From Chara braunii (lineage: Eukaryota > Plantae > Charophyceae): a stretch of 64,000 bases of DNA. Below, piece by piece: positions 1 to 64,000 of this stretch (position 1 is the first letter of the stretch; each line of letters begins with the position of its first letter). The DNA is taken from NCBI GenBank assembly GCA_003427395.1, contig BFEA01000046.1:455279-519278 (forward strand), read 5' to 3'. The notes under the pieces were generated by a model. It made no database searches, had not been told where the DNA came from, and worked only from the letters and a program-made list of their open reading frames with translations. The translations under genes were made by a program, and so were the position numbers.

Positions 1-1405
1 GAGTTCTCAACGATAATGAGACCGTACCCAAATTTACAGTGGGAATCGTCTGGGCGGCTTAAAGTAGTATTGAACCTGAGTCCGAGTTATTCACGTGTCT
101 CAAGTCAGAACCTTTGAGTGGNAACCCNGGCTCTGAACCCCCACGCCGGGCGCAGATCTCTAGATACGNCCATCCANCNTGAGTAGCGACTCGTTTCGAG
201 CCGTTACCTAGGGAAGCNCGNCCNGTGGCTGGAGGACTGGAGAGAGCCATGTNGCAGTCAAGGACAAACCTAGAAAAAACTCAGTTAAGGAGCATCCAAA
301 AGCAAGCCATGTTCAATCCTTCTNCACNAACTGGTTAATGAAAAAANGNNAGTTGCAAAACAGGCGTCCTGAAGGGAGTCGTAAGGGNTGTTNCGCTCGG
401 AGTCAACCATCACACTAGTGGGGCCAATAAGCCCCACAGATAGTATGACTCATTGCATGAAAGAGAACATGACAAACCTTGGTAGTGAATGAGCATCCCG
501 GGGCTCAGGCACTCTGAAGTGGGGGCTTAGTATGTCTGTGTTCATTCTCTGACTACACTCGTCAGCGCAAGCCAAACAGTCAAGAGCGAAAGTCTTTCTA
601 GGCCTGAGAATAATGCTTTTCCTTGAATCAGCCCCATTTTCTGGCCACTCCCATTTGATGATCAGAGCCGCTTTTCAATACTAAAGCAAAAAGGGGGGTG
701 GGCAGGTCCTCAGTTTGATGTCGATGGTCTCCCTGCAGACCAGATTCCTAATAGTAAGCCCGACATCAACCCCCTTTTTTCGAAAAGAGCAAGAAAAATC
801 ACTCTAGCCAACCTATGTCATGAATCATGAGAGACAGCGAGGTACTAGTCACGGTGGTGAGGTGCAGCGCCATTAGAGACAGGAAAAAGGGATGGGAAGA
901 AGAAGTGTTTCAGACAATGAAATTTTATATGGGAATTCAGTGTGAACAAGCTATTCAGACAGTGGGAGAGGAAAAATATATTGAGTTTGTAATTTATATC
1001 TATGGGCTTGACGACATTCTGCACAGTTAGTACCTGTTCCTCGCTAGAGACGGTGGAACATGCCAGGGTAAAACTTGTGTGAGCTCAGTAGTACTTGGAT
1101 TACTTTCTCCCCAAAGCTCTACCAGTATTCGAACCAGCAAGCATTTTTCAGCAGTCTGCAGTTTTTTTCTTGCAGAACGATACCGTACGAACGACGACTC
1201 ATCGACTCAACTTTTCAGTGTTCATTTAACATTTAAAGCAATCAGAACAACGGTGTGAATCGTACTTTTAGATCAACAATCAGAACAACAGTCTGAACAG
1301 TACTCAGATTAGTGATCAGAACAACACTCGGAACAACACTCAGAACAACATTCGAAAAAGCAACCTGAAAGCTGCAATCGGGAGAGCAGTTTTCAGAAAC
1401 AGTAC

Positions 1406-2182
1406 TTGGAAAAACAAACATTCAGAGCGGCATCTAGAACAACACTCAAAGGGCACTCAAGCAGCGAACTTATGTCAATCGAGCAGTCTTCTTTCTTTCT
1501 ATCAGAGAGTAACTACATCTTCGAACATATGAGAGAGATCAACCCTATCACGGTTGATCAGTTGGTCCTTGACAGCGTCAATTTGATTGCTGCCAAGGAG
1601 AGCTTCCCTTACAAATATGTCAAGATCGATGGTTTCAAGCGTGAAGATCTGTCAATCTTCATTGCACTCAAGGAGTTTGCAGGAGGTATGGTCAACGACA
1701 TGCGGATCTTCCTGAAAAAAGGGAATGAGACACACCCTCATTTTGATGCGGTGTGGGCAGCAGCAGCCGAGTATGTGCAGTGGAAAGCTGAGAGACTCCA
1801 GGGGAATACAAAGCTAGTCTATAGCTTTGGCCCTAAGCTTTTCACTGACTATCCCAAACCGCCGGTCCCATACTATCTCACAGACGACTCTTAATGGGGT
1901 GGACTGGTGGACTTGGCCAAAAGATACGTGTCGCCAGCAGAGATTGACTACGAGGCGGTGACAGAACCGTCTGAGTTTCCACATCTCAGGAGGGACATTT
2001 TCTCTCGGCCCTATCTCCTCACACTGTGGGAGGAATTTTATGCCATGCTTGACTTTCGTATTATGGGACTTGGCTGGAAGTGTCTGGAACTAGTGGGCTT
2101 CAGGTGGCTTTACATTCAGAATCCACAACCTCAGAGAGTACGGAGACATGGCAAAAAGCCCAGACGACAGGCAACAAAGTGA
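1406..2182 (+). pseudogene. Unknown ORF pair (162 aa + 91 aa), probably one degenerate accessory ORF of a retroelement
   Basis: Two adjacent in-frame ORFs separated by one stop; preceded by short CAGAACAAC repeats; no recognisable motif. Confidence 0.25.
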
Positions 2183-5132
2183 CAGATGAAGAGTGAAGTT
2201 TTGAGGGTTGAGTGAGGACTCTTGACAGGTGCTGGCCATGCTCTCTTCCACATGTACTTCCTGAGACTATAATGAGTTCTCATTCTTCCCTCGCTCATTT
2301 GCTCTTGTCATTGGTCGAGTCAGTCGGTCTTGCTTCTTGCATTTGCTCTTGCTTGATGATTGCTCATGTGGATCATTCTGTCACATTTCTCAAAATTAGA
2401 TTGACGTAATTGATGCATGCTTAACACTCCACAATTTTTATGATTATTATTATTTGCATGATTCTCTGCTGTTCTGAATCAAAATAAAAGATTCCTAAAA
2501 CCGGGGACCGGCGAAGACCGCAATTGAAGGGTCTCGCTCGAAGCTGGACGCACACAACAGGAAGGGATCTGCTTTATTTAATTTGTTTTATTTATTGCAA
2601 TCAACAACTTAATCCTGCGTGACAGCCTGTTGGCTTTCTGGTCGCCCAGAGTGGCCTGACTAGAAAAAGTGCGACAACGCGAACCGACGCATCGGGGGGC
2701 TGAAGTCCCAAGCGCGACCCGTCGTCGGTCGACTAGGACGCATCCCTCTTACCATGCGTTACACCACACCAAAGCAAATGTCAGATCACTCACACGAAAA
2801 CAAAACGCTCCTACTCCAGTTTGTATCTGACGCATAATCTTCTGACACGAAAATCGGTTCGGCTTTGCGCGTGAAACTTAAGATAAAACCGCGCAGACGA
2901 ATAACTTTCTCATATTGACTAGCCATGCATGGATACACAAGCATTCGCAGTGATGGCGTACTATGTAGTACCCATAATAGAATAACGCTCAGTGATCTCG
3001 AGGGTCATGTTTGACACTCAAGTGTCTGCCGAGATACGCCTTGAGAGGTTAATCTTACGACGCTAGATACCCGCCAAGGCGGTTGAGAACCGCACCCTCG
3101 TCTGCACGCGGTGGAGAGTGGGTGGTACACAGGCTCCTCCCGGTTGTGGCAGTCTACCCTTATGGCCATGAAGACTAGCTTCATCATCCAGGGTCTGGAG
3201 AGAAGTTAAGGGGTTTGACTTTGACGGCTGCCACAAACTTCAATGTTCAACTATCATAAATCTAAAAAGGAAAAGGAAAAAAAGGGGTCTCCCGTTTCTG
3301 TCAATGCATAATCCGTTTAACCTTTACGCACGGTCATCGTAGATCGCGCGAATGCTCGAGGCATATGTATATACACGTATAAAAGGTTATAAAACACGGG
3401 ACGATCACTTCTCCTAGTCAAAGTGTCTTCCTTTAGAAATATATATGTGATCGTAGGTAAGTCAAATCCAGAGTCCGAACCACAATCATACCCGCAATTA
3501 TATCAAAGATCCAAGCAAAAGTCCACGCACTAGACGGGGTCAACTTCAACCACTCTTTGCGCTTACACCCCTCGCTTTAGCCACTCAAACCCCAACCTTT
3601 GTCCAAACGTTCATAATAAAATACTCAGTATCTTTGTTAAATGACCATTCAATAAAGTCCGGGTGAAAACTCAACGAAACAATTCAAACCACCGGGGATA
3701 AAACCTTTAGGTTGAGTGGCGAGAGTGAATTAAAGTTGAGCCGTAAACCGATGAATTGGCAACCGACCTGTTATCAGTGATAACAGAAGATGATCCTTGT
3801 AGGATTTAAAGATGAAACTAGGCCAATCTTGAATCGAAACGTTCAACAAGGACCTGTGACACAAGATAGGTCAAATGCCCAAGGCTAAACTATAAGTGTA
3901 TGGAGAATGAACCCCCATATCACATTCTGACCCATAATCTTTCCATAATTAAGTCCAAGTCTACCTCTTAGCAAATGCCCAAGGAAAGTAAGATTTTTGG
4001 CAGCATCTCTCCTACTTGGGGTGGATCGCCAAAATCTTTCCTGTTATAATATAATCTAACTCCTCTAAACTACGAAAATTTTGGCAGAAATGGTCCTCAA
4101 TTTATATTCGTTGGAATATGAAGACTGAAATGGTCCTCAATACTAGAAAGTCAAAATTTGTTTAACTCCTTGAATTAGTAAAAATTTGGGCAGCATCTCC
4201 TTTAGAGGAGTGAACTTCGCGTATTTGTACTAAGCCAGATAAGAACTCGAAGTAAGACTTGAGTTCCTGCCGAGACAAAATTTAACTAACTCCTTAGATT
4301 TAGAGAGATTTCGGCAGCGCTTCCCATAGAGAAAGTGGCTTTCCAAAATTCGTACAAAGCTTAATACAGAATCTGAAATGATTTTGATTTCCCAAAGTCA
4401 AATTTTTTCTAACTCCCTGATTTAACAAAAAATCGGCCAGCACTTCCCTTAGAAAAGAAGGATGTCAAGATTTCTACTAAGCGAGATATAAAACTTAGAC
4501 AAAGGCTGATCTTTGAAAAACCAAAATTTAGCTAACTTCTTGGTTTTGTAAAAATTTCGCCAGCGATTCCCGTAGAGAAAGTAACTTTCCAAAATTTATA
4601 CAAAGCCAAGTAAAATAAATGATCACAGCAAATGCGAGAATTGACCTAATTAAAAAAAGTTAGCTCTAACTCCTATAACTCTAGCACGTGGCGAGCAACT
4701 TAAGCAACTACCTATCCAACTGAAACTCAGACTAAGTAAAACTCTCACTTAGCCACATGCAAGTCCATACCACAATGGTAAGTACTTTCGCCCATTCCCA
4801 AGGTTAAACCTTGTCAACAATAGTTCATAGTCTTTCAATGATTTATCCCTTATACCCAACTTACATAAGGCGTAAAGCTAAACTATTCAACTTGGAAACA
4901 AAGTCTAGCTTGGCCATTGAATATACACAAACATAGGGCACTACTACTTTTCTCTTCTTTGGGCGTATGACTAGGCCATTCCTATGAATCCCCCTCGGCG
5001 GCGGACAAGCGCGGTCGAGTCCGCGACCCCGTGGACGCGTCTGCGGGGCCGCGCGACTTCGCGGACGTGTGGCGGCCGGTGGGGAGGCGGGTTGGGGATT
5101 CAGGAAGCGCCATGGGGCGACGCAACCCCAGC

Positions 5133-5807
5133 NNNNNNNNNNNNNNNNNNNNNNNNNNNNNNNNNNNNNNNNNNNNNNNNNNNNNNNNNNNNNNNNNNNN
5201 NNNNNNNNNNNNNNNNNNNNNNNNNNNNNNNNNNNNNNNNNNNNNNNNNNNNNNNNNNNNNNNNNNNNNNNNNNNNNNNNNNNNNNNNNNNNNNNNNNNN
5301 NNNNNNNNNNNNNNNNNNNNNNNNNNNNNNNNNNNNNNNNNNNNNNNNNNNNNNNNNNNNNNNNNNNNNNNNNNNNNNNNNNNNNNNNNNNNNNNNNNNN
5401 NNNNNNNNNNNNNNNNNNNNNNNNNNNNNNNNNNNNNNNNNNNNNNNNNNNNNNNNNNNNNNNNNNNNNNNNNNNNNNNNNNNNNNNNNNNNNNNNNNNN
5501 NNNNNNNNNNNNNNNNNNNNNNNNNNNNNNNNNNNNNNNNNNNNNNNNNNNNNNNNNNNNNNNNNNNNNNNNNNNNNNNNNNNNNNNNNNNNNNNNNNNN
5601 NNNNNNNNNNNNNNNNNNNNNNNNNNNNNNNNNNNNNNNNNNNNNNNNNNNNNNNNNNNNNNNNNNNNNNNNNNNNNNNNNNNNNNNNNNNNNNNNNNNN
5701 NNNNNNNNNNNNNNNNNNNNNNNNNNNNNNNNNNNNNNNNNNNNNNNNNNNNNNNNNNNNNNNNNNNNNNNNNNNNNNNNNNNNNNNNNNNNNNNNNNNN
5801 NNNNNNN
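5133..5807. other. Assembly gap (N run)
   Basis: Run of N. Confidence 1.
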
Positions 5808-5844
<37 letters not shown>

Positions 5845-5884
5845 ATGACAATTCCGCGCGCGGGCGACACACACACTTAGCTGT

Positions 5885-5926
<42 letters not shown>

Positions 5927-5927
5927 T
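5808..5927. repeat. (CA)n/(CT)n microsatellites
   Basis: Direct reading. Confidence 0.95.
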
Positions 5928-6357
5928 CAATCAGTTTATGTCTGTTAGTCTTTCTCTTGTTGTCTGTCTTCCATCCGTTTTTTCCTAAGTATTTTTCTGT
6001 GCGCCCAACTGAGCACCCTTAATAGTGCCAAACAGTCGGTGGTTCCTCGTTTGGAGTGCCAACTGCACTCTTAGGGGGGCTGCTCAGTTCGGGATGTCTG
6101 TGTTGCCTGTCGGTGATGACGGATGGTCGTCGGAGTGTCCCCCTGGCTCAGCGGGTGGTGGGAACCATCAGTTTGCGGGGCTCTATCGTGATGTGAGTAG
6201 GTCATGTGCTGCTTTGCTCCGTGTTGGATGTGTAAACTGTTTTGTTTGCGCTCTGCCGCGGTCTTGCTGCCCGAGCCGCTTGCTTTGCAGGTCGTCCTCG
6301 CTGCTCTGCTGCCTTGCCGCTTACCTGCGGGTCGTGCCTCTCGTGTCTTTTGCTCGT

Positions 6358-6655
6358 GTGCCTTGTGGTTTGGTAGCCTTGTGGTGGTGCCTCGCGCTTC
6401 GCTGCACGGTTGCTGAGCTGTTTGTCCGTGTGCCCTGTCGGCCTTCAATGTCCTTTGCGTGCATGCCTTGTAGTTTGGTTGCCTTGTTGGTGGTGCCTCG
6501 TGCTTCACGGCACGGTTGCCGAGTTGCTCGTCTGCTTGCCCTGCTGGCCTTCTGCGTCCCTTACTTGCTTGCGCGCCTTGTAGTCTGGTCGCCTTGCTGA
6601 TGTTGCCTTGCGCTGCACCGCACGGTTGCCGAGCTGCTGGTCCGCTTGCCCTGTC
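6358..6655. repeat. Three imperfect ~105-110 bp tandem repeats
   Basis: gccttgtrgtYtggtNgccttg...gcacggttgcYgagYtg at ~6360, ~6465 and ~6575. Confidence 0.75.
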
Positions 6656-7475
6656 ATTCCTTGCAGTTGTCTTTGGTGATAAGCAGTTGGGCTGCCTCTA
6701 CTGTGTTGCCTGGTGCTCCACAGGGTTGTTGCCCGCTGCTATGTCCCACTTGGGGACAGTCTGCCTTCAACATGGGTCAAAGGGTTCATGACCCAAACCA
6801 TCAAATATGAGGATTCCACAGATTGTCGAGGGTTCAGCCTCGTGATGAGTCGATGCAATTCTGACGAAACAATCTTGTTGTCATCAGTTTTCTTTTTTTT
6901 CGGTCCTTCGACTTTCGTGGGACTTGTATTTTTTTCGATTTGCCTGTTTTCGTCGGTGCTAGTTGTTTCTCAGTTCACTGTCTTTGCCTCGTCTTATCGT
7001 GTTTTTGTGCCCGCCCGTCTCCCCCGTGCCCACCAGCCTATGTGTTTTGTTGTTGCTTGTTATTTATGTGCCTCGTATGTCTCCTCAGTGTGCATCCAGC
7101 CTTGAGTACTGCCTCTGTGTCTCTATATACGGATGCCTTGATGCCACCCTGTGTATGGATTGTTCTGTGCAAGAGGTGATACAACCTCCCTTCTTTGACA
7201 ATCGTGAATGCACACCCTGTTACGCTGCTTGCCGCGTTTGCGGGGCTCTGTTTATCTCAACACACACACACACGTTCACACACAAATATTAAAAGGCCCT
7301 GGAAAAAAAAAAACATATATTTTTTTTCCATTGCTTGATTGTTTCCTTAGGACCAAAAAAAAAACAAAAAAAAACCGTAAAAACGAAGAATACAAAGAAC
7401 TGCCAACCAAAAATCCCCCCCCCAAAAAAAACTTTTTTTAAATATGGGGTTGTAGGGATTAAAATCCCTACAACC

Positions 7476-7510
<35 letters not shown>

Positions 7511-7646
7511 TACCCATTATTTTAATCAGGAAAAATATGGTAAAATCGCATCCGCGGCGCGGACGAGGTCGGCCGCGCACGCGGCCGTATATGAGTCCGC
7601 CATCCGAGCTCGACGCTGCGGACGCGTCTACTGGTGTTTCATAGGG

Positions 7647-8320
7647 CCATTTAACTTAGAAACAAAGCCTAGTCGCCCTGAACTGTTTAAGTAACCAAGT
7701 TATATATACCTTTCTGCTTTTAGTCTTTTAAGGTAGCATAGGACTGAACCATTCAACTTAGAAACAAAGTTTAGCCTGCCCCTTCTTACCATCAATTAAA
7801 ATATTCCTAATTTGTACTCTCTTCATTGTGATAAGCTATAGTCAGACCATTCAACTTAGAAACAAAGTCTAACTAGACTGTTCATAAGTAAAATAATAGT
7901 AGAGTACATGTATAACTATTCCTTGGTTACAACATGTGCGTGGCTCCAGACCAAACCATTCGACTTAGAAACAAAGTTTGGTCCTTCACTTGATTTCCCT
8001 CATAATAAACAAAAAGAAATTTGAGCCATCCAACTTAGGAACAAACTCAAACTCCCTTTTTCAGAAATAATAAAGAAACATAAGGAGACTGGGTCATTCA
8101 ACTTAGAAACAAAGCCCAGTCCTACTCATAAAATCCCAAAATAAATCAAGGGACTAAGCCATTCAACTTAGAAACAAAACCTGGTCCCTGAAAATGCATT
8201 CGCATGCAGCCTTCGCAAGTCAGAGCAACCAAATCCAACTTAGGAACAAAGTTTGGTCCTCCGGGCAGTCAAAATAAACATAGCACTGGACCATTCAACT
8301 TAGAAACTAAGCCCAACCTT
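7647..8320 (-). repeat. Array of 9 conserved-loop hairpin units (inverted LTR copy)
   Basis: ccattcaacttagaaacaaa core repeated about every 60-110 bp, most copies flanked by their own inverted stem, e.g. gaccaaac...gtttggtc. Confidence 0.85.
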
Positions 8321-11239
8321 TGGTCGACCCAGTCAATCGCAAGCAAAACCACTTTCCCCCTGCCTTCCACCAATTCACAACCCCTTTTCAATCTGAATTC
8401 AGACAACGAACAAAAAATGGAACTGAGATTGCGCATGCATTCCTTTGCTCGACTCTGATTTAAGTCTGGAAAGTCAAACATAAGATCAATAGGGATGCGT
8501 GCAGTATACTCAATCAAACTGTAGCAAGATATACAGGTAAGGGTTTTAGTCGGGTTTATAGAAGGAGATGAAGATTAACACTCAATTCCCTACCTCCAGA
8601 ACCTCGCATAGGTTCCGACAGAGATCCCGCAATCGGTGGGGCAACCTCCTACGAAGGCCTTGGTATGAATAACGGGTGTCAATCCCGGCTGTCGTCTTCC
8701 TCCTTGAACCAATAGACTGGACTAGGAGTAAGAAGGACAGAAGAAGAGATATTTAGTCGCTCAGATACAGGAGGGTTGCACTCAGACTCACGTGAGAGGG
8801 CCTTGATTCCTTGACGCGCCTGAGGGCCCCGCAATGGTGGCCAAAATCGTAACAGGATGGCCAACCCATAGCCACACTCAGAACAATAGCATTCCGATGA
8901 ATCTCCAATTCGCAACAACGACCTCCTCCTAAAGTCGTGACACCACTCCCCTTGACCAAACTGTAGTTATGAAGTCAAGAAGAGCCATATTTGAATAGAG
9001 CACACCCCTTTTGCTCTATCCGACTGCAGACAATGGCGCAACAATATGCCGCAGACCAGCATACACAGCAATACACGGTGCTTGATGTTTATCAGCAAAC
9101 CGTGTGCATCAGCAACCAAGGCACCGCAACAAGGCACACAACAACGGGTCACAGTAGTACTGCTCAAACATCAAAGATATCATGCCCCAACACCACATAA
9201 CAAAAAGGATAACGGTTTAGGGCCCTCCTACCTGACCGCCAGAGTAGCATCACAAGTACCATAAACAGTCGTGCTTGCAGGGAACCGACAGTACTTATAA
9301 AAGAAATAGTTGCCCTGCTGAAACAAGCAACAACAATCTTGAGTTCGACATTGTCACACTGTGTTGTTGTGTAATTGCAGGCAAAACTAGAATGCTGACT
9401 TTAGCAGCCAACAACTTCCCAATCTTAGCAGCAACACTCGTTCCTAGCAGTTGCAGCGCCGGTTCCTGACACATCTCAATCGTGATAATACCCGACTTCC
9501 GACGACAGCAACCATGAACCCTTGCTATGTTCGAACATACAAGTCACTCAACCAACCAAGAACAACCATGTACCACCTCCCATAGAATCAAGAAAGAGCT
9601 CTCAATTTGTCAATCCACAACTATGCCCACACTAACTGAGCCCGTTTCTTCTCCCTTCCTTTTCTCAACCTCGATCTTCTCACCTTCAGTTGTCCCTCAC
9701 GTACGAGCTTTCCTGATCCCCCGACCAAGTTAGTTCGAGGTCTGTAGTAGGCAACAGACGGGGAGAAAAACGGCTAACTGGAGGAAGGACATTCGCGATT
9801 ACCCTAGTAAACAACAAACTCCCTAGGCAACAGACGGGGCAAAAATCGACTGTGGGTAGTGTGCAGTGAGGAGGGCGAAGGCAAGCAGGCGACCCAGGTG
9901 AAGAGGGGTATCGCTAGAAAGGCTGAGTGGTGATATTGGGTGTTTCGCAGTGTGATGAGAACTATCTGATGTGCGATTGATGTTGAGGTTGAACGGCGGT
10001 ATAATGCTGGTTGTGCCAAGGCAATGATTGGTCATCACAATCGACGTCGGCTCATCTGGTTAGAATATCTGTGGTTGGGGGCAGCTATTTTGAGGTACGT
10101 TGCTCTTAGCCTTATCTGCCCTCTTCGACACTTCTTACCGTGAGGATGTGTGTTTTGTCTTGAGAGTCCTCTCATGTGAGGAGTCGAGTGCGCTCAACGT
10201 TTAGAGTCGACATTGTTTACGTGGAGCATTTGGAAGGAGAGGGTGTTGCCATATGAAGGGCCCTAGATGAAGCACTGGGTCACGGTCACCATGCCAACCA
10301 GCTGGGAATAGAGCACGCATGCTTTGCTGCTTTGTCCTTTGTCTGCCAGCTGCGCTATAGATAAGTCATGAGGGGCAAGCCAGCCCTACAGGGAAGACGG
10401 TCTATAAATAAATGCTAGCGGGTTGCCTTCCATTGGTTGTGATCGTCGTCCTGTTTGAGACGTTAAATAATTTCTGAGGACCTCGGGAGCCGTCCTTAAA
10501 CTGCCTCTTGATCAGCCAATCGGCCGGTGTAAGGCTCGCTGCACGCGAGGGTAAACATGGTGCAGGGCTGGCCAACTCAGCATTGAGTTGGGGCACAGGG
10601 GTGGGCCGTGTGCACACCTTTACACACGCATGCTATTTGGATTGCTCAGGAACGCTGAAGTTAAGTGACATCAAGAAGAATTGAGGGAGGAGTAGATTTT
10701 AGGTGATAAGTTCGGGAAAAATTCCACTTTGCAAACAACCATGCAAATGAGTCTATTTTTATTTTGATTGATTAGATGTACAACCAGTAACACATTTGAC
10801 AGACAACATAGGTAGAACTTTTTGTTTCTCCTTATTGGGTTTTTGTTTGTGAACTAGTCAAATAAAATATTTTCGTTTGTAGCAATCTGGACTTACCTGT
10901 TGGACCCAATTGTGTATTCTCTGACAATGTCACCGATTAATTAATTTTATTATTTTAAATCGGTCTGAGCACTACGTTGCGGTAGGCAACCAAGTGACCC
11001 CTAGTGCAGATAGTGCACAAAGCTAAAGCATATGAGCGACAGGGAGGACTCTTAGCCGGACAATCGGGTCCTGCGTTCGTCAAGCCGTCGGCGCCCGTTG
11101 GTCCACGTAGCATTAGGACCCGAGGGTGACCGTCTTCTGTTCCGCTAGGCTACGGAGAGGCAGCGTCAACTGAGGTTGGCAAGGGACGCAGAGGCAAGCA
11201 GAGCCTTCGCAAGTGAGGTAGCTACCTAAGCAGCCACCA

Positions 11240-12490
11240 TGGCCACCTCTGCGCAACAGAGCTCCCAGGCCAGTAGTTCAAGGACTGTTGGGGCGACGGT
11301 CGCATAGACCCATAGCCAGTCCGCTAGTGTCATGGCAAGCCAACAAATTAGTGTTAACTCCCGAGGAGGTCACCATTCAGAGAGCCAGGGCTCGCGAATC
11401 ACAGCTACAACAGGCATTACATAAGATACAGGCAAACAAGGAGAGAATGATCAGACGTAGGTTAAGGATGCAGCGGTGCAGACTGCCGTAATAGGGCTGC
11501 TTGCCGTCTCGCAGTCAGCACAACCGCAAGGCACGACCCCAACAGCAGCCAGTGCAGCAACCTGCACCCTAGGCCCCACAACCTGGACTAGTGCAGGCAT
11601 CGGTACAAAGACAGTGGGTTCCCAAGGCTGCCATCGCATCACCGAAACCCTTCTCAAGAGATCAAAGGAAGTGCTTGTGGCTGCCTCCTATCTGGAAGGG
11701 AGTGCAACAAGGTGGTTAAGTGGGTACGTGCAGTTATAGGGGTACGGTCATGACTTCTGCGCTTGGGCAGTCACCCAGAAATTGGATGATTTCCTCAAGC
11801 TGGTGGAAGAAAGGTGGCATGACCCGCAGGAGGCTCAATAGGCCACCGGCGGGATATTGACGATGAGCTCAAGGAAGTTCAGGTTAGTAAGGGATGCCAC
11901 GAACGCGGTTGAACGTCTGTTCTGTGTTCCTGGAGTGTGCTACGACCCCCAGGTCTTACTTATCACTTACCTGAGGTGTCTTCCCATAGAGCTCAGGAAT
12001 CAGTTGGCCGGTGAGGCTATGATCACAGTCCACAACTTTCCCTCGTTCAGCAAAAAGGCCCTAGATCTAGAGGCAAAGATCGGGCATGGACACCAACCCA
12101 CTACAGATGGTAGGAAAAAAACACCCTTCCTAACTTGAAGGCCAACAGGCACATCATGTTCGTTGACAACGATGGTACTACCATAGAGTTAGACGACTAC
12201 TTCCAGATGGGAGGAGGGTAAGAGTCGGGTAGCGCAAAAGCTTCAGGGGGTGGAGCACTCGCTGCCTCAGTTCAGAAAGGTAAGGCGACTGATAGATGTC
12301 GTGGAGGTTCCCGGTCAAAGAGTCAAGTAGACCCCAATGCTCCTCTATGGGAGAAAGCAGGGCTTACTGAGGACGTGTGGAGAGATCGTTACTCCCTTGC
12401 AGCTTGTATCCGTTGTGGCCAGAATGGTCATACCCAGTTTAAGTGTCGGAATCGTAGAGTGACAGGAAAGATCCCGGCTATGATGGGGTA
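11240..12490 (+). pseudogene. gag: Ty3/Gypsy gag remnant
   Basis: AASYLEGSATRWL retrotransposon-gag motif; zinc knuckle CIRCGQNGHTQFKC at 12405-12446; multiple stops. Confidence 0.8.
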
Positions 12491-12699
12491 GGCGTAGGTC
12501 TCCTCCGCTTCCCAAGTTAGCAATGTAGCCAGCAGTTTTGGCACTGCTTCGGAAACACGTCGGGCCAGTAGGAATTGTAGTTGTTCCTGCTAGGGTCGAG
12601 GTGGTAGAAACACACTCATCATCTCGAGAGATGGCCCAAGCTATTGACTCTGTCGTCGTCCCGCAAGCACATTCAAACCAATTGATCCTCTGTCCGATG

Positions 12700-13057
12700 A
12701 ATGTGTTTGAGTCCTTAAAGGAGCTAGAAGAGGAGTGGTCTAAATCAGACCCACTAGCTTCTTGGACGACGATGGTTAAAGCTCCTAAGGGTGAGTTGTT
12801 CGTTGGCGAAGTAGATATAGGCGGCCGTATTATGATACTTGTTCGAGGAGGAACTTTATCAGTCGCGCTTGCATTGAACGGCTGCGCTTACAGGGGCAAG
12901 TGTAGCGCCTCAATCGACCTGTGGAGTCGACCTGTGCCAACAAACATCACATGGTAGTCAAATGACTACCTGAATCCCGTACGTGGGAGGGGAACTGAGA
13001 CATAAAATCTTGTTCCTAGTCAGCGATGAACTCCCTATGGATATCTTGTTGGGCTTA
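12700..13057 (+). pseudogene. Aspartic protease remnant of the same Gypsy element, truncated
   Basis: GELFVGEVDIGG... and FLVSDELPMDILLGL (protease C-terminal DxLLG motif); catalytic D(T/S)G not seen. Confidence 0.55.
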
Positions 13058-14500
13058 CTTGGGGTTTCCCTTTTCCGGTGTTCTTTTTTGCTTTGCATTT
13101 TTTTTCTTTTTTCTTTTTTCTTTGTTTCTCCTTGTTTCTTTGTCCTTCACCGTATACATATATACCAGTACTATTCCCGATTAAAGTCATGAGTGAGTTG
13201 CTTGCTTGCTCGAGGACAATTGACTGTGCGGTTGCTGCGAAGCGGAGCCTGTGAAGCGAGGTTGTTTTTCGGTTATGGCGGACTGGGATTTCACGACTGG
13301 AGTGGAGGAGGACCTACCGATAACGGAGGAGCCTGAGGAGGAAATCAAAGCGGAAGAAGCGGTATATGGTCCTGGATCTCCTCTCTCTGTGTATGTATGG
13401 GATATGGCCGTCTGTGTTGGTCTGTGTATGGATGTGCTTTTCTTGCAGGATTGTAACCCCTCTGATGAGACGGTTGAGTGGCAACGGTGAAAAAGCTTTT
13501 AGGGGAGCCACACCCCTCCTGCGGCTACGATTGATCCATGAAGTACAACCGGCCTCCCACATGTTTTTTCCCAGACGTTCTGTCAAGTCGGACTTCACTG
13601 CTAGTTGGCTATGTTTGGTATCTGAGTATAGGAGTGGATTAAAGCTAAAATTAGTCGTCTGATTACGGTCCTCTTATGGCTATGACCTGAGTTTGGATTT
13701 TGCCCGCATGGATCTCTTCTATTAGTAACGCTGCTCTTGGTGATCTTCTAAAGTTTTGTTGATCTGGAAAGCTATTGTTGCTATACTTTGAGTTCTCCAA
13801 CTATCAATTGACTTGGATCTTGATTCTGGTTGTTATCAGCCCCTGCCCTCTCTGGCTCCGTCCTTATCTTCCGCACCCCAAAAGTGGTATCGCTTTCCCC
13901 AACTATGGTTACCTCGCACCCAAGCTTCCATTCTTTCTTCCCCCTCGTCCTCCTCCGGGGGTGTGCGGAGCATCAAACAACGTTCACCGCCCATCTGCCT
14001 GGATGGGCTTGTTGATTCCTGGTTGCTGTCATGCCCTTCCCGTTTGAAACTTGCATAGACTAACACTACCCCTGATTACCTCACTCGTGCTATTGCAATC
14101 CCTATTCCCCCCTTGTCTTTTTTGTTGGATGGATCGCCCTGCTTGATATGCTTTGAATGAAATAAATGAAGGAATCGATACCCATGGATATTGAAGCCAT
14201 CTTTGTCATTTCTGCATATGGGGACATCGAGCTTGGTGGCTAATTAACGGTATGATTGGGACATGACCGGACCTGGCGTACCACCGTACTAGTGGAGTGC
14301 ATGACGAGTACGTCATAGGATCAGTTAGACACACGCACACACACACACACACGCGCATGCAGTAGTGTATACTTCCATGTTCTAGCGGAAGATTCATTCG
14401 ATAGTGCTCATCCTATCAATGGAAGTAACGTGAGGCCAGCCGCGAGGTTGGAGACTTACCTGTTGGCCGGTGCGTTGCTCATACCCCAAGGTCGATTGAC

Positions 14501-14502
<2 letters not shown>

Positions 14503-14584
<82 letters not shown>
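14503..14584. repeat. (CT)n microsatellite
   Basis: Direct reading. Confidence 0.95.
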
Positions 14585-14586
<2 letters not shown>

Positions 14587-14651
14587 CGCGCACGCGCGTG
14601 CACGGGTTGTCGAAGGGTGCGGTGTCCCGGCCCTCCGCTGCGTACCAGACA

Positions 14652-14688
14652 TGTCTCTTATACACATCTAGATGTGTATAAGAGACAG
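14652..14688. other. Nextera mate-pair junction adapter (head-to-head Tn5 mosaic ends); sequencing artefact
   Basis: tgtctcttatacacatct+agatgtgtataagagacag; flanked by a duplicated ~90-bp segment. Confidence 0.97.
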
Positions 14689-17600
14689 CTCTCTCTCTCT
14701 CTCTCTCTCTCTCCGCGCGCACGCGCGTGCACGGGTTGTCGAAGGGTGCGGTGTCCCGGCCCTCCGCTGCGTACCAGACAAACTCACGGAGCTACGGTGG
14801 TGTACCAGGTCCTTTGGGTTATACTTTGCTGTGGGACTGGTCTGTTCGACGTCACTGGTAACGCCGTTGGGTTTACCTTCGGTCCACGCAAGCTCGGTGC
14901 CCAGCTGTGCAGTTGAACACAGCTAGTTTGTGGCCATGACAGCCGTCGGGCCCGCTCAGGGATGAGATAGTGAAAGCCTGGAGCAGTCGCTCTGAAGTAC
15001 GCATCGAGCCCCTATGGCTGGGTTATGATGACGACGGCTGCTGTCAGTCATAGAGAAATACAGAAAAGGAAAAGAAAATAAACAGGGGAAGGGGTGAACG
15101 TGGAGCCTCAGATCCGTGCCTAGACCTGGATTGATGCTTTTGTGTCTCGGGGTCTAATGGCTTTAGTCAAGTTTAGTGATGTAGCGGCGCAAAGAGAATT
15201 TTGAAGCACCGTTTTCCCGTCTGCTATTATTACTATCATTGTTATCAATTTCTTTATTTAAAATTTATTTCGGTCACCTCGAGGGAAAACGGACGGTTTA
15301 TTTTCCAAACGTGACTAAGGAGAGGTGGCCTAGAATGGCTTGGCCCTTCGCGTTCACTCCATTCCTGGCGCAGGACCCCAAAAGAGGGGCAACCCGCGCC
15401 CACATTGGTAGGAGGCTTATAACCTTGCACGGAGGGTCATAAGCCCGCTCCTTGCCATCGGAGGCGGGTACCCGCCAGGAGTAGCCCGGTGGCATGTTTA
15501 GAAGGGAAAAGGACGGCCATCGGTATCCAGTTATGGGACTGCCGAGCCTAACATGTGGTCGCTTCACACCAGGGCATGAAGCTACTAGTGGTTGACAGTG
15601 GAAAGCCCTGCTAGCGCTACGACCGTTGAGTATCAGCCTCTCGTTATCTTCATTCCATTTTTTTTAATTCAGTTTTAACTTATTCTATTTTGTTATTTTC
15701 TGAATTAAACTTTAAGATCTGTTTGAGTCTCTCGTTCAGAACACAGGGGTCGAGGTATGCGACGACCCTATAAAAGGGTAACTAACATTTGGCTACTTGG
15801 GCAAGAGCAATCTCACTACGCCGAGTATTGGTGAACCAAAGAGAGAGGGTTAGGCGGCGTGGTGAGTGTGCGGGAGACCGTCTGTGCGCGCATGCTCATG
15901 CTCTGAGTATTCGGCCCTTGCTATCTCGGAACTCTGCGGCCTGGTACAGTGTACGGTTCAATCGAGAGGGGCTCGACCATGGTGCACAGCAGTGGGTTGT
16001 TTGGCTATAGGCCAGGGTACCTCCAGTTCCTTTGGAGGTGGGAGCGGATGTCTGGAGAAGGGCCTACAGTGACAGCCATATTGGACTGAAGCCACAAATT
16101 GAAAGTAAACGTAGAGGGCGGAAAAGAGGAAGAAATGAGAGCGGACCAGGGACTGCAGGCGGCCATCATGGAGGCCAAGGATCGGGCTGAGAGGAGGTGC
16201 AGGAGAGACGGGGTCACATATGGAGTGAAAGTGACCGTTTCTTACCTGGAAGCGGATACTTCGACGGATGCAGTAGAGCGAGAGCAGGAGCATTTTGACT
16301 AAGAGTGAAGCGAGCGATTTGGGCGTAGAGACCCAGTCCTGGCATGGGCTGGACCAGTGGCGGAAGGACCACCCGCCGATCGAGCTTGTAGAGAGCGTCT
16401 CAGAGGCCAACTCACGACGACGACGGCAAGAATGAGGGCTCGAGACAGTTACAAAAAAAGGGGGACGCCTGGCAATTGACACAGAGAGAGAGGCGTGCAA
16501 AAAGACGAGCAGGGAGGTGAGCATACAAAGTGTGTTACGTGCGAGTGGTCACGGTGAGGGTAAGGGTGAGGATGCAAAGCAGGGACGTGAGTGGCTGGCT
16601 TTGTTTTGGGAGAGCCCTCGTAGGGTTTGTATTGACTGGCGTCTGCCCTCATGGTGGTGGCATCCATTCTCCATTCTCGAAAATGCCCTACACTTGGGCA
16701 CATGTGATGATGTCATCTGCCTCCGTGCACGATTTCTGGCGCTCATCATATTGACCCTGGAACCGTAGGAGCACACCGCTGTGCATCTTCTGTTCTTGAG
16801 TGTGTGATGAGTGTCACCACCTGTTTCCTCGCTGAGATTACCGATCAGAAGAGATCGAACTCCGAACGTGACTCGTTTTAAGAGGGGGAGTGTGCGTAAA
16901 AGCATGTGCTGAAACTGGGCAAGTGCGAGAGAGGAGTCTGATGTGGAAGTGAAACGCGTGCACAAGACGCCTGATGGATTATGAGTCATTGTGGATACCG
17001 ACTTCGCCAAGAAGAAGTAACGACTACCAATGAGCGCGTGTATAGTATACGGGACCTAGCTGGTAGTGAGAAAGAGGGCGTGGGTAAGCTCGACCATTAC
17101 GGTTGACGTCACTGGCTATGACAATCTTCTTCTTCCTCCTGTTTCCTTTCTTCCCCTTCCCTTTTCAACCCTCGCGTGGGCGGCGGTGACAATCGGTATC
17201 ACAGTCAGCTCCACTCTCGTATCAGTACCTGATGGTAGGCGAAAGTTGAGGGTGAAGGTTATGAGGGAACGGGCGCTAGGATCGGGGTTAGCCGCGAGCC
17301 GGGAGGAGAGTAAAGTCGGACCAGCGTGCATAAATCCCAGAACGTGTGTTCCGAGTAGGGTATGGGCTAGCATCGACTTCCCTTGGTAAAAAAACTAACT
17401 AGCGACGAGCACTCTGGCAGCATGCGGAGTCTAATCAGTGTCTGAGAGAAGCATTGAACAGTATTATATAGGACCGCCCACCATTGTTGACGTAACCTCT
17501 TTCCCAGATGTGACGGACCCGTGGCGACTACGATGAAGAGAGGTCACGGGGCATTGTCTGTGTCAAGGCCTATCAAGTAAGGAGGGCTCACATGTTCGCC

Positions 17601-20109
17601 AGATGGATGCTGTCGAGTAAAAGGCAGGATGGGCGAGAAGCATGCGTTACTGGGGAGGACGCCTGTGAGAACGCGCAAAAGGTCTATAGAAGGGTAACTT
17701 GGTGGACTTCAGCGTGTTCCAGAGCTTGCTCACCCCGTATCATCTACCCTGGCCATCACCCCCATTCTGAGCAATGGTACTAGTGACGTGTTGGATACTG
17801 TCAATCAAGTATCGTGTGAGAGTTAAAAGAAGTCAAAGTTCTAAATGAGTGTTGATGGGCACTAGAGACTGGTACTGGGTGCTAACTGTAGATGATTCGC
17901 ACATATGACAAAAACTGTAATCGAATACGATTTATGATTGGGCACTAGAGACTGGTACCAGTGAGTATTTTGTTGGTAACCCGTCACAACCCGCAATGTT
18001 GTCACCCCTAATTACAAAAGGAAAATGTCATTTATAGGAAGCCTTGAATGAGGGACATATCGAATGAAAGTTGAGACGCTCGGGTAAACGGGGTACTCTC
18101 TCTCTTATACTGGCGGATTGTGGTTGACGCCAACTGTTCAAAGCGTCTTCATCTCTATCAGCTCCTATGTACTGTATTGGTGACTTGGACGATAATTTTC
18201 CCCTAATTGGCAGGCGTTGGACTCTTGTAATCAATCTAGCACATCGTATCTCGCATATGCCACGAGTGACAGTTCGGTGGTGATGTGTATTGAGGGTGGT
18301 GATAATACTTGATCATTCTGATCTGTCTTCTACTGATAAGGGTCGTGGAAGCAAGAGACCTTTCTAGGATTTGAGCTGTCAAACCGACTATTCGGATAAG
18401 ATTATGAAAAGTATCTAAAGCTTTCACTTCCTATTTATGTGTGTTTAACCCTCACCTCCGCCTTTTGCTTGTTTGGGCTGCCTACAAAATTATTAATCAG
18501 GGGCCTCGCCCCTTTTGTTATTGTAAAAGTAGTATGAACAACTTGCACTTCCCTTTTCCCATGAACCCTCACTCCTATAGTGTCTGTTGACTGGGTTCCG
18601 AATGACAAGCCATAGGAAACGAGTCAGGGGCCATTTAGTAACAGGGAGAAGAAGGCTGAGACCTTCGCACATTGTTGATGGACAATAAACATTTTGTTTT
18701 ACGAAGAATAGCATATTTATTGGCAAAATTCATGTTAGATGGTGACTAAAGAAAGGAAAGGGGGAAATAGGGATAAAACCTTGTTTACAAGCCCAAAGCC
18801 AAGGTCGATGCGGGAGAGGTAGTCATCTTCCAACCTTTAAAGAATCAATTCATTCGGAGTTTTGTCTCTCTGTTTGATCAAAACGATACCGACAGAAGAA
18901 AACGTGTGCTATGTCTGAAAACATTGTGACCTATGGATTACCCCTTCGGGGTCAAGTAAGATCTTGCATCAGCCTTGGAAGTGTGTGTTTCTAGCGTATG
19001 TGTTCTCAGACGCGCGCAGGTATTATGAGAACACCTCTTCATTTAAGGGTAGAGTTGCAAAACTACCTTTCGCCTTCTCAAGCATTACGGGGAAGGCCCC
19101 TTTGTCGAGGCATATGATCGGTGAGCACAAGGAAATACTTTGTTGAGTTCTCAGTGGGAGAAGAGGGGTGTTCCCCTCAGAACGTGACAGACACTCAGAA
19201 GTAAATCCTTTCTATTTTGAACTGATCCCTTTCTACTTAAGAGTGACACCATGCTCTCAGAGTCGGTTTTCCCTCACTGAGTGTAGGCAAAACCGTGCGT
19301 TGGAATTCGAATTTGGGCATAAGACCGCCCCAGTGATTCGGGCGTTGAACAAGGCATTCATCCTCAAAATTATTGTGTCGGGTATAAGCGGACCGTGGAC
19401 TTGTACCCTAGAGGTTGAGAACGAGTACATCAAACGTTTGAAGTCACCGTTTATGTCTGAGCTCGTTTCCATGTCCAAAGTGGTTGTACTGAGCTGGGAT
19501 GTCAAGCTTAAGGGTTTCCGTACTCAATGCAAGCTAGTGCTCGCAGCCATACTTTTTTTTTGTATTAAATAAAAGATACTCAGACTAGTGTTACTCGACA
19601 TGTGATCAGACTTCGTGCATGAGGTTCATACGTGAGAAAACCCTGATGCTGTATATGAGCAGGAGCGACTCCCAACCCCTTTCGTGAGCGTTGTCGGTGC
19701 GAATACCCGTACAAGGGTATCCGCCCTGTTTTTTTGCAAGCGACAGAAAATAAGTTTGGCTTAAAGTTTTAAGTATACCACGCGAGGCGCAGCTGAGGCT
19801 GTGGTTTACGTGACTAGGTGGCTGGCTAGAATAGAGAGTGTGTGGGCAAGCAGACTAGAGGCACATGTGATCTTAATTTTCGATAACTGTAGGACCGGCG
19901 TGATCACCGGTCAGATTTATTTTTTTCTGATTAAACTAGGATTTCAAAGGTTGTCTTGTGATTGGTGCGCTTGCGTGTAACTTGTGAGTACGTGCGAAGG
20001 ACGACGTCGACGGCGACATGGTTCGGTATAGTCTCGTGGTGGACGTGGAAGGTTGGCGGCCGTGACTTTTGCTGATAGGATGGTCTGAGGAATTGAAACG
20101 TTTTGCCAG

Positions 20110-20360
20110 AACTGCATGCCTCATAGTATCCTTTTATCTAGGTGTCCGCTAATACTAAACCCAGCCTTTGGCCTAACACTATTGATTACGACATTGAACT
20201 TTCATCCGGGGAATTCAGGGAATCGATGCCAGTGGGCGACGACACGGGAATATTGGAGCGGCGAGAGGAAAACCGACGCGTTAAGGGCCCGACGGGGCTG
20301 TCCCCATGGGTTTGTGGGTTACAAAGTTGGGTGTCGGGGCCAAAGGAGGTATTGAGGACC
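20110..20360 (+). other. Condensed, diverged 18S rRNA 5'-domain-like fragments inside LTR (also ~37030-37275)
   Basis: aactgcatgcctcat ~ AACTGCGAATGGCTCAT; gctaatac; caactttc-like; ggggaattcagggaatcgatgcc ~ GGAGAATTAGGGTTCGATTCC; gacacggg; attggag; all in rRNA order. Confidence 0.45.
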
Positions 20361-20949
20361 CCGCGTTTTCCTTCCTCTCGTCGTGCGACTTTTGTTTCGC
20401 AGTAATTGTTCTGTTATTATTATTATTAATATTGTTATCTTTGTTATCTCTTTCAAAGCTGGGCGCGGGCCGTATCGGGATCGATAGTGGTCAACGAGCG
20501 TGTCAAATATGGTGGTCATATTGGTAGAGTTATTCCCATGGCGGGCCTTGAAGTCCCTACCTCCAAAATCTACTACTGCCATCCAAATCGACACCAAAGG
20601 CCGCGCTAAGGGCTTGCAGTGGGCCCGCGGCCCCTGAATCTATGATGTGCATACGAGTTGGGAGTGATTTAGCCGCAAAGGAGAAAGAACCAGATTGGCG
20701 TAGTCCCCCTACAGTCTGTTCCCCGCAGGCTGCTAAGTGGGGGTTGAGCGTAAGCAAGCTCTTTGGGGCCCAAAGAAGGGAAGTTGTGCCTAGGCGGAAT
20801 AGTCGAGGACACAGTGGTGAAGGCCGCAGGCTGCGTACAGTAGGCCAGCCACATGGAATTTTCCCTCGCCCTAGTCTTCAGAGTTCTCAGATTAATTTTT
20901 GCTACTATCGCCAAGGTCTGCACTAAGGTCGCCCCACCTGAGTCCATGC

Positions 20950-21192
20950 TTCAACCAGGGCAACGGAGCCGCACCTTGATCCCGCAATCTACCTCGAGAG
21001 ACGTAAGCGGGCGTATGCCCATTGGGGCCCCGAAAGGCGGGGTGGGACAGAGGGAGTCTAGGGGGAGGCTGCTGCACTGCGGATGCATAGGGGACAACCG
21101 TCGGACTCGGGTATAGGGGCGAAAGACTAATCGAACATTCTAGTAGCCGGTTTTCCCCGGTGTTTTTCCTTCGAAGGAAAAAGCCAGGGCTA
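20950..21192 (+). other. 28S/26S rRNA domain II fragment inside 5' LTR
   Basis: 28-nt exact gggtataggggcgaaagactaatcgaac (21109-21136) followed by tctagtagccggtt; upstream accttgatc, cccgaaag and ggaggct match preceding LSU segments in order. Confidence 0.85.
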
Positions 21193-21206
21193 CTAGTTGG
21201 CGCTAA

Positions 21207-21224
21207 GTCCTTTGGGACATCCGT

Positions 21225-21256
<32 letters not shown>

Positions 21257-21321
21257 GGCCCCTGCACAAGGATGACACACATAAATCGGGAAGAAAATGC
21301 CCGACTGCTTTGTTTTTTTTT
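21207..21321 (+). ncRNA. U6: U6 snRNA-like sequence embedded in 5' LTR
   Basis: gtcctttgggacatccgttaaaattggaacgatacagagaagattagcatggcccctgcacaaggatgacacacataaatcg matches plant U6 (ACAGAGA box, AGC triad, ISL); ends in a T-tract; no USE/TATA seen upstream. Confidence 0.93.
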
Positions 21322-23530
21322 ACTACCATCGTCTTTTCGATTCGATAGAATTTGGGGCAGGGGTATTAGGCGCTGAAGAAAAGCTGCGCTAAAGAGTGCT
21401 TGGCAGCGAGGGGATGAAGGAGATGGCGAGAGTTAAATGAGGCGCAATGAAGAAAAGGGGGTTCGTGCGATTCCTAACAGAGTCGGGCGGAGGAGAAGCT
21501 GATCTCGGGGTTATCAACTACGGCGAGCCCGTCTATGAGGTTTGTTCTGTTAGGAGATCAGTTGAGAGAGAGATAGATGAGAAAGGACTGTCGGGCCATG
21601 GCAGAGAGAAGGTGAATAGGAAAGAGATTTTGTTAGTTCGGCCATCTTTCGACAAGGAAGGGGTCCGAATCGGGGTTGTGAATGAAGGCGAGTCCAAAAC
21701 TGTTGTTAGTTGAAGCGATAGAGTATTAGAATAGGTGGTGGTGGAAAAACGAAGTGCACGGGAGTTTTCGGAAGGGATGGCAGAAATCGAAGGATGAGTA
21801 ACTCGCTCTGTGAACGAACTTTAGTAGAAGAAGAAGAACGATTGGGGTTTTTCCGGCATCACGCATCCAATGGAAAACTCGGATTGCTGAATAGATAAAC
21901 GCATTCTGCAATCAGACTAGTATGGGCCGCACGTAGGAAGAACGACTAGAAGTCATGTATTTTTCCGCGTTCCAGCGGAAGGTTCGTGCTCGTTTTACAA
22001 GTGCAGTAAGTCGGATCGCAGGTCTTGTTTCTTGTCGGCTTGTCGTGCGTCTGGATCGCGACAACCTTCCTCTTTGTCTTCGAGCTTGGTCACCGTTCGG
22101 GCAATGTAGTTCTTCCGGTGACCGAAACTAGGCCGTACTCATGGCAAAGTGCATCCACTCCGCCAAGGGGCCATGAGCCGCGTGAGTGGAAGCGAGCGCA
22201 AAGACGGCGTATGAGGAGAGATAAGGGGGGCGGGGAGAGGGAGTATAGTACTTATGTGCGGAGCATAATCCAGGATTTTAAGCGGAAGATCTGTTTGGTT
22301 TTGCTCATCTGATCGATGAAAAGTAGCGTGAGGCTAACCACTGTGTTGAAGACTTACCTGTTGGATGGCGTGCTGTTCTCCCGACCAACTAAAGCATCGA
22401 TGAGGAAAACAGTTTGCCGACGTGCTTGAGAACGGGCAGGTAGGCTCCACAACCTTGTGAATCGGAGGGCTACAGGAAGCCGCGAGTTGAAGTCTTACCC
22501 ACAGACAGTGTAATGCTCACCTTGCTGGTCAGTGTGGCTGTGCGAGTCTAGCCGCAGGAGTGAAGGAGTCATCTGTTGACTTTCGCATTGTCTATTCTGC
22601 CAAGAGAGGTGGCCGGTGAGAACTGCAAGGCTCACTTGATTGCCAACGCACGACCCCCCCTGCTAAAGGGAAGAGTACAGAGCGAGCTAAAACTTAGTTG
22701 TTGATCAACGTACTGCTCATCTCACTGAGGTAGGAGAGAGTGAGACCAGTTGTAGAGGCTGCCGACTTACCTACTAGGCGAGCATTGCCTGTCCCACTGG
22801 AGCGAAAGGTAAGCCGGGGGAGGAGAAGACTGTGTTTTCCTTTCGTTTGGCCTGCGGCCTGTATTTCGGGTGGTGACCACAGAATTTCAGACCACAAGCC
22901 TTGCAGGAGGAACTCGGCTTGAGGAAGGGAAGTGTTGTTGCGAATTTGGAGGGTCGTCAGGAAGTCGACAGCCGGCAGTTTGACTAAGATTGACCAAGTT
23001 GCTGCCCGATCTTGGCTGCCATTGCGGGGCCCTCAGGCGAAGTTAAGGAACCAAGGCCCTCTCTCGCGAGTCCGAGCGCATCATTCATGTATTTGAGAGT
23101 CTCAACCTATCTCCTTCTGCCTTTCTAACTCTCAGTCTAGTCCTTGGTTACGAGAGGAAGGCGGCAGGCGGGATTGCAACCCGTAGGATCGTAGCAAGAT
23201 TCTGTGGGGAGTCCACCCACCGATTGCGAGAGCTCTGCCGGAACCAAGGCGAGGTTTTGGAGGCAAGGAACCATCAGGTATCCAATTTTCTGCCTATATG
23301 ACTGCACAATACCCATGTTTGCCTATCTCCTTTTAGTTTGACTGATATTTGTATGAGATTGCCCCTTTGACTTTGCTTTCTTTCAGGACCTAATCAGACT
23401 TAATGGTAGGAATGTGTGAGAGTGAAGCATAAGTTTTATTTTTATTTTAATTGAAAGCAGACAAAGGGGGGTGAACTGGAGGAAGGTGGGAGGAAGGCAG
23501 TTTTGCATGCGTTTGACCGGGTCAACCAAG

Positions 23531-24147
23531 GACCGGGCATTGTTTCTAAGCTGAATGGCCCAGGGCTATGTTTATTTGGCTGTTTTCTGAAGGGTCAGGC
23601 ATTGTTTCTAAGCTGAATGGCCTGGACGCTGTGTTTAATTTTTTAGGGTTGCCTGATTTGAAGTGTTTAAGTTCTTGCTTTATTCTGAGGGAGGATTTTG
23701 GTCTAAGGTTGAGCAGTGTTTCTAATCTGAATGGTTTAGCCTGAAAACCACGCACATAAGTATAAACTGAGTATAAAAGAAAGAATTCTACTTATATTTG
23801 CATGTGAACTGGCAGATGGACATTGTTTCCAAGCCGAATGGTCCAGCACTAAGCCATATCGCTAAGAAGAGAAGGGAAATTACAGAGTATAATTGGAAGT
23901 AGTCTAGGCAAGTTGAACATTGTTTCCAAGCCGAATGGTTCAGTCCCCTGCCCATATTTGCATTTCGTTTGAGAACAAAGTCAGAGAGCTATTAAATTTT
24001 GGATATTAAACAGTTCAGGGCGGCTAGACATTGTTTCCAAGCCGAATGGTCTAGTCATATGCCCAAAGAAGAGAAAAGTAGTAGTGCAACCTGTTCGTGT
24101 ATATCTTAAGGCACGTTGGACATTGTTTCGAAGCAGAATGATCTAGC
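23531..24147 (+). repeat. Array of 7 conserved-loop RNA hairpin units in 5' LTR
   Basis: attgtttcYaagcYgaatg loop, each with a distinct complementary stem (tggac/gtcca, ttgaac/gttcag, ggctagac/gtctagtc, aggttgagc/gtttagcct). Confidence 0.85.
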
Positions 24148-24419
24148 ATTGTGCCATATGTAAGTTGGGTATAAAGATTGAATCATCTGAGGGTTTCATG
24201 AACTATCTTATATGAAATGACTTGGGGTTGGTGAAAGAACTTATCTTTGTGGTTTGGCCTGCATGTGACTGAGTGAGATGACTTCCTAGTTTGAGTTTTA
24301 GTTTGATAGGTAGTTGCTTTAACTGCTCGCCACGTGCTAGAGCGATAGGAGTTTATTTCAATTCCTGCATTTTCTACGTTAACTTTTTTTGCTTAGGTCA
24401 ATTCTCACATTTTTTTGGA

Positions 24420-25030
24420 TCAAGCTACTTTCTCTACGGGAAGCGCTACCGAAATTTCTAAGAAAACAAGGAATTAGTCAGACTTCTTTTTTTTTAGGGT
24501 CCACCTTTTCTGACATTTTGGCTTAGTAAAAATATGAAAAACCTCGTTTTCTAAAGGGAGTGCTGCCCAAATTTTTGCTAACTAGGGAGTTAGACGAAAT
24601 TAGACCTTGAGAAGTCAAAGTCATTTTAGATTCTGAACTTAGCTTTGTATAAATCTTGGAATAACACTTTCTCTACGGGAAGCGCTGTCGAGATTTCTAC
24701 AAATCTAAGAAGTGAATTAAATTTTGTCTTAGTTGAACTCGGATCTTGTTTATGAGTTCATATCTGACTTAGTATAAATATGGGAAGTCTACCTTTCTAA
24801 AGGAAGTGATGCCCAAATTTTTACTAATTCAGGGAGTTTGACAAATTTTGACTTTGCAGATCTAGAGATTGGTTTTGTTTTCATTTTTGAGGTATTATAA
24901 ATTATGCGAAGGCACTCTTCCTATGGGAAGCGCGGCCGAAATTTTCTTAGTTTATAGGAGTTATATTATATTTTGATAGGTGGCAGGTCTGACAATCCAC
25001 TCTGCATAGAGGAGATTCTACCAAAGGTCT
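24420..25030 (+). repeat. ~120-bp tandem repeats with alternating A/B subtypes (also ~41360-42040, and inverted at ~4000-4700)
   Basis: ctttctctacgggaagcgctgccgaaatt alternates with tttctaaagggagtgctgcccaaattttt. Confidence 0.8.
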
Positions 25031-26816
25031 ACCTTTTCATTACACACTGACTTAGTGGTAGCCTTAGATTTAGTTAAGCAGAAAAATTTTTGAGTGAGAT
25101 CGGGATATTGAGATTATTCTCCGTGGTCTACCTTTTCATTAGGCACTGATTTAGGGGTAAATTTAGATTTAGTTAAGTAGAAGGATTTTTTAGTGAGATC
25201 GGGATATTGAGATTATTCTCCGTGGACTTATAGGTTTACCTTGGGACATTGACCTGTCTTGTGTTACAGGTCCTTTGGATCGCTTGATTCGAGATCAGGA
25301 TTAGGTTCAGCAGGTTCCTTGAGGATCACCTTCTGTTATCACTGATAACTGGTCGGTTGTCGATTCGTCGGTCTACGATTCAACTCCAATTCATTCTCAA
25401 TACTTAACCTAAAAAGGTTTTAGTCCTGATGATTTTTGTTGTTTCATTAAGGTTTTACCCGGACTTTTATTGAATGGCTTTTTAACAAAGTTAATTATGG
25501 TTGGTTGGACAAGGGTTGGGGCTTGCATGGCTGAAGCGAGGGGTATGAGTATAGAGGTTGGTTGAAGTTGACTCTATGTAGTGCTTGGATTTTTTTGGGT
25601 GACTTTTTGATGTGATTGCAGGTATGTACTGTGGTTCTGATTTTGGATTTGACTGTCTCCGATCACACATATACATATGGCTGTGAGGAGTCCCACTTTG
25701 ATTGTGAAAAGTGATCGTCACATACTTATTCCTCTTTACATATATATATATGTATGTATCTATATTGTATCTATATTGGATATTCGCGTGGCCTGAGGGG
25801 CCTACACTTAAGGGTTGAATTCGGGTTGAGATTGAGAAAGGGAAGAAAACCCCTCTATGTGGTGTATTATTCTTAAAGATTTCTTAGTCGGACGTTGGTC
25901 CTGGGCCTGGATTCGAGGTCCTTGTCCAGGACATCCTAGGCCCTAGACTCTGCATGGAAGGGATCTCCTCCTGCGCAGAGCCTATTTGCCCTGCCTACGG
26001 AGACACTCAGCCTAAAGGCCGAAGGTGTCATGGCGGCCGCACCGCTATTCCTTCAGCCGTGCAATATCGTGAGGGGGTAGGCCCTCACGATACTTCGAGA
26101 GTGACACTTGAGTGTCATAAGTGGTGCTCGGATCCACGAAGGACCGCTTGATTATGGGCACTACATAGTACGTCATTATTGCGACTGCTTGCGTATTCAT
26201 GCATTGCTAGTCGATATGATTTAGCCTTGCGTCCGCACGGTTTTGTACTAAAGTCTCGCGCGCGATAGCTATCCGATTTTCGCATCGGAAAGTTATGGGA
26301 TGGCTGCTAAGGGACTAGGAGTGTTGTCGCGTTGTATGTTTTGTGTCGTTTCGTGTATATGTATGTGTGTATGTTTTTATTATTATATTCTTTAGAGTGG
26401 TGTGCGCATCGCGTGTGGGATGCGTCCTAGTTGACCGGCGACGAGTCGCGCTAGGGATCTCGGCCCCCCCAGATGTCGATTCGCGTGCGGGTCCGATAGA
26501 GGAGTAAAGTCGCGCATACCCCTTATGGTATAACGTATGAGAAACCCCCTCGGCTGGTCCACCTCTGCGATTGCAACTGATCAGCTTTCGTACTGTGGAT
26601 TGGTAGCTCGTCGGGGATACGCCCACCGAAGGGAGGTGACAACTCCTTTAAGGTGGAGGTAAGTCGTGCCTGGCGTAGGCCCATCCTATCGTAGGGGCTC
26701 GCGAGAGGTATGGCTGGCGCACCCGCCAGGGACCTTCCTTGCCTTTTCCAACACAAAGGCTCCAGAGGTCGTGAACAGTCCCAGAAAGATAGCACATTGA
26801 GCGTCCTCTGGACTGA

Positions 26817-27596
26817 AATATATGCGATCAGATCGGGGAGTATATTGACAGGAAGGTCCCAGGCGGGTTGAGAGCACAAGCTCTCAGGAGGATAGCGGGA
26901 CGGCAAGCACCGCTTGCCACTTTCAGATTGTGGCAGGAGAGAGATGACCCGCCGATAAGAGTGGAAAAGATGGAAGGCGATGAGGAGGTGACTCAAAGAC
27001 TACAGGCGGAGACTATAAAGGAAGAACCTATAGCCGTCGAGTCGGACGATGAAGGTGAGGGTGAAAAGGTGGAGCCAGCGTCTGTCCTTTTGGGAAAGAT
27101 GGAAGATTTGTGTGACAAGGTGGGGCGGTACCGACAAAAAATAGCAGATATATGTAAAGAAGTGGAGGAATGGAGAGTCGGCATCCCCAAGGTCTTCCTT
27201 TATGATTCGGGTCCTGAATCTATGCCAGGGAAGCAAGGGTACCCTGGAGTTACCACGGTGACGGTGAGTTCAGGGCCAAGGTCTGGGATGACCCACAGAC
27301 CCCCTACTCCATTGGCACAAGCTGCATTGGCCGCACGGACTAGGGGACAAGGGCAGGGACGGAGCCAGGACCAGCCTCAGAAAGAGCCAGAGCCAGAACG
27401 CAGAAAGGAGCCTGTGGAAGTAGAGGATGACGATGATGAAGATGAGGAGGATGAAAGGCTTCGACAAGAGGAAGACAGGAGGGCCGAACAAAGGGCAAGG
27501 AAAAGGGGATCCCAGGAAGAAGCCGAGCCGGTTTTGCGCGATATAACGCCAAAGAAGAAGTATGCAATTCGGCTTGAAGAAGGGTTAGGCGTATAG
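26817..27596 (+). pseudogene. gag: C-terminal remnant of gag and gag-pol linker; most of gag is deleted
   Basis: In frame upstream of ORF 26868: NICDQIGEYIDRKVPGGLRAQ, similar to the post-zinc-knuckle motif of the downstream gag-like ORF; acidic/coiled-coil linker follows. Confidence 0.55.
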
Positions 27597-27599
27597 AGA

Positions 27600-30500
27600 G
27601 TGATTGACAAACTGATTGAGGGCCATAATGACCTTATGACCCTAAAGGAAATCCTGACATCTGCCCCAAGGCTCCGTAATGAGCTGAAGGGCAGGCTTTC
27701 GAGGCGTTTGGTACCAAGTGTCCATCTCAGTGTGATCCTGCCAAAGGAGGGAGAGTGGGCGGAGCCGGGGACAAAAATGGACTGGAAATGTGTGGCCTAT
27801 GGAATGGTGGATTTGGTGGTGAAGGGAATGAAGTGCGCAGCCATGGTGGACACAGGTGCCGAAATGAACATCATCAAGGAGGCTGACGCACGAAGGTTTG
27901 GGCTGGAGATTGACCGCTCAGATTGGGGCATTTTGCACGGGGTAAACTGCAAGGTTGTATTCTGCGGGGCGACCTCGAACGTGCTTATAGAGATTGGGTG
28001 GGTAAAGGTCGGGACGTGCTTTTTCGTTATGCCGGATGTGGACCATGCCATCCTCCTGGGGAGGTCGTTCCTATGCAGGACGAAGACCCTGATGTTCAAC
28101 AAACATGATGGGACACTGATCCTGATTCTATGTGATCCAGCGTGTGTGAATTACGAGATAATCACCTGCTGAAACACTGGACCACAAAGCATAAGGAATA
28201 GGCTCAACCTTGGTTCCTTCACTATTGAGGAGTCAGAGGACGAGCGTCGGAGACTCCTGGCGGAGCCTGAGGGAGAGGTAAGGGAGGAAGCGTTTTCACT
28301 CAGCGTATCTGATGTGAACAAGGCCATGGATATAGTGGCCACGCACGAAATGGCGGATCCAGACGCCATTCAGGCGTTGAGGGAACAAATCCTGGAATGT
28401 CCCCAAGCAGGGGAACCGACTTCCAAGGGGAAGAAAGGACTCTACTATGACGCAGGCGCAGACGGTTAGTCGGCCTTTTTTAGGGAACGACTCAAGCAGG
28501 GTTCCCAAAGGCGGTACAAAACGATAGATAAAAAGTGCCACCCAGTTCCCGTTTTCATTACTGAAGATGAGGAGGTACATTATGAGCGGGAACGAGGTTT
28601 GATACGAGAGATGAAGGAGGGAGCCTCAGTAGGGTCATGCCGTATTAACGAGGGGAACAAAGGGAAGTTGATTGTAGGAGAGCCTGACTTCCTACTGCCC
28701 CAGGAAAGAGTGCTAATGATAGAATGAATGAAGAGAACGCATCGCGCCTATGCGTTTAGAGATCAGCAGCGTGACAGGTTGGATGTGGACAAGATTCCCA
28801 TGATCCGCATCCATACCGTGCCGCATGAGCCATGGAACTTGAGAGGGGCGCGATATCCTAATCCTGACGAAGAGAAGAAGGTGGTAGATTACCTCGATGG
28901 CAAGATACGCACACACGTTGCCGGTTATTCGAGAGGACCATACGCGTCCCCTTGGTTTTGTTTTATCAAACCTAATGGGACATTGAGATGGGTGCAAGAT
29001 TTGCAAAGGCTGAATGCGGTGTGCGAGATGCAGGAGGCTTGCCGAATGCGGATGCGCTGTCGGAATCATGTGCTGGGAGGCCAATAATCTCACTTATTGA
29101 CCTCGATTCCGGATACGACCAGTTTTCGGTCTATCCGCAAGACAGACCAGTAACAGCGATGCATACGCCTCGAGGGCTTATCCATATTAACGTGGCTCCA
29201 AAAGGGTGGACGAATGCTGTGGCGATGGTTCAGAGGCATATGATTCGAGCCATGCAAACAACTAGTCCGCATATTACGCAGCCATATATCGACGACTTGG
29301 CAGTAAAGGGACCAAGAAGGAGACAGGACGATGAAGTATTGCCAGGAGTAAGGTGTTTTGTCTGAAAGCATATTCAGGACCTTAATAAAGTCCTGAATTT
29401 GCTTGAAAAACATAACCTTACGGCAAGTGGAGCCAAATCTAGACATTGCACGAGGGAAGCTACCATCTTGGGATCCATCTGTAGTGAGAGTGGCCGACGG
29501 CCAGATGCTAAGAAGACGGACAAGATTATTGAATGACCAGTACCATTCCATTCGATAACAGATGTCAGGAGCTTCCTCGGCACATGTGGATTACAAAAAT
29601 TTTGTTGTCAAGACAGAGCATTTGAGGAAGTTGGTACGTCAGAATCAGGAATGGATCTGGGGTGAAGATTAGGAGAATGCGGTGGCAAGAATGAAGGAGG
29701 AGTTTCGGGAAGGAGGACTGGTATTAGGGGCGTCGGACTGTGACGCTACGGAGGTAAGGCCATTCATTGTTGAGACGGATGCTGGACCAACTGCTTTTGG
29801 CGGAGTTTTGATCCAGGCAGATATTGAAGGAAAGGAGAGACCATTGCGCTTTGAGAGCCGAACTCTGCGTACGACAGAGAGAAATTACTCTCAGTTCAAG
29901 AGGGAGACTCTCGCTGTCCTTCACTGCCTACGGATTTTTCGAAATTACATCTTTGGCAGAAGATTCATATTGAGGGTGGATCCGACGGCTTTAGCCTTTT
30001 CCCTAAGGAACTACGTTCCATCAAATCCAACGGTTGCCAAATGGCTAACGTACATCTGGATGTTCAACTTTGAGTTGGAGCGGATCCCTAGGAGTAAGAA
30101 TAGAGCAGACGGGCTAAGTCGCATCAACTGGGATAAGCAGGAAGGGGGGGCGATAGAGGATATGCCCCCAGTTGATGGCTTCTTGGATCAGGAGGAGGAC
30201 ATCCTTCATATTAATGAGTGGTCCCCACGAGTGCCTAGTTGCGTTGGTCATCCCATCTGGCATGCGTCAAAGGGGTATGAGCAAAAGGTAGAATTGGTGC
30301 TCAAGCCTTTTGAAGAGGATCCCTGGGGTGGCAAGGATGTCCAATGGATGATGAAGTTGGCGCTCGTTGGCAAGCATAGTCTGGTGGAAGAGATAAGGAC
30401 GATAGAGGAAGGTCCAGACCAGGTAAAGAGGCACGAGGAGCTGATGGGAGGAATGTACCTCCTCGTCAATACACTTCTGCAGGAAACCTCTGATCCGATA

Positions 30501-31850
30501 GGCTCATTAAATCTGACTGAAGGAGAAGATGTTGTGCCAAAAAGCCAGGATGACGAGTTTGAAGAAGGAGAGATCAAAGAGGCCTTCCGTGCAAAGGAGT
30601 ATGATGGAATTTACCTGGAACTAGGGCTTCTGCTATCATGCGAGATAAGAACTAGGGATGCAAGTGAAATAGCCCAGAGGATGAAGCACCTCTATCTAGT
30701 GAGAGATGGTCATTTCTTTGTAAAGAGGCAAGTGGGGAACCCAAGAAGGCTCATGTGTGGAAGAAATCGCCAGATAGACGTGATAGTTGCGCTTCACGAT
30801 GGCATTACAGGAGGGCATCGAGAGGTCAATGCCACATATATCAAGATAAGCGAGCTGTATTACTGGGATGGAATGATGGAAATGGTGGTCAAGTATTGTC
30901 GATCCTGCGTACCCTGTCAGGAGAGGTCTCCCTTAAGGTCTGAAGAACTTTTGCATCCGAGATTGGAGAAGGAAGTAGGGGCCGTGGTACATCTGTACTT
31001 GCTATTCATGCCGATCGGGGATCATGGCTACAACTACATCTTCGATGCACGAGATAACCTTACTGGCTTTGTGGATGGTCGGACCAGTCGTAGAAAGACC
31101 GATCTGGTCCCCGTAAGTTGCATCGAAGAATACTACCTACGTTATGCTTTCGTCCGAGAGTTCGTGATGGACAGGGGATCAGAGTTTACTTGCCAGGAGG
31201 TGCAGGATTATTGGAAGGGTATGGTGTGGTGGCCAACTATACTACGGTTGCCCACCCACAAGCAAACGCTCCGGTTGAAAGAGGGCATAGCACCATTACG
31301 AACCTTCTGGCTAAGTGGACTGAAGGTTCGCCTAATCAGTGGCCAAGGTACCTGAGAGCGACGTTCTTCGTCGAGAATGTCATGGTGAAGAGGACCACTA
31401 AGCATGCGCCAACTATGCTATGGTATGGAAGGCATGCTACGTTCCCAATTCAGAGCTTCCTGAAAACCTGGAGGCGCCAGGACCTAGAGACCAACTTGTC
31501 TTTTGAAGAGTTGCTTGACATTCGGGCCCGACAGGTGGGGGCAATTGAGGAAAGATTCAAGAGGCATCGAGTCAAGTGGAAAGGAGTCGTATGGATGATA
31601 AGGTTCGTTGGGACCAAGCGACGCGCATGCGGAAGATGCCTTTGAGGGTGGGGGACGTCGTGTTGTAGTACGACTCATCGCTGAAAAAGCAGTGGTCCAG
31701 AAAGCTTGATAAAAAATGGTTGGGGCCCTATCGGATCATGCGATGTGGAGAGTTTAGCGCTTACCAGATTGAAGAGTTGGATGGGACAGAGTGGAAGGAT
31801 TGGGTGTCAGGGACTCGACTCAAGAAGTTCGTAGCCAGAGAAGAGGTGAG
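27600..31850 (+). pseudogene. pol: Gypsy pol: protease, RT, RNase H, integrase (stops and frameshifts)
   Basis: AMVDTGAEMN (PR); PYASPWF, IDLDSGYDQF, YIDD (RT); ETDAG...NYSQFKRETLAV (RH); HDG..GGH...CxxC, VMDRGSEF, VERGH (IN); WLGPYRI. Confidence 0.95.
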
Positions 31851-32057
31851 ATAAGGGTCCTAAAAACCCCATCGTAGTATGTAGTTAATAGGAAGAGTGC
31901 GAAGGTTGTTAGATACGATAAAAGAGTTAGGGATGGAGTTTGGCTGTGTATGTATGGTTTGACCTGAGCCTGCTATGCCCCACCTGTATGCTTACTCCTT
32001 TGTGTGCCCATCGTCTCATTTCGCCTGTTGTGCAGATCTGACTTTGCGAAGACAGCC

Positions 32058-34591
32058 ATGCCAAGAGGAGGGAGGGAGATGCGGCCATCGAGGAGACCAT
32101 CGGGGGCATTAGGGGGACATGAGCGGCATGGATCTTACCAGAGGGAGCATACACCAATACGCGACAATGGGGAGATAGAGCTATTTCTGGACAATTTCAG
32201 GAGTTATGCGAGTCGCAGGAGATGGACTGTAACTCGCATGATTGAAAGGTTGAGGGGAGCGGGACACTTGTCAGAGCCCATTGCGCGGATCTGTGAGGAG
32301 GCGAGGACTTGGCAGGAAGTAGAGTTGGCGATGCAAAGACTGAGGCCTTCACCGGAAGGGGTAGACGGGGAGCCGATCCGTCTCCAGATTGGGAATGTGG
32401 AGGAGTTTATCCCGACTTTTGAGCGATTTTTGCACGAGCAAGGTATCCTGAGGGACCAATGGATGCAAACGTTTCCACTATGGACGAGGAGAGCAGAGAG
32501 ACCATTGGCCCGAGAGATCCGGGATAGGGCGTGAGACTAGGAAGGTTGTAGGGCGCACTTGAGGGAGGCCTTTCGGAGGCCAGAGCCAGTACTACCACAA
32601 CCTAGGGTTGAGAGGCGGCAGAAAAGTAAGCGGCAAAGGGAACGTGAGCCTAGGGAAGCCGCCCCTAGTCGAGGAGGACGGAAGGCACTGACACGGCGAG
32701 ACAAGGAGCCCGCCCAACCTGCAAAGGAGCCAGGCATGTATCCGGATTGTGGACTGGGACCAGTGGCTTTTCAGCCTTTCACTGAAGGGAGGTTACGGGA
32801 GCCTCCACAACAGGTGTCAGAGGAGGTTGTGCCGACAGAGGATTCTCTACAGAGCTTGGAGGCGCACTTGGACGCCTCGCAGTGGAAGGTGCCCCAGACC
32901 AGTGGAGGTCAGGAAGTCGGGCCCTGCACCCGGAGTGAGCAGCAAGCAGGGGAGGTGATCGAGATAGGAGAGGATACTCCTCCACAACAGTTAGCCTCTG
33001 CTCCAAAAATGGAGGCCGAGCCGATGGATGTTCAGAAAGGGGGAGGGGAGCCTCAGCGGGGAGAGACACCACCACCAACCCCAGATACGATTCGATCGTC
33101 AGAGGTGAGAGTAGAGACAGAGCTGGAGGAGACAGATTGGAGGAGGGAGGTAGTCTCTATAGTGGACAAATATTTGGCAGCGCATGCTGAGGAGCACCTT
33201 GATCTAGGTGGGGCTCCAGTGGAGGAGCCATTGCAAGAACCCCATCCCCTATAAATGGAAGTACAACCTGAGGCCCCATTGGATGACATCCGCCCTGTAG
33301 GAGGGAGAGCACATCCGAGGGAAACGGTTGAGGAGAAGAGGGTCAGGACAGGCAAACGTTTGGAGGAGATATGGCAGGAGAGGCAAAGGTTGGAGGCAGT
33401 AGGGGCACTTTCGGACCAACCGCCCAGCGTACCGGCCAAAGCCCCTGGAATTTCAAACATGTGGAGAGAGTTTTAGGAGCAGAGGGCTGAAGGACTCACT
33501 TCGCCGACGAGAGCTGGTTTCGGGATAGCCAGGCAGGCGGAGGAGAGTCTGGATCGCAGAATCCGGTTTCTAGCCAGGACGAACTTCAATATATATTTGA
33601 TGTTGGAGGGTGATCTGGCAGGAAAGAAGATAAAGGAAGAAAGTCATGGGGTACGCCTTGAAGCATTGGAGGCAGAGATCCAAGAACTCAGGACATTAGT
33701 AACTGGTCAGGCCGCCATCATTCAGGACCTGTTGGAGGAAAGCAAGAAGAGGCGGGCACCCATGAGGGCAGTGGACCAGACGAAAGGGGCTCGATACGAC
33801 GTTCGGAACAGGTGGCTCAAGGATCTGGGCAGCCATCTGAGGCATGACCTTCCCAGGGGCCGTCCCTTGGAAAGGTCATCCTGGAACCAGAAGAGGCTAA
33901 GGCAAAAAGGGAAGTGGAGAAGGAAGCCTTCGTGTTCAAGGCCCCGACGGAGTTTGCAACCCTACCAGTGGAGTTTTTGGGAGTCATGCCGACATCCTCG
34001 CCAATGCCAGGCAAAGAGGGACCACATGGAGCCGCTAGTGAGCTAGCACAGGGATCAATGGAGGGGTCCATGGGTGTGCTTCTAGAGGCGCTTGACACTA
34101 TGCAGGAGGAAGCAAGCACACCTATGCCCGAGTTGGGCACTGAGATTGTAGGCGAGGACCTGCCGGCGGTGGTATCAGGAGAGACGCGGGAGAGCATGCC
34201 GCAGAGATTGGATACGCCTGAGTACATTCCAGAGGTGGGTGATCTGAGGAGTAGACTGGGATCTTGGGCTACCGGATCTGGTTCTCGGGATAAGGCCTCT
34301 AATTCAAAGCAGCAGGAGGTTGCCAGTGCTGTGGTTGGATCCCCATCATCGTCGCCACGACGGCCAAGAAAGAAGAAGTTCAAGAGGAAGGTTGATCAAC
34401 TCTGCTTCTTTTGCAAGGATGGCGTACATTGGGCCTTCGAATGTCCTAAGTTCCTCGAGGACAAGGCGGAAGGGAAGGTCTCAGAGAGTGCTGGAAAGAT
34501 GTATGATAGACAGGGTCGAGTGGTAGAGAGATCTGCAGATGGGGGTAGAGCTCAGTTTTATAGACAAAACGAGGAGAAGATGAGTGAGTAG
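32058..34591 (+). pseudogene. Second gag-like ORF downstream of integrase
   Basis: Gag-capsid-like segments (IELFLDNFRSYA; VEEFIPTFERF...LREAF), acidic/Pro linker, coiled coil, zinc knuckle CFFCKDGVHWAFEC; in-frame stops and a frameshift. Confidence 0.75.
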
Positions 34592-37500
34592 GGACTGGTC
34601 TACCTATATGACTGTCATATCACTCTGAGGATTTGAATCTAGAATTAGGATGTACTCTTTAGACTTAGGGGATTGTGCTGCTTTTTGTTAATAGTTTTCA
34701 GATTTGGAGTTTTTGCATCTACGATGGGGTTGTTCTTAGTGTTATAAGGATCAAGACGCAGTAAATAAGGCATGTATATATCTAGGTAGCCTGTTCCCTG
34801 ATTCTTGAGAGACAGACTCAGTTTATGTTTGAGGGTTGCATCAGTATGAGATTGATTTTGTTTGAGTTGAGTGAATCATGAATTTGGATTACTACTAGTA
34901 TTTCTGGATGAGATATCTCATCCCTAAGTGTATATCGAGGAAGGATTGTTGAGACCATCTCTTATATATGACGATCACTCTCGCTCTCACATGTGTGGTT
35001 TTGTCTTGATGTATGGTGGTTTTGTGTGAGAGGTGCATGAGAAACATCTCGTACTTTTATTGTGTATTTCGCGAATATGAATGGATGTCAACTGTCTACT
35101 CTTCGGTATACTCGTGCGATTTGCCCACGGGCGGGTGATACGGCCGGGTATAAGAAGAGGGAGTGCAATTTGTTTCGTGAAAGAGTTTGGGAATCCAAAA
35201 GGATTTAAGAGTCTTTGAAACTTGAACGCTTTACCATGCCGAATGTTTATTATTGAGTTGTGATGAAGACCCATAAGTTGGTCCCTCAGTTTGAGTTGTT
35301 TTATGGTGGAGACGCCTTTGAGTAGGAAGACAGTCTTTTATTTATTTGGAGACTCATCTTCAGAGAGGGAAGATGTTTAAAAAAAAAAGGGCAGTGTGAA
35401 AGTTCATCCTAGAGAGAGGGATGACTGGGAGACCTATGAAGTGGGGCCTCCTTCTTATGAAAGGTGGTTAATAGATTTAAATGGCATGGAAAGCAGATTC
35501 TGAATAATAAAGACAGACAAGAAGAACCAAGTTTTTGTTTGGTCATTGGAGGAATTTTTCGATGTCGCAAAATGGTTCATTTTTTTGGGAGATGTCATCG
35601 AGATATGTGACTTTATGACTCTGATCAAGTTGGGAGGTCACGGCCTTGTGAATCTGGCGGTGATTCTGTTTTGTGATTGTGGAGAGGTTGCCGTGTTTCT
35701 TTGTGTTGTCCCACAGAGGACTGGTAAATACCTTTTATGTGTGATAGACCTTTGCGTAGTCCCGCAATAGGCCTATATTGTTGCGACACACCGCCAACCA
35801 TTTGTGTTAATCTTGGGCATTTAAGAGAGACCCAACTAGGGGTATAACTGGCATCACTAGGACGTAACTCCTAGTGTTGGTTGTTGATCGGCGTAACCTG
35901 ACCAGCGGGCCTGCGTCTTACCAAGGGAGTAAAGACTTAAAGGGTGTGGAAGCCTATGAGGGTTTTACTTCTGCGGAACGATGTGGGATAAGGGCTGAGT
36001 CAAATGAGTCTTTTGAGTCCTGATTGAATGCTTATCAGGAGAAAGCCTATCATGGCGCAACCTGCGAGGGCACTACCGGTAAAATAACAACGCGGTGGGC
36101 CGTAGATCAGGCTTGATCACCCAGACTATGTTGGGCCAAGATGGAGACCTGACCTTCCTGTACTAGATTGCAGGAAGAGATAAGATTTATGTATATATAT
36201 TTTGTTTGGCTGTGAGAATTGTTGGGAGGGAGGCGAGAATGCCTTCGAAGGTCTCGGTTAGGGCCCGCGTTCCTAGTTATGGCCCTGCAAGCAGGGTAGA
36301 GACTTAGGACACCTACCGAGAAGCCGACGTTTGTCTAGAACAAAGGGGAGAGGACAGTTGAGGAATCCATTAAGACTTGTGCTGTAGTATAGTGATGAGT
36401 ATCCCACGGTCCTAGTGTCATGACAATGGAAAACCAGGTTGGAATCCTGACAGCATAAAGTTGTGTTTTGACACGGATTGATGGACGCCTCAAACCGAAG
36501 TCTGTCGACTATTCGGATTGGTTTCTTTCTCGTCAGCATTTTGGATTATGAATGAGCTGATAGCTTTCTGATTTGGCGATGCGACGGGGACGTCGCTTAA
36601 TATGGTCCGGTAAGTTGTCCGTGCGAATAACCTTACACGGGTATCCGCCCTGGTTTTTTGCAAGCGACAGAAAATAAGTTTGGTTTAAAGTTTTAGTATA
36701 TCGCGTGAGGCGCAGCTGAGGCTGTGCTTTACGTGACTAGGTGGCTGGCTAGAATAGAGAGTGTGTGGGCGCGCAGTTTAGAGGCCCGAGTGATCTTTAT
36801 TTTTGATAACTGTAGGACCGGCGTGATCGCTGGTCATATTTAATTTTTTCTGATTAAACTAGGACTTCAAAGGTTGTCTTGCGATTGGTGCGCTTGCTTG
36901 TGGCTTGTGAGTACGTGCGAAGGACGACATCGACGGCGACATGGTTCGGTATAGTCGCGCGGTGGACGCGGAAGGTTGGTGGCCGTGAGTTCTGATAGGC
37001 CGGTCTGAGGAATTGAAACGTTTCGGTAGAACTGCATGTCGCATAGTATCCTTTAATCTAGGTGTCCGCTAATACTAGACCCAACCTTGGGCCTAACACT
37101 ATTGATTACGACGTCGAACTTTCATCCGGGGAATTCAGGGAATCGAGGCCAGCGGGCGACGACACGGGAATATTGGAGCGGCGAGAGGAAAACCGATGGG
37201 TTAAGGGCCCGACGAGGCTATCCCCGTGGGTTTGTGGGTTACAAAGTTGGGTGTCGGGGCCAAAGGCGGTATTAATGAGCCCCGCGTTTTCCTTCCTATT
37301 GTCGTGCGACTTTTGTTTCGCAGTAATTGTTCTGTTATTATTATTATTATTATTGCTATCCTTGTTATCTCTTTCAAAGCTGGGCGAGGGCGGTATCGGG
37401 ATCGATAATGGTCAATGAGCGTGTCAAATACCGTGGTCAGCCTGGTAGAGTCGTTCCCATGGCGGGCCTTGAAGTCCCTACCTCCAAAATTTGCTACTGT

Positions 37501-37869
37501 CATCGAAATCGGCACCAAAGGCAGCGCGGCGGGCTTGCAGTGGGCCCTCGCCCCCTGAATCCGTAATGTGCATATGAGTTGGGAGTGATTTAGCCACAAA
37601 GGAGAAAGAACCAGATTGGCGTAGTCCCCCTACATTATGTTCCCCGCAGGCTGCTAAGTGGGGGTGGAGCGTAAGCAAGCTCTTTGGGGCCCAACAGAAG
37701 GGGAGTTGTGCCTGGGCGGAATAGTCCAGGACACAGTGGCGAAGGCCTCAGGCTGCGTACAGCAGGCCAGCCACATGGAATTTTCCCTCGCCCCAGTCTC
37801 CAGAGTTCTCAGATTACTTTTTGCTGCTATCGCCAAGGTCTGCACTAAGGTCGCCCCACCTGAGCCCAT

Positions 37870-38113
37870 GCTTCAACCACGGCAACGGAGCCGCACCTTG
37901 ATCCCGCAATCTGCCTCGGGAGATGTAAGCAGGTGTATGCCCGTTGGGGCCCCGAAAGGCGGGGCGGGACAGAGGGAGTCTAGGGGGAGGTTGCTGCACT
38001 GCGGATGCATAGGGGACAGTCGTCGGACTCGGGTATAGGGGTGAAAGACTAATCGAACAGTCTAGTAGCCGGTTTTCCTCGGTGCTTTTTCTTCGAAGGA
38101 AAAAACCAGGGCT
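37870..38113 (+). other. 28S/26S rRNA domain II fragment inside 3' LTR
   Basis: cgtcggactcgggtataggggtgaaagactaatcgaacagtctagtagccggtt. Confidence 0.85.
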
Positions 38114-38128
38114 ACGAGTTGGCGCTAA

Positions 38129-38243
38129 GTTCTTTAGGACATCCGTTAAGATTGGAACGATACAGAGAAGATTTGCATGGCCCCTGCGCAAGGATGACAC
38201 GCATAAATCGGGAAGAAAATGGTTGACTGCTTTGTTTTTTTTT
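38129..38243 (+). ncRNA. U6: U6 snRNA-like sequence in 3' LTR (AGC triad mutated to UGC)
   Basis: ggacatccgttaagattggaacgatacagagaagatttgcatggcccctgcgcaaggatgacacgcataaatcg...T-tract. Confidence 0.92.
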
Positions 38244-40432
38244 ACTACCATCGTCTTTTGGATTCAATAGAATCTGGCGCAGGGGTATTATGCGCTGAAG
38301 GAAAGTTGTGCTAAAAAGTGCTTGGCAGCGAGGGGATGAAGGAGATGGCGAAAGCTAAACGAGGCGAAACGAAGAAAGTAGGGTTCGCGCGATTCCTAAC
38401 AGAGTCAGGCGGAGGAGAAGCTGATCTCGGGGTTATCAACCACGGCGAGCCCATCTGGGAGGTTTGTTCAGTTGAGAGAGAGATAGATGAGAAAGAGGGA
38501 GTGTCGGGCCATGGTGGAGAGAAGGTGAATAGGAAAAAGATTATGTTAGTTCGGCCATCTCTCGGTCGATTCCGGCAAGGAAAGGGTCCGAATCGGGGTT
38601 TTGAATGAAGGCTAGTCCAGAATTGTTGTTAGTTGAAGCGATAAATATTAGAATAGGTGGTGGTGGAAAAACGAAGTGCGCGGAAGTTTTCGGAAGAGAG
38701 GATGGCAGAAATCGAAGGATGAGTAAGCTCACGCCGTCAACGAACTTGAGTAGAAGAAGAAGAGAGATTGGAGGTCTCCGGCATCACGCATCCGATGGAA
38801 AACTCGGATTGGTGAATAGATAACGCATTCTGCAATCGGACTAGTAGGGGGCGCACGTAGGAAGAACGACTAGAACGCATGTATCTTTCTGCGTTCTAGT
38901 GGAAGGTTCGTGCTCGTTTTACAAGTGCAGTAAGTCGGATTGCAGATCTTGTTCTCGTCGGGATCGCTACAGCCTTCCTCTTTGTCATCGAGCTTGGTCA
39001 CCGTTCGAGCAAGGTAGTTCTTCCGCTGATCGGAACTTGGTCGTATTCTCGACCAAGTGCATTCGCTCAGCCAAGGGGCCGTGAGCCGCTTGAGTGGAAG
39101 CGAGCGCAAAGACAGTGTATGAGGAGAGAGAAAGACAGCAGGGAGAGGAAGTAGAGTTCTTACCTGCGGAGCATAATCCAAGATTATAAGCGGAAGATCT
39201 GTTTGGTTGCTCACCCGATCAATGAAAGTAGCGTGAGGCTAGCCGCGATGCTGAAGACTTACCTGTTGGATGGCGTGTTGCTCTCCCGTCCGACTGAAGC
39301 ATCTATGAGGCAAGCAGTTTGCCTATGTGCTTGAGAACGGGAAGATAGGCTCCACATCCTTGCGAACCGGAGGGCTACAGGAAGTCGCGATTTGAAGTCT
39401 TACCCGCAGATGGTGTAATGCTCACCTTGTTGGTCAGGGTGGTTGTGCGAGTCTAGCTGCAGGAGTGAAGAAGTCATTTGTTGACTGTCGCATTGTCTAT
39501 TCTGTCGGGAGAGGTGGCCGGGGAGAATTGCAAGGCTCACTTGATTGCCTACGCACGGCCCGCCCTTCTAATGGGAAGAGTAAGGAGCGAGCCAAAACTT
39601 AGTTGTTGATCAGCGCATTGCTCATCTCACCGAGGTAGGAGAGAGTGAGACCAGTTGTAAAGGCTGTGTACTTACCTACTAGGCGAGCGTTGTCTATCCC
39701 ACCGGAGCAAAAGGTAAGCTGGGGGAGGAGAAGACTGTGTTTTCCTTCGTTTGACCCGCGATCTGTATTTCAGGTGGTCACCAGAGCATTTCAAACCACA
39801 AGCCTTGCAGGAGGAACTCAGCTTGAGGAAAGGAAGTGTTGCAGCGAATTTGGAAGGCCGTAAGGAAGTCGACAGCCGGAAGTTTGACTAAGGTTGACCA
39901 AGTTGCTGCCCGATTTTGGCCGCCACTGTGGGGCCCTCAGGCGAAGTTAAGGAACCAAGGCCCTCTCTCGCGAGTCCGAGCGCACCATCCTTGTATCTGA
40001 GAGTCTCAACCTATCTCCTTTTGCCTTTTTAACTCTCAGTCTAGTCCTTGGTTAAGAGAGGAAGGCGGCAGGCGGGATTGCAACCCATAGGACAGCAGCA
40101 AGACTCTGTGGGGAGTCCACCCACCGATTGCGGAAGCTATGCCGGAACCTAGGCAAGGTTCTGGAGGCAGGGAACCATCAAGTATCCAATTTTTTGCCTA
40201 TATGACCCCACAATACTAATGTTTGCCTATCTCCTTTTAGTTTGACTGATATATGCATGAGATTGCCCCTATGACTTTGCTTTCTTTCAGGACCTAATCA
40301 GACTTAATGAAAGGAATGTGTGAGAGTGAAGCATAAGTTTTATTTTTATTTTGATTGAAAACAAACAAAGGGGGGTGAACTGGGGGAAGGTGGGAGGAAG
40401 GCAATTTTGCATGTGTTTGACCGGGTCAACCA

Positions 40433-41047
40433 AGGACTGGGCATTGTTTCTAAGCTCCAGGGCTACGTTTATTTGGCTGTTTTCTGAAGGGTCAGACATT
40501 TTTTGTAAGCTGAATGGCCTGGTCGCTGTGTTGAATTTTTGAGGGTTGCCTGTTTTGAAGTGTTTAAGTTCTTGTTTTATTCTGAGGGAGGATTTTGGTC
40601 TAAGGTTGAGCAGTGTTTCTAATCTGAATGGTTTAGCCTGAAAACCACGCACATAAGTATAAACTGAGTATAAAAGAAAGAATTCTACTTATATTTGCAT
40701 GTGAACTGGCAGATGGACATTGTTTCCAAGCCGAATGGTCCAGCACTAAGCCATATCGCTAAGAAGAGAAGGGAAATTACAGAGTATAATTGGAAGTAGT
40801 CTAGGCAAGTTGAACATTGTTTCCAAGCCGAATGGTTCAGTCCCCTGCCCAAATTTGCATTTCTTTTGAGAACAAAGTCAGAGAGCTATTAAATTTTGGA
40901 TATTAAACAGTTTAGGGCGGCTAGACATTGTTTCCAAGCCGAATGGTCTAGTCATATGCCCAAAGAAGAGAAAAGTAGTAGTGCAACCTGTTCGTGTATA
41001 TCTTAGGGCACGTTGGACATTGTTTCGAAGCAGAATGATCTAGCATT
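40433..41047 (+). repeat. Hairpin array in 3' LTR
   Basis: Same units as 23531-24147; first unit partly deleted. Confidence 0.85.
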
Positions 41048-43802
41048 GTGCCATATGTAAGTTGGGTATAAAGATTGAATCATCTGAGGGTTTCATGAAC
41101 TATCTTATATGAAATGACTTGGGGTTGGTGAGAGAACTTACCTTTGTGGTTTGGCCTGCATGTGACTGAGTGAGATGACTACCTAGGTTGATTTTCAGTT
41201 TGATAGGTAGTTGCTTTAGCTGCTCGCCACGTGCAAGAGCGATAGTAGTTAGTTTCAATTCCTGCATTTTTTGAGTTAACTTTTTTTGCTTAGGTCAATT
41301 CTCGCATTTTTTTGGATCATTTTTTTTATATACTTGGTTTTGTATAAATCTTGGCTAGCTACTTTCTCTACGCGATGCGCTGCCGAAATTTCTACAAAAC
41401 CAAGGAGTTAGTCAGACTTTGTTTTTTTCAGGCTACTTTCTCTACGGGAAGCGTTGCTGAAATTTTTTCAAAACCAAGGAGTTAGTCAGACTTTGTGTTT
41501 TTCAGGGTCCAGGTTTTCTTACTTTTTGGCTAAGTAAAAATCTGGAAAACCTCCTTTTCTAAAGGGAGTGCTGCCCAAAATTTTGCTAATTCAGGGAGTT
41601 GGACAAAATAAAACCTTGAGAAGTCAAAGTCATTTTAGATTCTGAACTTAGCTTTGTATAAATATTGGAATAACACTTTCCTAACGGGAACCGCTGCCGA
41701 AATTTCTACAAATCTAAGGAGTTCATTAAATTTTGTCTTTGTTGAACTCATATCTTGTTGTTGAGTTCATATCTGACTTAGTATAAATATGGGAAGTCTA
41801 CCTTTCTAAAGGAAGTGCTGCCCAACTTTTTACTAATTGAGGGAGTTAAACAAATTTTGACTTTGCTGAGTCAGAGATTGTTTTTGTTTTCATATTTGAG
41901 GTATTATAAATTATGCGAAGGTACTCTTTCTATAGAAAGCGCTGTCGAAATTTTCTTTGTTAAGGGGAGTTAGATTATATTTTGACAGGTGACAGATCTA
42001 GCAATCCACTCTGCATAGAGGAGATTCTGCCAAAGGTCTACCTTTTCATTAGGCACTGACTTAGGGGTAAGCTTAGATTTAGTTAAGTAGAAAGATTTTT
42101 GAGTGAGGTCGGGATATTGAGATTATTCTTCGTGGTCTACCTTTTCATTAGGCACTGACTTAGGGGTAGACTTGGATTTAGTTAAGCAGAACGATTTTTG
42201 AGTGAGATCGGGATATTGAGATTATTCTCTGTGGACTTATAGGTTTACCTTGGGATATTGACCTGTCTTGTGTTACAGGTCCTTTTGATCGCTTGATTCG
42301 AGATGAGGATTAGGTTCAGCAGGTTCCTTGAGGATCACCTTCTGTTATCACTGATAATTGGTCGGTTGCCGATTCGTCGGTCTACGATTCAACTCCAATT
42401 CATTCTCAATACTCAACCTAAAAAGGTTTTAGTCCTGATGATTTTTGTTGTTTTATTAAGGTTTTACCCGGACTTTTATTGAATGCTCATTTAACTAAGG
42501 TACTGAGTATTTAATTATGGTTGGTTCGACAAGGGTTGGGGCTTGCATGACTAAAGCGAGGGGTATGAGTATAGAGGTTGGTTGAAGTTGACTCTGTGTA
42601 GTGCTTGGATTTTTTTTTGTTGACTGTTTGATGTGATTGCAGGTGTGTATTGTGGTTCGGATTTTGGATTCGACTGTCTGCGATCACACATATACATATG
42701 GTTGTGAGGAGTCCCACTATGATTGTGAGAATTGATCGTCACATACATATTCTCTTTTACATGTATATATGTATGTATCTATATTGGGTATTCGCGTGGC
42801 CTGAGGGGCCCACGCTTAAGGGTTTAATTGAGGTTGAGATTGAGAAAGGGAAGAAAACCCCTCTATTTGGTGCATGCTTCTTAAAGATTTCTTAGTCGGA
42901 TGTTGGTCCTGGGCTTGGATTCGAGGTCCTTGTCCAGGACATCCCAGACCCTAGACTCTGCATGGAAGGGATGTCCTCCTGCGTGGAGCCTATTTGCCCT
43001 GCGTGCCGAGACATTCGGCTTAAAGGCCGAAGATGTCGCGGTGGTCGCACGACTATTCCGTCAGCCGTGCAATATCGTGAGGGGGTAGACCCTCACGATA
43101 CTTTGAGAGTGACACTTGAGTGTCATAAGCAATGCTCGGATCCACGAAGGACCGCTTGATTATGGGCACTACACAGTATGTCATCATTGCGACTGCTTGC
43201 GTATTCATGCATTGCTAGTCGATATGATTTAGCCCTCCGTCCGCGCGGGTCTCACGATACTTTGAGATTGACACTTGAGTGTCATAAGCGGTGCTCGGAT
43301 CCACGAAGGACCGCTTGATTATGGGCACCGCATAGTACGCCATCATTGCGATGGTTGCGTATTCATGCATTGCTAGTCAATATGATTATCCTTGCGTCCG
43401 CGCGGTTTTGTACTAAAGTCTCGCACACGACGTCTATCCGATTTTCCCATCGGAAAGTTATGGGATGGTTGCTAAGGGACTAGGAGTATTGTCACGTTGT
43501 TTGTTCTGTGTCGTTTCGTGTATATGTATGTGTGTATGTTTTTATTATTATGTTATTTAGAGTGGCCTGCGCGGGGCGTGTGGGATGCGTCCTAGTCGAC
43601 TGGCGATGAGTCGAGCTTGGGACCTCAACCCCCCCAGATGTCGATTCGTGTGCGGGTCCGATAGAGGCGTAAAACTGCGCGTACGGCCTCTGCTACAACG
43701 TACGAGAAATACCCTCTGCTAGTCCACCTCTGCGATTGCAACTGATCAACTTTCGTACTGTGGACTGGTAGCTCGGGGGGGGTAGGCCCACCGAAGGGAG
43801 GT

Positions 43803-44028
43803 TTTGCTTTTATTTTATTAGTTTGGTTTTGCATTTATTTCATTTTCTCACAATGAAGGGAGGTCATTTAGTACCCAATGCTTGGTAATCTTTTGTTAAA
43901 ATGATTTATGAATTCGTTCTAAACTTAGTCAATGAACAAATAAGTGTTGCACAAACAATTAAACAACGATTTTTTTCTTTCATCTTTGTTACTTTTACTT
44001 TTTTATTATTTTGAAATCTTATTGGTAA
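43803..44028 (+). pseudogene. atp6: Mitochondrial atp6 fragment (NUMT)
   Basis: GGHLVPNAW*SFVKMIYEFVLNLVNEQIS...KQRFFSFIFVTFTFLLF*NLIG. Confidence 0.85.
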
Positions 44029-44340
44029 GAACACATTATTTTGGATTTGGGATTTGGGATTTTGTCGTTTATTGTATTTATTAATCAATCATTAGGAGGA
44101 TGTTGTTAACCGGGTTTTGGAAATTGTTATGTTCTATCTATTCATTTTCTATGTAATATTCAATGAACAAAATAAAATAGATTTATAAAATTAATATACA
44201 ATATAAAATATCATTATCTGTATGTAGATGTTATACAAAAGAAAAATTCATCAAAATTAAAGCGTTTTCTTTCAATAAACCAATCATGAAAAAGAAGATG
44301 GTTTCATATATACCTGGATAAATTTAACAAATTCAATCAA

Positions 44341-44420
44341 CTCGGCGAAGTCTCATTAATGAATTATAACGATATCGTGAAAATGCTGCACGAACCCAAA
44401 TATATAAAAACATAAAGCCT
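44341..44420 (-). pseudogene. nad1: Mitochondrial nad1 C-terminal fragment (NUMT)
   Basis: Minus strand [17 protein letters not shown] ~ nad1 WVRAAFPRYRYDQLM. Confidence 0.75.
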
Positions 44421-44680
44421 TCAGTTTTTATAATCAACCAAATCGAGCCCGAAATCCAATAAACAATAACCATATTCATGATGGGCAACCAACCAACCAT
44501 ATTTAGAAACTGAGAAGTTTAAGTTAGAAAATAATGAATTCTTGACAGGTAAGCTCACAGGTGAATAAAAACTAATACTAATGATTTGAGAAAGAGTGAT
44601 TATATCTACGTTTTCTCCCTTTTTGATAAAGTCAACGAAGTAGATCATAAACCTAAAATTTTGATTGTTCGGTCGGGTAA

Positions 44681-44925
44681 AACAAACAAATAAAATATTA
44701 GACTTTCAATTTCGGATCTCAATCTTCCAGCTGCTCATGGTGTTTTAAGATTAGTTCTGGAAATGAATGGAGAAGTGGTAGAACGTGCAAAACCACATAT
44801 TGGTTTACTTCATAGGGGTACAAAAAAATTAATTGAATATAAAACCTATCTACAAGCTTGACCTTATTTTGGTCGATTAGATTATATTTATATGATGGCA
44901 CATGAACATGCTTATTGTTTCGCTA
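44681..44925 (+). pseudogene. nad7: Mitochondrial nad7 N-terminal fragment (NUMT)
   Basis: [52 protein letters not shown]. Confidence 0.92.
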
Positions 44926-45410
44926 TATAAAAATAAGATTCTTATTTTTTGTCGTCGATTTTATTTAATTTAATATTTATATAAAAAAAATAATCGCCAC
45001 TATAATTATTTATTATGATAATAAACTTCAATGTCAATTTTTCTTGAATTTCTCTATTCGAAACTAAACACAATTGGCCAATTAAAGAGCCCGTTAAAGC
45101 GATTGAGCCAACTCAATCACCTCTTATCAAAAAAACCCTCACAAAAAGTATTTGAGAGGGTGTAACGAAAAATATCTTTTGGAATTCATAAAGAATTCCT
45201 AAGCAAATCATAGGTTGTGCCGGATATATGAGAATCATTATTCAGATTTAGATAAAAATTAAAAATGGTTTATAAAGACAGAGTTAATAAAAATAATTAA
45301 TAAATTTGCAATTCATTAACTTATTTACGGGATTGAAATCACTATCATCAAGAAAATGATATTGATAATTTATACAGATTAGATTCATTTTGTATTGTAT
45401 TAACGAACTA

Positions 45411-45650
45411 ATACTGCCTGATTTTATAAGAATCAAGTTAGAAAGTTTTAATCGATTCATAGAAAAAGACTTGCCAGAAGAACTTCAAAAAATTTAAGTA
45501 ATGCGAGATTCTAGCGGAGAACTCATGTATTTTTATAATAGAAAAAATATATGTTACAAGAACCAAGTTTCAATGAATAGGAAGCAGTTTATCAAGCATC
45601 AACTTATTCATCAGAATTATATGTACCAACACAGATAACTTACAAAAAAT
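45411..45650 (+). pseudogene. rpoB: Plastid rpoB N-terminal fragment (NUPT)
   Basis: LPDFIRIKLESFNRFIEKDLPEELQK...LQEPSFNE*EAVYQASTYSSELYVP. Confidence 0.8.
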
Positions 45651-45812
45651 AAAAAAAAAACGAAAAGTGAACTAATATTAACGAGGAGCATATATATATA
45701 TATTCGATGATTGATAATTTTCCTTTGTAATAGAGAAATGTCTTTCTCTATTGTATTTTATATTCTATAATAAATAAAATAATCAAAATAAATAGGATAA
45801 AAAATATAATAT

Positions 45813-46931
45813 TAAAAGGGCCCTTATCCGATTCAGACCCTGACTGGCGAGTGCAGCTTAGTGGGGTCACTCGCCCAGAGCCCAACTCATGAAAGCAGAT
45901 CAAAGGGCATGTTCTCTGGTTCAAAAGTCACATCCAAGCTAAAGTAAAAGTCAATGTCAAAGATCACAGTTGTGCCCCTGGACGAACAGTTGCAATATTC
46001 AGATGTGGGAGTCACATCTGTTCATCCAGGGGGTGTGCAGGTCATGTCTGTTCATGCAGTATGTGTGTCTGTTCGAGCAGTAGGTGTGCCTGTTCAAAGG
46101 AAGTCAAAAAGATAAAGTCTTAGTCAAGATTAAAGTCAAAAGGAGAGTCTAGATACAAACTGAAAGTCCGAACTTAAGGGTTGCAGGCCGCAGCAGTAAT
46201 GACCCTTGAGGATAAGGGTCTTGGACACACTCCACAGAGGTTGGGACTGGGAAAGGACCCAAGACAGACTGAATTTAGACCTCGCAAGGGGAGGCCAGCA
46301 TTATAAAGAACGAAGCAGCCTCCCCACAAGGCAGATGCCCCATTGCGATTGATGTGTGGAAGTGCTGAGGCACTTCTGCGCTATAGTGCCGGGAGGAGCG
46401 CTGGTTGAAAGGGAGCTGCGCCAGAAGGAAGGGAAGCTGGGCGCTGGCTGCAGGAGAAGCCATAGCTGCGCTAGTCTGTATTAGTAATAGCAGTCGGAGG
46501 ATTAGTAGTGGGATATTAGTGAGTTGCATTCATAGTAGGTTCTCGTAAACAACAAGTATGCATGCATGGTGAGACAAGGGAATCAGGACAAAGATCTTGA
46601 GAGAGAAGGGAGAGAGAGAGAGAAGACATGTTATGACGTTGAATATGGTGGATACTTACCTGTTGGCGCCATACTTGTGATATGGGGCAGACGTTGGCTG
46701 AGCCAGGCCCTGTGTGTATGATTGAAGGAGGGAGAGACTTGTATTCTGTGGGCGCTGAACTCTTAAGCTCGAGGTACTATTGTATAATGTGATTTTAATA
46801 TTATAAGTTGCGCTATCTGGTTCTCATCTCATCTCGACTTGGCTTTGTGTGAAGCTACTCAATCTGTGTGTTGACATTTGTGCATGCGAAATGATACACT
46901 CCAGCAAGTGTGAACAGTGAAGTTCTTTGCA
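45813..46931 (+). repeat. 5' LTR (~1.12 kb)
   Basis: Direct repeat of 53686-54473; ends ...tttgca just before the PBS. Confidence 0.88.
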
Positions 46932-46934
46932 ATT

Positions 46935-46945
46935 TGGTATCAGAG
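46935..46945 (+). promoter_or_regulatory. Primer-binding site for initiator tRNA-Met
   Basis: tggtatcagag 3 nt after the LTR end. Confidence 0.9.
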
Positions 46946-47615
46946 AATGACTCATTGCGCTCGCTGACGCGCTGGCATGAGTAAGGCCGGTTAGGAAGAC
47001 ATGTTGGCTTGAAGATGCTGGCTATGGCGGAGGTGTAAGGAGAGAGGTGGACTGGGATAGGAGGGAGGAGTAGGCCGAAGAGGAAGGGGCTAAGGAAAAG
47101 TACTTACCTCACGTGGAGCTTTGGAGTGCGGAGCGACGAGGAGACTTCATCAACGACAGTTGCAAAAGAGAGAAGAATCCCTCATCCCCTTACCTGGCTG
47201 CATGTGTGCGTGTGAGTTGTACCTCTACTTCTCCTCTCTGGTGGTCGCTGCTGCGGCTGTCAGGTCGAGTCACCTGGTGTACAGCCTGGTTGATTAGGAT
47301 CGAAGGGTCTGGTCACGTCAGAGGTAAGAGTGGTCAGAGTCCTTGTTCGATTCTATCTTCTTCCCTCTGGTCTGACATTTGTGCTGTAGTAAAGATAGGA
47401 GTACGCTAGGGGGTTGTGGCGGTCTGCCACGTCAGCTTGCAAACAAGGTATAAGGCACAATCAAACTGGGCAGAGATAATCTATGATAGAAGTGTTGTCC
47501 AGGCATCTGACATAGTAAACACTCCAGTTTCTCCCTGCGCATGAGAACAGACAAATAGGGTTAGTAAAAAAAGAAAAAAAGGAAAAAAATTACAACCAGT
47601 TAGAACAAATTCAGG

Positions 47616-47650
47616 CAGACTTCTGACTAAGATCAAGTGTAGTATCTATT
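47616..47650 (+). ncRNA. U2 snRNA fragment (U6 helix I / branch-point recognition region) in retrotransposon leader
   Basis: cagacttctgactaagatcaagtgtagtatctatt vs U2 CGGCCTTTTGGCTAAGATCAAGTGTAGTATCTGTT; 21 nt contiguous identity (47627-47647). Confidence 0.85.
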
Positions 47651-47949
47651 TGAAGTTGAAGACAGACAACAACAACAAAAAAAGATTTTATTGAATATTA
47701 AAGTTTTGAAAGTTCTGAAATGCGTTACTGTTGAAGCAGCGACATCCAAAGTCTGAAAAAAAAAGAGTAAATTATCATCCCATCCACGACAGATTAGACC
47801 AAGGTTAATTGGTGGGAGTCTTACCTGGTGGGACCAGCGGAGGGTTACTTGTGTTGAGTTCCATCATGGACGACTACCATATGCAAGGGTTGTTGGCCCT
47901 TTCTGTTCTGATGGGCTCCTTGTTCAGAGTTTTCTTTCCCCTGGGCTTC

Positions 47950-49980
47950 GGGAGAATATGTACCTCTCGTATGATAACCAGAATCAGGTGTTGTGAAGCC
48001 TGGGCTATCGGGCTGCAGAGCAGGCTGAAGTAGATCGCCGCCTGGCCGAAAAGAAGAAATAAAAAGAAGAGAGGATAAGACAGAAGGAAGAAGAGATAAA
48101 GAAGAAAGTGCAAATGAAAGAAGAAAAAATGAAGAAAGAAATGAAAGAAAAACTAGAGGAGTTGAAAGAAGAACGACATACCATAGAAGAAGAAGAAGAG
48201 ACTGATGAGGGAGGTGAAAAACTCATTAGACGGCGGACAGAAAGGGGAGAGAGTAGTCAAGCAGGTGGTGAACTTGATGTCAAACCACTGGACTGGTACG
48301 ACCAGTATGCATATTCCAGCGATAGGATTGAGGAAACGGAGGAAGAAAGGGACGTGTTCATTGCGAGACTGGCAACTGTTATAGACCAGAAAGAAAAGGA
48401 CCTTATGCTTGAGGAAAAACGTGCAGAGCTGCATAGTAAAATGTTAGCAGCAAAGCGGCAAAAACTTGATGAGAGGAAAAGGTTGCAAGTAGAGGGTGCA
48501 AGATTGCAGAGAGAGTTGCAATCGCAAAAAAAAAAACAGATTGCAACCAACGAGAAGCTTGCCCTTTGGACAGAAACAGTCCTTCATACCAAACAAGAGG
48601 TAGCAACAATGAACCGAACCTTGCAAAAAGTGGAAACGCACCAATATGAGTTTGAAGGAATTTGGAATACCTTTCTGCAAAAATCCGCCAAAGCTGTGGA
48701 TCTGCATATACAATCGTAAATTGAAAAATTAGATAATCACATCACCCAGACCTTTACTCCTGCCGTGATTCATAAGATAGTCCGAGGCAGCGGCGGAGGA
48801 GGAGGAGATGGAGATGGAGACGGAGATGGGGGAAATGATAAGAAAGGGAAGGGAGTGCAGCGGGAAGCTAAAGACACTGATGTAAGAAAAATAAAGGTTA
48901 AAGTTTTGTGGACCTACACTGACAAGAAGGAGGAGAGTGTCCTTCATTGGATTGCGGCCGTAGAATCATATGTATACGGTCAGCGCATACCTTATTGGGA
49001 TAGAGTTCTTATGGCCACTTCGTGCATGGTCGGCGATGCGATGAGCTTCGTCATATCGTTGCAAAAAGAAGCTAACTGCGATACCATGATTGCATACTCA
49101 CAGCAAACTAGAATTGAAGACTTCTTTAAAGCTATCAGAGAACGATTTGAAAACAAGAATCTGGCTCGTCGGACAAAAATGCTAATTTTAAATATCGCAA
49201 ATCAGAAATGGAAGAGTGCATTTGCACTCAAGGCAACGATGGATGAACTCTTGCAATGCGCAGAACATGGGCTAACTCCTACCCAAATCCTCAACTACTT
49301 CGCAAGGGCACTTCCTGACGTTCTCCGTACTCAACTTTATCCCCGCACAAAGGAAGAGGGGATGACGTACCAGAAGTTCAGCAAGATCGCTATAGATCAT
49401 GCTGACTTCTTGGTTGAAGCTAATTACTACCATTATTGGAAAGATCTGCAAGCGGGAAAGAAGTGGCAGAACTGCACAATCTCAAGGAATATACCTGGGA
49501 AAGACAACCTCCTTCTGACCTTTGAAGAAGGAGGTGTCGAAACTCTTTCCTATGACCAAATAGATTATGGTCTGGAGGGAGGATCCAATGGCACGGTAGT
49601 TCGGGAGGGGGACTACGCGGCCGTCGCAGCCCGCGGGGGAGGGCGTCAAGGAAGAGGGCGTGGCCGAGGAAGAGGTCGCGGCCGTGGTGGACGAGGATTC
49701 GACACCCAGAGGGGTAGTGGTGAAGGAAACTACTACGGGGGTGGAAGGGGGAATGGTCCCTCGCAAGGTGGTCGCGGTTCCAATTCTACCTGGGGAAGAG
49801 GAAAAGGCACTTGGTATGGTAACTGGGTTAGGCCATATCCACCTCATCCAGGTTTGCCTGAGGGGAGCCTTGGAAGAAATTGGGGACAACAGAAAAAGTC
49901 TGGCAAGAAAGAAAAGTCGTCAGACAGTGCCTTAAGTGTGGTGACCCCGACCCCATAGTTCCCTACTGCCCGGATTATAA
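47950..49980 (+). pseudogene. gag: gag with N-terminal coiled-coil region
   Basis: K/E-rich coiled coil, retrotransposon-gag domain, RGG-rich region, degenerate knuckle CLKCGDPDPIVPYC. Confidence 0.85.
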
Positions 49981-50127
49981 GGTAGTAAAAGGGAACAGCC
50001 AGTAGAGGTCTCAGTTGCCTCTACGGGAACTTCGGATGTAGAAAGAAAGACATCCTCCCATCCGAAGGTTCCGCTGGCAGAAACTGAAGAGGAAGTCAGC
50101 CCCCACCTAGTACACTATCCAGAGGTA

Positions 50128-53100
50128 GTGAGTGTGTGCACCTCTCTAGGTGGATCCCTCGTTGGCATGGGTGATGAGTTGGCCGCTCGTCGCCAAGCCT
50201 GGATTGAGATGAAGAAACGTAAAGGACAGTTAATAATTGCAGATCTCGAAGTGAATAAAGTAAGAGATAGTGGATTGACTCGCAACTATATAAGTAAGAA
50301 AGGGTTGAAGAAGTTGCGTCTCGGGCTAAAGGTTAAACTGTTAGATGAGCCCGTAATGAGTAAACTAGCTAATAGTACTATAACTGTAATGGATAGATAT
50401 GTTGAAGGAGTCAAGATATACTTCCGGCTCGAAGCAGAGGGGAAGGTGGAACGCGTTCTCCACTCTCTGACTCTCTTGGTGGAAGATAATCTCCGTGTTG
50501 ACATTCTTTTAGGCATGGATTGGGGTGAAGCTGCAGATGCGGATATAAAGTTAAGGGACCATGAGTGTTGGCTTCCAAGTCCGCAAGGTGGGAAAAAGAA
50601 AATCCACTTGTTTCATGAATCAGGGAAAGAAAGCAGCTTGGCTCATTGTTGTATGAGTGCCCGCGCGTTCGCCCGCCATGTAAGGAAGTATAATCTATAT
50701 GATCAAGTGTTTGTTGTATATGTGCGCCCAGTTAAAGAGGGTGAAGTTAAGGAAGAGGCTAAACCCCAGAAGTTGAAAGGATTCTGAAAGAATTCGCAGA
50801 TGTGGCAGAGGCCCCATGCGGTGTAGTTGAGAGACCTATTAAACATCGCATTGAGATCATCCCAGGAAGCCAGATTCCTAAAGGGCCTATCTATAGAATG
50901 TCATCGAAAGAGTTGGATGAACTGCGGACCCAGCTTGATGAATTGTTGGAGAAGGGGTGGATAAGACCTAGCTCCTCGCCCTATGTTGCGTCGGTGCTTT
51001 TTGTGCCAAAGAAAGATGGTGGGGTATGCATGTGCATAGATTATAGAAGACTTAATGAAATCACAGTAAAGAATGTTGAGCCATTACCAAGGATTGATGA
51101 TATTTTGGATAGAGTTCAGGGTTGCAAGTACTTCCCCAAGATTGATCTGAGGTCCGTCTTTGAGATAGAGCCAGAAGACCAATATAAGACAGCCTTTCGA
51201 ACAAGATACGGGCGCTATGAGTTTGTTGTGTTGCCCTTTGGTCTTACTAATGCACCTGCAACCTTCCAAAAAACAATGAATGAGCTTTTTCGTGAATGGC
51301 TTGACAAATTTGTTATTTTTTATCTTGATGATATTTTGATTTTTAGTAAGAAGTTGAATGAACATTGCGAGCACCTTCAACTTGTGCTAAATAAATTGCG
51401 TGAGGCAAAATTGAAGTTAAACCCGGAGAAGTGTGATTGGGCTAAGCGTCAAGTTTTGTATTTAGGGCATGTGCTTGACGGGTGATGGAATCAAACCGGA
51501 AGATACGAAAATTGCAGCAATACGTGATTGGCCTAACCCCCGCACTTTGACTGAGTTGCAGTCGTTTCTTGGGCTAGCCAACTATTATCGGAAGTTCGTT
51601 AGACACTTCACGATAACTGTCGCGCCCCTTCGCAGATTGCTTAAGAAAAAAACGATTTGGAAGTGGGATTCAGACTGTACGGCTTCGTTTAAACCCCTAA
51701 AGAAATGTTTGATTAATTACCCGGTTTTGAAGGTTGTTGATCCTTCTTTGCCCTTTGTCGTCACAACCGACGCCAGTCAATACGGGATATGCTCTGTACT
51801 CCAACAAGATTGATGGAAATTGATACAGGCCTATTGAGTTTATGTCCCGACGACTGCCTAATGAGAAGGTTGTCGCTTCTACGTATGAAATAGAGCTGTT
51901 TGCTCTCCAGGAAGCTCTAGATCATTGGTGACACTATCTCTTAGGACGCCACTTCATAATGTACTCGGATCACGAGACACTTCGCTGGCTTAAAACGCAG
52001 GCGCGGATGACACCTAAGTTGACTAGGTGGACCGCCGAGATTGATCAGTATGATTTCGAGCTAAAGCCAGTTAAGGGTAAGTATAGCGTTGTTGCGGATG
52101 CGCTAAGTCAAAGATCTGATTTTTTCGGTGCCATTGTAACATATCTAGATATAGGCACCGATCTGTAGGAGAAAATTAAAAGTGCGTATTCCACAGATCC
52201 TGTCTATGACGCGATGATTAAGAGTATACAAGAAGCGCCTCACGAGTTTCCTAACTATCATATTACACAGGGACTACTGTTTGAAAGAACGGATGTGCGT
52301 GATAGGCTTTGTATTCCAAATGTGGAAGAGATCAAAAGTTTGATCTTGGGGGAGTGTCACGACACCGAATGTCATTTTGGATGGAAAAAGACTTATGCAA
52401 ATCTTTTGCGTTCCTACACTTGACCTCGCATGAAACCCGATTGCATTGCGTATGTGCAAGGTTGTCAAGTGTGCCAACGAAATAAGAGCACCACTCAACC
52501 TCCCCTTGGTCTACTGAAGCCTTTGCCAATCCCAACAGGTCCAAGAGACTCTGTGTCCATTGACTTTATGGACACCAAGGTAAAAAGAAGGAATGGAAAG
52601 ACGCAAGTCATGGTCATAATTGACAGATTTAGTAAATATGTTGTATTCGTAGCTTTGCCAGCGGAAGCAAAGACAAAATTAGTAATCCGGGAATTCTTTA
52701 ACCACCGGGTGAAGGATTATGGACATCCCTTAACGATTGTAAGTGACAAAGATTCACGGTTCACGAGTGAACAATGGTAGCAACTAATGAACGTCTATGG
52801 TTCCAAGTTGATTATGTCATCAGGTAGACACCCTGAGACAAACGGCCAGACTGAGCAAATAAACAAGATTTTACAGCAAACGTTGCGTATGTACATACGT
52901 CCCGACCAGATTGACTGGGACAAATATTTGCCCAAAGTTGCTAGTGCCTATAACAACTATGCTCACCTGTCTATATGCAAGACTCCGATAGAGCTGCATT
53001 TGGGATGGCGACCACGTAGACCTATTGATCGCCTGAATCCGGATCAAGTACATAAGCTTCCACTAGGACCAAACGGGTTTGCGATACAGTATCAGAAAGA

Positions 53101-53629
53101 TATTGAAAAGGTGAAGGAAAATATAGTGAAGGCACAACATCAGATGATAGAACAAGCAAATAAGCACAGAAGACCTTCTCAATTTGTTGTAGGTGATCTG
53201 GTATGGGTTAAATCTAAAGAGTTTGTTCCTGAAGAGAACATCTCTCAGAAGTTACTACCTGCCTACAGAGGACCTTGGCAAGTTCTTTGATGTGATTGGA
53301 GATGTGGATGAACCTTCTTATGTGATCGAGATTGCTCTACATTTGCATACGTATCCAGTATTCCACGCCTCAAAGCTCTTACCTTGCGTGACAAATGAGT
53401 TGTTTCCAAGTCGCAGACAGTGATACCTCCTAGTATGGATGGGAAATATGATGTGGATAGGATTGTTGCTGAAAGCACTTTTCAAACAAGACGTAGAGGC
53501 AGACCCCAGCGACAATATAAAGTCAGATTCGCATATCAGGACCCAAGTGAAGATCGCTGGTTCACAAAAGAAAACTTGAGTCTACACCTCATATTGTATC
53601 TAGTTATGAAAGAGGTAAAAGAGGAATAA
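50128..53629 (+). pseudogene. pol: pol: PR, RT, RH, IN, chromodomain (stops and frameshifts)
   Basis: DSG (PR); PSSSPY, FGLTNAPATFQ, YLDD; TTDASQYG; SIDFM, HPETNGQTE, YRGPW; chromodomain YDVDRIVA...YKVRF..QDPSEDRW. Confidence 0.95.
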
Positions 53630-53685
53630 GTATTATAGATAGATGAAGGTTTTCTCAGAGGACTTCGAAACTAGGCCGGCGAGAA

Positions 53686-54473
53686 TAAAAGGGCCTTTAC
53701 CCGATTCAGACCCTGACTGACGAGTGCAGCTTAGTGGGGTCACTCGCCCAGAGCCCAACTCGTGAAAGCAGATCAAAGGGCATGTTTTCTGGGTCAAAAG
53801 TCACATCCTAGCTAAAGTAAAAGTCAATGTCAAAGGTCACAGTTGTGCCCCTGGACGAACAGTTGCAATATTAATGTGTGGGAGTCACATCTGTTCATCC
53901 AGGGGGTGTGCAGGTCATGTCTGTTCATGCAGTATGTGTGTTTGTTCGAGCAGTAGGTGTGCCTATTCAAAGGAAGTAAAAAAGATAAAGTCCCAGTCAA
54001 GATTTAAGTCAAAAGGAGAGTCTAGATACAGACTGAAAGTTCGAAATTAAGGCCTGCAGGCCGCAGCAGCAGTGACCCCTGGGGATAAGGGTCAGGGACA
54101 CACTCCACAGAGGCTAGAATTGGAAAAGGACCCAAGACAGACTGAATTCAGACCTCGCAAGGGGAGGCCAGCACTATAAAGAACGAGGCAGCCTCCCCAC
54201 AAGGCAGATGCCCCATTGGCATTAATGCGTGGAAGTGTTGAGGCACTTGTGCGCTATACTGCCGGGAGGAGCGCTGGCTGAAAGAGAGTTGCGCCAGAAG
54301 GAAGGGAAGTTGGGCGCTGGCTGTAGGAGAAGCCATAGCTGTGCCAGTCTGTATTAGTAATAGCAATAGGAGGATTAGTAGTGGGATATCAGTGAGTTGC
54401 ATTCAGAGTAGATTCTCGTAGACAGGGAGTGTGCATGCATGGTGAGACAAGGGAACCATGACAAAGATCTTGA
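53686..54473 (+). repeat. 3' LTR, truncated
   Basis: Matches 45813-46600, then similarity stops. Confidence 0.88.
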
Positions 54474-54754
54474 AAAAAATGTCATACATAGGAATGAATG
54501 CTTGTTCTTATGAAAATAGTTTTTTTAATTTTATTTTATTGAATAAAAAGATAGGCTATACTACTTACTGTATAAATAACACTTGCTAATAAGAAAAAAC
54601 TTTTTGATATAGCGAACCTCAGCATGAAGTACTCTATTTCTCAATAGTAAAGTCAATACTCAGAGGTATAAGACAAGAGGCGGTACAAGTGAAATTGTTT
54701 TTAGCATAGAGAAAAATTCACTCAATTCCCTGTGGGACAACGGGCAGTCCAGAG

Positions 54755-54880
54755 AAGTAAGTTCATTGAATTTGACTTCTCTCTCGTTGAGAATTTAAAG
54801 ATTCCTTAACAATCCTTAAGTAAGTTCATTGAATTTGACTTCTCTCTCATTGAGAATTTAAAGATTCCTTAACAATCCTT
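54755..54880. repeat. 63-bp tandem duplication
   Basis: aagtaagttcattgaatttgacttctctctc...aatcctt twice. Confidence 0.9.
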
Positions 54881-54999
54881 GAGTAACTATCTCTCACACA
54901 CAAGCGGATATTCTGCTGCAGAGAAATCAATACAACATTATTTTACCCACACACGGTACTCTGGGTTGGCATGACACAGCAAGAGCCTTTATTGTACGG

Positions 55000-57650
55000 A
55001 CATAGACGACGAATACCGTACTCTTTGCGATGAGAACACCGAGGTTCGGAGTCATAAAGGAGTATAAATGATAAAAATCCTCGTGTGAACGCGCAAGAAG
55101 TAGTGATAAGGCGCCGACTTCCCAGTGACGAACGACACCCGTTTTCCTCGCGACGTACGGTTTCGAGACGCTCAGCACGCAATGACGTGACACTGCAGGT
55201 CCTTTTGAGGGTAAGCCTAGATGAGGACCTGACGGATAGTGAGTATGGGGAGGTCGCTAAGGACGTCATACGATAGCAAAGATTAGGACCGCTAAGAGGG
55301 GTCACGACGGATAAATGGATGATCTATGAGGTGGTGATCGTCTGTGTGAGAGGAGATATACGAGTCGAGATTGTTCAAGACGAAACGCCAGCTAAAGCGC
55401 GAGCTAGGATGTGAGGAGACCTGCGGAGTCAGCAAAAGATGAGGAGCCGAGTATGAGAGACGAGCGAGTGAAGAGAGTGAAGGAGCAGATTATAGTGTTG
55501 GTGTTAAAGCGAGTTAAGAAATTGCGCAGGAATGTACGAGAGTACGGGATCTGCGAGAGCAAGGAAAAGTTATTCAGGAGAGTGTCTTTAGAAAAGACAG
55601 AGAATCTATTACGAGATGGAGGCTTGAGTTTCTAGAGAGCGTTAAAGCGAGGGACCATCGACAAATGGAGTTAGAACAATCGTCATAAACCACAGAGCGG
55701 TCGAAAGAATCGTCCAGAACCATAGAGCACGAGGAAGGAAAAAACACGGAGGAGACGACAGAATGATGATTGAAGACGATGAGTATGTGTCAGTATAGTA
55801 ACGACAAGTACTTCATACACGTGGTGGGGAAGATAGAAGGACTGGTGGTCTACGCGGTGATACAGGTGGATCACCTAGCAAGATTGAGAGTGATCGAGGA
55901 AGCAGAGTGTACGCGGAAAGCGTTGAGGGACGTGCGAGGGACTGCACTCCGGGTAGGAGTCGAAGACGGTCAGTTAATCAGGTACGTACTATGCACGTCA
56001 TTGTTCGACAGAGGGTCCTCGGTTCGATCATGCCATGAAACTCCGAGCAAGGCAGAAAGGGTCTTAAAGAAGCAAGCTAGGGATGCAGGAGAGTTAGCAA
56101 GAGTTATTGTCGAGGGGGCGGTCCTCCGGACATTTGACACGCACACTCGATACCGCTGAGAGATCACAAAGACGCTGGAAGACATAGACGAGTTTGGCGA
56201 TGACGACGACTTTAAGGCATTTTTCCTCATTCTAAAGGCAAAGATGGTAAGGATGCTAGTTGCCCTTGAGTTGTCGGCGGAAGAATGTTAGGTGAGATTA
56301 AAAAAATAGGATCGACAATGGGAAGCGATGAGTAGGAAGATATCGGAAGAGGAATTAGCACGAAGAAGAAGAAAGTTTGGGAGATGGAGCTGACCACGTG
56401 AACACGAGAGCGAGAAAGTTGAGCGGAGTCTGAGTAAGATCAGCAGGAAAGAAATCTTTCCATACGAAGTGGTTAGGTACCAGGTGGCAGACAGTGGATG
56501 GGAAGGGAATCATTTTTTATGTTATGGCAATACGCTATCTTGATTCGGGTATACACCACGTTGGTATATACCTGTCGAAAGAGAAAGCGGAGTTCTGCAC
56601 ATACTCGAGGTGTTGGAGGATAACATCTTGGAAGCTTAGGGACGAGAAGAAGAGATTAGAAAAATTAGGAGAGCTCGTCGAGACGAGTGACGACGTCTCG
56701 ACTTTCGATGTTCTGCCTAGGCCACTGGTCCCAGGAGGGGAACTTGAGCGAAATGGATGGGAGGCGATTGTAGACTTTGCTAGGACGGTCAGGACGGGAG
56801 ATCGTCATAGGAAGATGCTTTGAAACCAGATGGAACTCGGTGTTAGGAGCCGGTAGAGGATGAGTGCGGAGAAGGTGATCTCAGATGAGGAGTTAGAGGC
56901 CAGGAAGGAAAGATTTCTTGTCGGGAATAAGCCCTCAGAAGCAAGGTTTAAGGCGGTTTGTACTTGAGTTCATTAGGAAGGAGGGAGATAATTCCGTACG
57001 AGGTAGAGAAGTACGAATTGGTGGACTATGGATGAGAGGAAATTCGTCTCTACGTGATGAGCGTCAGTTTCATCGATACTGACGTGTGCGATGTACGGAT
57101 TTACTTGCCGATAAAAAGGAGGGTTGATCTTGTTTACGGTCGATGCTGGGAGAGAGCAGAGGAAGTGGTCGAGGAAGAGAAAGATAGATTGCTATCGCTA
57201 GGGAAGAGCGTTGTCTGGGACACCCGGATAACAACCTTCGAAGGACTTCCCACACCGCCGACGCCTTGTCAGGTAATGGAATGGGGAACTGAAAAATTGT
57301 AGTCGACCTTGTTCTGCGATGTCAGGTAAAGAGGAGGTGAGTATCTGCTAGTTGGGAGTAACGCGATTCGAAAAGGATTGGGCGAGCTGGGCAGAAGAGT
57401 GTCGATTGACTTGCGTCGAATTTTGAGGATTTGGGCTCGCGAGGACATACGTGCATTAGGTACTTCGATTTGTAGGAGTATGAGGCGCCCTGAGACAGGG
57501 GTAGTAGAGATAAGAAGAGGCGCTGCACGTGTAGCAGAACAGGAAGGAGAACTCTACCTCGATACTAGTTTTTTGGGGATAGAAGGCGAGCACGAAATCC
57601 GAGAAGAGAGCGGAAGACTTAGAGTTATTGTGAGAGCCGTGAAGGACTAG
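55000..57650 (+). pseudogene. Degenerate accessory ORF upstream of gag with a tandemly duplicated unknown domain
   Basis: 56494 and 57054 ORFs align: YVMAIRYLDSGIHHVGIYL...YSRCW...EKKRLEKLG...STFDVLPRP vs YVMSVSFIDTDVCDVRIYL...YGRCW...EKDRLLSLG...TTFEGLPTP. Confidence 0.6.
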
Positions 57651-57722
57651 GGTTCACGTTAGAAGACCGTTGTGCAAAGTCAACTTAGTAAGTAGGGAGA
57701 TAGAAAACTGCGATCTAAAGTT

Positions 57723-57843
57723 GGTTCGGGTTGCCAGTTCTGACATTAGGTTCGGGCTGTCGGTTATGACATTAGGTCCAGGCTGCCGGTTCCGACATTA
57801 GTTCCGGGCTTTTGGTTCCGACATTAGGTCCGGGCTGCCAGTT
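57723..57843. repeat. ~26-bp tandem repeat (about 5 copies) just before the gag start
   Basis: ggttcgggctgccggttccgacatta units. Confidence 0.85.
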
Positions 57844-57850
57844 AGAGTGC

Positions 57851-60102
57851 ATGGAGTCAAACACGATGGGTCCGCATCCGAGTATGGACCAGCAGACGAG
57901 CGTATACCGAGCGTCACGAGATCATGCTCTACGAGACCTTAAGGAACGCATCCGACAGAATGCTCCGCTGAGATGCGTAGAGCAACCTGACGATGGGGAG
58001 CCCGAAGTGATGGGTGGCCCGATCATCGCCGAACCTGATAGGGCCACGATGGTATGAATGGAGAATATGACAGAGCGTCCTAGTTTCCGACGAGAGATGT
58101 TCACTCGACGCTCGCCTACATACGAGCGAACAGACACCGGAGGAGATAGACGCCGGGATGATTGGAGAGACCAATATGTCCGGGAGTAGGTGTGGAGGGA
58201 TAGAGATGGACCTCCTAAGAGGAGCATGCCACGCCAACGGATCTATGATCCGCAGATAGGCCAGTCGTATATGCTCCCTTACGAGAGGAGGGATCGATAC
58301 ATCATCTCACACCAACCGACGGAGTTAGATACCAGACTGGCCATTTTTAGAGGTTATGGTATCACTGAGTACCTCGAGAAGTGGGAGTTGCATGCATACC
58401 GCAGCCAGTGGTTGGAGGACAGGGTAAATAGACAATTTTTTGTTTAACTCGGACCCGAGTTTGAGCCAGGTAATCAACGAAGCACGACCAAAGGACAAGA
58501 AATGGACTACCTATAAGGCTAGTCTTTACGAGCTCTTCAAGCTAGAGGACATCAGGTACTCGATTAGGGATATGGAGTCAATGCCACAGGGTGAGGATGA
58601 GAGCGTGCGGGCGTTTGGTAAACAATTCAAAAAGATATCAGATGCCTTGATCGCGAAGGGGAAACTGTCAGAAGTCGACCGATGCACGATCTTCATAAGT
58701 CGACTGCCTAGAGGAAAACAAAAAGGGATACTTAGAGAACTCCCTCATGACAAATTAATTTTTACGGCGGTGCTCAAGTTGCCTATGAAAGCCGAAGCGG
58801 ATGATTATAAGGACCTAGTTTGGAGAGGGATTCGACGCCGGGACTTCTCTCTCTATCGAGGATCGACGATATTTGCTAGACGAAGTTCGACCGTAGCGAC
58901 CTAGGGATAGAGAGACGGTGATAGATGAGATGAGAGAAATGAGGGAAATGATGAAGGGGCTAGCCAGGCAAATGACTAATATCGAGACGAAGACGGGAGC
59001 AACGACCTACAGGGACAAGCCAGGCTCCCCATATTCATTGCGATGGAACCGCAGAAACACCGACCCCTGGCGGAGCATGGAGGATAGAAACCCCCGCACA
59101 CTCGCAGACTATCATGTGAGAGAGAGAAACGATGATCCTTGGCACCCCAGGGATGAAGAGATTGATAGGGACCATCGCGGTGACCGTTTTCGTGATGCTG
59201 ACGCCTTTAGCAGAGGGGGGCGGTTAGAGTAGTATCCGCGTAGTCCTAGATATGACCGCACCACGGATGGATACCGAAGTCCTGGCAACTTCGGCCAAAG
59301 AGATCGAGATGATTCTCGTGGCCGAAGGGACTCGGATGGGGATCGTCGAGATGGGTACCGTGGCGGGTATGGGAGAATGGAGCGAGGAGGAAATCGCCGA
59401 GATGATTCTCACGGACACTACGAGCGTAGTGGGCCTGGTTATCCTAAATCACCTGGGTACCCTAAGTCACCTGGTCCTCAAAATCAGGACACCCGAGTTA
59501 CTAGAGGATAGACTGTTGGGGGCGTGGAGGACAGGCCTACTCCTAGAAACTCCTGCATTTATTGTAGGTCTGATGACCATGTAAAGAGAGATTGTCCAGA
59601 CCTCAGGCGTGCTATAGACGAGGGACTTGTTGTACTTGACGAGCATAAGTACGTCAAGTGGGCGGATGACCTGGGCGACGTATCGATGTTCCCTTCGATG
59701 AAGGAGAACGTTGAGGCCAGGCGTGTGCGACCGAGTAAGGGAAAATAAGCGGCGAAGAGTCGGAGTGTGAGAATGACACTATCCTCTGATGAGGAGTCAC
59801 CGACTACGCCTATTCGAGTTGTGGCAACCAAGTCTGCGAGAGGGTCTTCTTTGAGGAAGACAGATACCGACTATGTGATGGCTGAGAAGGATGGTCAGAT
59901 GATCGAAGGGGAATAGGTCATGCTTTCGCCGCGGAAATGCAGAGCAAAGAAGTTCACAATGAGGAGTTCTTTAGATGATATCGACACGGTTGAGACTCTT
60001 AGGCGTGCACTTAGGCAATCTATGCAGTGCTCGGTACTCGAGTACCTGGCCATGTCTAGGCCAGTGCGTGACGAACTCCAGGTGATCACGCTGAAGACCC
60101 GC
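57851..60102 (+). pseudogene. gag: Gypsy gag remnant, interrupted at 60103
   Basis: FRGYGITEYLEKWE, QGEDESVRAFGKQF (gag major homology region), RD/RS-rich region, knuckle CIYCRSDDHVKRDC. Confidence 0.85.
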
Positions 60103-60465
60103 TGTCGGGACAGAAACCCTTGTGAGGGTTTCTGCCCGAGTTTTTCAAGGTCAGATGCTTTCCGACTCTTTTTGTTGGATTGGGAGACTTGACGAGGTTG
60201 ATGTTGCCAAAGTTTATTGAGACCAACCCTACGACCGAGAGACTTAATTTTTTTTTAGAACCTGACGTCGTTGACGTCTGATTAAAATAGCGGGAGTCGG
60301 TGGTACGACCTGTCATCCGCAGTGTCTGACAAGGCCGCGGAGGCACTCGATCATGAGGATGTTGAAGCCAAACTTACCCTATCTAGCAGCCGCGCGATTC
60401 AGGGCCAAAGTAGGTTAAAAAGAGGTGGCTGCGCAGGTGTTGGGCCGCGGCGCGGAAGGAATATG

Positions 60466-60513
<48 letters not shown>

Positions 60514-61500
60514 CCCCGGGTTGCGAGGGTTGACCTCGAGCCAAGGGAGGCCAACAGGCCAATGCCGATGTTTACCCGTTGGGTGACCCTGGAGCTATAG
60601 ATGGGCAACCATCCATGGGAAAGCGGCAAGCAGGCAGACAGGCGAGGCCTGCAGGTCCACACGCAGGCAGGGCCTGCAAGGCCGCAGGCAAGCAGAGTCT
60701 GCAAGGCCATAGGCATGTAGGGCCTGTAAGGCCCCGGCAGGGGGGATGGCTGCTCCTATCACTATCTTGATAGGATCTAGCCCAGTAGGTTACAGTGCCA
60801 GACTCTCACCCAGCAGATACCGGGATCGAACTGCACTCGCCACCGGGCTAGCTCCTTTTGGAGCAGCCCACTCCAAACGCTGCCAGCGCGGTCGGGTCTG
60901 GCCGTGATTCGAACTCGGGCCTGTGTTTCGAAAGTTCGTAGGTGATCCACGAACGTGAAGTGACCGTTGGCAGGACCAACGGGATAAACGGAAAAAAAAA
61001 AATAAAAAAAAATCAAAACTAGACTAAGTGAAATGCCACATGGCGCATAACGAAGTGCCTGGGGCACTTTAGTCCCCAGTGGATGTGACAGCGCCTGTGA
61101 AAACGGGCGACTGTTTTGACAAGCAATGTAAGTTTTTTTTGTTTTCTTCTTTTTTAGATTTTTTTTTGAATTATTCTTTAGATTCGTTCTAGATTTTCCT
61201 TATTTAGATTTCTTTTTAGTTTTTTAAAATGCTTTTATATTTCTTTTTTGTTTCTTATTCCTGATTTTCCTAGAGTACCCGTTCGTTTCGACGAACGGGT
61301 TGGGACAGCTATCTACAGGAAAAAAAAAATAAAAAAAAAATGAACGAATTTACTACTATAACATGGGACTATACACTACTGCACTTATAGGGGTTTGTGT
61401 ATGTGTGTGAGGGAACGAGGGACCTTACCTGGCAGCCATTGGTTCCCCCTCCCCTAAGTCATTGGTAGCTCACCTGCACCCGTTCATTTTGCTGAACGGG
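60103..61500 (+). mobile_element. Probable LTR fragment of another family (start defined; end uncertain)
   Basis: Begins tgtcgg + hairpin + T-run, like the giant LTR start, exactly where the gag-pol frame stops. Confidence 0.45.
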
Positions 61501-61931
61501 CTGCAGATGAGTGCCTGAACCTGGCATGTTTGATGGCCGGATGCGGACGTGAGCTGCAGCAAAAGAAGGGGGGGGGGGAGAAGACCCTCCTAATTCGACT
61601 CTGTGAAATGAACGGGGGAGCATGACTGCTCGTTTTTAGGGGGAAACAAGCTGCTACGCCCAGGGGAAAGAAAGGTTGCCCCTTTAGAAAAGAAAACAAG
61701 GAAAGAGGGGAGGAGAGATGGAAAAAAAAAAAAAAGAAAAAAAAAAACATAAAACGTCACGAATCTAATCGCGACGCAAGGCCAGATGCAGGGGTAGAAG
61801 CATCTGGACTCTGAGTTGACAGCAGACTGTACTCGGAGTTGACAACAGACTGTTGAACTTCAAGAGTCTGCTCTATTTGGCCCTATACAGCCATTTAAGG
61901 CTACCATACATATCACTCTTCGTTTCTAGTG

Positions 61932-62016
61932 TACGGCTAGCGGGACTCGAACCCACAAGGCGCGAAGCGCCGCCACATCCTAAGTGTGGTGCGTAAACCA
62001 ATTTCGCCATAGCCGT
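61932..62016 (-). tRNA. trnL: tRNA-Leu(UAG), organellar/bacterial-type, probably NUMT-derived
   Basis: Minus strand ACGGCTA-TGGCGAAATTGGTTTACGC-A-CCACA-CTTAGGA-TGTGG-long variable arm-GTGGGTTCGAGTCCCGC-TAGCCGT-A. Confidence 0.9.
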
Positions 62017-63539
62017 TTCTTTCTAGAATATGTATACAAGTTAGTTGCCTGAAAGGAGTATAAGCATGTCTACCCCAGTTCGTGGCCTTATGGGTATAGC
62101 AGGATTTTGGCCGGTAGCGGCCAGATGCATTACCAAGGCCTGGAACTTGGTCCCCTAGGGGAACATCAAGTTTCTCAGCCCTTGATTGCGTTTGAGATCA
62201 AGGGTCAAGCCTCACTCCGAATTTTGGCTGGAGGCAAAGCAGCTGCCCTCAGCCTCCAGCCTGTTATAAAACAGCCAGCAGCCAGCCAGCCAACATTCAT
62301 TTGTGGCTAGTGCTGCTAGCATTTCGCTTGGGTGAATGCTGGTTGTTGGAGGAGAAGTTGTTGGTGGAGTGAGGAGTTGGTGGAGGTCTGCACGAGAGAG
62401 GGGAGGACTGCTGGAGGTGGCCATAGCTGTGAAACACAGCCGTAACCGCCATCTCAGCGAGGGGAAGAAAGAGAAGCGTTGGAGGTCTGCAAAGAGCGCG
62501 GGAGTGAGGGTAGCCATAGCTGCCGCTGCACTTGGTGAAACGCAAGGGGGGTGTTGTCCGCTCGGCACGGCAACGACGACACTTTTTGGCAATGGCGCGG
62601 AAGCGTTGCCCATTTTTTGCGGCGACGGCAGCCGAGTGTGGTGAGGTGCAAAGAGGAAGTGCTGCCCATTTTTTGCGGCGGCAGCAGTGCGTTCTAGGTG
62701 GTGGCGCGGAAGCGCTGCCCGTTTTTTGCGGTGGGGAGGTATTGACACAGGGGAAGTGTCGTCGAAGTGGCGGCGTGTTCTTTTTGAGTTAGTGTTGGCG
62801 TTATGCTGTCCGCATAACGAGGCGGCAACACGTTGACGTTGGTGATGGTGTCGCGGTGACGCTAGTGGTGATTGGTGGCAGCATTAACGACAGTGGTGCG
62901 TGAGGCTGCCCGGGTTGCCTTGACTGTGAGGGACATTTGTGGCAGCGTGTTCTGGTATTGACGGCGACGACGTGGTGGTGCGGTTGGTGTAACGGCGACG
63001 CTGAGACGCCGTTAGATTATTAGGAGGTGATTGTGTGCTGAGAGGGTATCGCGGGAGACAATCGTTGTAGAGAGTGGTGTGGAACACTTTGCTGACGGCT
63101 CGTTGTGATAGTTTCTCATCTGAAGACGAGAGTTTATATGGTTTTCTTGAGTGAGCCGTACATCAACTTCACTCGAGGTTAGTTATTAACTCAGACCCCT
63201 TCACACCCGTGTGAACCCGCACTTGCTTGACTCTATTCTTTGAATGTTCGCTGAAAAGGTAGGGGAAATGTGTGTTTGCGCGTGTGAATGGAAGTCTGAC
63301 ATGAGTTTGGGACTGCATTGTTTTCCTTTGAACTTGTTGTTCGATTTGATGTGCAGGTAGGTAGAAGGATGCAAAAAAAAAGGGAACCTGACCATGTCAA
63401 TGAAGACGAGAATAGAAGGATGGTTATCTTCTATTTCTCGTTTGTATGCGTGCCGAAAGGACGGAAAACCAGTGGACGACGAGTAGGAATTCGATCACAC
63501 AAAGAAGGATCACACAAAGAAGGAGAAATCAATTGGACA

Positions 63540-63790
63540 TGGATTTTTTTTATAGGGTTACCCGTTGTTCCTCGAATGACCCTCCCTGTCTAGGCACTAC
63601 CTTAGCGGATAGGTTCGCTCCACAAGAAGTGCAAACCTGGGGAAATTGAGATGGGTTGATAGGAAGTATCGACTAGAGCAATGCTTTGAAGATTCTTATG
63701 ATGAAGATGGATACTTCATCATTCGTGGGACGAAAAAAACCATTGTTGTCCAAGAGGACAAAGCAACCAACAAAATTTGGAAGCAGACCC
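63540..63790 (+). pseudogene. Degenerate fragment of an RNA polymerase second-largest subunit (RPB2/NRPD2-like)
   Basis: DEDGYFIIRGTKKTIVVQEDKATNKIW ~ conserved D.GGYFIING.EKV..AQE; upstream FIGLPVVP ~ IGKIPIM. Confidence 0.55.
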
Positions 63791-64000
63791 CCGTCCTCGG
63801 CAGGGTAACCAGTGCGTCGGTTGTCTAAACCGACCGCTAATTTGAATAGTGGTTGCCGTATTACTAGCGGAAGTCATTCATACCAAAGTTAGAAAGATAG
63901 TGAAGTCACCAATAAAGCAATGGTATCCTAACTCTTCTTGAAAGTTGGGAGATGTTTGCGTTTCTTTTCTAGCAGTTAGTATGGGGCGGAATGAAAGAAC

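Follow-up and report, generated by a model that had tools for sequence, protein, structure and literature searches.

Introduction

Among the described systems closest to the locus reported here are Cassandra, Ajax and Helenus (TRIMp3), which the cited parts of their descriptions present as non-autonomous elements of 300-1300 bp with a 5S or tRNA part that forms an internal Pol III promoter (PMC10886601, bioRxiv 2023.07.14.548913). Host RNA also enters LTR elements through LTR-mediated retroposition and retroviral patch recombination, where the cargo in the cited sections is mostly mRNA, with 7SL in one recombinant, and where U6 is named as a known packaged RNA (PMC5131818, PMC4997597). LINEs, according to excerpts of two reports, generate chimeras of full-length U6 or 28S fragments of 50-480 nt joined to other sequence, with inversions that arise by twin priming (PMC4476161, PMC13174262); one of these, crediting Giles et al. 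2004, associates a few old snRNA copies with LTR elements (PMC4476161). SINE28, in the cited portion of its description, is a free-standing mammalian SINE made of the 3’ end of 28S with a tail (PMC4994717). The table of rDNA-derived sequences in transposons given in a 2024 review has no entry other than 5S for LTR elements, and enters 28S for a mammalian SINE alone (PMC10946416).

Here we describe an LTR element within a 64,000-nt stretch of the Chara braunii genome (hereafter the window) that carries captured 28S rRNA and U6 sequence inside its long repeat. Like the TRIMp3 elements, it has small-RNA-derived sequence in a terminal repeat, copied along with the element. Unlike those short, non-coding elements, as their cited descriptions have them, it spans about 24 kb with pol and has 7-kb repeats, and its cargo is 28S plus U6, partly antisense, in which no promoter motif was found. 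With patch recombination it shares host RNA pieces, sometimes from several donors, that are patched into an LTR element and re-amplified, whereas the alternating-orientation 28S of the Chara terminal repeat does not appear in the cited parts of those descriptions. LINE chimeras likewise join U6 and 28S fragments and contain inverted pieces, but in the sections cited the small RNA lies 5’ of the LINE with target-site duplications, while in Chara U6 lies 3’ of 28S in an LTR element and such a duplication was not found. SINE28 is also a mobile sequence derived from 28S rRNA; the Chara pieces, in contrast to its 3’ end as excerpted, are internal to 28S (positions 794-980 and 1431-1529 of 3164) and lie inside a gypsy element. 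Finally, Dada-type elements are reported to split the U6 genes that they target, while the Chara U6 is unbroken (model positions 1-105) and sits inside a repeat. Our literature search turned up no published LTR element that carries both 28S and U6.

Results

The element is a broken Ty3/gypsy element. Its internal region (26796..34630, plus strand) contains the end of gag, protease, an RT region, RNase H, integrase and an extra coding region, most of the gag coding sequence being absent. The order protease, RT, RNase H, integrase is that of Ty3/gypsy: Pfam places protease in the frame at 27597, and RNase H followed by an integrase zinc finger in the frame at 29673, with the RT region between protease and RNase H assigned by tblastn coverage from relatives bearing RVT_1. 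Coding homology extends over about 8 kb of an element that spans about 24 kb including pol. All 120 matches listed for the coding region are Chara braunii proteins, and none of these matches the long repeats. Viral contigs yielded no relatives of the element, which has no bearing on copy number. The DNA is present in four of the 24 sequencing runs listed, all from one sample; no RNA run is listed as containing it, a blank that has no bearing on expression. There is also an inverted relative, with an 18S piece 600 nt upstream of it.

Two direct repeats of about 7 kb each flank the coding region on the plus strand, at about 19690..26641 (copy 1) and about 36614..43802 (copy 2, cut off at its 3’ end). 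They are roughly 90% identical, with 592 substitutions over 6888 aligned positions (8.6%), and share a near-identical tract of about 600 nt. Copy 1, either an LTR or a 3’ non-coding region plus LTR, starts with TG and ends with CA; these ends are seen in copy 1 only, as the 3’ end of copy 2 is missing. A weak candidate primer-binding site, whose complement ends in CCA and for which no tRNA match was made, lies at 26715..26732 (plus strand), 74 nt past the end of copy 1. The label LTR for the whole repeat is plausible, with 19692 and 22933 as candidate 5’ starts. A start at 22933 is as plausible as one at 19692: in both repeats a purine tract, a candidate PPT, is followed by TG (22921..22932, plus strand). 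Homology with the inverted relative begins at about 22915, and 19692-22900 does not align to it. No purine tract lies directly before 36616; candidates occur inside the repeat and upstream of it instead. The placement of the cassette in an LTR, as the earlier note had it, thus stands insofar as the cassette is inside a long repeat that is plausibly an LTR. Beyond U6, Rfam returned one chance-level match only in 21330-26800.

The cassette holds a near-complete U6 at 21207..21321 (plus strand). This U6 carries a 10-nt insertion close to the 3’ end and terminates in a T8 run (21314-21321), without poly(A). Rfam aligns 21207-21317 to model positions 1-105 of 105 with 86.6 bits, and the counterpart in copy 2 (38129..38239, plus strand) to the same positions with 80.4 bits, the E-value reaching 1e-20, so that the proposed nearly full U6 is borne out. 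It was also said to follow an LSU piece closely: it does adjoin a 28S piece, beginning 70 nt past an exact 28-nt LSU match and about 11 nt past the end of a weaker hairpin extension (~21195). Searches with consensus sequences, from which a host-specific promoter may differ, found neither a B-box-like motif in 20100-23900 nor a USE-like motif on the plus strand upstream of U6 in the repeat. Neither the LSU-then-U6 pattern in metagenomes nor the translated cassette frame among 1.84 billion proteins gave a match; these results have no bearing on copy number.

In 19690-21500, at E-values up to 10, U6 was the sole relevant Rfam family. Since this search missed even the strong LSU piece, we built our own profiles from 105 rDNA loci (11 SSU, 33 5.8S and 45 LSU sequences). 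These reveal four supported 28S pieces and a weak fifth, alternating in orientation, all from two places in 28S only (profile positions 794-980 and 1431-1529 of 3164), each in one fixed orientation. The strongest, sense piece A2 (21099..21195), matches positions 918-980 over 21099-21161 (50.5 bits, E 6e-17, 0/200 shuffles as good) and continues as a lengthened hairpin of weaker likeness to about 21195. It includes the exact 28-nt match at 21109-21136, which occurs at 104 loci in the scanned part of the metagenome collection; the four of these checked by Rfam are all eukaryotic rDNA, which upholds the exact LSU match read there from the sequence. Upstream, antisense piece B2 (20850..20940, positions 1438-1529) scores 27.0 bits (E 7e-10) and is 79% identical over 76 nt to its best locus, and sense piece C (20726..20824, positions 794-889) keeps about 70% of invariant columns, no shuffle scoring as well (0/200, and 0/60 against the whole LSU). 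Antisense piece B1 (about 20547..20604, positions about 1446-1500) is eroded, but 0/200 shuffles score as well in each copy and 0/60 against the whole LSU in copy 2. The degenerate sense piece A1 (20322..20345, 21/24 nt, E 0.48) falls in the same 28S region as A2; against that region alone 0/200 shuffles score as well, yet 37/60 do against the whole LSU. A1 is therefore not established as a 28S piece, and is possibly an older duplicate of A2. B1, B2, C and A1 had been missed in the earlier sequence-only reading.

The patchwork recurs in copy 2 at 37242..38095, with sense pieces at 37242-37265, 37644-37722 and 38019-38095 and antisense pieces at 37468-37525 and 37772-37869. Captured rRNA and U6 are accordingly present in both repeats and were copied with the element, as had been proposed. 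The (TTA)n spacer of the earlier note lies at 20414..20438. When both repeats, as well as the 3’ non-coding region, were scanned in tiles, sense-A and antisense-B signals rose above background maxima inside the cassette only. C resembles the stretch upstream of A2 (1/1000 shuffles as good). Direct similarity is not significant for A1 and A2 (116 and 111 of 1000 shuffles as good) or for B1 and B2 (142 and 139 of 1000).

Several further candidates were set aside. An upstream extension of A2 (21000-21098) is borderline locally (2/250 background stretches and 1/200 shuffles as good in copy 1, 13/250 and 12/200 in copy 2) and keeps only 21/77 invariant columns globally; it was not counted. An extension upstream of A1 is equalled by 63/250 background stretches, and a third antisense 28S piece after U6 by 164/200 and 70/200 shuffles. 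A plastid or bacterial origin was rejected, as a bacterial rRNA profile (30 of 48 usable operons, 120 having been fetched) matches the A2 core only, at about 3 bits.

The remaining rRNA-like stretches of the earlier note do not rise above background. The 18S-like pieces at 20110-20360 are equalled by 36/81 background stretches and 36/100 shuffles in copy 1 and by 54/81 and 60/100 in copy 2, whose best alignment falls in another part of 18S. A genuine 18S piece from elsewhere in the window reached 143 in this test, against 43-46. For the 5.8S-like stretch (~20460-20560) the counts are 113/121 background stretches and 81/100 shuffles (copy 1) and 46/121 and 35/100 (copy 2), and for the LSU 5’-like stretch (20671-20715) 72/121 and 54/100, and 80/121 and 51/100. 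The SSU and 5.8S profile HMMs match neither copy of the cassette, and a further 18S-like stretch at 36500-36616 was discarded (46/100 shuffles as good). With 18S and 5.8S at background, the cassette reduces to LSU plus U6.

Scored against columns of the rDNA profiles, where residues specific to the host’s own 28S or U6 may count as erosion, the four upstream blocks show a change common to both repeats at 34 of 157 near-invariant columns (A1 3/20, B1 4/24, C 15/60, B2 12/53), and A2 does so at 7/61; B1, C, B2 and A2 have lost 18-32% of invariant columns. Private changes at such columns are mostly 0-3 per copy. As most departures are common to both repeats, the element was still replicating as its pieces eroded. 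Within A2, both copies keep 31/35 invariant columns in 21099-21138 and 19/35 in 21139-21195, common changes numbering 3/35 in this 40-nt LSU core versus 13/35 just downstream. In the U6 core, none of 50 strongly conserved positions (counted by eye from the Rfam alignment) is changed in both repeats, which differs from the four upstream 28S blocks (Fisher p 4e-5) and thus indicates a different history, either younger or conserved. Copy 2 has one private U6 change, at a position that we take to be a catalytic core site.

Conservation of the blocks does not clearly exceed that of the sequence around them. They do differ slightly less between repeats (27/446 versus 565/6442, p 0.054; p 0.014 without the near-identical tract), but 91 of 587 slid block sets diverge as little, and with two copies compared the differences would be neutral, and silent on selection, if these are the LTRs of one insertion. 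Folding of 20300-21200 is not unusual (z 0.87), and single pieces fold no better than shuffles (z -0.46 to -0.78). G-U-compatible changes show no excess in the antisense pieces (8/16, compared with 9/22 same-direction changes in sense blocks A1, C and A2). In copy 1 the lengthened A2 hairpin forms, with matched extensions on both arms.

Discussion

What the sequence shows, namely which pieces are there, how they are oriented, that both repeats hold them and that they have eroded to different degrees, agrees with the earlier proposal of a cassette built in more than one step. The account we favour, to which we give about an even chance, is serial capture followed by internal duplication and passive carriage of decaying passengers; the capture routes, the order of events and the lack of function are what we infer. 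A single two-piece inverted capture from a 28S gene (about 790-1000 sense, 1430-1530 antisense) would have come first, with a templated insertion at the DNA level as its most likely route. The captured unit would then have been duplicated inside the non-coding 3’/U3 region of the element, its copies eroding over many replication rounds, before a later template switch of reverse transcriptase onto co-packaged RNA brought in U6 and either brought in or renewed the adjoining 40-nt 28S core. Two 28S places, each in one fixed orientation, are more easily reconciled with one capture and a duplication than with five separate captures, and because the region is a transcribed, repeated part of the element, every new copy would inherit the cassette without need of function. 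Template switching onto co-packaged RNA had been invoked for the whole cassette; it can account for U6 and the sense pieces, yet of the four supported 28S pieces two run antisense to the element RNA and so need another route. Against serial capture stand the lack of significant direct similarity between the supposed duplicates and the lower divergence of the blocks, and near-pristine U6 and LSU cores beside eroded neighbours would also be expected under selection.

It is unlikely, in our view, that the cassette is instead a selected RNA module, in which an intact U6 core and 28S core, perhaps with antisense arms that pair with 28S, are kept in the genomic RNA so as to attract snRNP or ribosomal factors, help with trafficking or packaging, or blunt silencing. 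The U6 core without common changes, the contrast between the LSU core and the sequence just downstream, the recurrence of the same two 28S regions, the matched arms of the lengthened hairpin and the slightly lower divergence would all suit such a module. However, the column losses in B1, C, B2 and A2, the absence of a folding signal and of a wobble bias in the antisense pieces, and the slid-block control argue against it, and quasi-palindrome repair can also yield perfected hairpins. The RNA mimicry proposed from the sequence gains no positive support, given the common erosion, folding equal to shuffles and conservation near background, though mimicry by the almost unchanged U6 core and 40-nt LSU core may occur.

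Similarly doubtful is a chimeric retrocopy of 28S and U6 made by a LINE, through twin priming, template jumps and minus-strand insertion, that the LTR element then partially duplicated. Read on the minus strand, an inverted upstream piece is followed by a sense downstream piece, twice, and the series stops short of a (TAA)n tract, an arrangement typical of twin priming; 28S/U6 LINE chimeras are documented in both orientations in the cited parts of two reports (PMC13174262, PMC4476161). Yet no target-site duplication is reproduced in both copies: the closest one, 10 nt long with a single mismatch in copy 1, is not among the matches in copy 2, although old duplications could have decayed. Furthermore, no LINE sequence was noticed in the cassette, about 110 nt separate the tract from the nearest piece, and the unequal erosion would require several events.

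A rather improbable extension is that an autonomous Chara gypsy family keeps an intact U6 catalytic core, the 28S core and the antisense 28S arms in its genomic RNA as a host-RNA decoy, whether through selection or because copy-choice repeatedly refreshes them from packaged RNA. Related subfamilies would carry other rRNA cargo, such as the 18S piece upstream of the inverted relative. The earlier reading, in which 18S, 5.8S and 28S similarities form a condensed and collinear rDNA operon in miniature, joined to U6, is largely refuted and very improbable: the best 18S alignment of 20110-20315 in copy 1 is roughly collinear with 18S positions 250-448, and the region does contain other degenerate rRNA pieces, but the 18S, 5.8S and LSU 5’ scores do not exceed background, the best alignment of copy 2 is to another place, and repeats and inversions, not rRNA order, mark the supported pieces. 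That an assembly chimera or chance similarity produced the cassette is scarcely credible: the window has an N gap and one 600-nt repeat tract is almost identical, but the cassette occurs twice at 7.8% divergence with common derived changes, and E-values go down to 1e-20 (U6) and 6e-17 (A2).

A coding gypsy element with 28S in both orientations plus U6 extends the list in the review. As a passenger, the cassette would be a fossil record of what such elements capture, and would give rise to pseudo-hits for U6 and rRNA in the Chara genome, possibly also to antisense rRNA transcripts. The decoy reading, if true, would mean that an LTR element uses spliceosomal and ribosomal RNA in a way that does not depend on a promoter. 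Should the pristine cores hold family-wide, they would make it possible to test directly whether host RNAs that are packaged refresh the genome of a retrotransposon or serve it.

Results

A broken Ty3/gypsy retrotransposon lies between two long direct repeats (copy 1, 19690-26637; copy 2, 36614-43802), which self-comparison of the window shows to be ~90% identical (592 substitutions over 6888 aligned positions), and both repeats carry a cassette of 28S (LSU) rRNA pieces and U6 snRNA. The U6 claimed in the earlier note matches the entire Rfam model in both copies (86.6 and 80.4 bits). Rfam detected no LSU piece at E values up to 10. LSU profiles were built from eukaryotic rDNA found by the 28-nt motif (104 loci, four of which were run through Rfam and all confirmed as rDNA), with 200 dinucleotide shuffles per copy as null. 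These profiles gave three matches in copy 1 (50.3, 27.0 and -1.9 bits) and four in copy 2 (45.0, 19.5, 2.9 and -0.2 bits), each reached by 0/200 shuffles; the 50.3-bit match is the previously noted LSU segment with the 28-nt motif, which is thereby borne out.

Along copy 1, the cassette begins with A1 (20322-20345, sense), a weak piece equalled by 37/60 shuffles against the whole LSU, despite which its best whole-LSU match is the A2 site. After a (TTA)n tract follow B1 (~20547-20604, antisense; 0/60 shuffles against the whole LSU, in copy 2), C (20726-20824, sense, profile 794-889; 0/60, in copy 1), B2 (20850-20940, antisense, profile 1438-1529) and A2 (21099-21195, sense, profile 918-980 plus a hairpin), and ~11 nt later sense U6 and T8; the shuffle tests of A1, B1 and C covered both LSU strands. 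Every piece derives from one of two 28S regions ~450 nt apart, A and B, each with one fixed orientation. A scan in tiles across the two repeats and the 3' non-coding region put sense-A and antisense-B scores above their background maxima (41.5 and 43.5, respectively; 276 tiles) in the cassette alone. Elsewhere, the B control in the opposite orientation scores up to 51, so that B1 of copy 1 (50.5) is modest taken by itself, and B1 rests on copy 2 (59.5). The A2 core scores ~3 bits with a bacterial rRNA profile versus 50 with the eukaryotic one, and the source is therefore nuclear 28S. Non-host references reveal conserved-core pieces only, and the spacers between pieces could be variable rDNA.

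The miniature 18S-5.8S-28S operon that had been read into this cassette is absent: the supposed 18S-like, 5.8S-like and LSU-5' stretches score as background (mid-null in both copies in direct tests), and SSU and 5.8S profiles found zero matches in either copy. A true 18S fragment elsewhere in the window (9536-9625, minus strand; 88% over 84-90 nt, 66/75 invariant columns), the positive control, scored three times higher. It lies in G/T-skewed surroundings ~600 nt upstream of an inverted relative of the repeat (2677-8950), in that relative's sense orientation, and may stem from an rRNA capture that a related subfamily made separately, with putative membership of the element. A type III hammerhead-like match (6820-6875, plus strand; 32.3 bits, E 0.005, short of the gathering score of 48.5) adjoins a 105-nt tandem repeat and folds no better than shuffles.

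Where a column shows at least 90% invariance in the reference loci (up to 40 for each block), departures are mostly common to both repeats (A1 3/20, B1 4/24, C 15/60, B2 12/53, A2 7/61), with 0-3 private ones per copy, except six in A2 of copy 2, a count inflated by an alignment edge. It follows from this sharing that the pieces were carried and eroded in the lineage while it was replicating, ahead of the split between the two repeats, and that a single insertion into just one dead copy is ruled out. By an eye count, 50 strongly conserved positions of the U6 core hold 0 shared changes, and 1 and 2 private ones (p 4e-5 for shared changes versus A1, B1, C and B2 pooled); in the first 40 nt of A2, 31/35 invariant columns are intact in both copies, and 19/35 in the next 57 nt. 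The U6 and LSU cores, nearly unchanged beside the eroded blocks, are therefore younger, refreshed or conserved. Internal duplication has mixed evidence: the sequence just upstream of A2 is similar to C (1/1000 shuffles), and similarity of A1 to A2 and B1 to B2 is not significant (111-142/1000).

We consider it improbable that the cassette is a selected RNA module. Its blocks differ between repeats at 27/446 positions versus 565/6442 elsewhere (p 0.054; p 0.014 with a near-identical tract dropped), a test that is low-powered should the two repeats prove to be the LTRs of a single insertion, and 91/587 slid versions of the block set equal or beat the observed low divergence. Neither the cassette nor its pieces fold better than shuffles, and the antisense pieces show no surplus of changes retaining G-U pairing with 28S (8/16; baseline 9/22 same-direction changes in sense blocks). 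Scans with consensus motifs, which may not be the host's, turned up neither a USE-like nor a B-box-like sequence placed to drive U6. The sole exact match to the plant snRNA upstream element (35979-35989, minus strand) is opposite to U6 and probably due to chance; allowing up to two mismatches, the search gave 21 matches versus 23.7 expected.

Between the repeats, the plus strand holds protease, RNase H and integrase zinc-finger matches in gypsy order. By tblastn with 120 Chara proteins, coding homology spans 26796-34630 with stops and frame changes, and gag is mostly absent; beyond integrase comes an additional coding region (32019-34630, plus strand), which is common to 20-30 of the 120 proteins per 500-nt bin and lacks a Pfam match, its last frame having a weak Atlas match (0.79). 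The RNase H-integrase frame has 185 relatives, and the 120 listed are all Chara braunii gene models (closest among them, 81% identity), so that C. braunii is very likely the host and the family is multi-copy; the family copies compared here are the two repeats inside the window. These differ by ~9% in general and at 8 positions in the 600-nt tract 23692-24291/40590-41190, which contains an array of ~100-bp repeats and for which recent gene conversion and assembly collapse are candidate readings. Copy 2 only has a 157-bp tandem duplication (43092-43405). A minus-strand 5' splice-site-like motif, seen by eye at ~22355 and 22770 in both repeats and at 14460 and 46655 in other repeats, may mark a spliced antisense transcript. 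A tRNA-Leu gene lies at 61931-62016 (minus strand).

Where the LTR begins is about evenly balanced between 19692 and 22933. Copy 1 reads TG...CA at 19692-26641; copy 2 is truncated, with no purine tract immediately before 36616. The inverted relative (70-76% identical) matches the repeat only from ~22915, where a 12-nt purine tract and then TG occur in each of the two repeats, a combination frequent enough in this sequence to leave the balance as it is. If the LTR starts at 22933, the cassette would lie in a long 3' non-coding region, doubled by two tandem elements.

Discussion

The earlier observation is partly confirmed and its interpretation, capture of rRNA and U6, partly supported: the cargo is carried in both repeats, and template switching leaves its antisense pieces unexplained. 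Minus-strand template switching, established retroviral biology (PMC5131818, PMC4997597), yields sense inserts; it fits C, A2 and U6 and does not produce antisense ones. An inverted two-fragment insertion from a single locus is a known DNA-repair product, as PMC11724301 describes for yeast with rDNA donors excluded. We favour, at an even chance, a course in which a single inverted capture from rDNA would have been followed by internal duplication of the captured unit, prolonged erosion of the pieces and a late copy-choice event bringing U6 and the LSU core. Twin priming by a LINE leads to the same inverted two-piece geometry (PMC4476161, PMC13174262). A LINE origin seems unlikely, and the cassette lacks the hallmarks of LINE-made insertions.

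In how it works, the cassette resembles the other ncRNA cargo known from LTR elements, and the element falls outside TRIMp3, SINE28 and Dada. Giles et al. (2004) reportedly described snRNA copies adjoining LTR elements. In the literature searched, we found no published LTR element with such 28S and U6 cargo, although the family could be described in Repbase or in the paper on the C. braunii genome, both outside our scope, and no literature joining Chara, U6 snRNA and a retrotransposon. The LTR-element listing in the consulted portion of a review (PMC10946416) includes no 28S or U6 cargo, and neither 'snRNA' nor '28S' occurs in the main text of PMC10886601. What is unusual is that the cargo is inherited with the repeat and that its 28S patchwork alternates in orientation; under either LTR start, the cassette would be part of the element's RNA.

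Follow-up and report, generated by a model that had tools for sequence, protein, structure and literature searches.

Reverse transcriptase (RT) that switches templates is known to produce chimeras of U6 snRNA with other sequences (PMC4476161), and double template jumps, by which two or three host RNAs are joined, give tripartite chimeras (PMC2104539). The resulting U6 chimeric retro-pseudogenes, which include U6/L1 copies, chimeras made by other LINEs, and the tripartite copies of Magnaporthe, carry full-length U6 from its +1 position, are fused in the same orientation to the cDNA of another RNA, and are promoterless and non-functional (PMC4476161, PMC2104539). In the U6/LINE chimeras, U6 takes the 5' place and a 5'-truncated LINE or mRNA the 3' place; poly(A) and a TSD are present, and no insertion gives rise to further copies (PMC4476161, PMC2104539). 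Another setting in which U6 meets a reverse transcriptase is provided by retroviruses, the particles of which are selectively enriched in U6 and further Pol III transcripts (PMC4752605, PMC1885669, PMC4931115). Old human snRNA copies have been associated with LTR elements (Giles et al. 2004, as cited in PMC4476161); the cases concern animal retroviruses and ERVs, and are few and ancient. Cassandra, Helenus, and Ajax (TRIMp3; PMC10886601, PMC10853983, PMC7215508) carry the sequence of a small Pol III RNA, derived from 5S rRNA or tRNA, in both LTRs and hand it down within the family. They are miniature, non-autonomous elements, and the part that they captured contains an internal Pol III promoter, the boxes of which are conserved and even track the host gene (PMC10886601, PMC10853983). 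Finally, aberrant template switching is a recognized route by which plant LTR elements capture sequence, read-through being another (PMC13317346), and the foreign sequence, once incorporated in an LTR or in the internal region, is then propagated as a passenger; the cargo in these elements consists mostly of mRNA or gene fragments, or of pieces of other elements (PMC13317346; maize survey, PMC2774510).

Here, we describe a U6-derived sequence that lies in both LTRs of a giant Ty3/gypsy retrotransposon in the charophyte alga Chara braunii. Positions refer to the window, by which we mean the whole stretch of 64,000 nt that was analyzed, unless another locus is named. The sequence resembles the U6 chimeras described above in that it has full-length U6 from +1, is joined in the same orientation to sequence derived from another RNA, and is promoterless and without detectable function. 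It differs from the U6/LINE chimeras in that U6 is the 3' partner of an rRNA fragment, is embedded in an LTR, and has been multiplied across diverged lineages, and it falls outside the Group IV LINE-type U6 chimeras, in which a LINE, SINE, or mRNA truncated at its 5' end is joined to the 3' end of U6 (PMC4476161). With retroviral snRNA packaging it shares the route that we propose below, namely uptake of U6 into particles and the joining of U6 to the element by RT (PMC4752605, PMC4931115), whereas it is set apart from the animal cases by its charophyte host, by the location of U6 inside the LTR itself, and by the nearly intact state of the copy in one lineage. Like the Cassandra group, the Chara element has a small Pol III RNA sequence in both LTRs that is inherited within a family; unlike that group, it is of autonomous type, is ~24 kb long, contains pol domains, has no A or B box signal beyond chance, and carries motifs that decay. 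Judging from these sequence features, it does not belong with Cassandra, Helenus, and Ajax. The cargo travels as a passenger, as does other host sequence captured by plant LTR elements. In the literature available to us, the coverage of which is incomplete, we found no description of U6 in the LTRs of a plant-lineage element and no reported case of a plant LTR element with spliceosomal snRNA and rRNA as cargo. The Chara LTR U6 is thus best described as a new example of a known process, and it provides a plant-lineage example of an LTR element with two abundant non-coding host RNAs. The reading that we favor, and consider likely, is that it is a U6 snRNA retro-pseudogene in the LTR of a Chara braunii Ty3/gypsy family, which originated in an old template-switch capture and has been decaying as a passenger.

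The features of the element in the window, all on the forward (+) strand, are as follows:

19692..26641 (+), 5' LTR, ~6.95 kb; starts TGTCGG and ends ..GGTGACA (TG..CA)
21060..21206 (+), LSU rRNA-derived fragment in the 5' LTR; RF02543, model positions 850-1004, 33.9 bits, E 5e-7; outer limits uncertain
21140..21197 (+), imperfect hairpin of ~60 nt in the interval between LSU core and U6; fold energy -25 kcal/mol, z = -2.0
21207..21321 (+), U6-derived copy in the 5' LTR; RF00026 at 21207-21317, 86.6 bits, E 1e-20, model positions 1-105
21240-21246, 21252-21254, and 21313-21321 (+), ACAGAGA, AGC, and T9 of this U6 copy, read from the sequence
26642..36615 (+), degenerate internal region; ORFs in Ty3/gypsy order, Pfam
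26868-27596 (+), gag-like ORF; relatives in Chara braunii only
27600-28172 (+), protease; Pfam
28988-29365 (+), RT fragment; Pfam
29682-31355 (+), RNase H and integrase zinc finger; Pfam
36616..43802 (+), 3' LTR, ~7.19 kb; last 4 nt (GACA) missing or mutated
37982..38128 (+), LSU-derived fragment in the 3' LTR, counterpart of 21060-21206 by alignment; core with C>T at CpG
38129..38243 (+), U6-derived copy in the 3' LTR; RF00026 at 38129-38239, 80.4 bits
38162-38168 and 38174-38176 (+), ACAGAGA (intact) and AGC (changed to TGC) of this U6 copy, by alignment; T9 kept

The host element is ~24 kb long and belongs to Ty3/gypsy, with two direct LTRs around gag, PR, RT, RNase H, and INT on one strand and Pfam hits to PF13975, PF00078, PF17917/PF17919, and PF17921. 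Its LTRs, at 6.9-7.2 kb, are unusually long, and self-BLAST recovers them as direct repeats (19690-26637 paired with 36614-43802). The start of the LTR is the same in four further loci of the family (L003, L008, L009, and L011), and the LTR-internal-LTR plan recurs in three of them (L003, L008, and L011). Among the matches listed for the RNase H-integrase ORF, 120 of 120 are from Chara braunii, as are all eight relatives (8/8) of the gag-like ORF, of which the best is 62% identical and none is close. Because its ORFs are broken, the copy in the window is dead. No TSD match was found after the 3' LTR of this copy and no PBS or PPT was recognized in it; a conserved motif precedes the 3' LTR in the window, L009, and L011. 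The same 4 nt, AGCG, stand immediately in front of the 5' LTR in the window (19687-19691) and in L011 (3181-3185), which may reflect chance or a target preference. The LTRs also contain internal tandem duplications (25026-25228, 42035-42237, and 43092-43351, with repeat units measuring 99 nt and ~159 nt) as well as a stretch rich in A+T (at ~24-26 kb and 40-44 kb), and together these explain the difference in length between the two LTRs of the window. Elsewhere in the window there is an inverted copy of the 3' two-thirds of the LTR family (2677-4981 and 8272-8849, - strand, 68-76% identical), which does not include the U6/LSU region: its similarity ends at LTR position ~3300, and the family copies that we fetched start to align by BLAST at LTR position ~3240-3320.

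Both LTR copies of U6 exceed the RF00026 gathering score of 44 over the full model, and they lie 16,922 bp apart at equivalent sites of the long direct repeat. A preliminary description of this DNA, made from the sequence, had stated that the 5' LTR copy begins at the natural U6 5' end, keeps the ACAGAGA box, the AGC triad, and the ISL, and ends in a T-tract. Our analysis bears this out: the Rfam alignment opens at model position 1, the G of GUCC (21207); all three motifs are present, the ISL with one G>A in its loop; and T9 stands at 21313-21321. The ISL stems of this copy equal the Rfam consensus; G>A at 21266, in the loop of the ISL, and G>A at 21279 are the only departures in this part. 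Both of these changes, which are private to the 5' LTR copy, are G>A at CpG sites. The change of AGC to UGC that had been noted in the 3' LTR copy is also there, with T replacing the A of the triad at 38174, and the 5' stem-loop of this copy is weakened. The last ~30 nt of U6 are unlike the Rfam consensus, which is the reference here rather than native Chara U6, and include a 10-nt insertion and the terminal T9; the tail up to ..ATCGGGAAG is similar to U6 genes from other eukaryotes, and the final ~20 nt may be remodelled, as the preliminary description had it, or native to Chara. Single-strand folds of the U6 copies gave z values from -0.7 to +1.7 and were not informative. Antisense to U6 and the LSU piece, an ATG-started ORF of 145 aa (20892-21329 and 37814-38251, - strand) is open in both LTRs. 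Database searches with it brought up nothing but ORFs antisense to U6 genes of other eukaryotes, of which several belong to tandem U6 arrays, and the similarity is confined to the U6 core (21209-21293); we take this ORF to be spurious.

The sequence upstream of U6 is derived from LSU rRNA and has the same orientation as U6. Its score of 33.9 bits is below the RF02543 gathering score of 50, as expected from a short fragment, and the match was reported by a 147-nt Rfam query only, having been missed in searches over 19000-27000 (E <= 1) and 20880-21210 (E <= 10). The confident core extends from ~21104 to 21175, or from about -100 to -30 relative to U6 +1. Within it, 28 nt (21109-21136) equal the eukaryotic LSU consensus exactly, and over 56 nt the core is 85.7% identical to a piece of an independent contig (L001), positions 1-140 of which are LSU by Rfam at 115.5 bits. 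Part of the hairpin that separates the LSU core from U6 is a perfect palindrome of 20 nt (21163-21182), for which shuffled sequence gave 0 matches and which has 2 mismatches in its 3' LTR counterpart (38085-38104); the hairpin may have arisen by snap-back during reverse transcription. In the LSU-U6 block, U6 is the 3' partner, and LTR sequence follows directly after the T9 of U6. Because the LSU core ends ~30 nt before U6, with the hairpin stretch between them, the LSU-to-U6 junction may not be a direct one, and LSU and U6 may have been captured in two separate events.

U6 genes of the plant type are transcribed from a type-3 Pol III promoter with a USE at about -70 and a TATA element at about -30. 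They have no internal promoter and need these upstream elements. Our promoter test used the plant-type USE and TATA, the promoter type of native Chara U6 being assumed. In the 150 nt that precede each U6 copy, the + strand contains no USE (RTCCCACATCG, <=2 mismatches), no TATA is visible at -30, and searches for an A box or B box near the copies gave no signal beyond chance. The -30 to -70 region had been described as LSU fragment rather than USE/TATA, and the RF02543 match, with its core at about -100 to -30, agrees. With no USE or TATA and with an LSU fragment in the place of the promoter, the further claim that this copy is not a canonical Pol III U6 gene stands as well. One exact USE 11-mer (ATCCCACATCG) occurs in the internal region of the element (35979-35989, - strand), where ~0.06 exact matches would be expected by chance according to our estimate. 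It has no TATA or snRNA downstream, and we take it to be a chance match.

A comparison of the two LTRs in the window provides a measure of what happened to U6 after insertion. In a MAFFT alignment, 591 of 6889 aligned columns are mismatched between the LTRs (8.6%), and the U6 copies differ at 9 of 115 (7.8%), which is indistinguishable from the LTR background (binomial P = 0.47); of all 115-column windows of the LTR, 49% have <=9 mismatches. The LSU piece differs at 10 of 147 positions between the LTRs, and the neighboring kilobases at 7.5% and 10.6%. The changes that arose after insertion fall on conserved sites of U6, namely the AGC triad and the 5' stem in the 3' copy and two CpG sites in the 5' copy. 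Thus, U6 has drifted like the remainder of the LTR since insertion, there is no purifying selection on the RNA body, and this neutral drift rules out host use of these two U6 loci. The test is silent on the active phase of the element, because all parts of a dead copy decay.

The mature 5' end and the U-tract of the captured RNA are present and the promoter is absent, which indicates that the source was RNA. An RNA source would in turn bring the natural +1 and the U-tract along but no USE or TATA, so that no Pol III product is expected. Further, U6, the LSU piece, and the genes of the element are all on the + strand, which fits capture during minus-strand synthesis. The anatomy of the block therefore suggests the following template-switch route. 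During minus-strand cDNA synthesis in U3, RT would have jumped from the element RNA to the oligo-U tract at the 3' end of a mature U6 packaged alongside, copied this RNA as far as its 5' terminus, and there been forced to switch onto LSU rRNA; after a stretch of this rRNA, it would have gone back to the element RNA. Normal strand transfers would then have put the LSU-U6 block in both LTRs, to be inherited by later copies. The captured U6 would not be made by Pol III and would be present at most within the Pol II RNA of the element. After insertion it decays with the LTR, and sister lineages have lost its motifs or the whole block while they kept transposing. Such a capture supports the idea that virus-like particles of plants, like those of retroviruses, take up U6 and rRNA.

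The history of the block within the family was studied in seven Chara braunii loci (assembly GCA_003427395.1), fetched through annotated pol and gag relatives. The U6 part of the LTR can be judged in five loci, the window and the following four of those fetched:

L009, one U6 copy in the 3' LTR, 59.7 bits; ACAGAGA changed to GCAGAGG, ISL disrupted, no T-tract
L011, two tandem U6-derived copies in each LTR ('a' and 'b')
L008, alignable across the region; decayed LSU core in both LTRs, U6 unrecognizable
L003, youngest element sampled, LTRs 96.5% identical; segment after about LTR position 680 replaced

One or two U6 copies each are thus found in three of the five judgeable loci, and the family includes lineages that transpose without the block. 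The pol tree has two clades, one in which the window and L007 are joined by L009 and then by L008, and one made up of L011, L010, and L002 with L003; the p-distance between the clades is ~0.24. In L009, U6 directly follows LTR sequence homologous to that of the window and lies ~925 nt into the LTR, compared with 1518 nt in the window. In L011, ACAGAGA and AGC survive in the 'b' copies (56.7 and 46.9 bits), the ISL of which is destroyed, and the 'a' copies are under the gathering score and read GCAGAGG. We scored decay at those 73 columns in which five outgroup U6 genes do not vary (contigs L004-L006, which served as outgroups only, among them), and counted 5 changes in each of the two window copies, 18 in L009, 17 and 21 in the L011 'b' copies, and 26 in L011 'a'. 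The changes in L011 'b' are unevenly distributed, with 2 of 38 invariant columns changed in the 5' half and 15 of 35 in the 3' half; the 'a' copies have the reverse pattern, the 5' half being more damaged. The replaced segment of L003 differs even from that of L011, the pol of which is only 11% apart, and the variable region of the LTR is a mosaic in which whole segments are swapped between elements at this pol distance.

The window and L011 have a common 5' junction (..GCTAA|GTCC) and similar sequence just 3' of U6, and weak LSU-like remnants, with low posterior probabilities, lie upstream of U6 in L011 and L009. From the junction and the 3' flank common to the window and L011, together with these LSU remnants, we infer a single capture: the LSU-U6 block would probably go back to one original event that predates the split between the pol clades. 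Pairwise flank identities were discarded as a line of evidence, since the gap penalties gave ~75% identity even for shuffled sequence.

A few observations concern individual members of the family. The U6 block of L011 is tandemly duplicated at a spacing of 180 nt (4474-4752 and 22777-23055), and the duplicates have decayed in complementary halves; in its 'a' copy, changes of the types A>G and T>C are clustered in a run. After the second LTR of L011, the start of the internal region occurs again (29340-29390), giving a tandem LTR-internal-LTR-internal array. L007, the closest relative of the element in the window, contains, just past the point at which it breaks off, a fragment of bacterial-type LSU rRNA (24649-24865, - strand; model positions 2655-2912, 106 bits) in what is a Chara nuclear contig; this fragment may have been inserted from an organelle or may be a further piece of rRNA that was captured.

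One feature of the window lineage fits poorly with one old capture followed by clock-like neutral decay. When the element of the window inserted, its U6 had <=2 changes at the 73 invariant columns, both in the variable 3' tail, whereas the L011b lineage had already acquired 16 changes at such columns before its insertion. This pre-insertion asymmetry (P of ~1e-3) is opposite in direction to the pol branch lengths. The LSU core of the window was likewise perfect at insertion (28/28), and is decayed in L008, L011, and L009. In addition, L009, which belongs to the pol clade of the window, and L011b, which belongs to the other, have five identical derived changes, compared with ~1.5 expected by chance on our estimate. 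That both U6 and the LSU core were nearly pristine points to re-templating from native RNA, or else to a re-capture not long before insertion.

The strongest alternative to an undisturbed old capture is therefore that the old LSU-U6 block was overwritten by native sequence in the window lineage shortly before insertion, either by homologous template switching of RT onto RNAs packaged with the element or by ectopic gene conversion with U6 genes and rDNA as donors. We give it somewhat less than an even chance. Such an event would refine the capture history and makes no claim of function. The contrast between the window at insertion and both L011b before insertion and L009 (18 changes in total) is what this explanation would predict, and so are the derived changes that L009 and L011b have in common across the pol clades. 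Selection can neither restore lost states nor preserve a scrap of rRNA, so that overwriting by native sequence is favored over purifying selection; the functionless LSU core is as fresh as U6, so the effect is not specific to U6, and the mosaic structure of the variable region of the LTR points the same way. Against these observations must be set the small sample of three U6-bearing lineages, the possibility that LTR and pol histories differ through recombination or that rates vary among lineages, the weak homology of the LSU remnants in L009 and L011, and the putative nature of the native donor. The freshness of both pieces in one lineage provides a handle on RNA-templated "refreshing" of captured sequence.

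A bolder version, which we consider unlikely, is that the block has been re-templated repeatedly from packaged native RNAs, or else that the 5' half of U6 is a cis-acting RNA module for the active element. If the former were true, the block would keep a continuous log of the host RNA that a plant-lineage retrotransposon takes up, and the process could explain the tracking of host genes in Cassandra-type elements. If the latter were true, possible roles of the module would include the binding of La, LSm, or capping factors and an effect on how the genomic RNA is spliced.

An origin at the DNA level, in which an LSU-U6 chimera made by a LINE, or a piece of genomic DNA, was inserted into one LTR of a master copy and came to lie in both LTRs later through retrotransposition, would leave a similar end product, and U6 chimeras from non-LTR elements are common in other eukaryotes (PMC4476161, PMC2104539). 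We nevertheless regard it as quite unlikely: LINE chimeras have U6 as the 5' partner, followed by LINE or mRNA sequence and poly(A), whereas U6 is the 3' partner here; neither poly(A) nor a TSD was noticed around the block when it was read by eye; and genomic DNA would be expected to bring promoter sequence along.

The preliminary description had also suggested that the U6 copy may act in cis within the RNA of the element, as a base-pairing partner for U4, U2, or 5' splice sites or as a binding site for LSm/Prp24, or that it may be processed out. A functional reading of this kind, extended to binding of La and to an excised RNA that benefits the element, seems to us highly improbable. The motifs on which it would depend are decayed or gone in lineages that were still transposing (L009, L011a, L008, and L003), and random decay of ACAGAGA and AGC across family copies, here found in L009, L011, L008, and L003, is what that description itself had named as evidence to the contrary; together with the neutral rate of the LTRs, this leaves both cis action and processing-out unsupported. 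No post-insertion constraint was seen, and no excision mechanism is evident. Some observations do suit a function: one copy has intact catalytic motifs, both retain the T-tract, U6 lies in sense orientation within the element, the 5' half of L011 'b' is far better kept than its 3' half, and the U6 of the window lineage was unusually well preserved before insertion. However, the L011 'a' copies show the opposite, with the 5' half worse, and the LSU core of the window was preserved equally well, which argues against a U6-specific cause. For the active phase of the element, which the comparison of its two LTRs does not reach, a function of the LTR U6 is unlikely. Scarcely credible is a transcribed variant U6 gene that relies on a non-canonical promoter, whether internal or LTR-borne Pol III or Pol II, for which the full-length body, the natural start, and the T9 terminator after it could be cited, against the lack of an upstream USE/TATA and of a downstream B box beyond chance, an AGC mutated in one of the two copies, neutral divergence, and upstream sequence that is rRNA scrap.

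For annotation, the decaying-passenger reading that we favor has a practical consequence, in that many of the "U6 genes" reported by covariance-model scans of the Chara genome will be LTR cargo. Counts of snRNA genes in Chara, a key streptophyte alga, should be filtered against the U6-bearing LTR family.

Two further features of the window lie downstream of the giant element. A second pair of direct repeats (45813-46600 and 53686-54473), each 788 nt long, 92% identical, and 7.9 kb apart, probably corresponds to the LTRs of a different LTR retrotransposon, smaller than the giant one and immediately 3' of it. The only other Rfam hit in the window is a tRNA-Leu (anticodon TAG) with a long variable arm at 61931-62016 (- strand, 55.5 bits).
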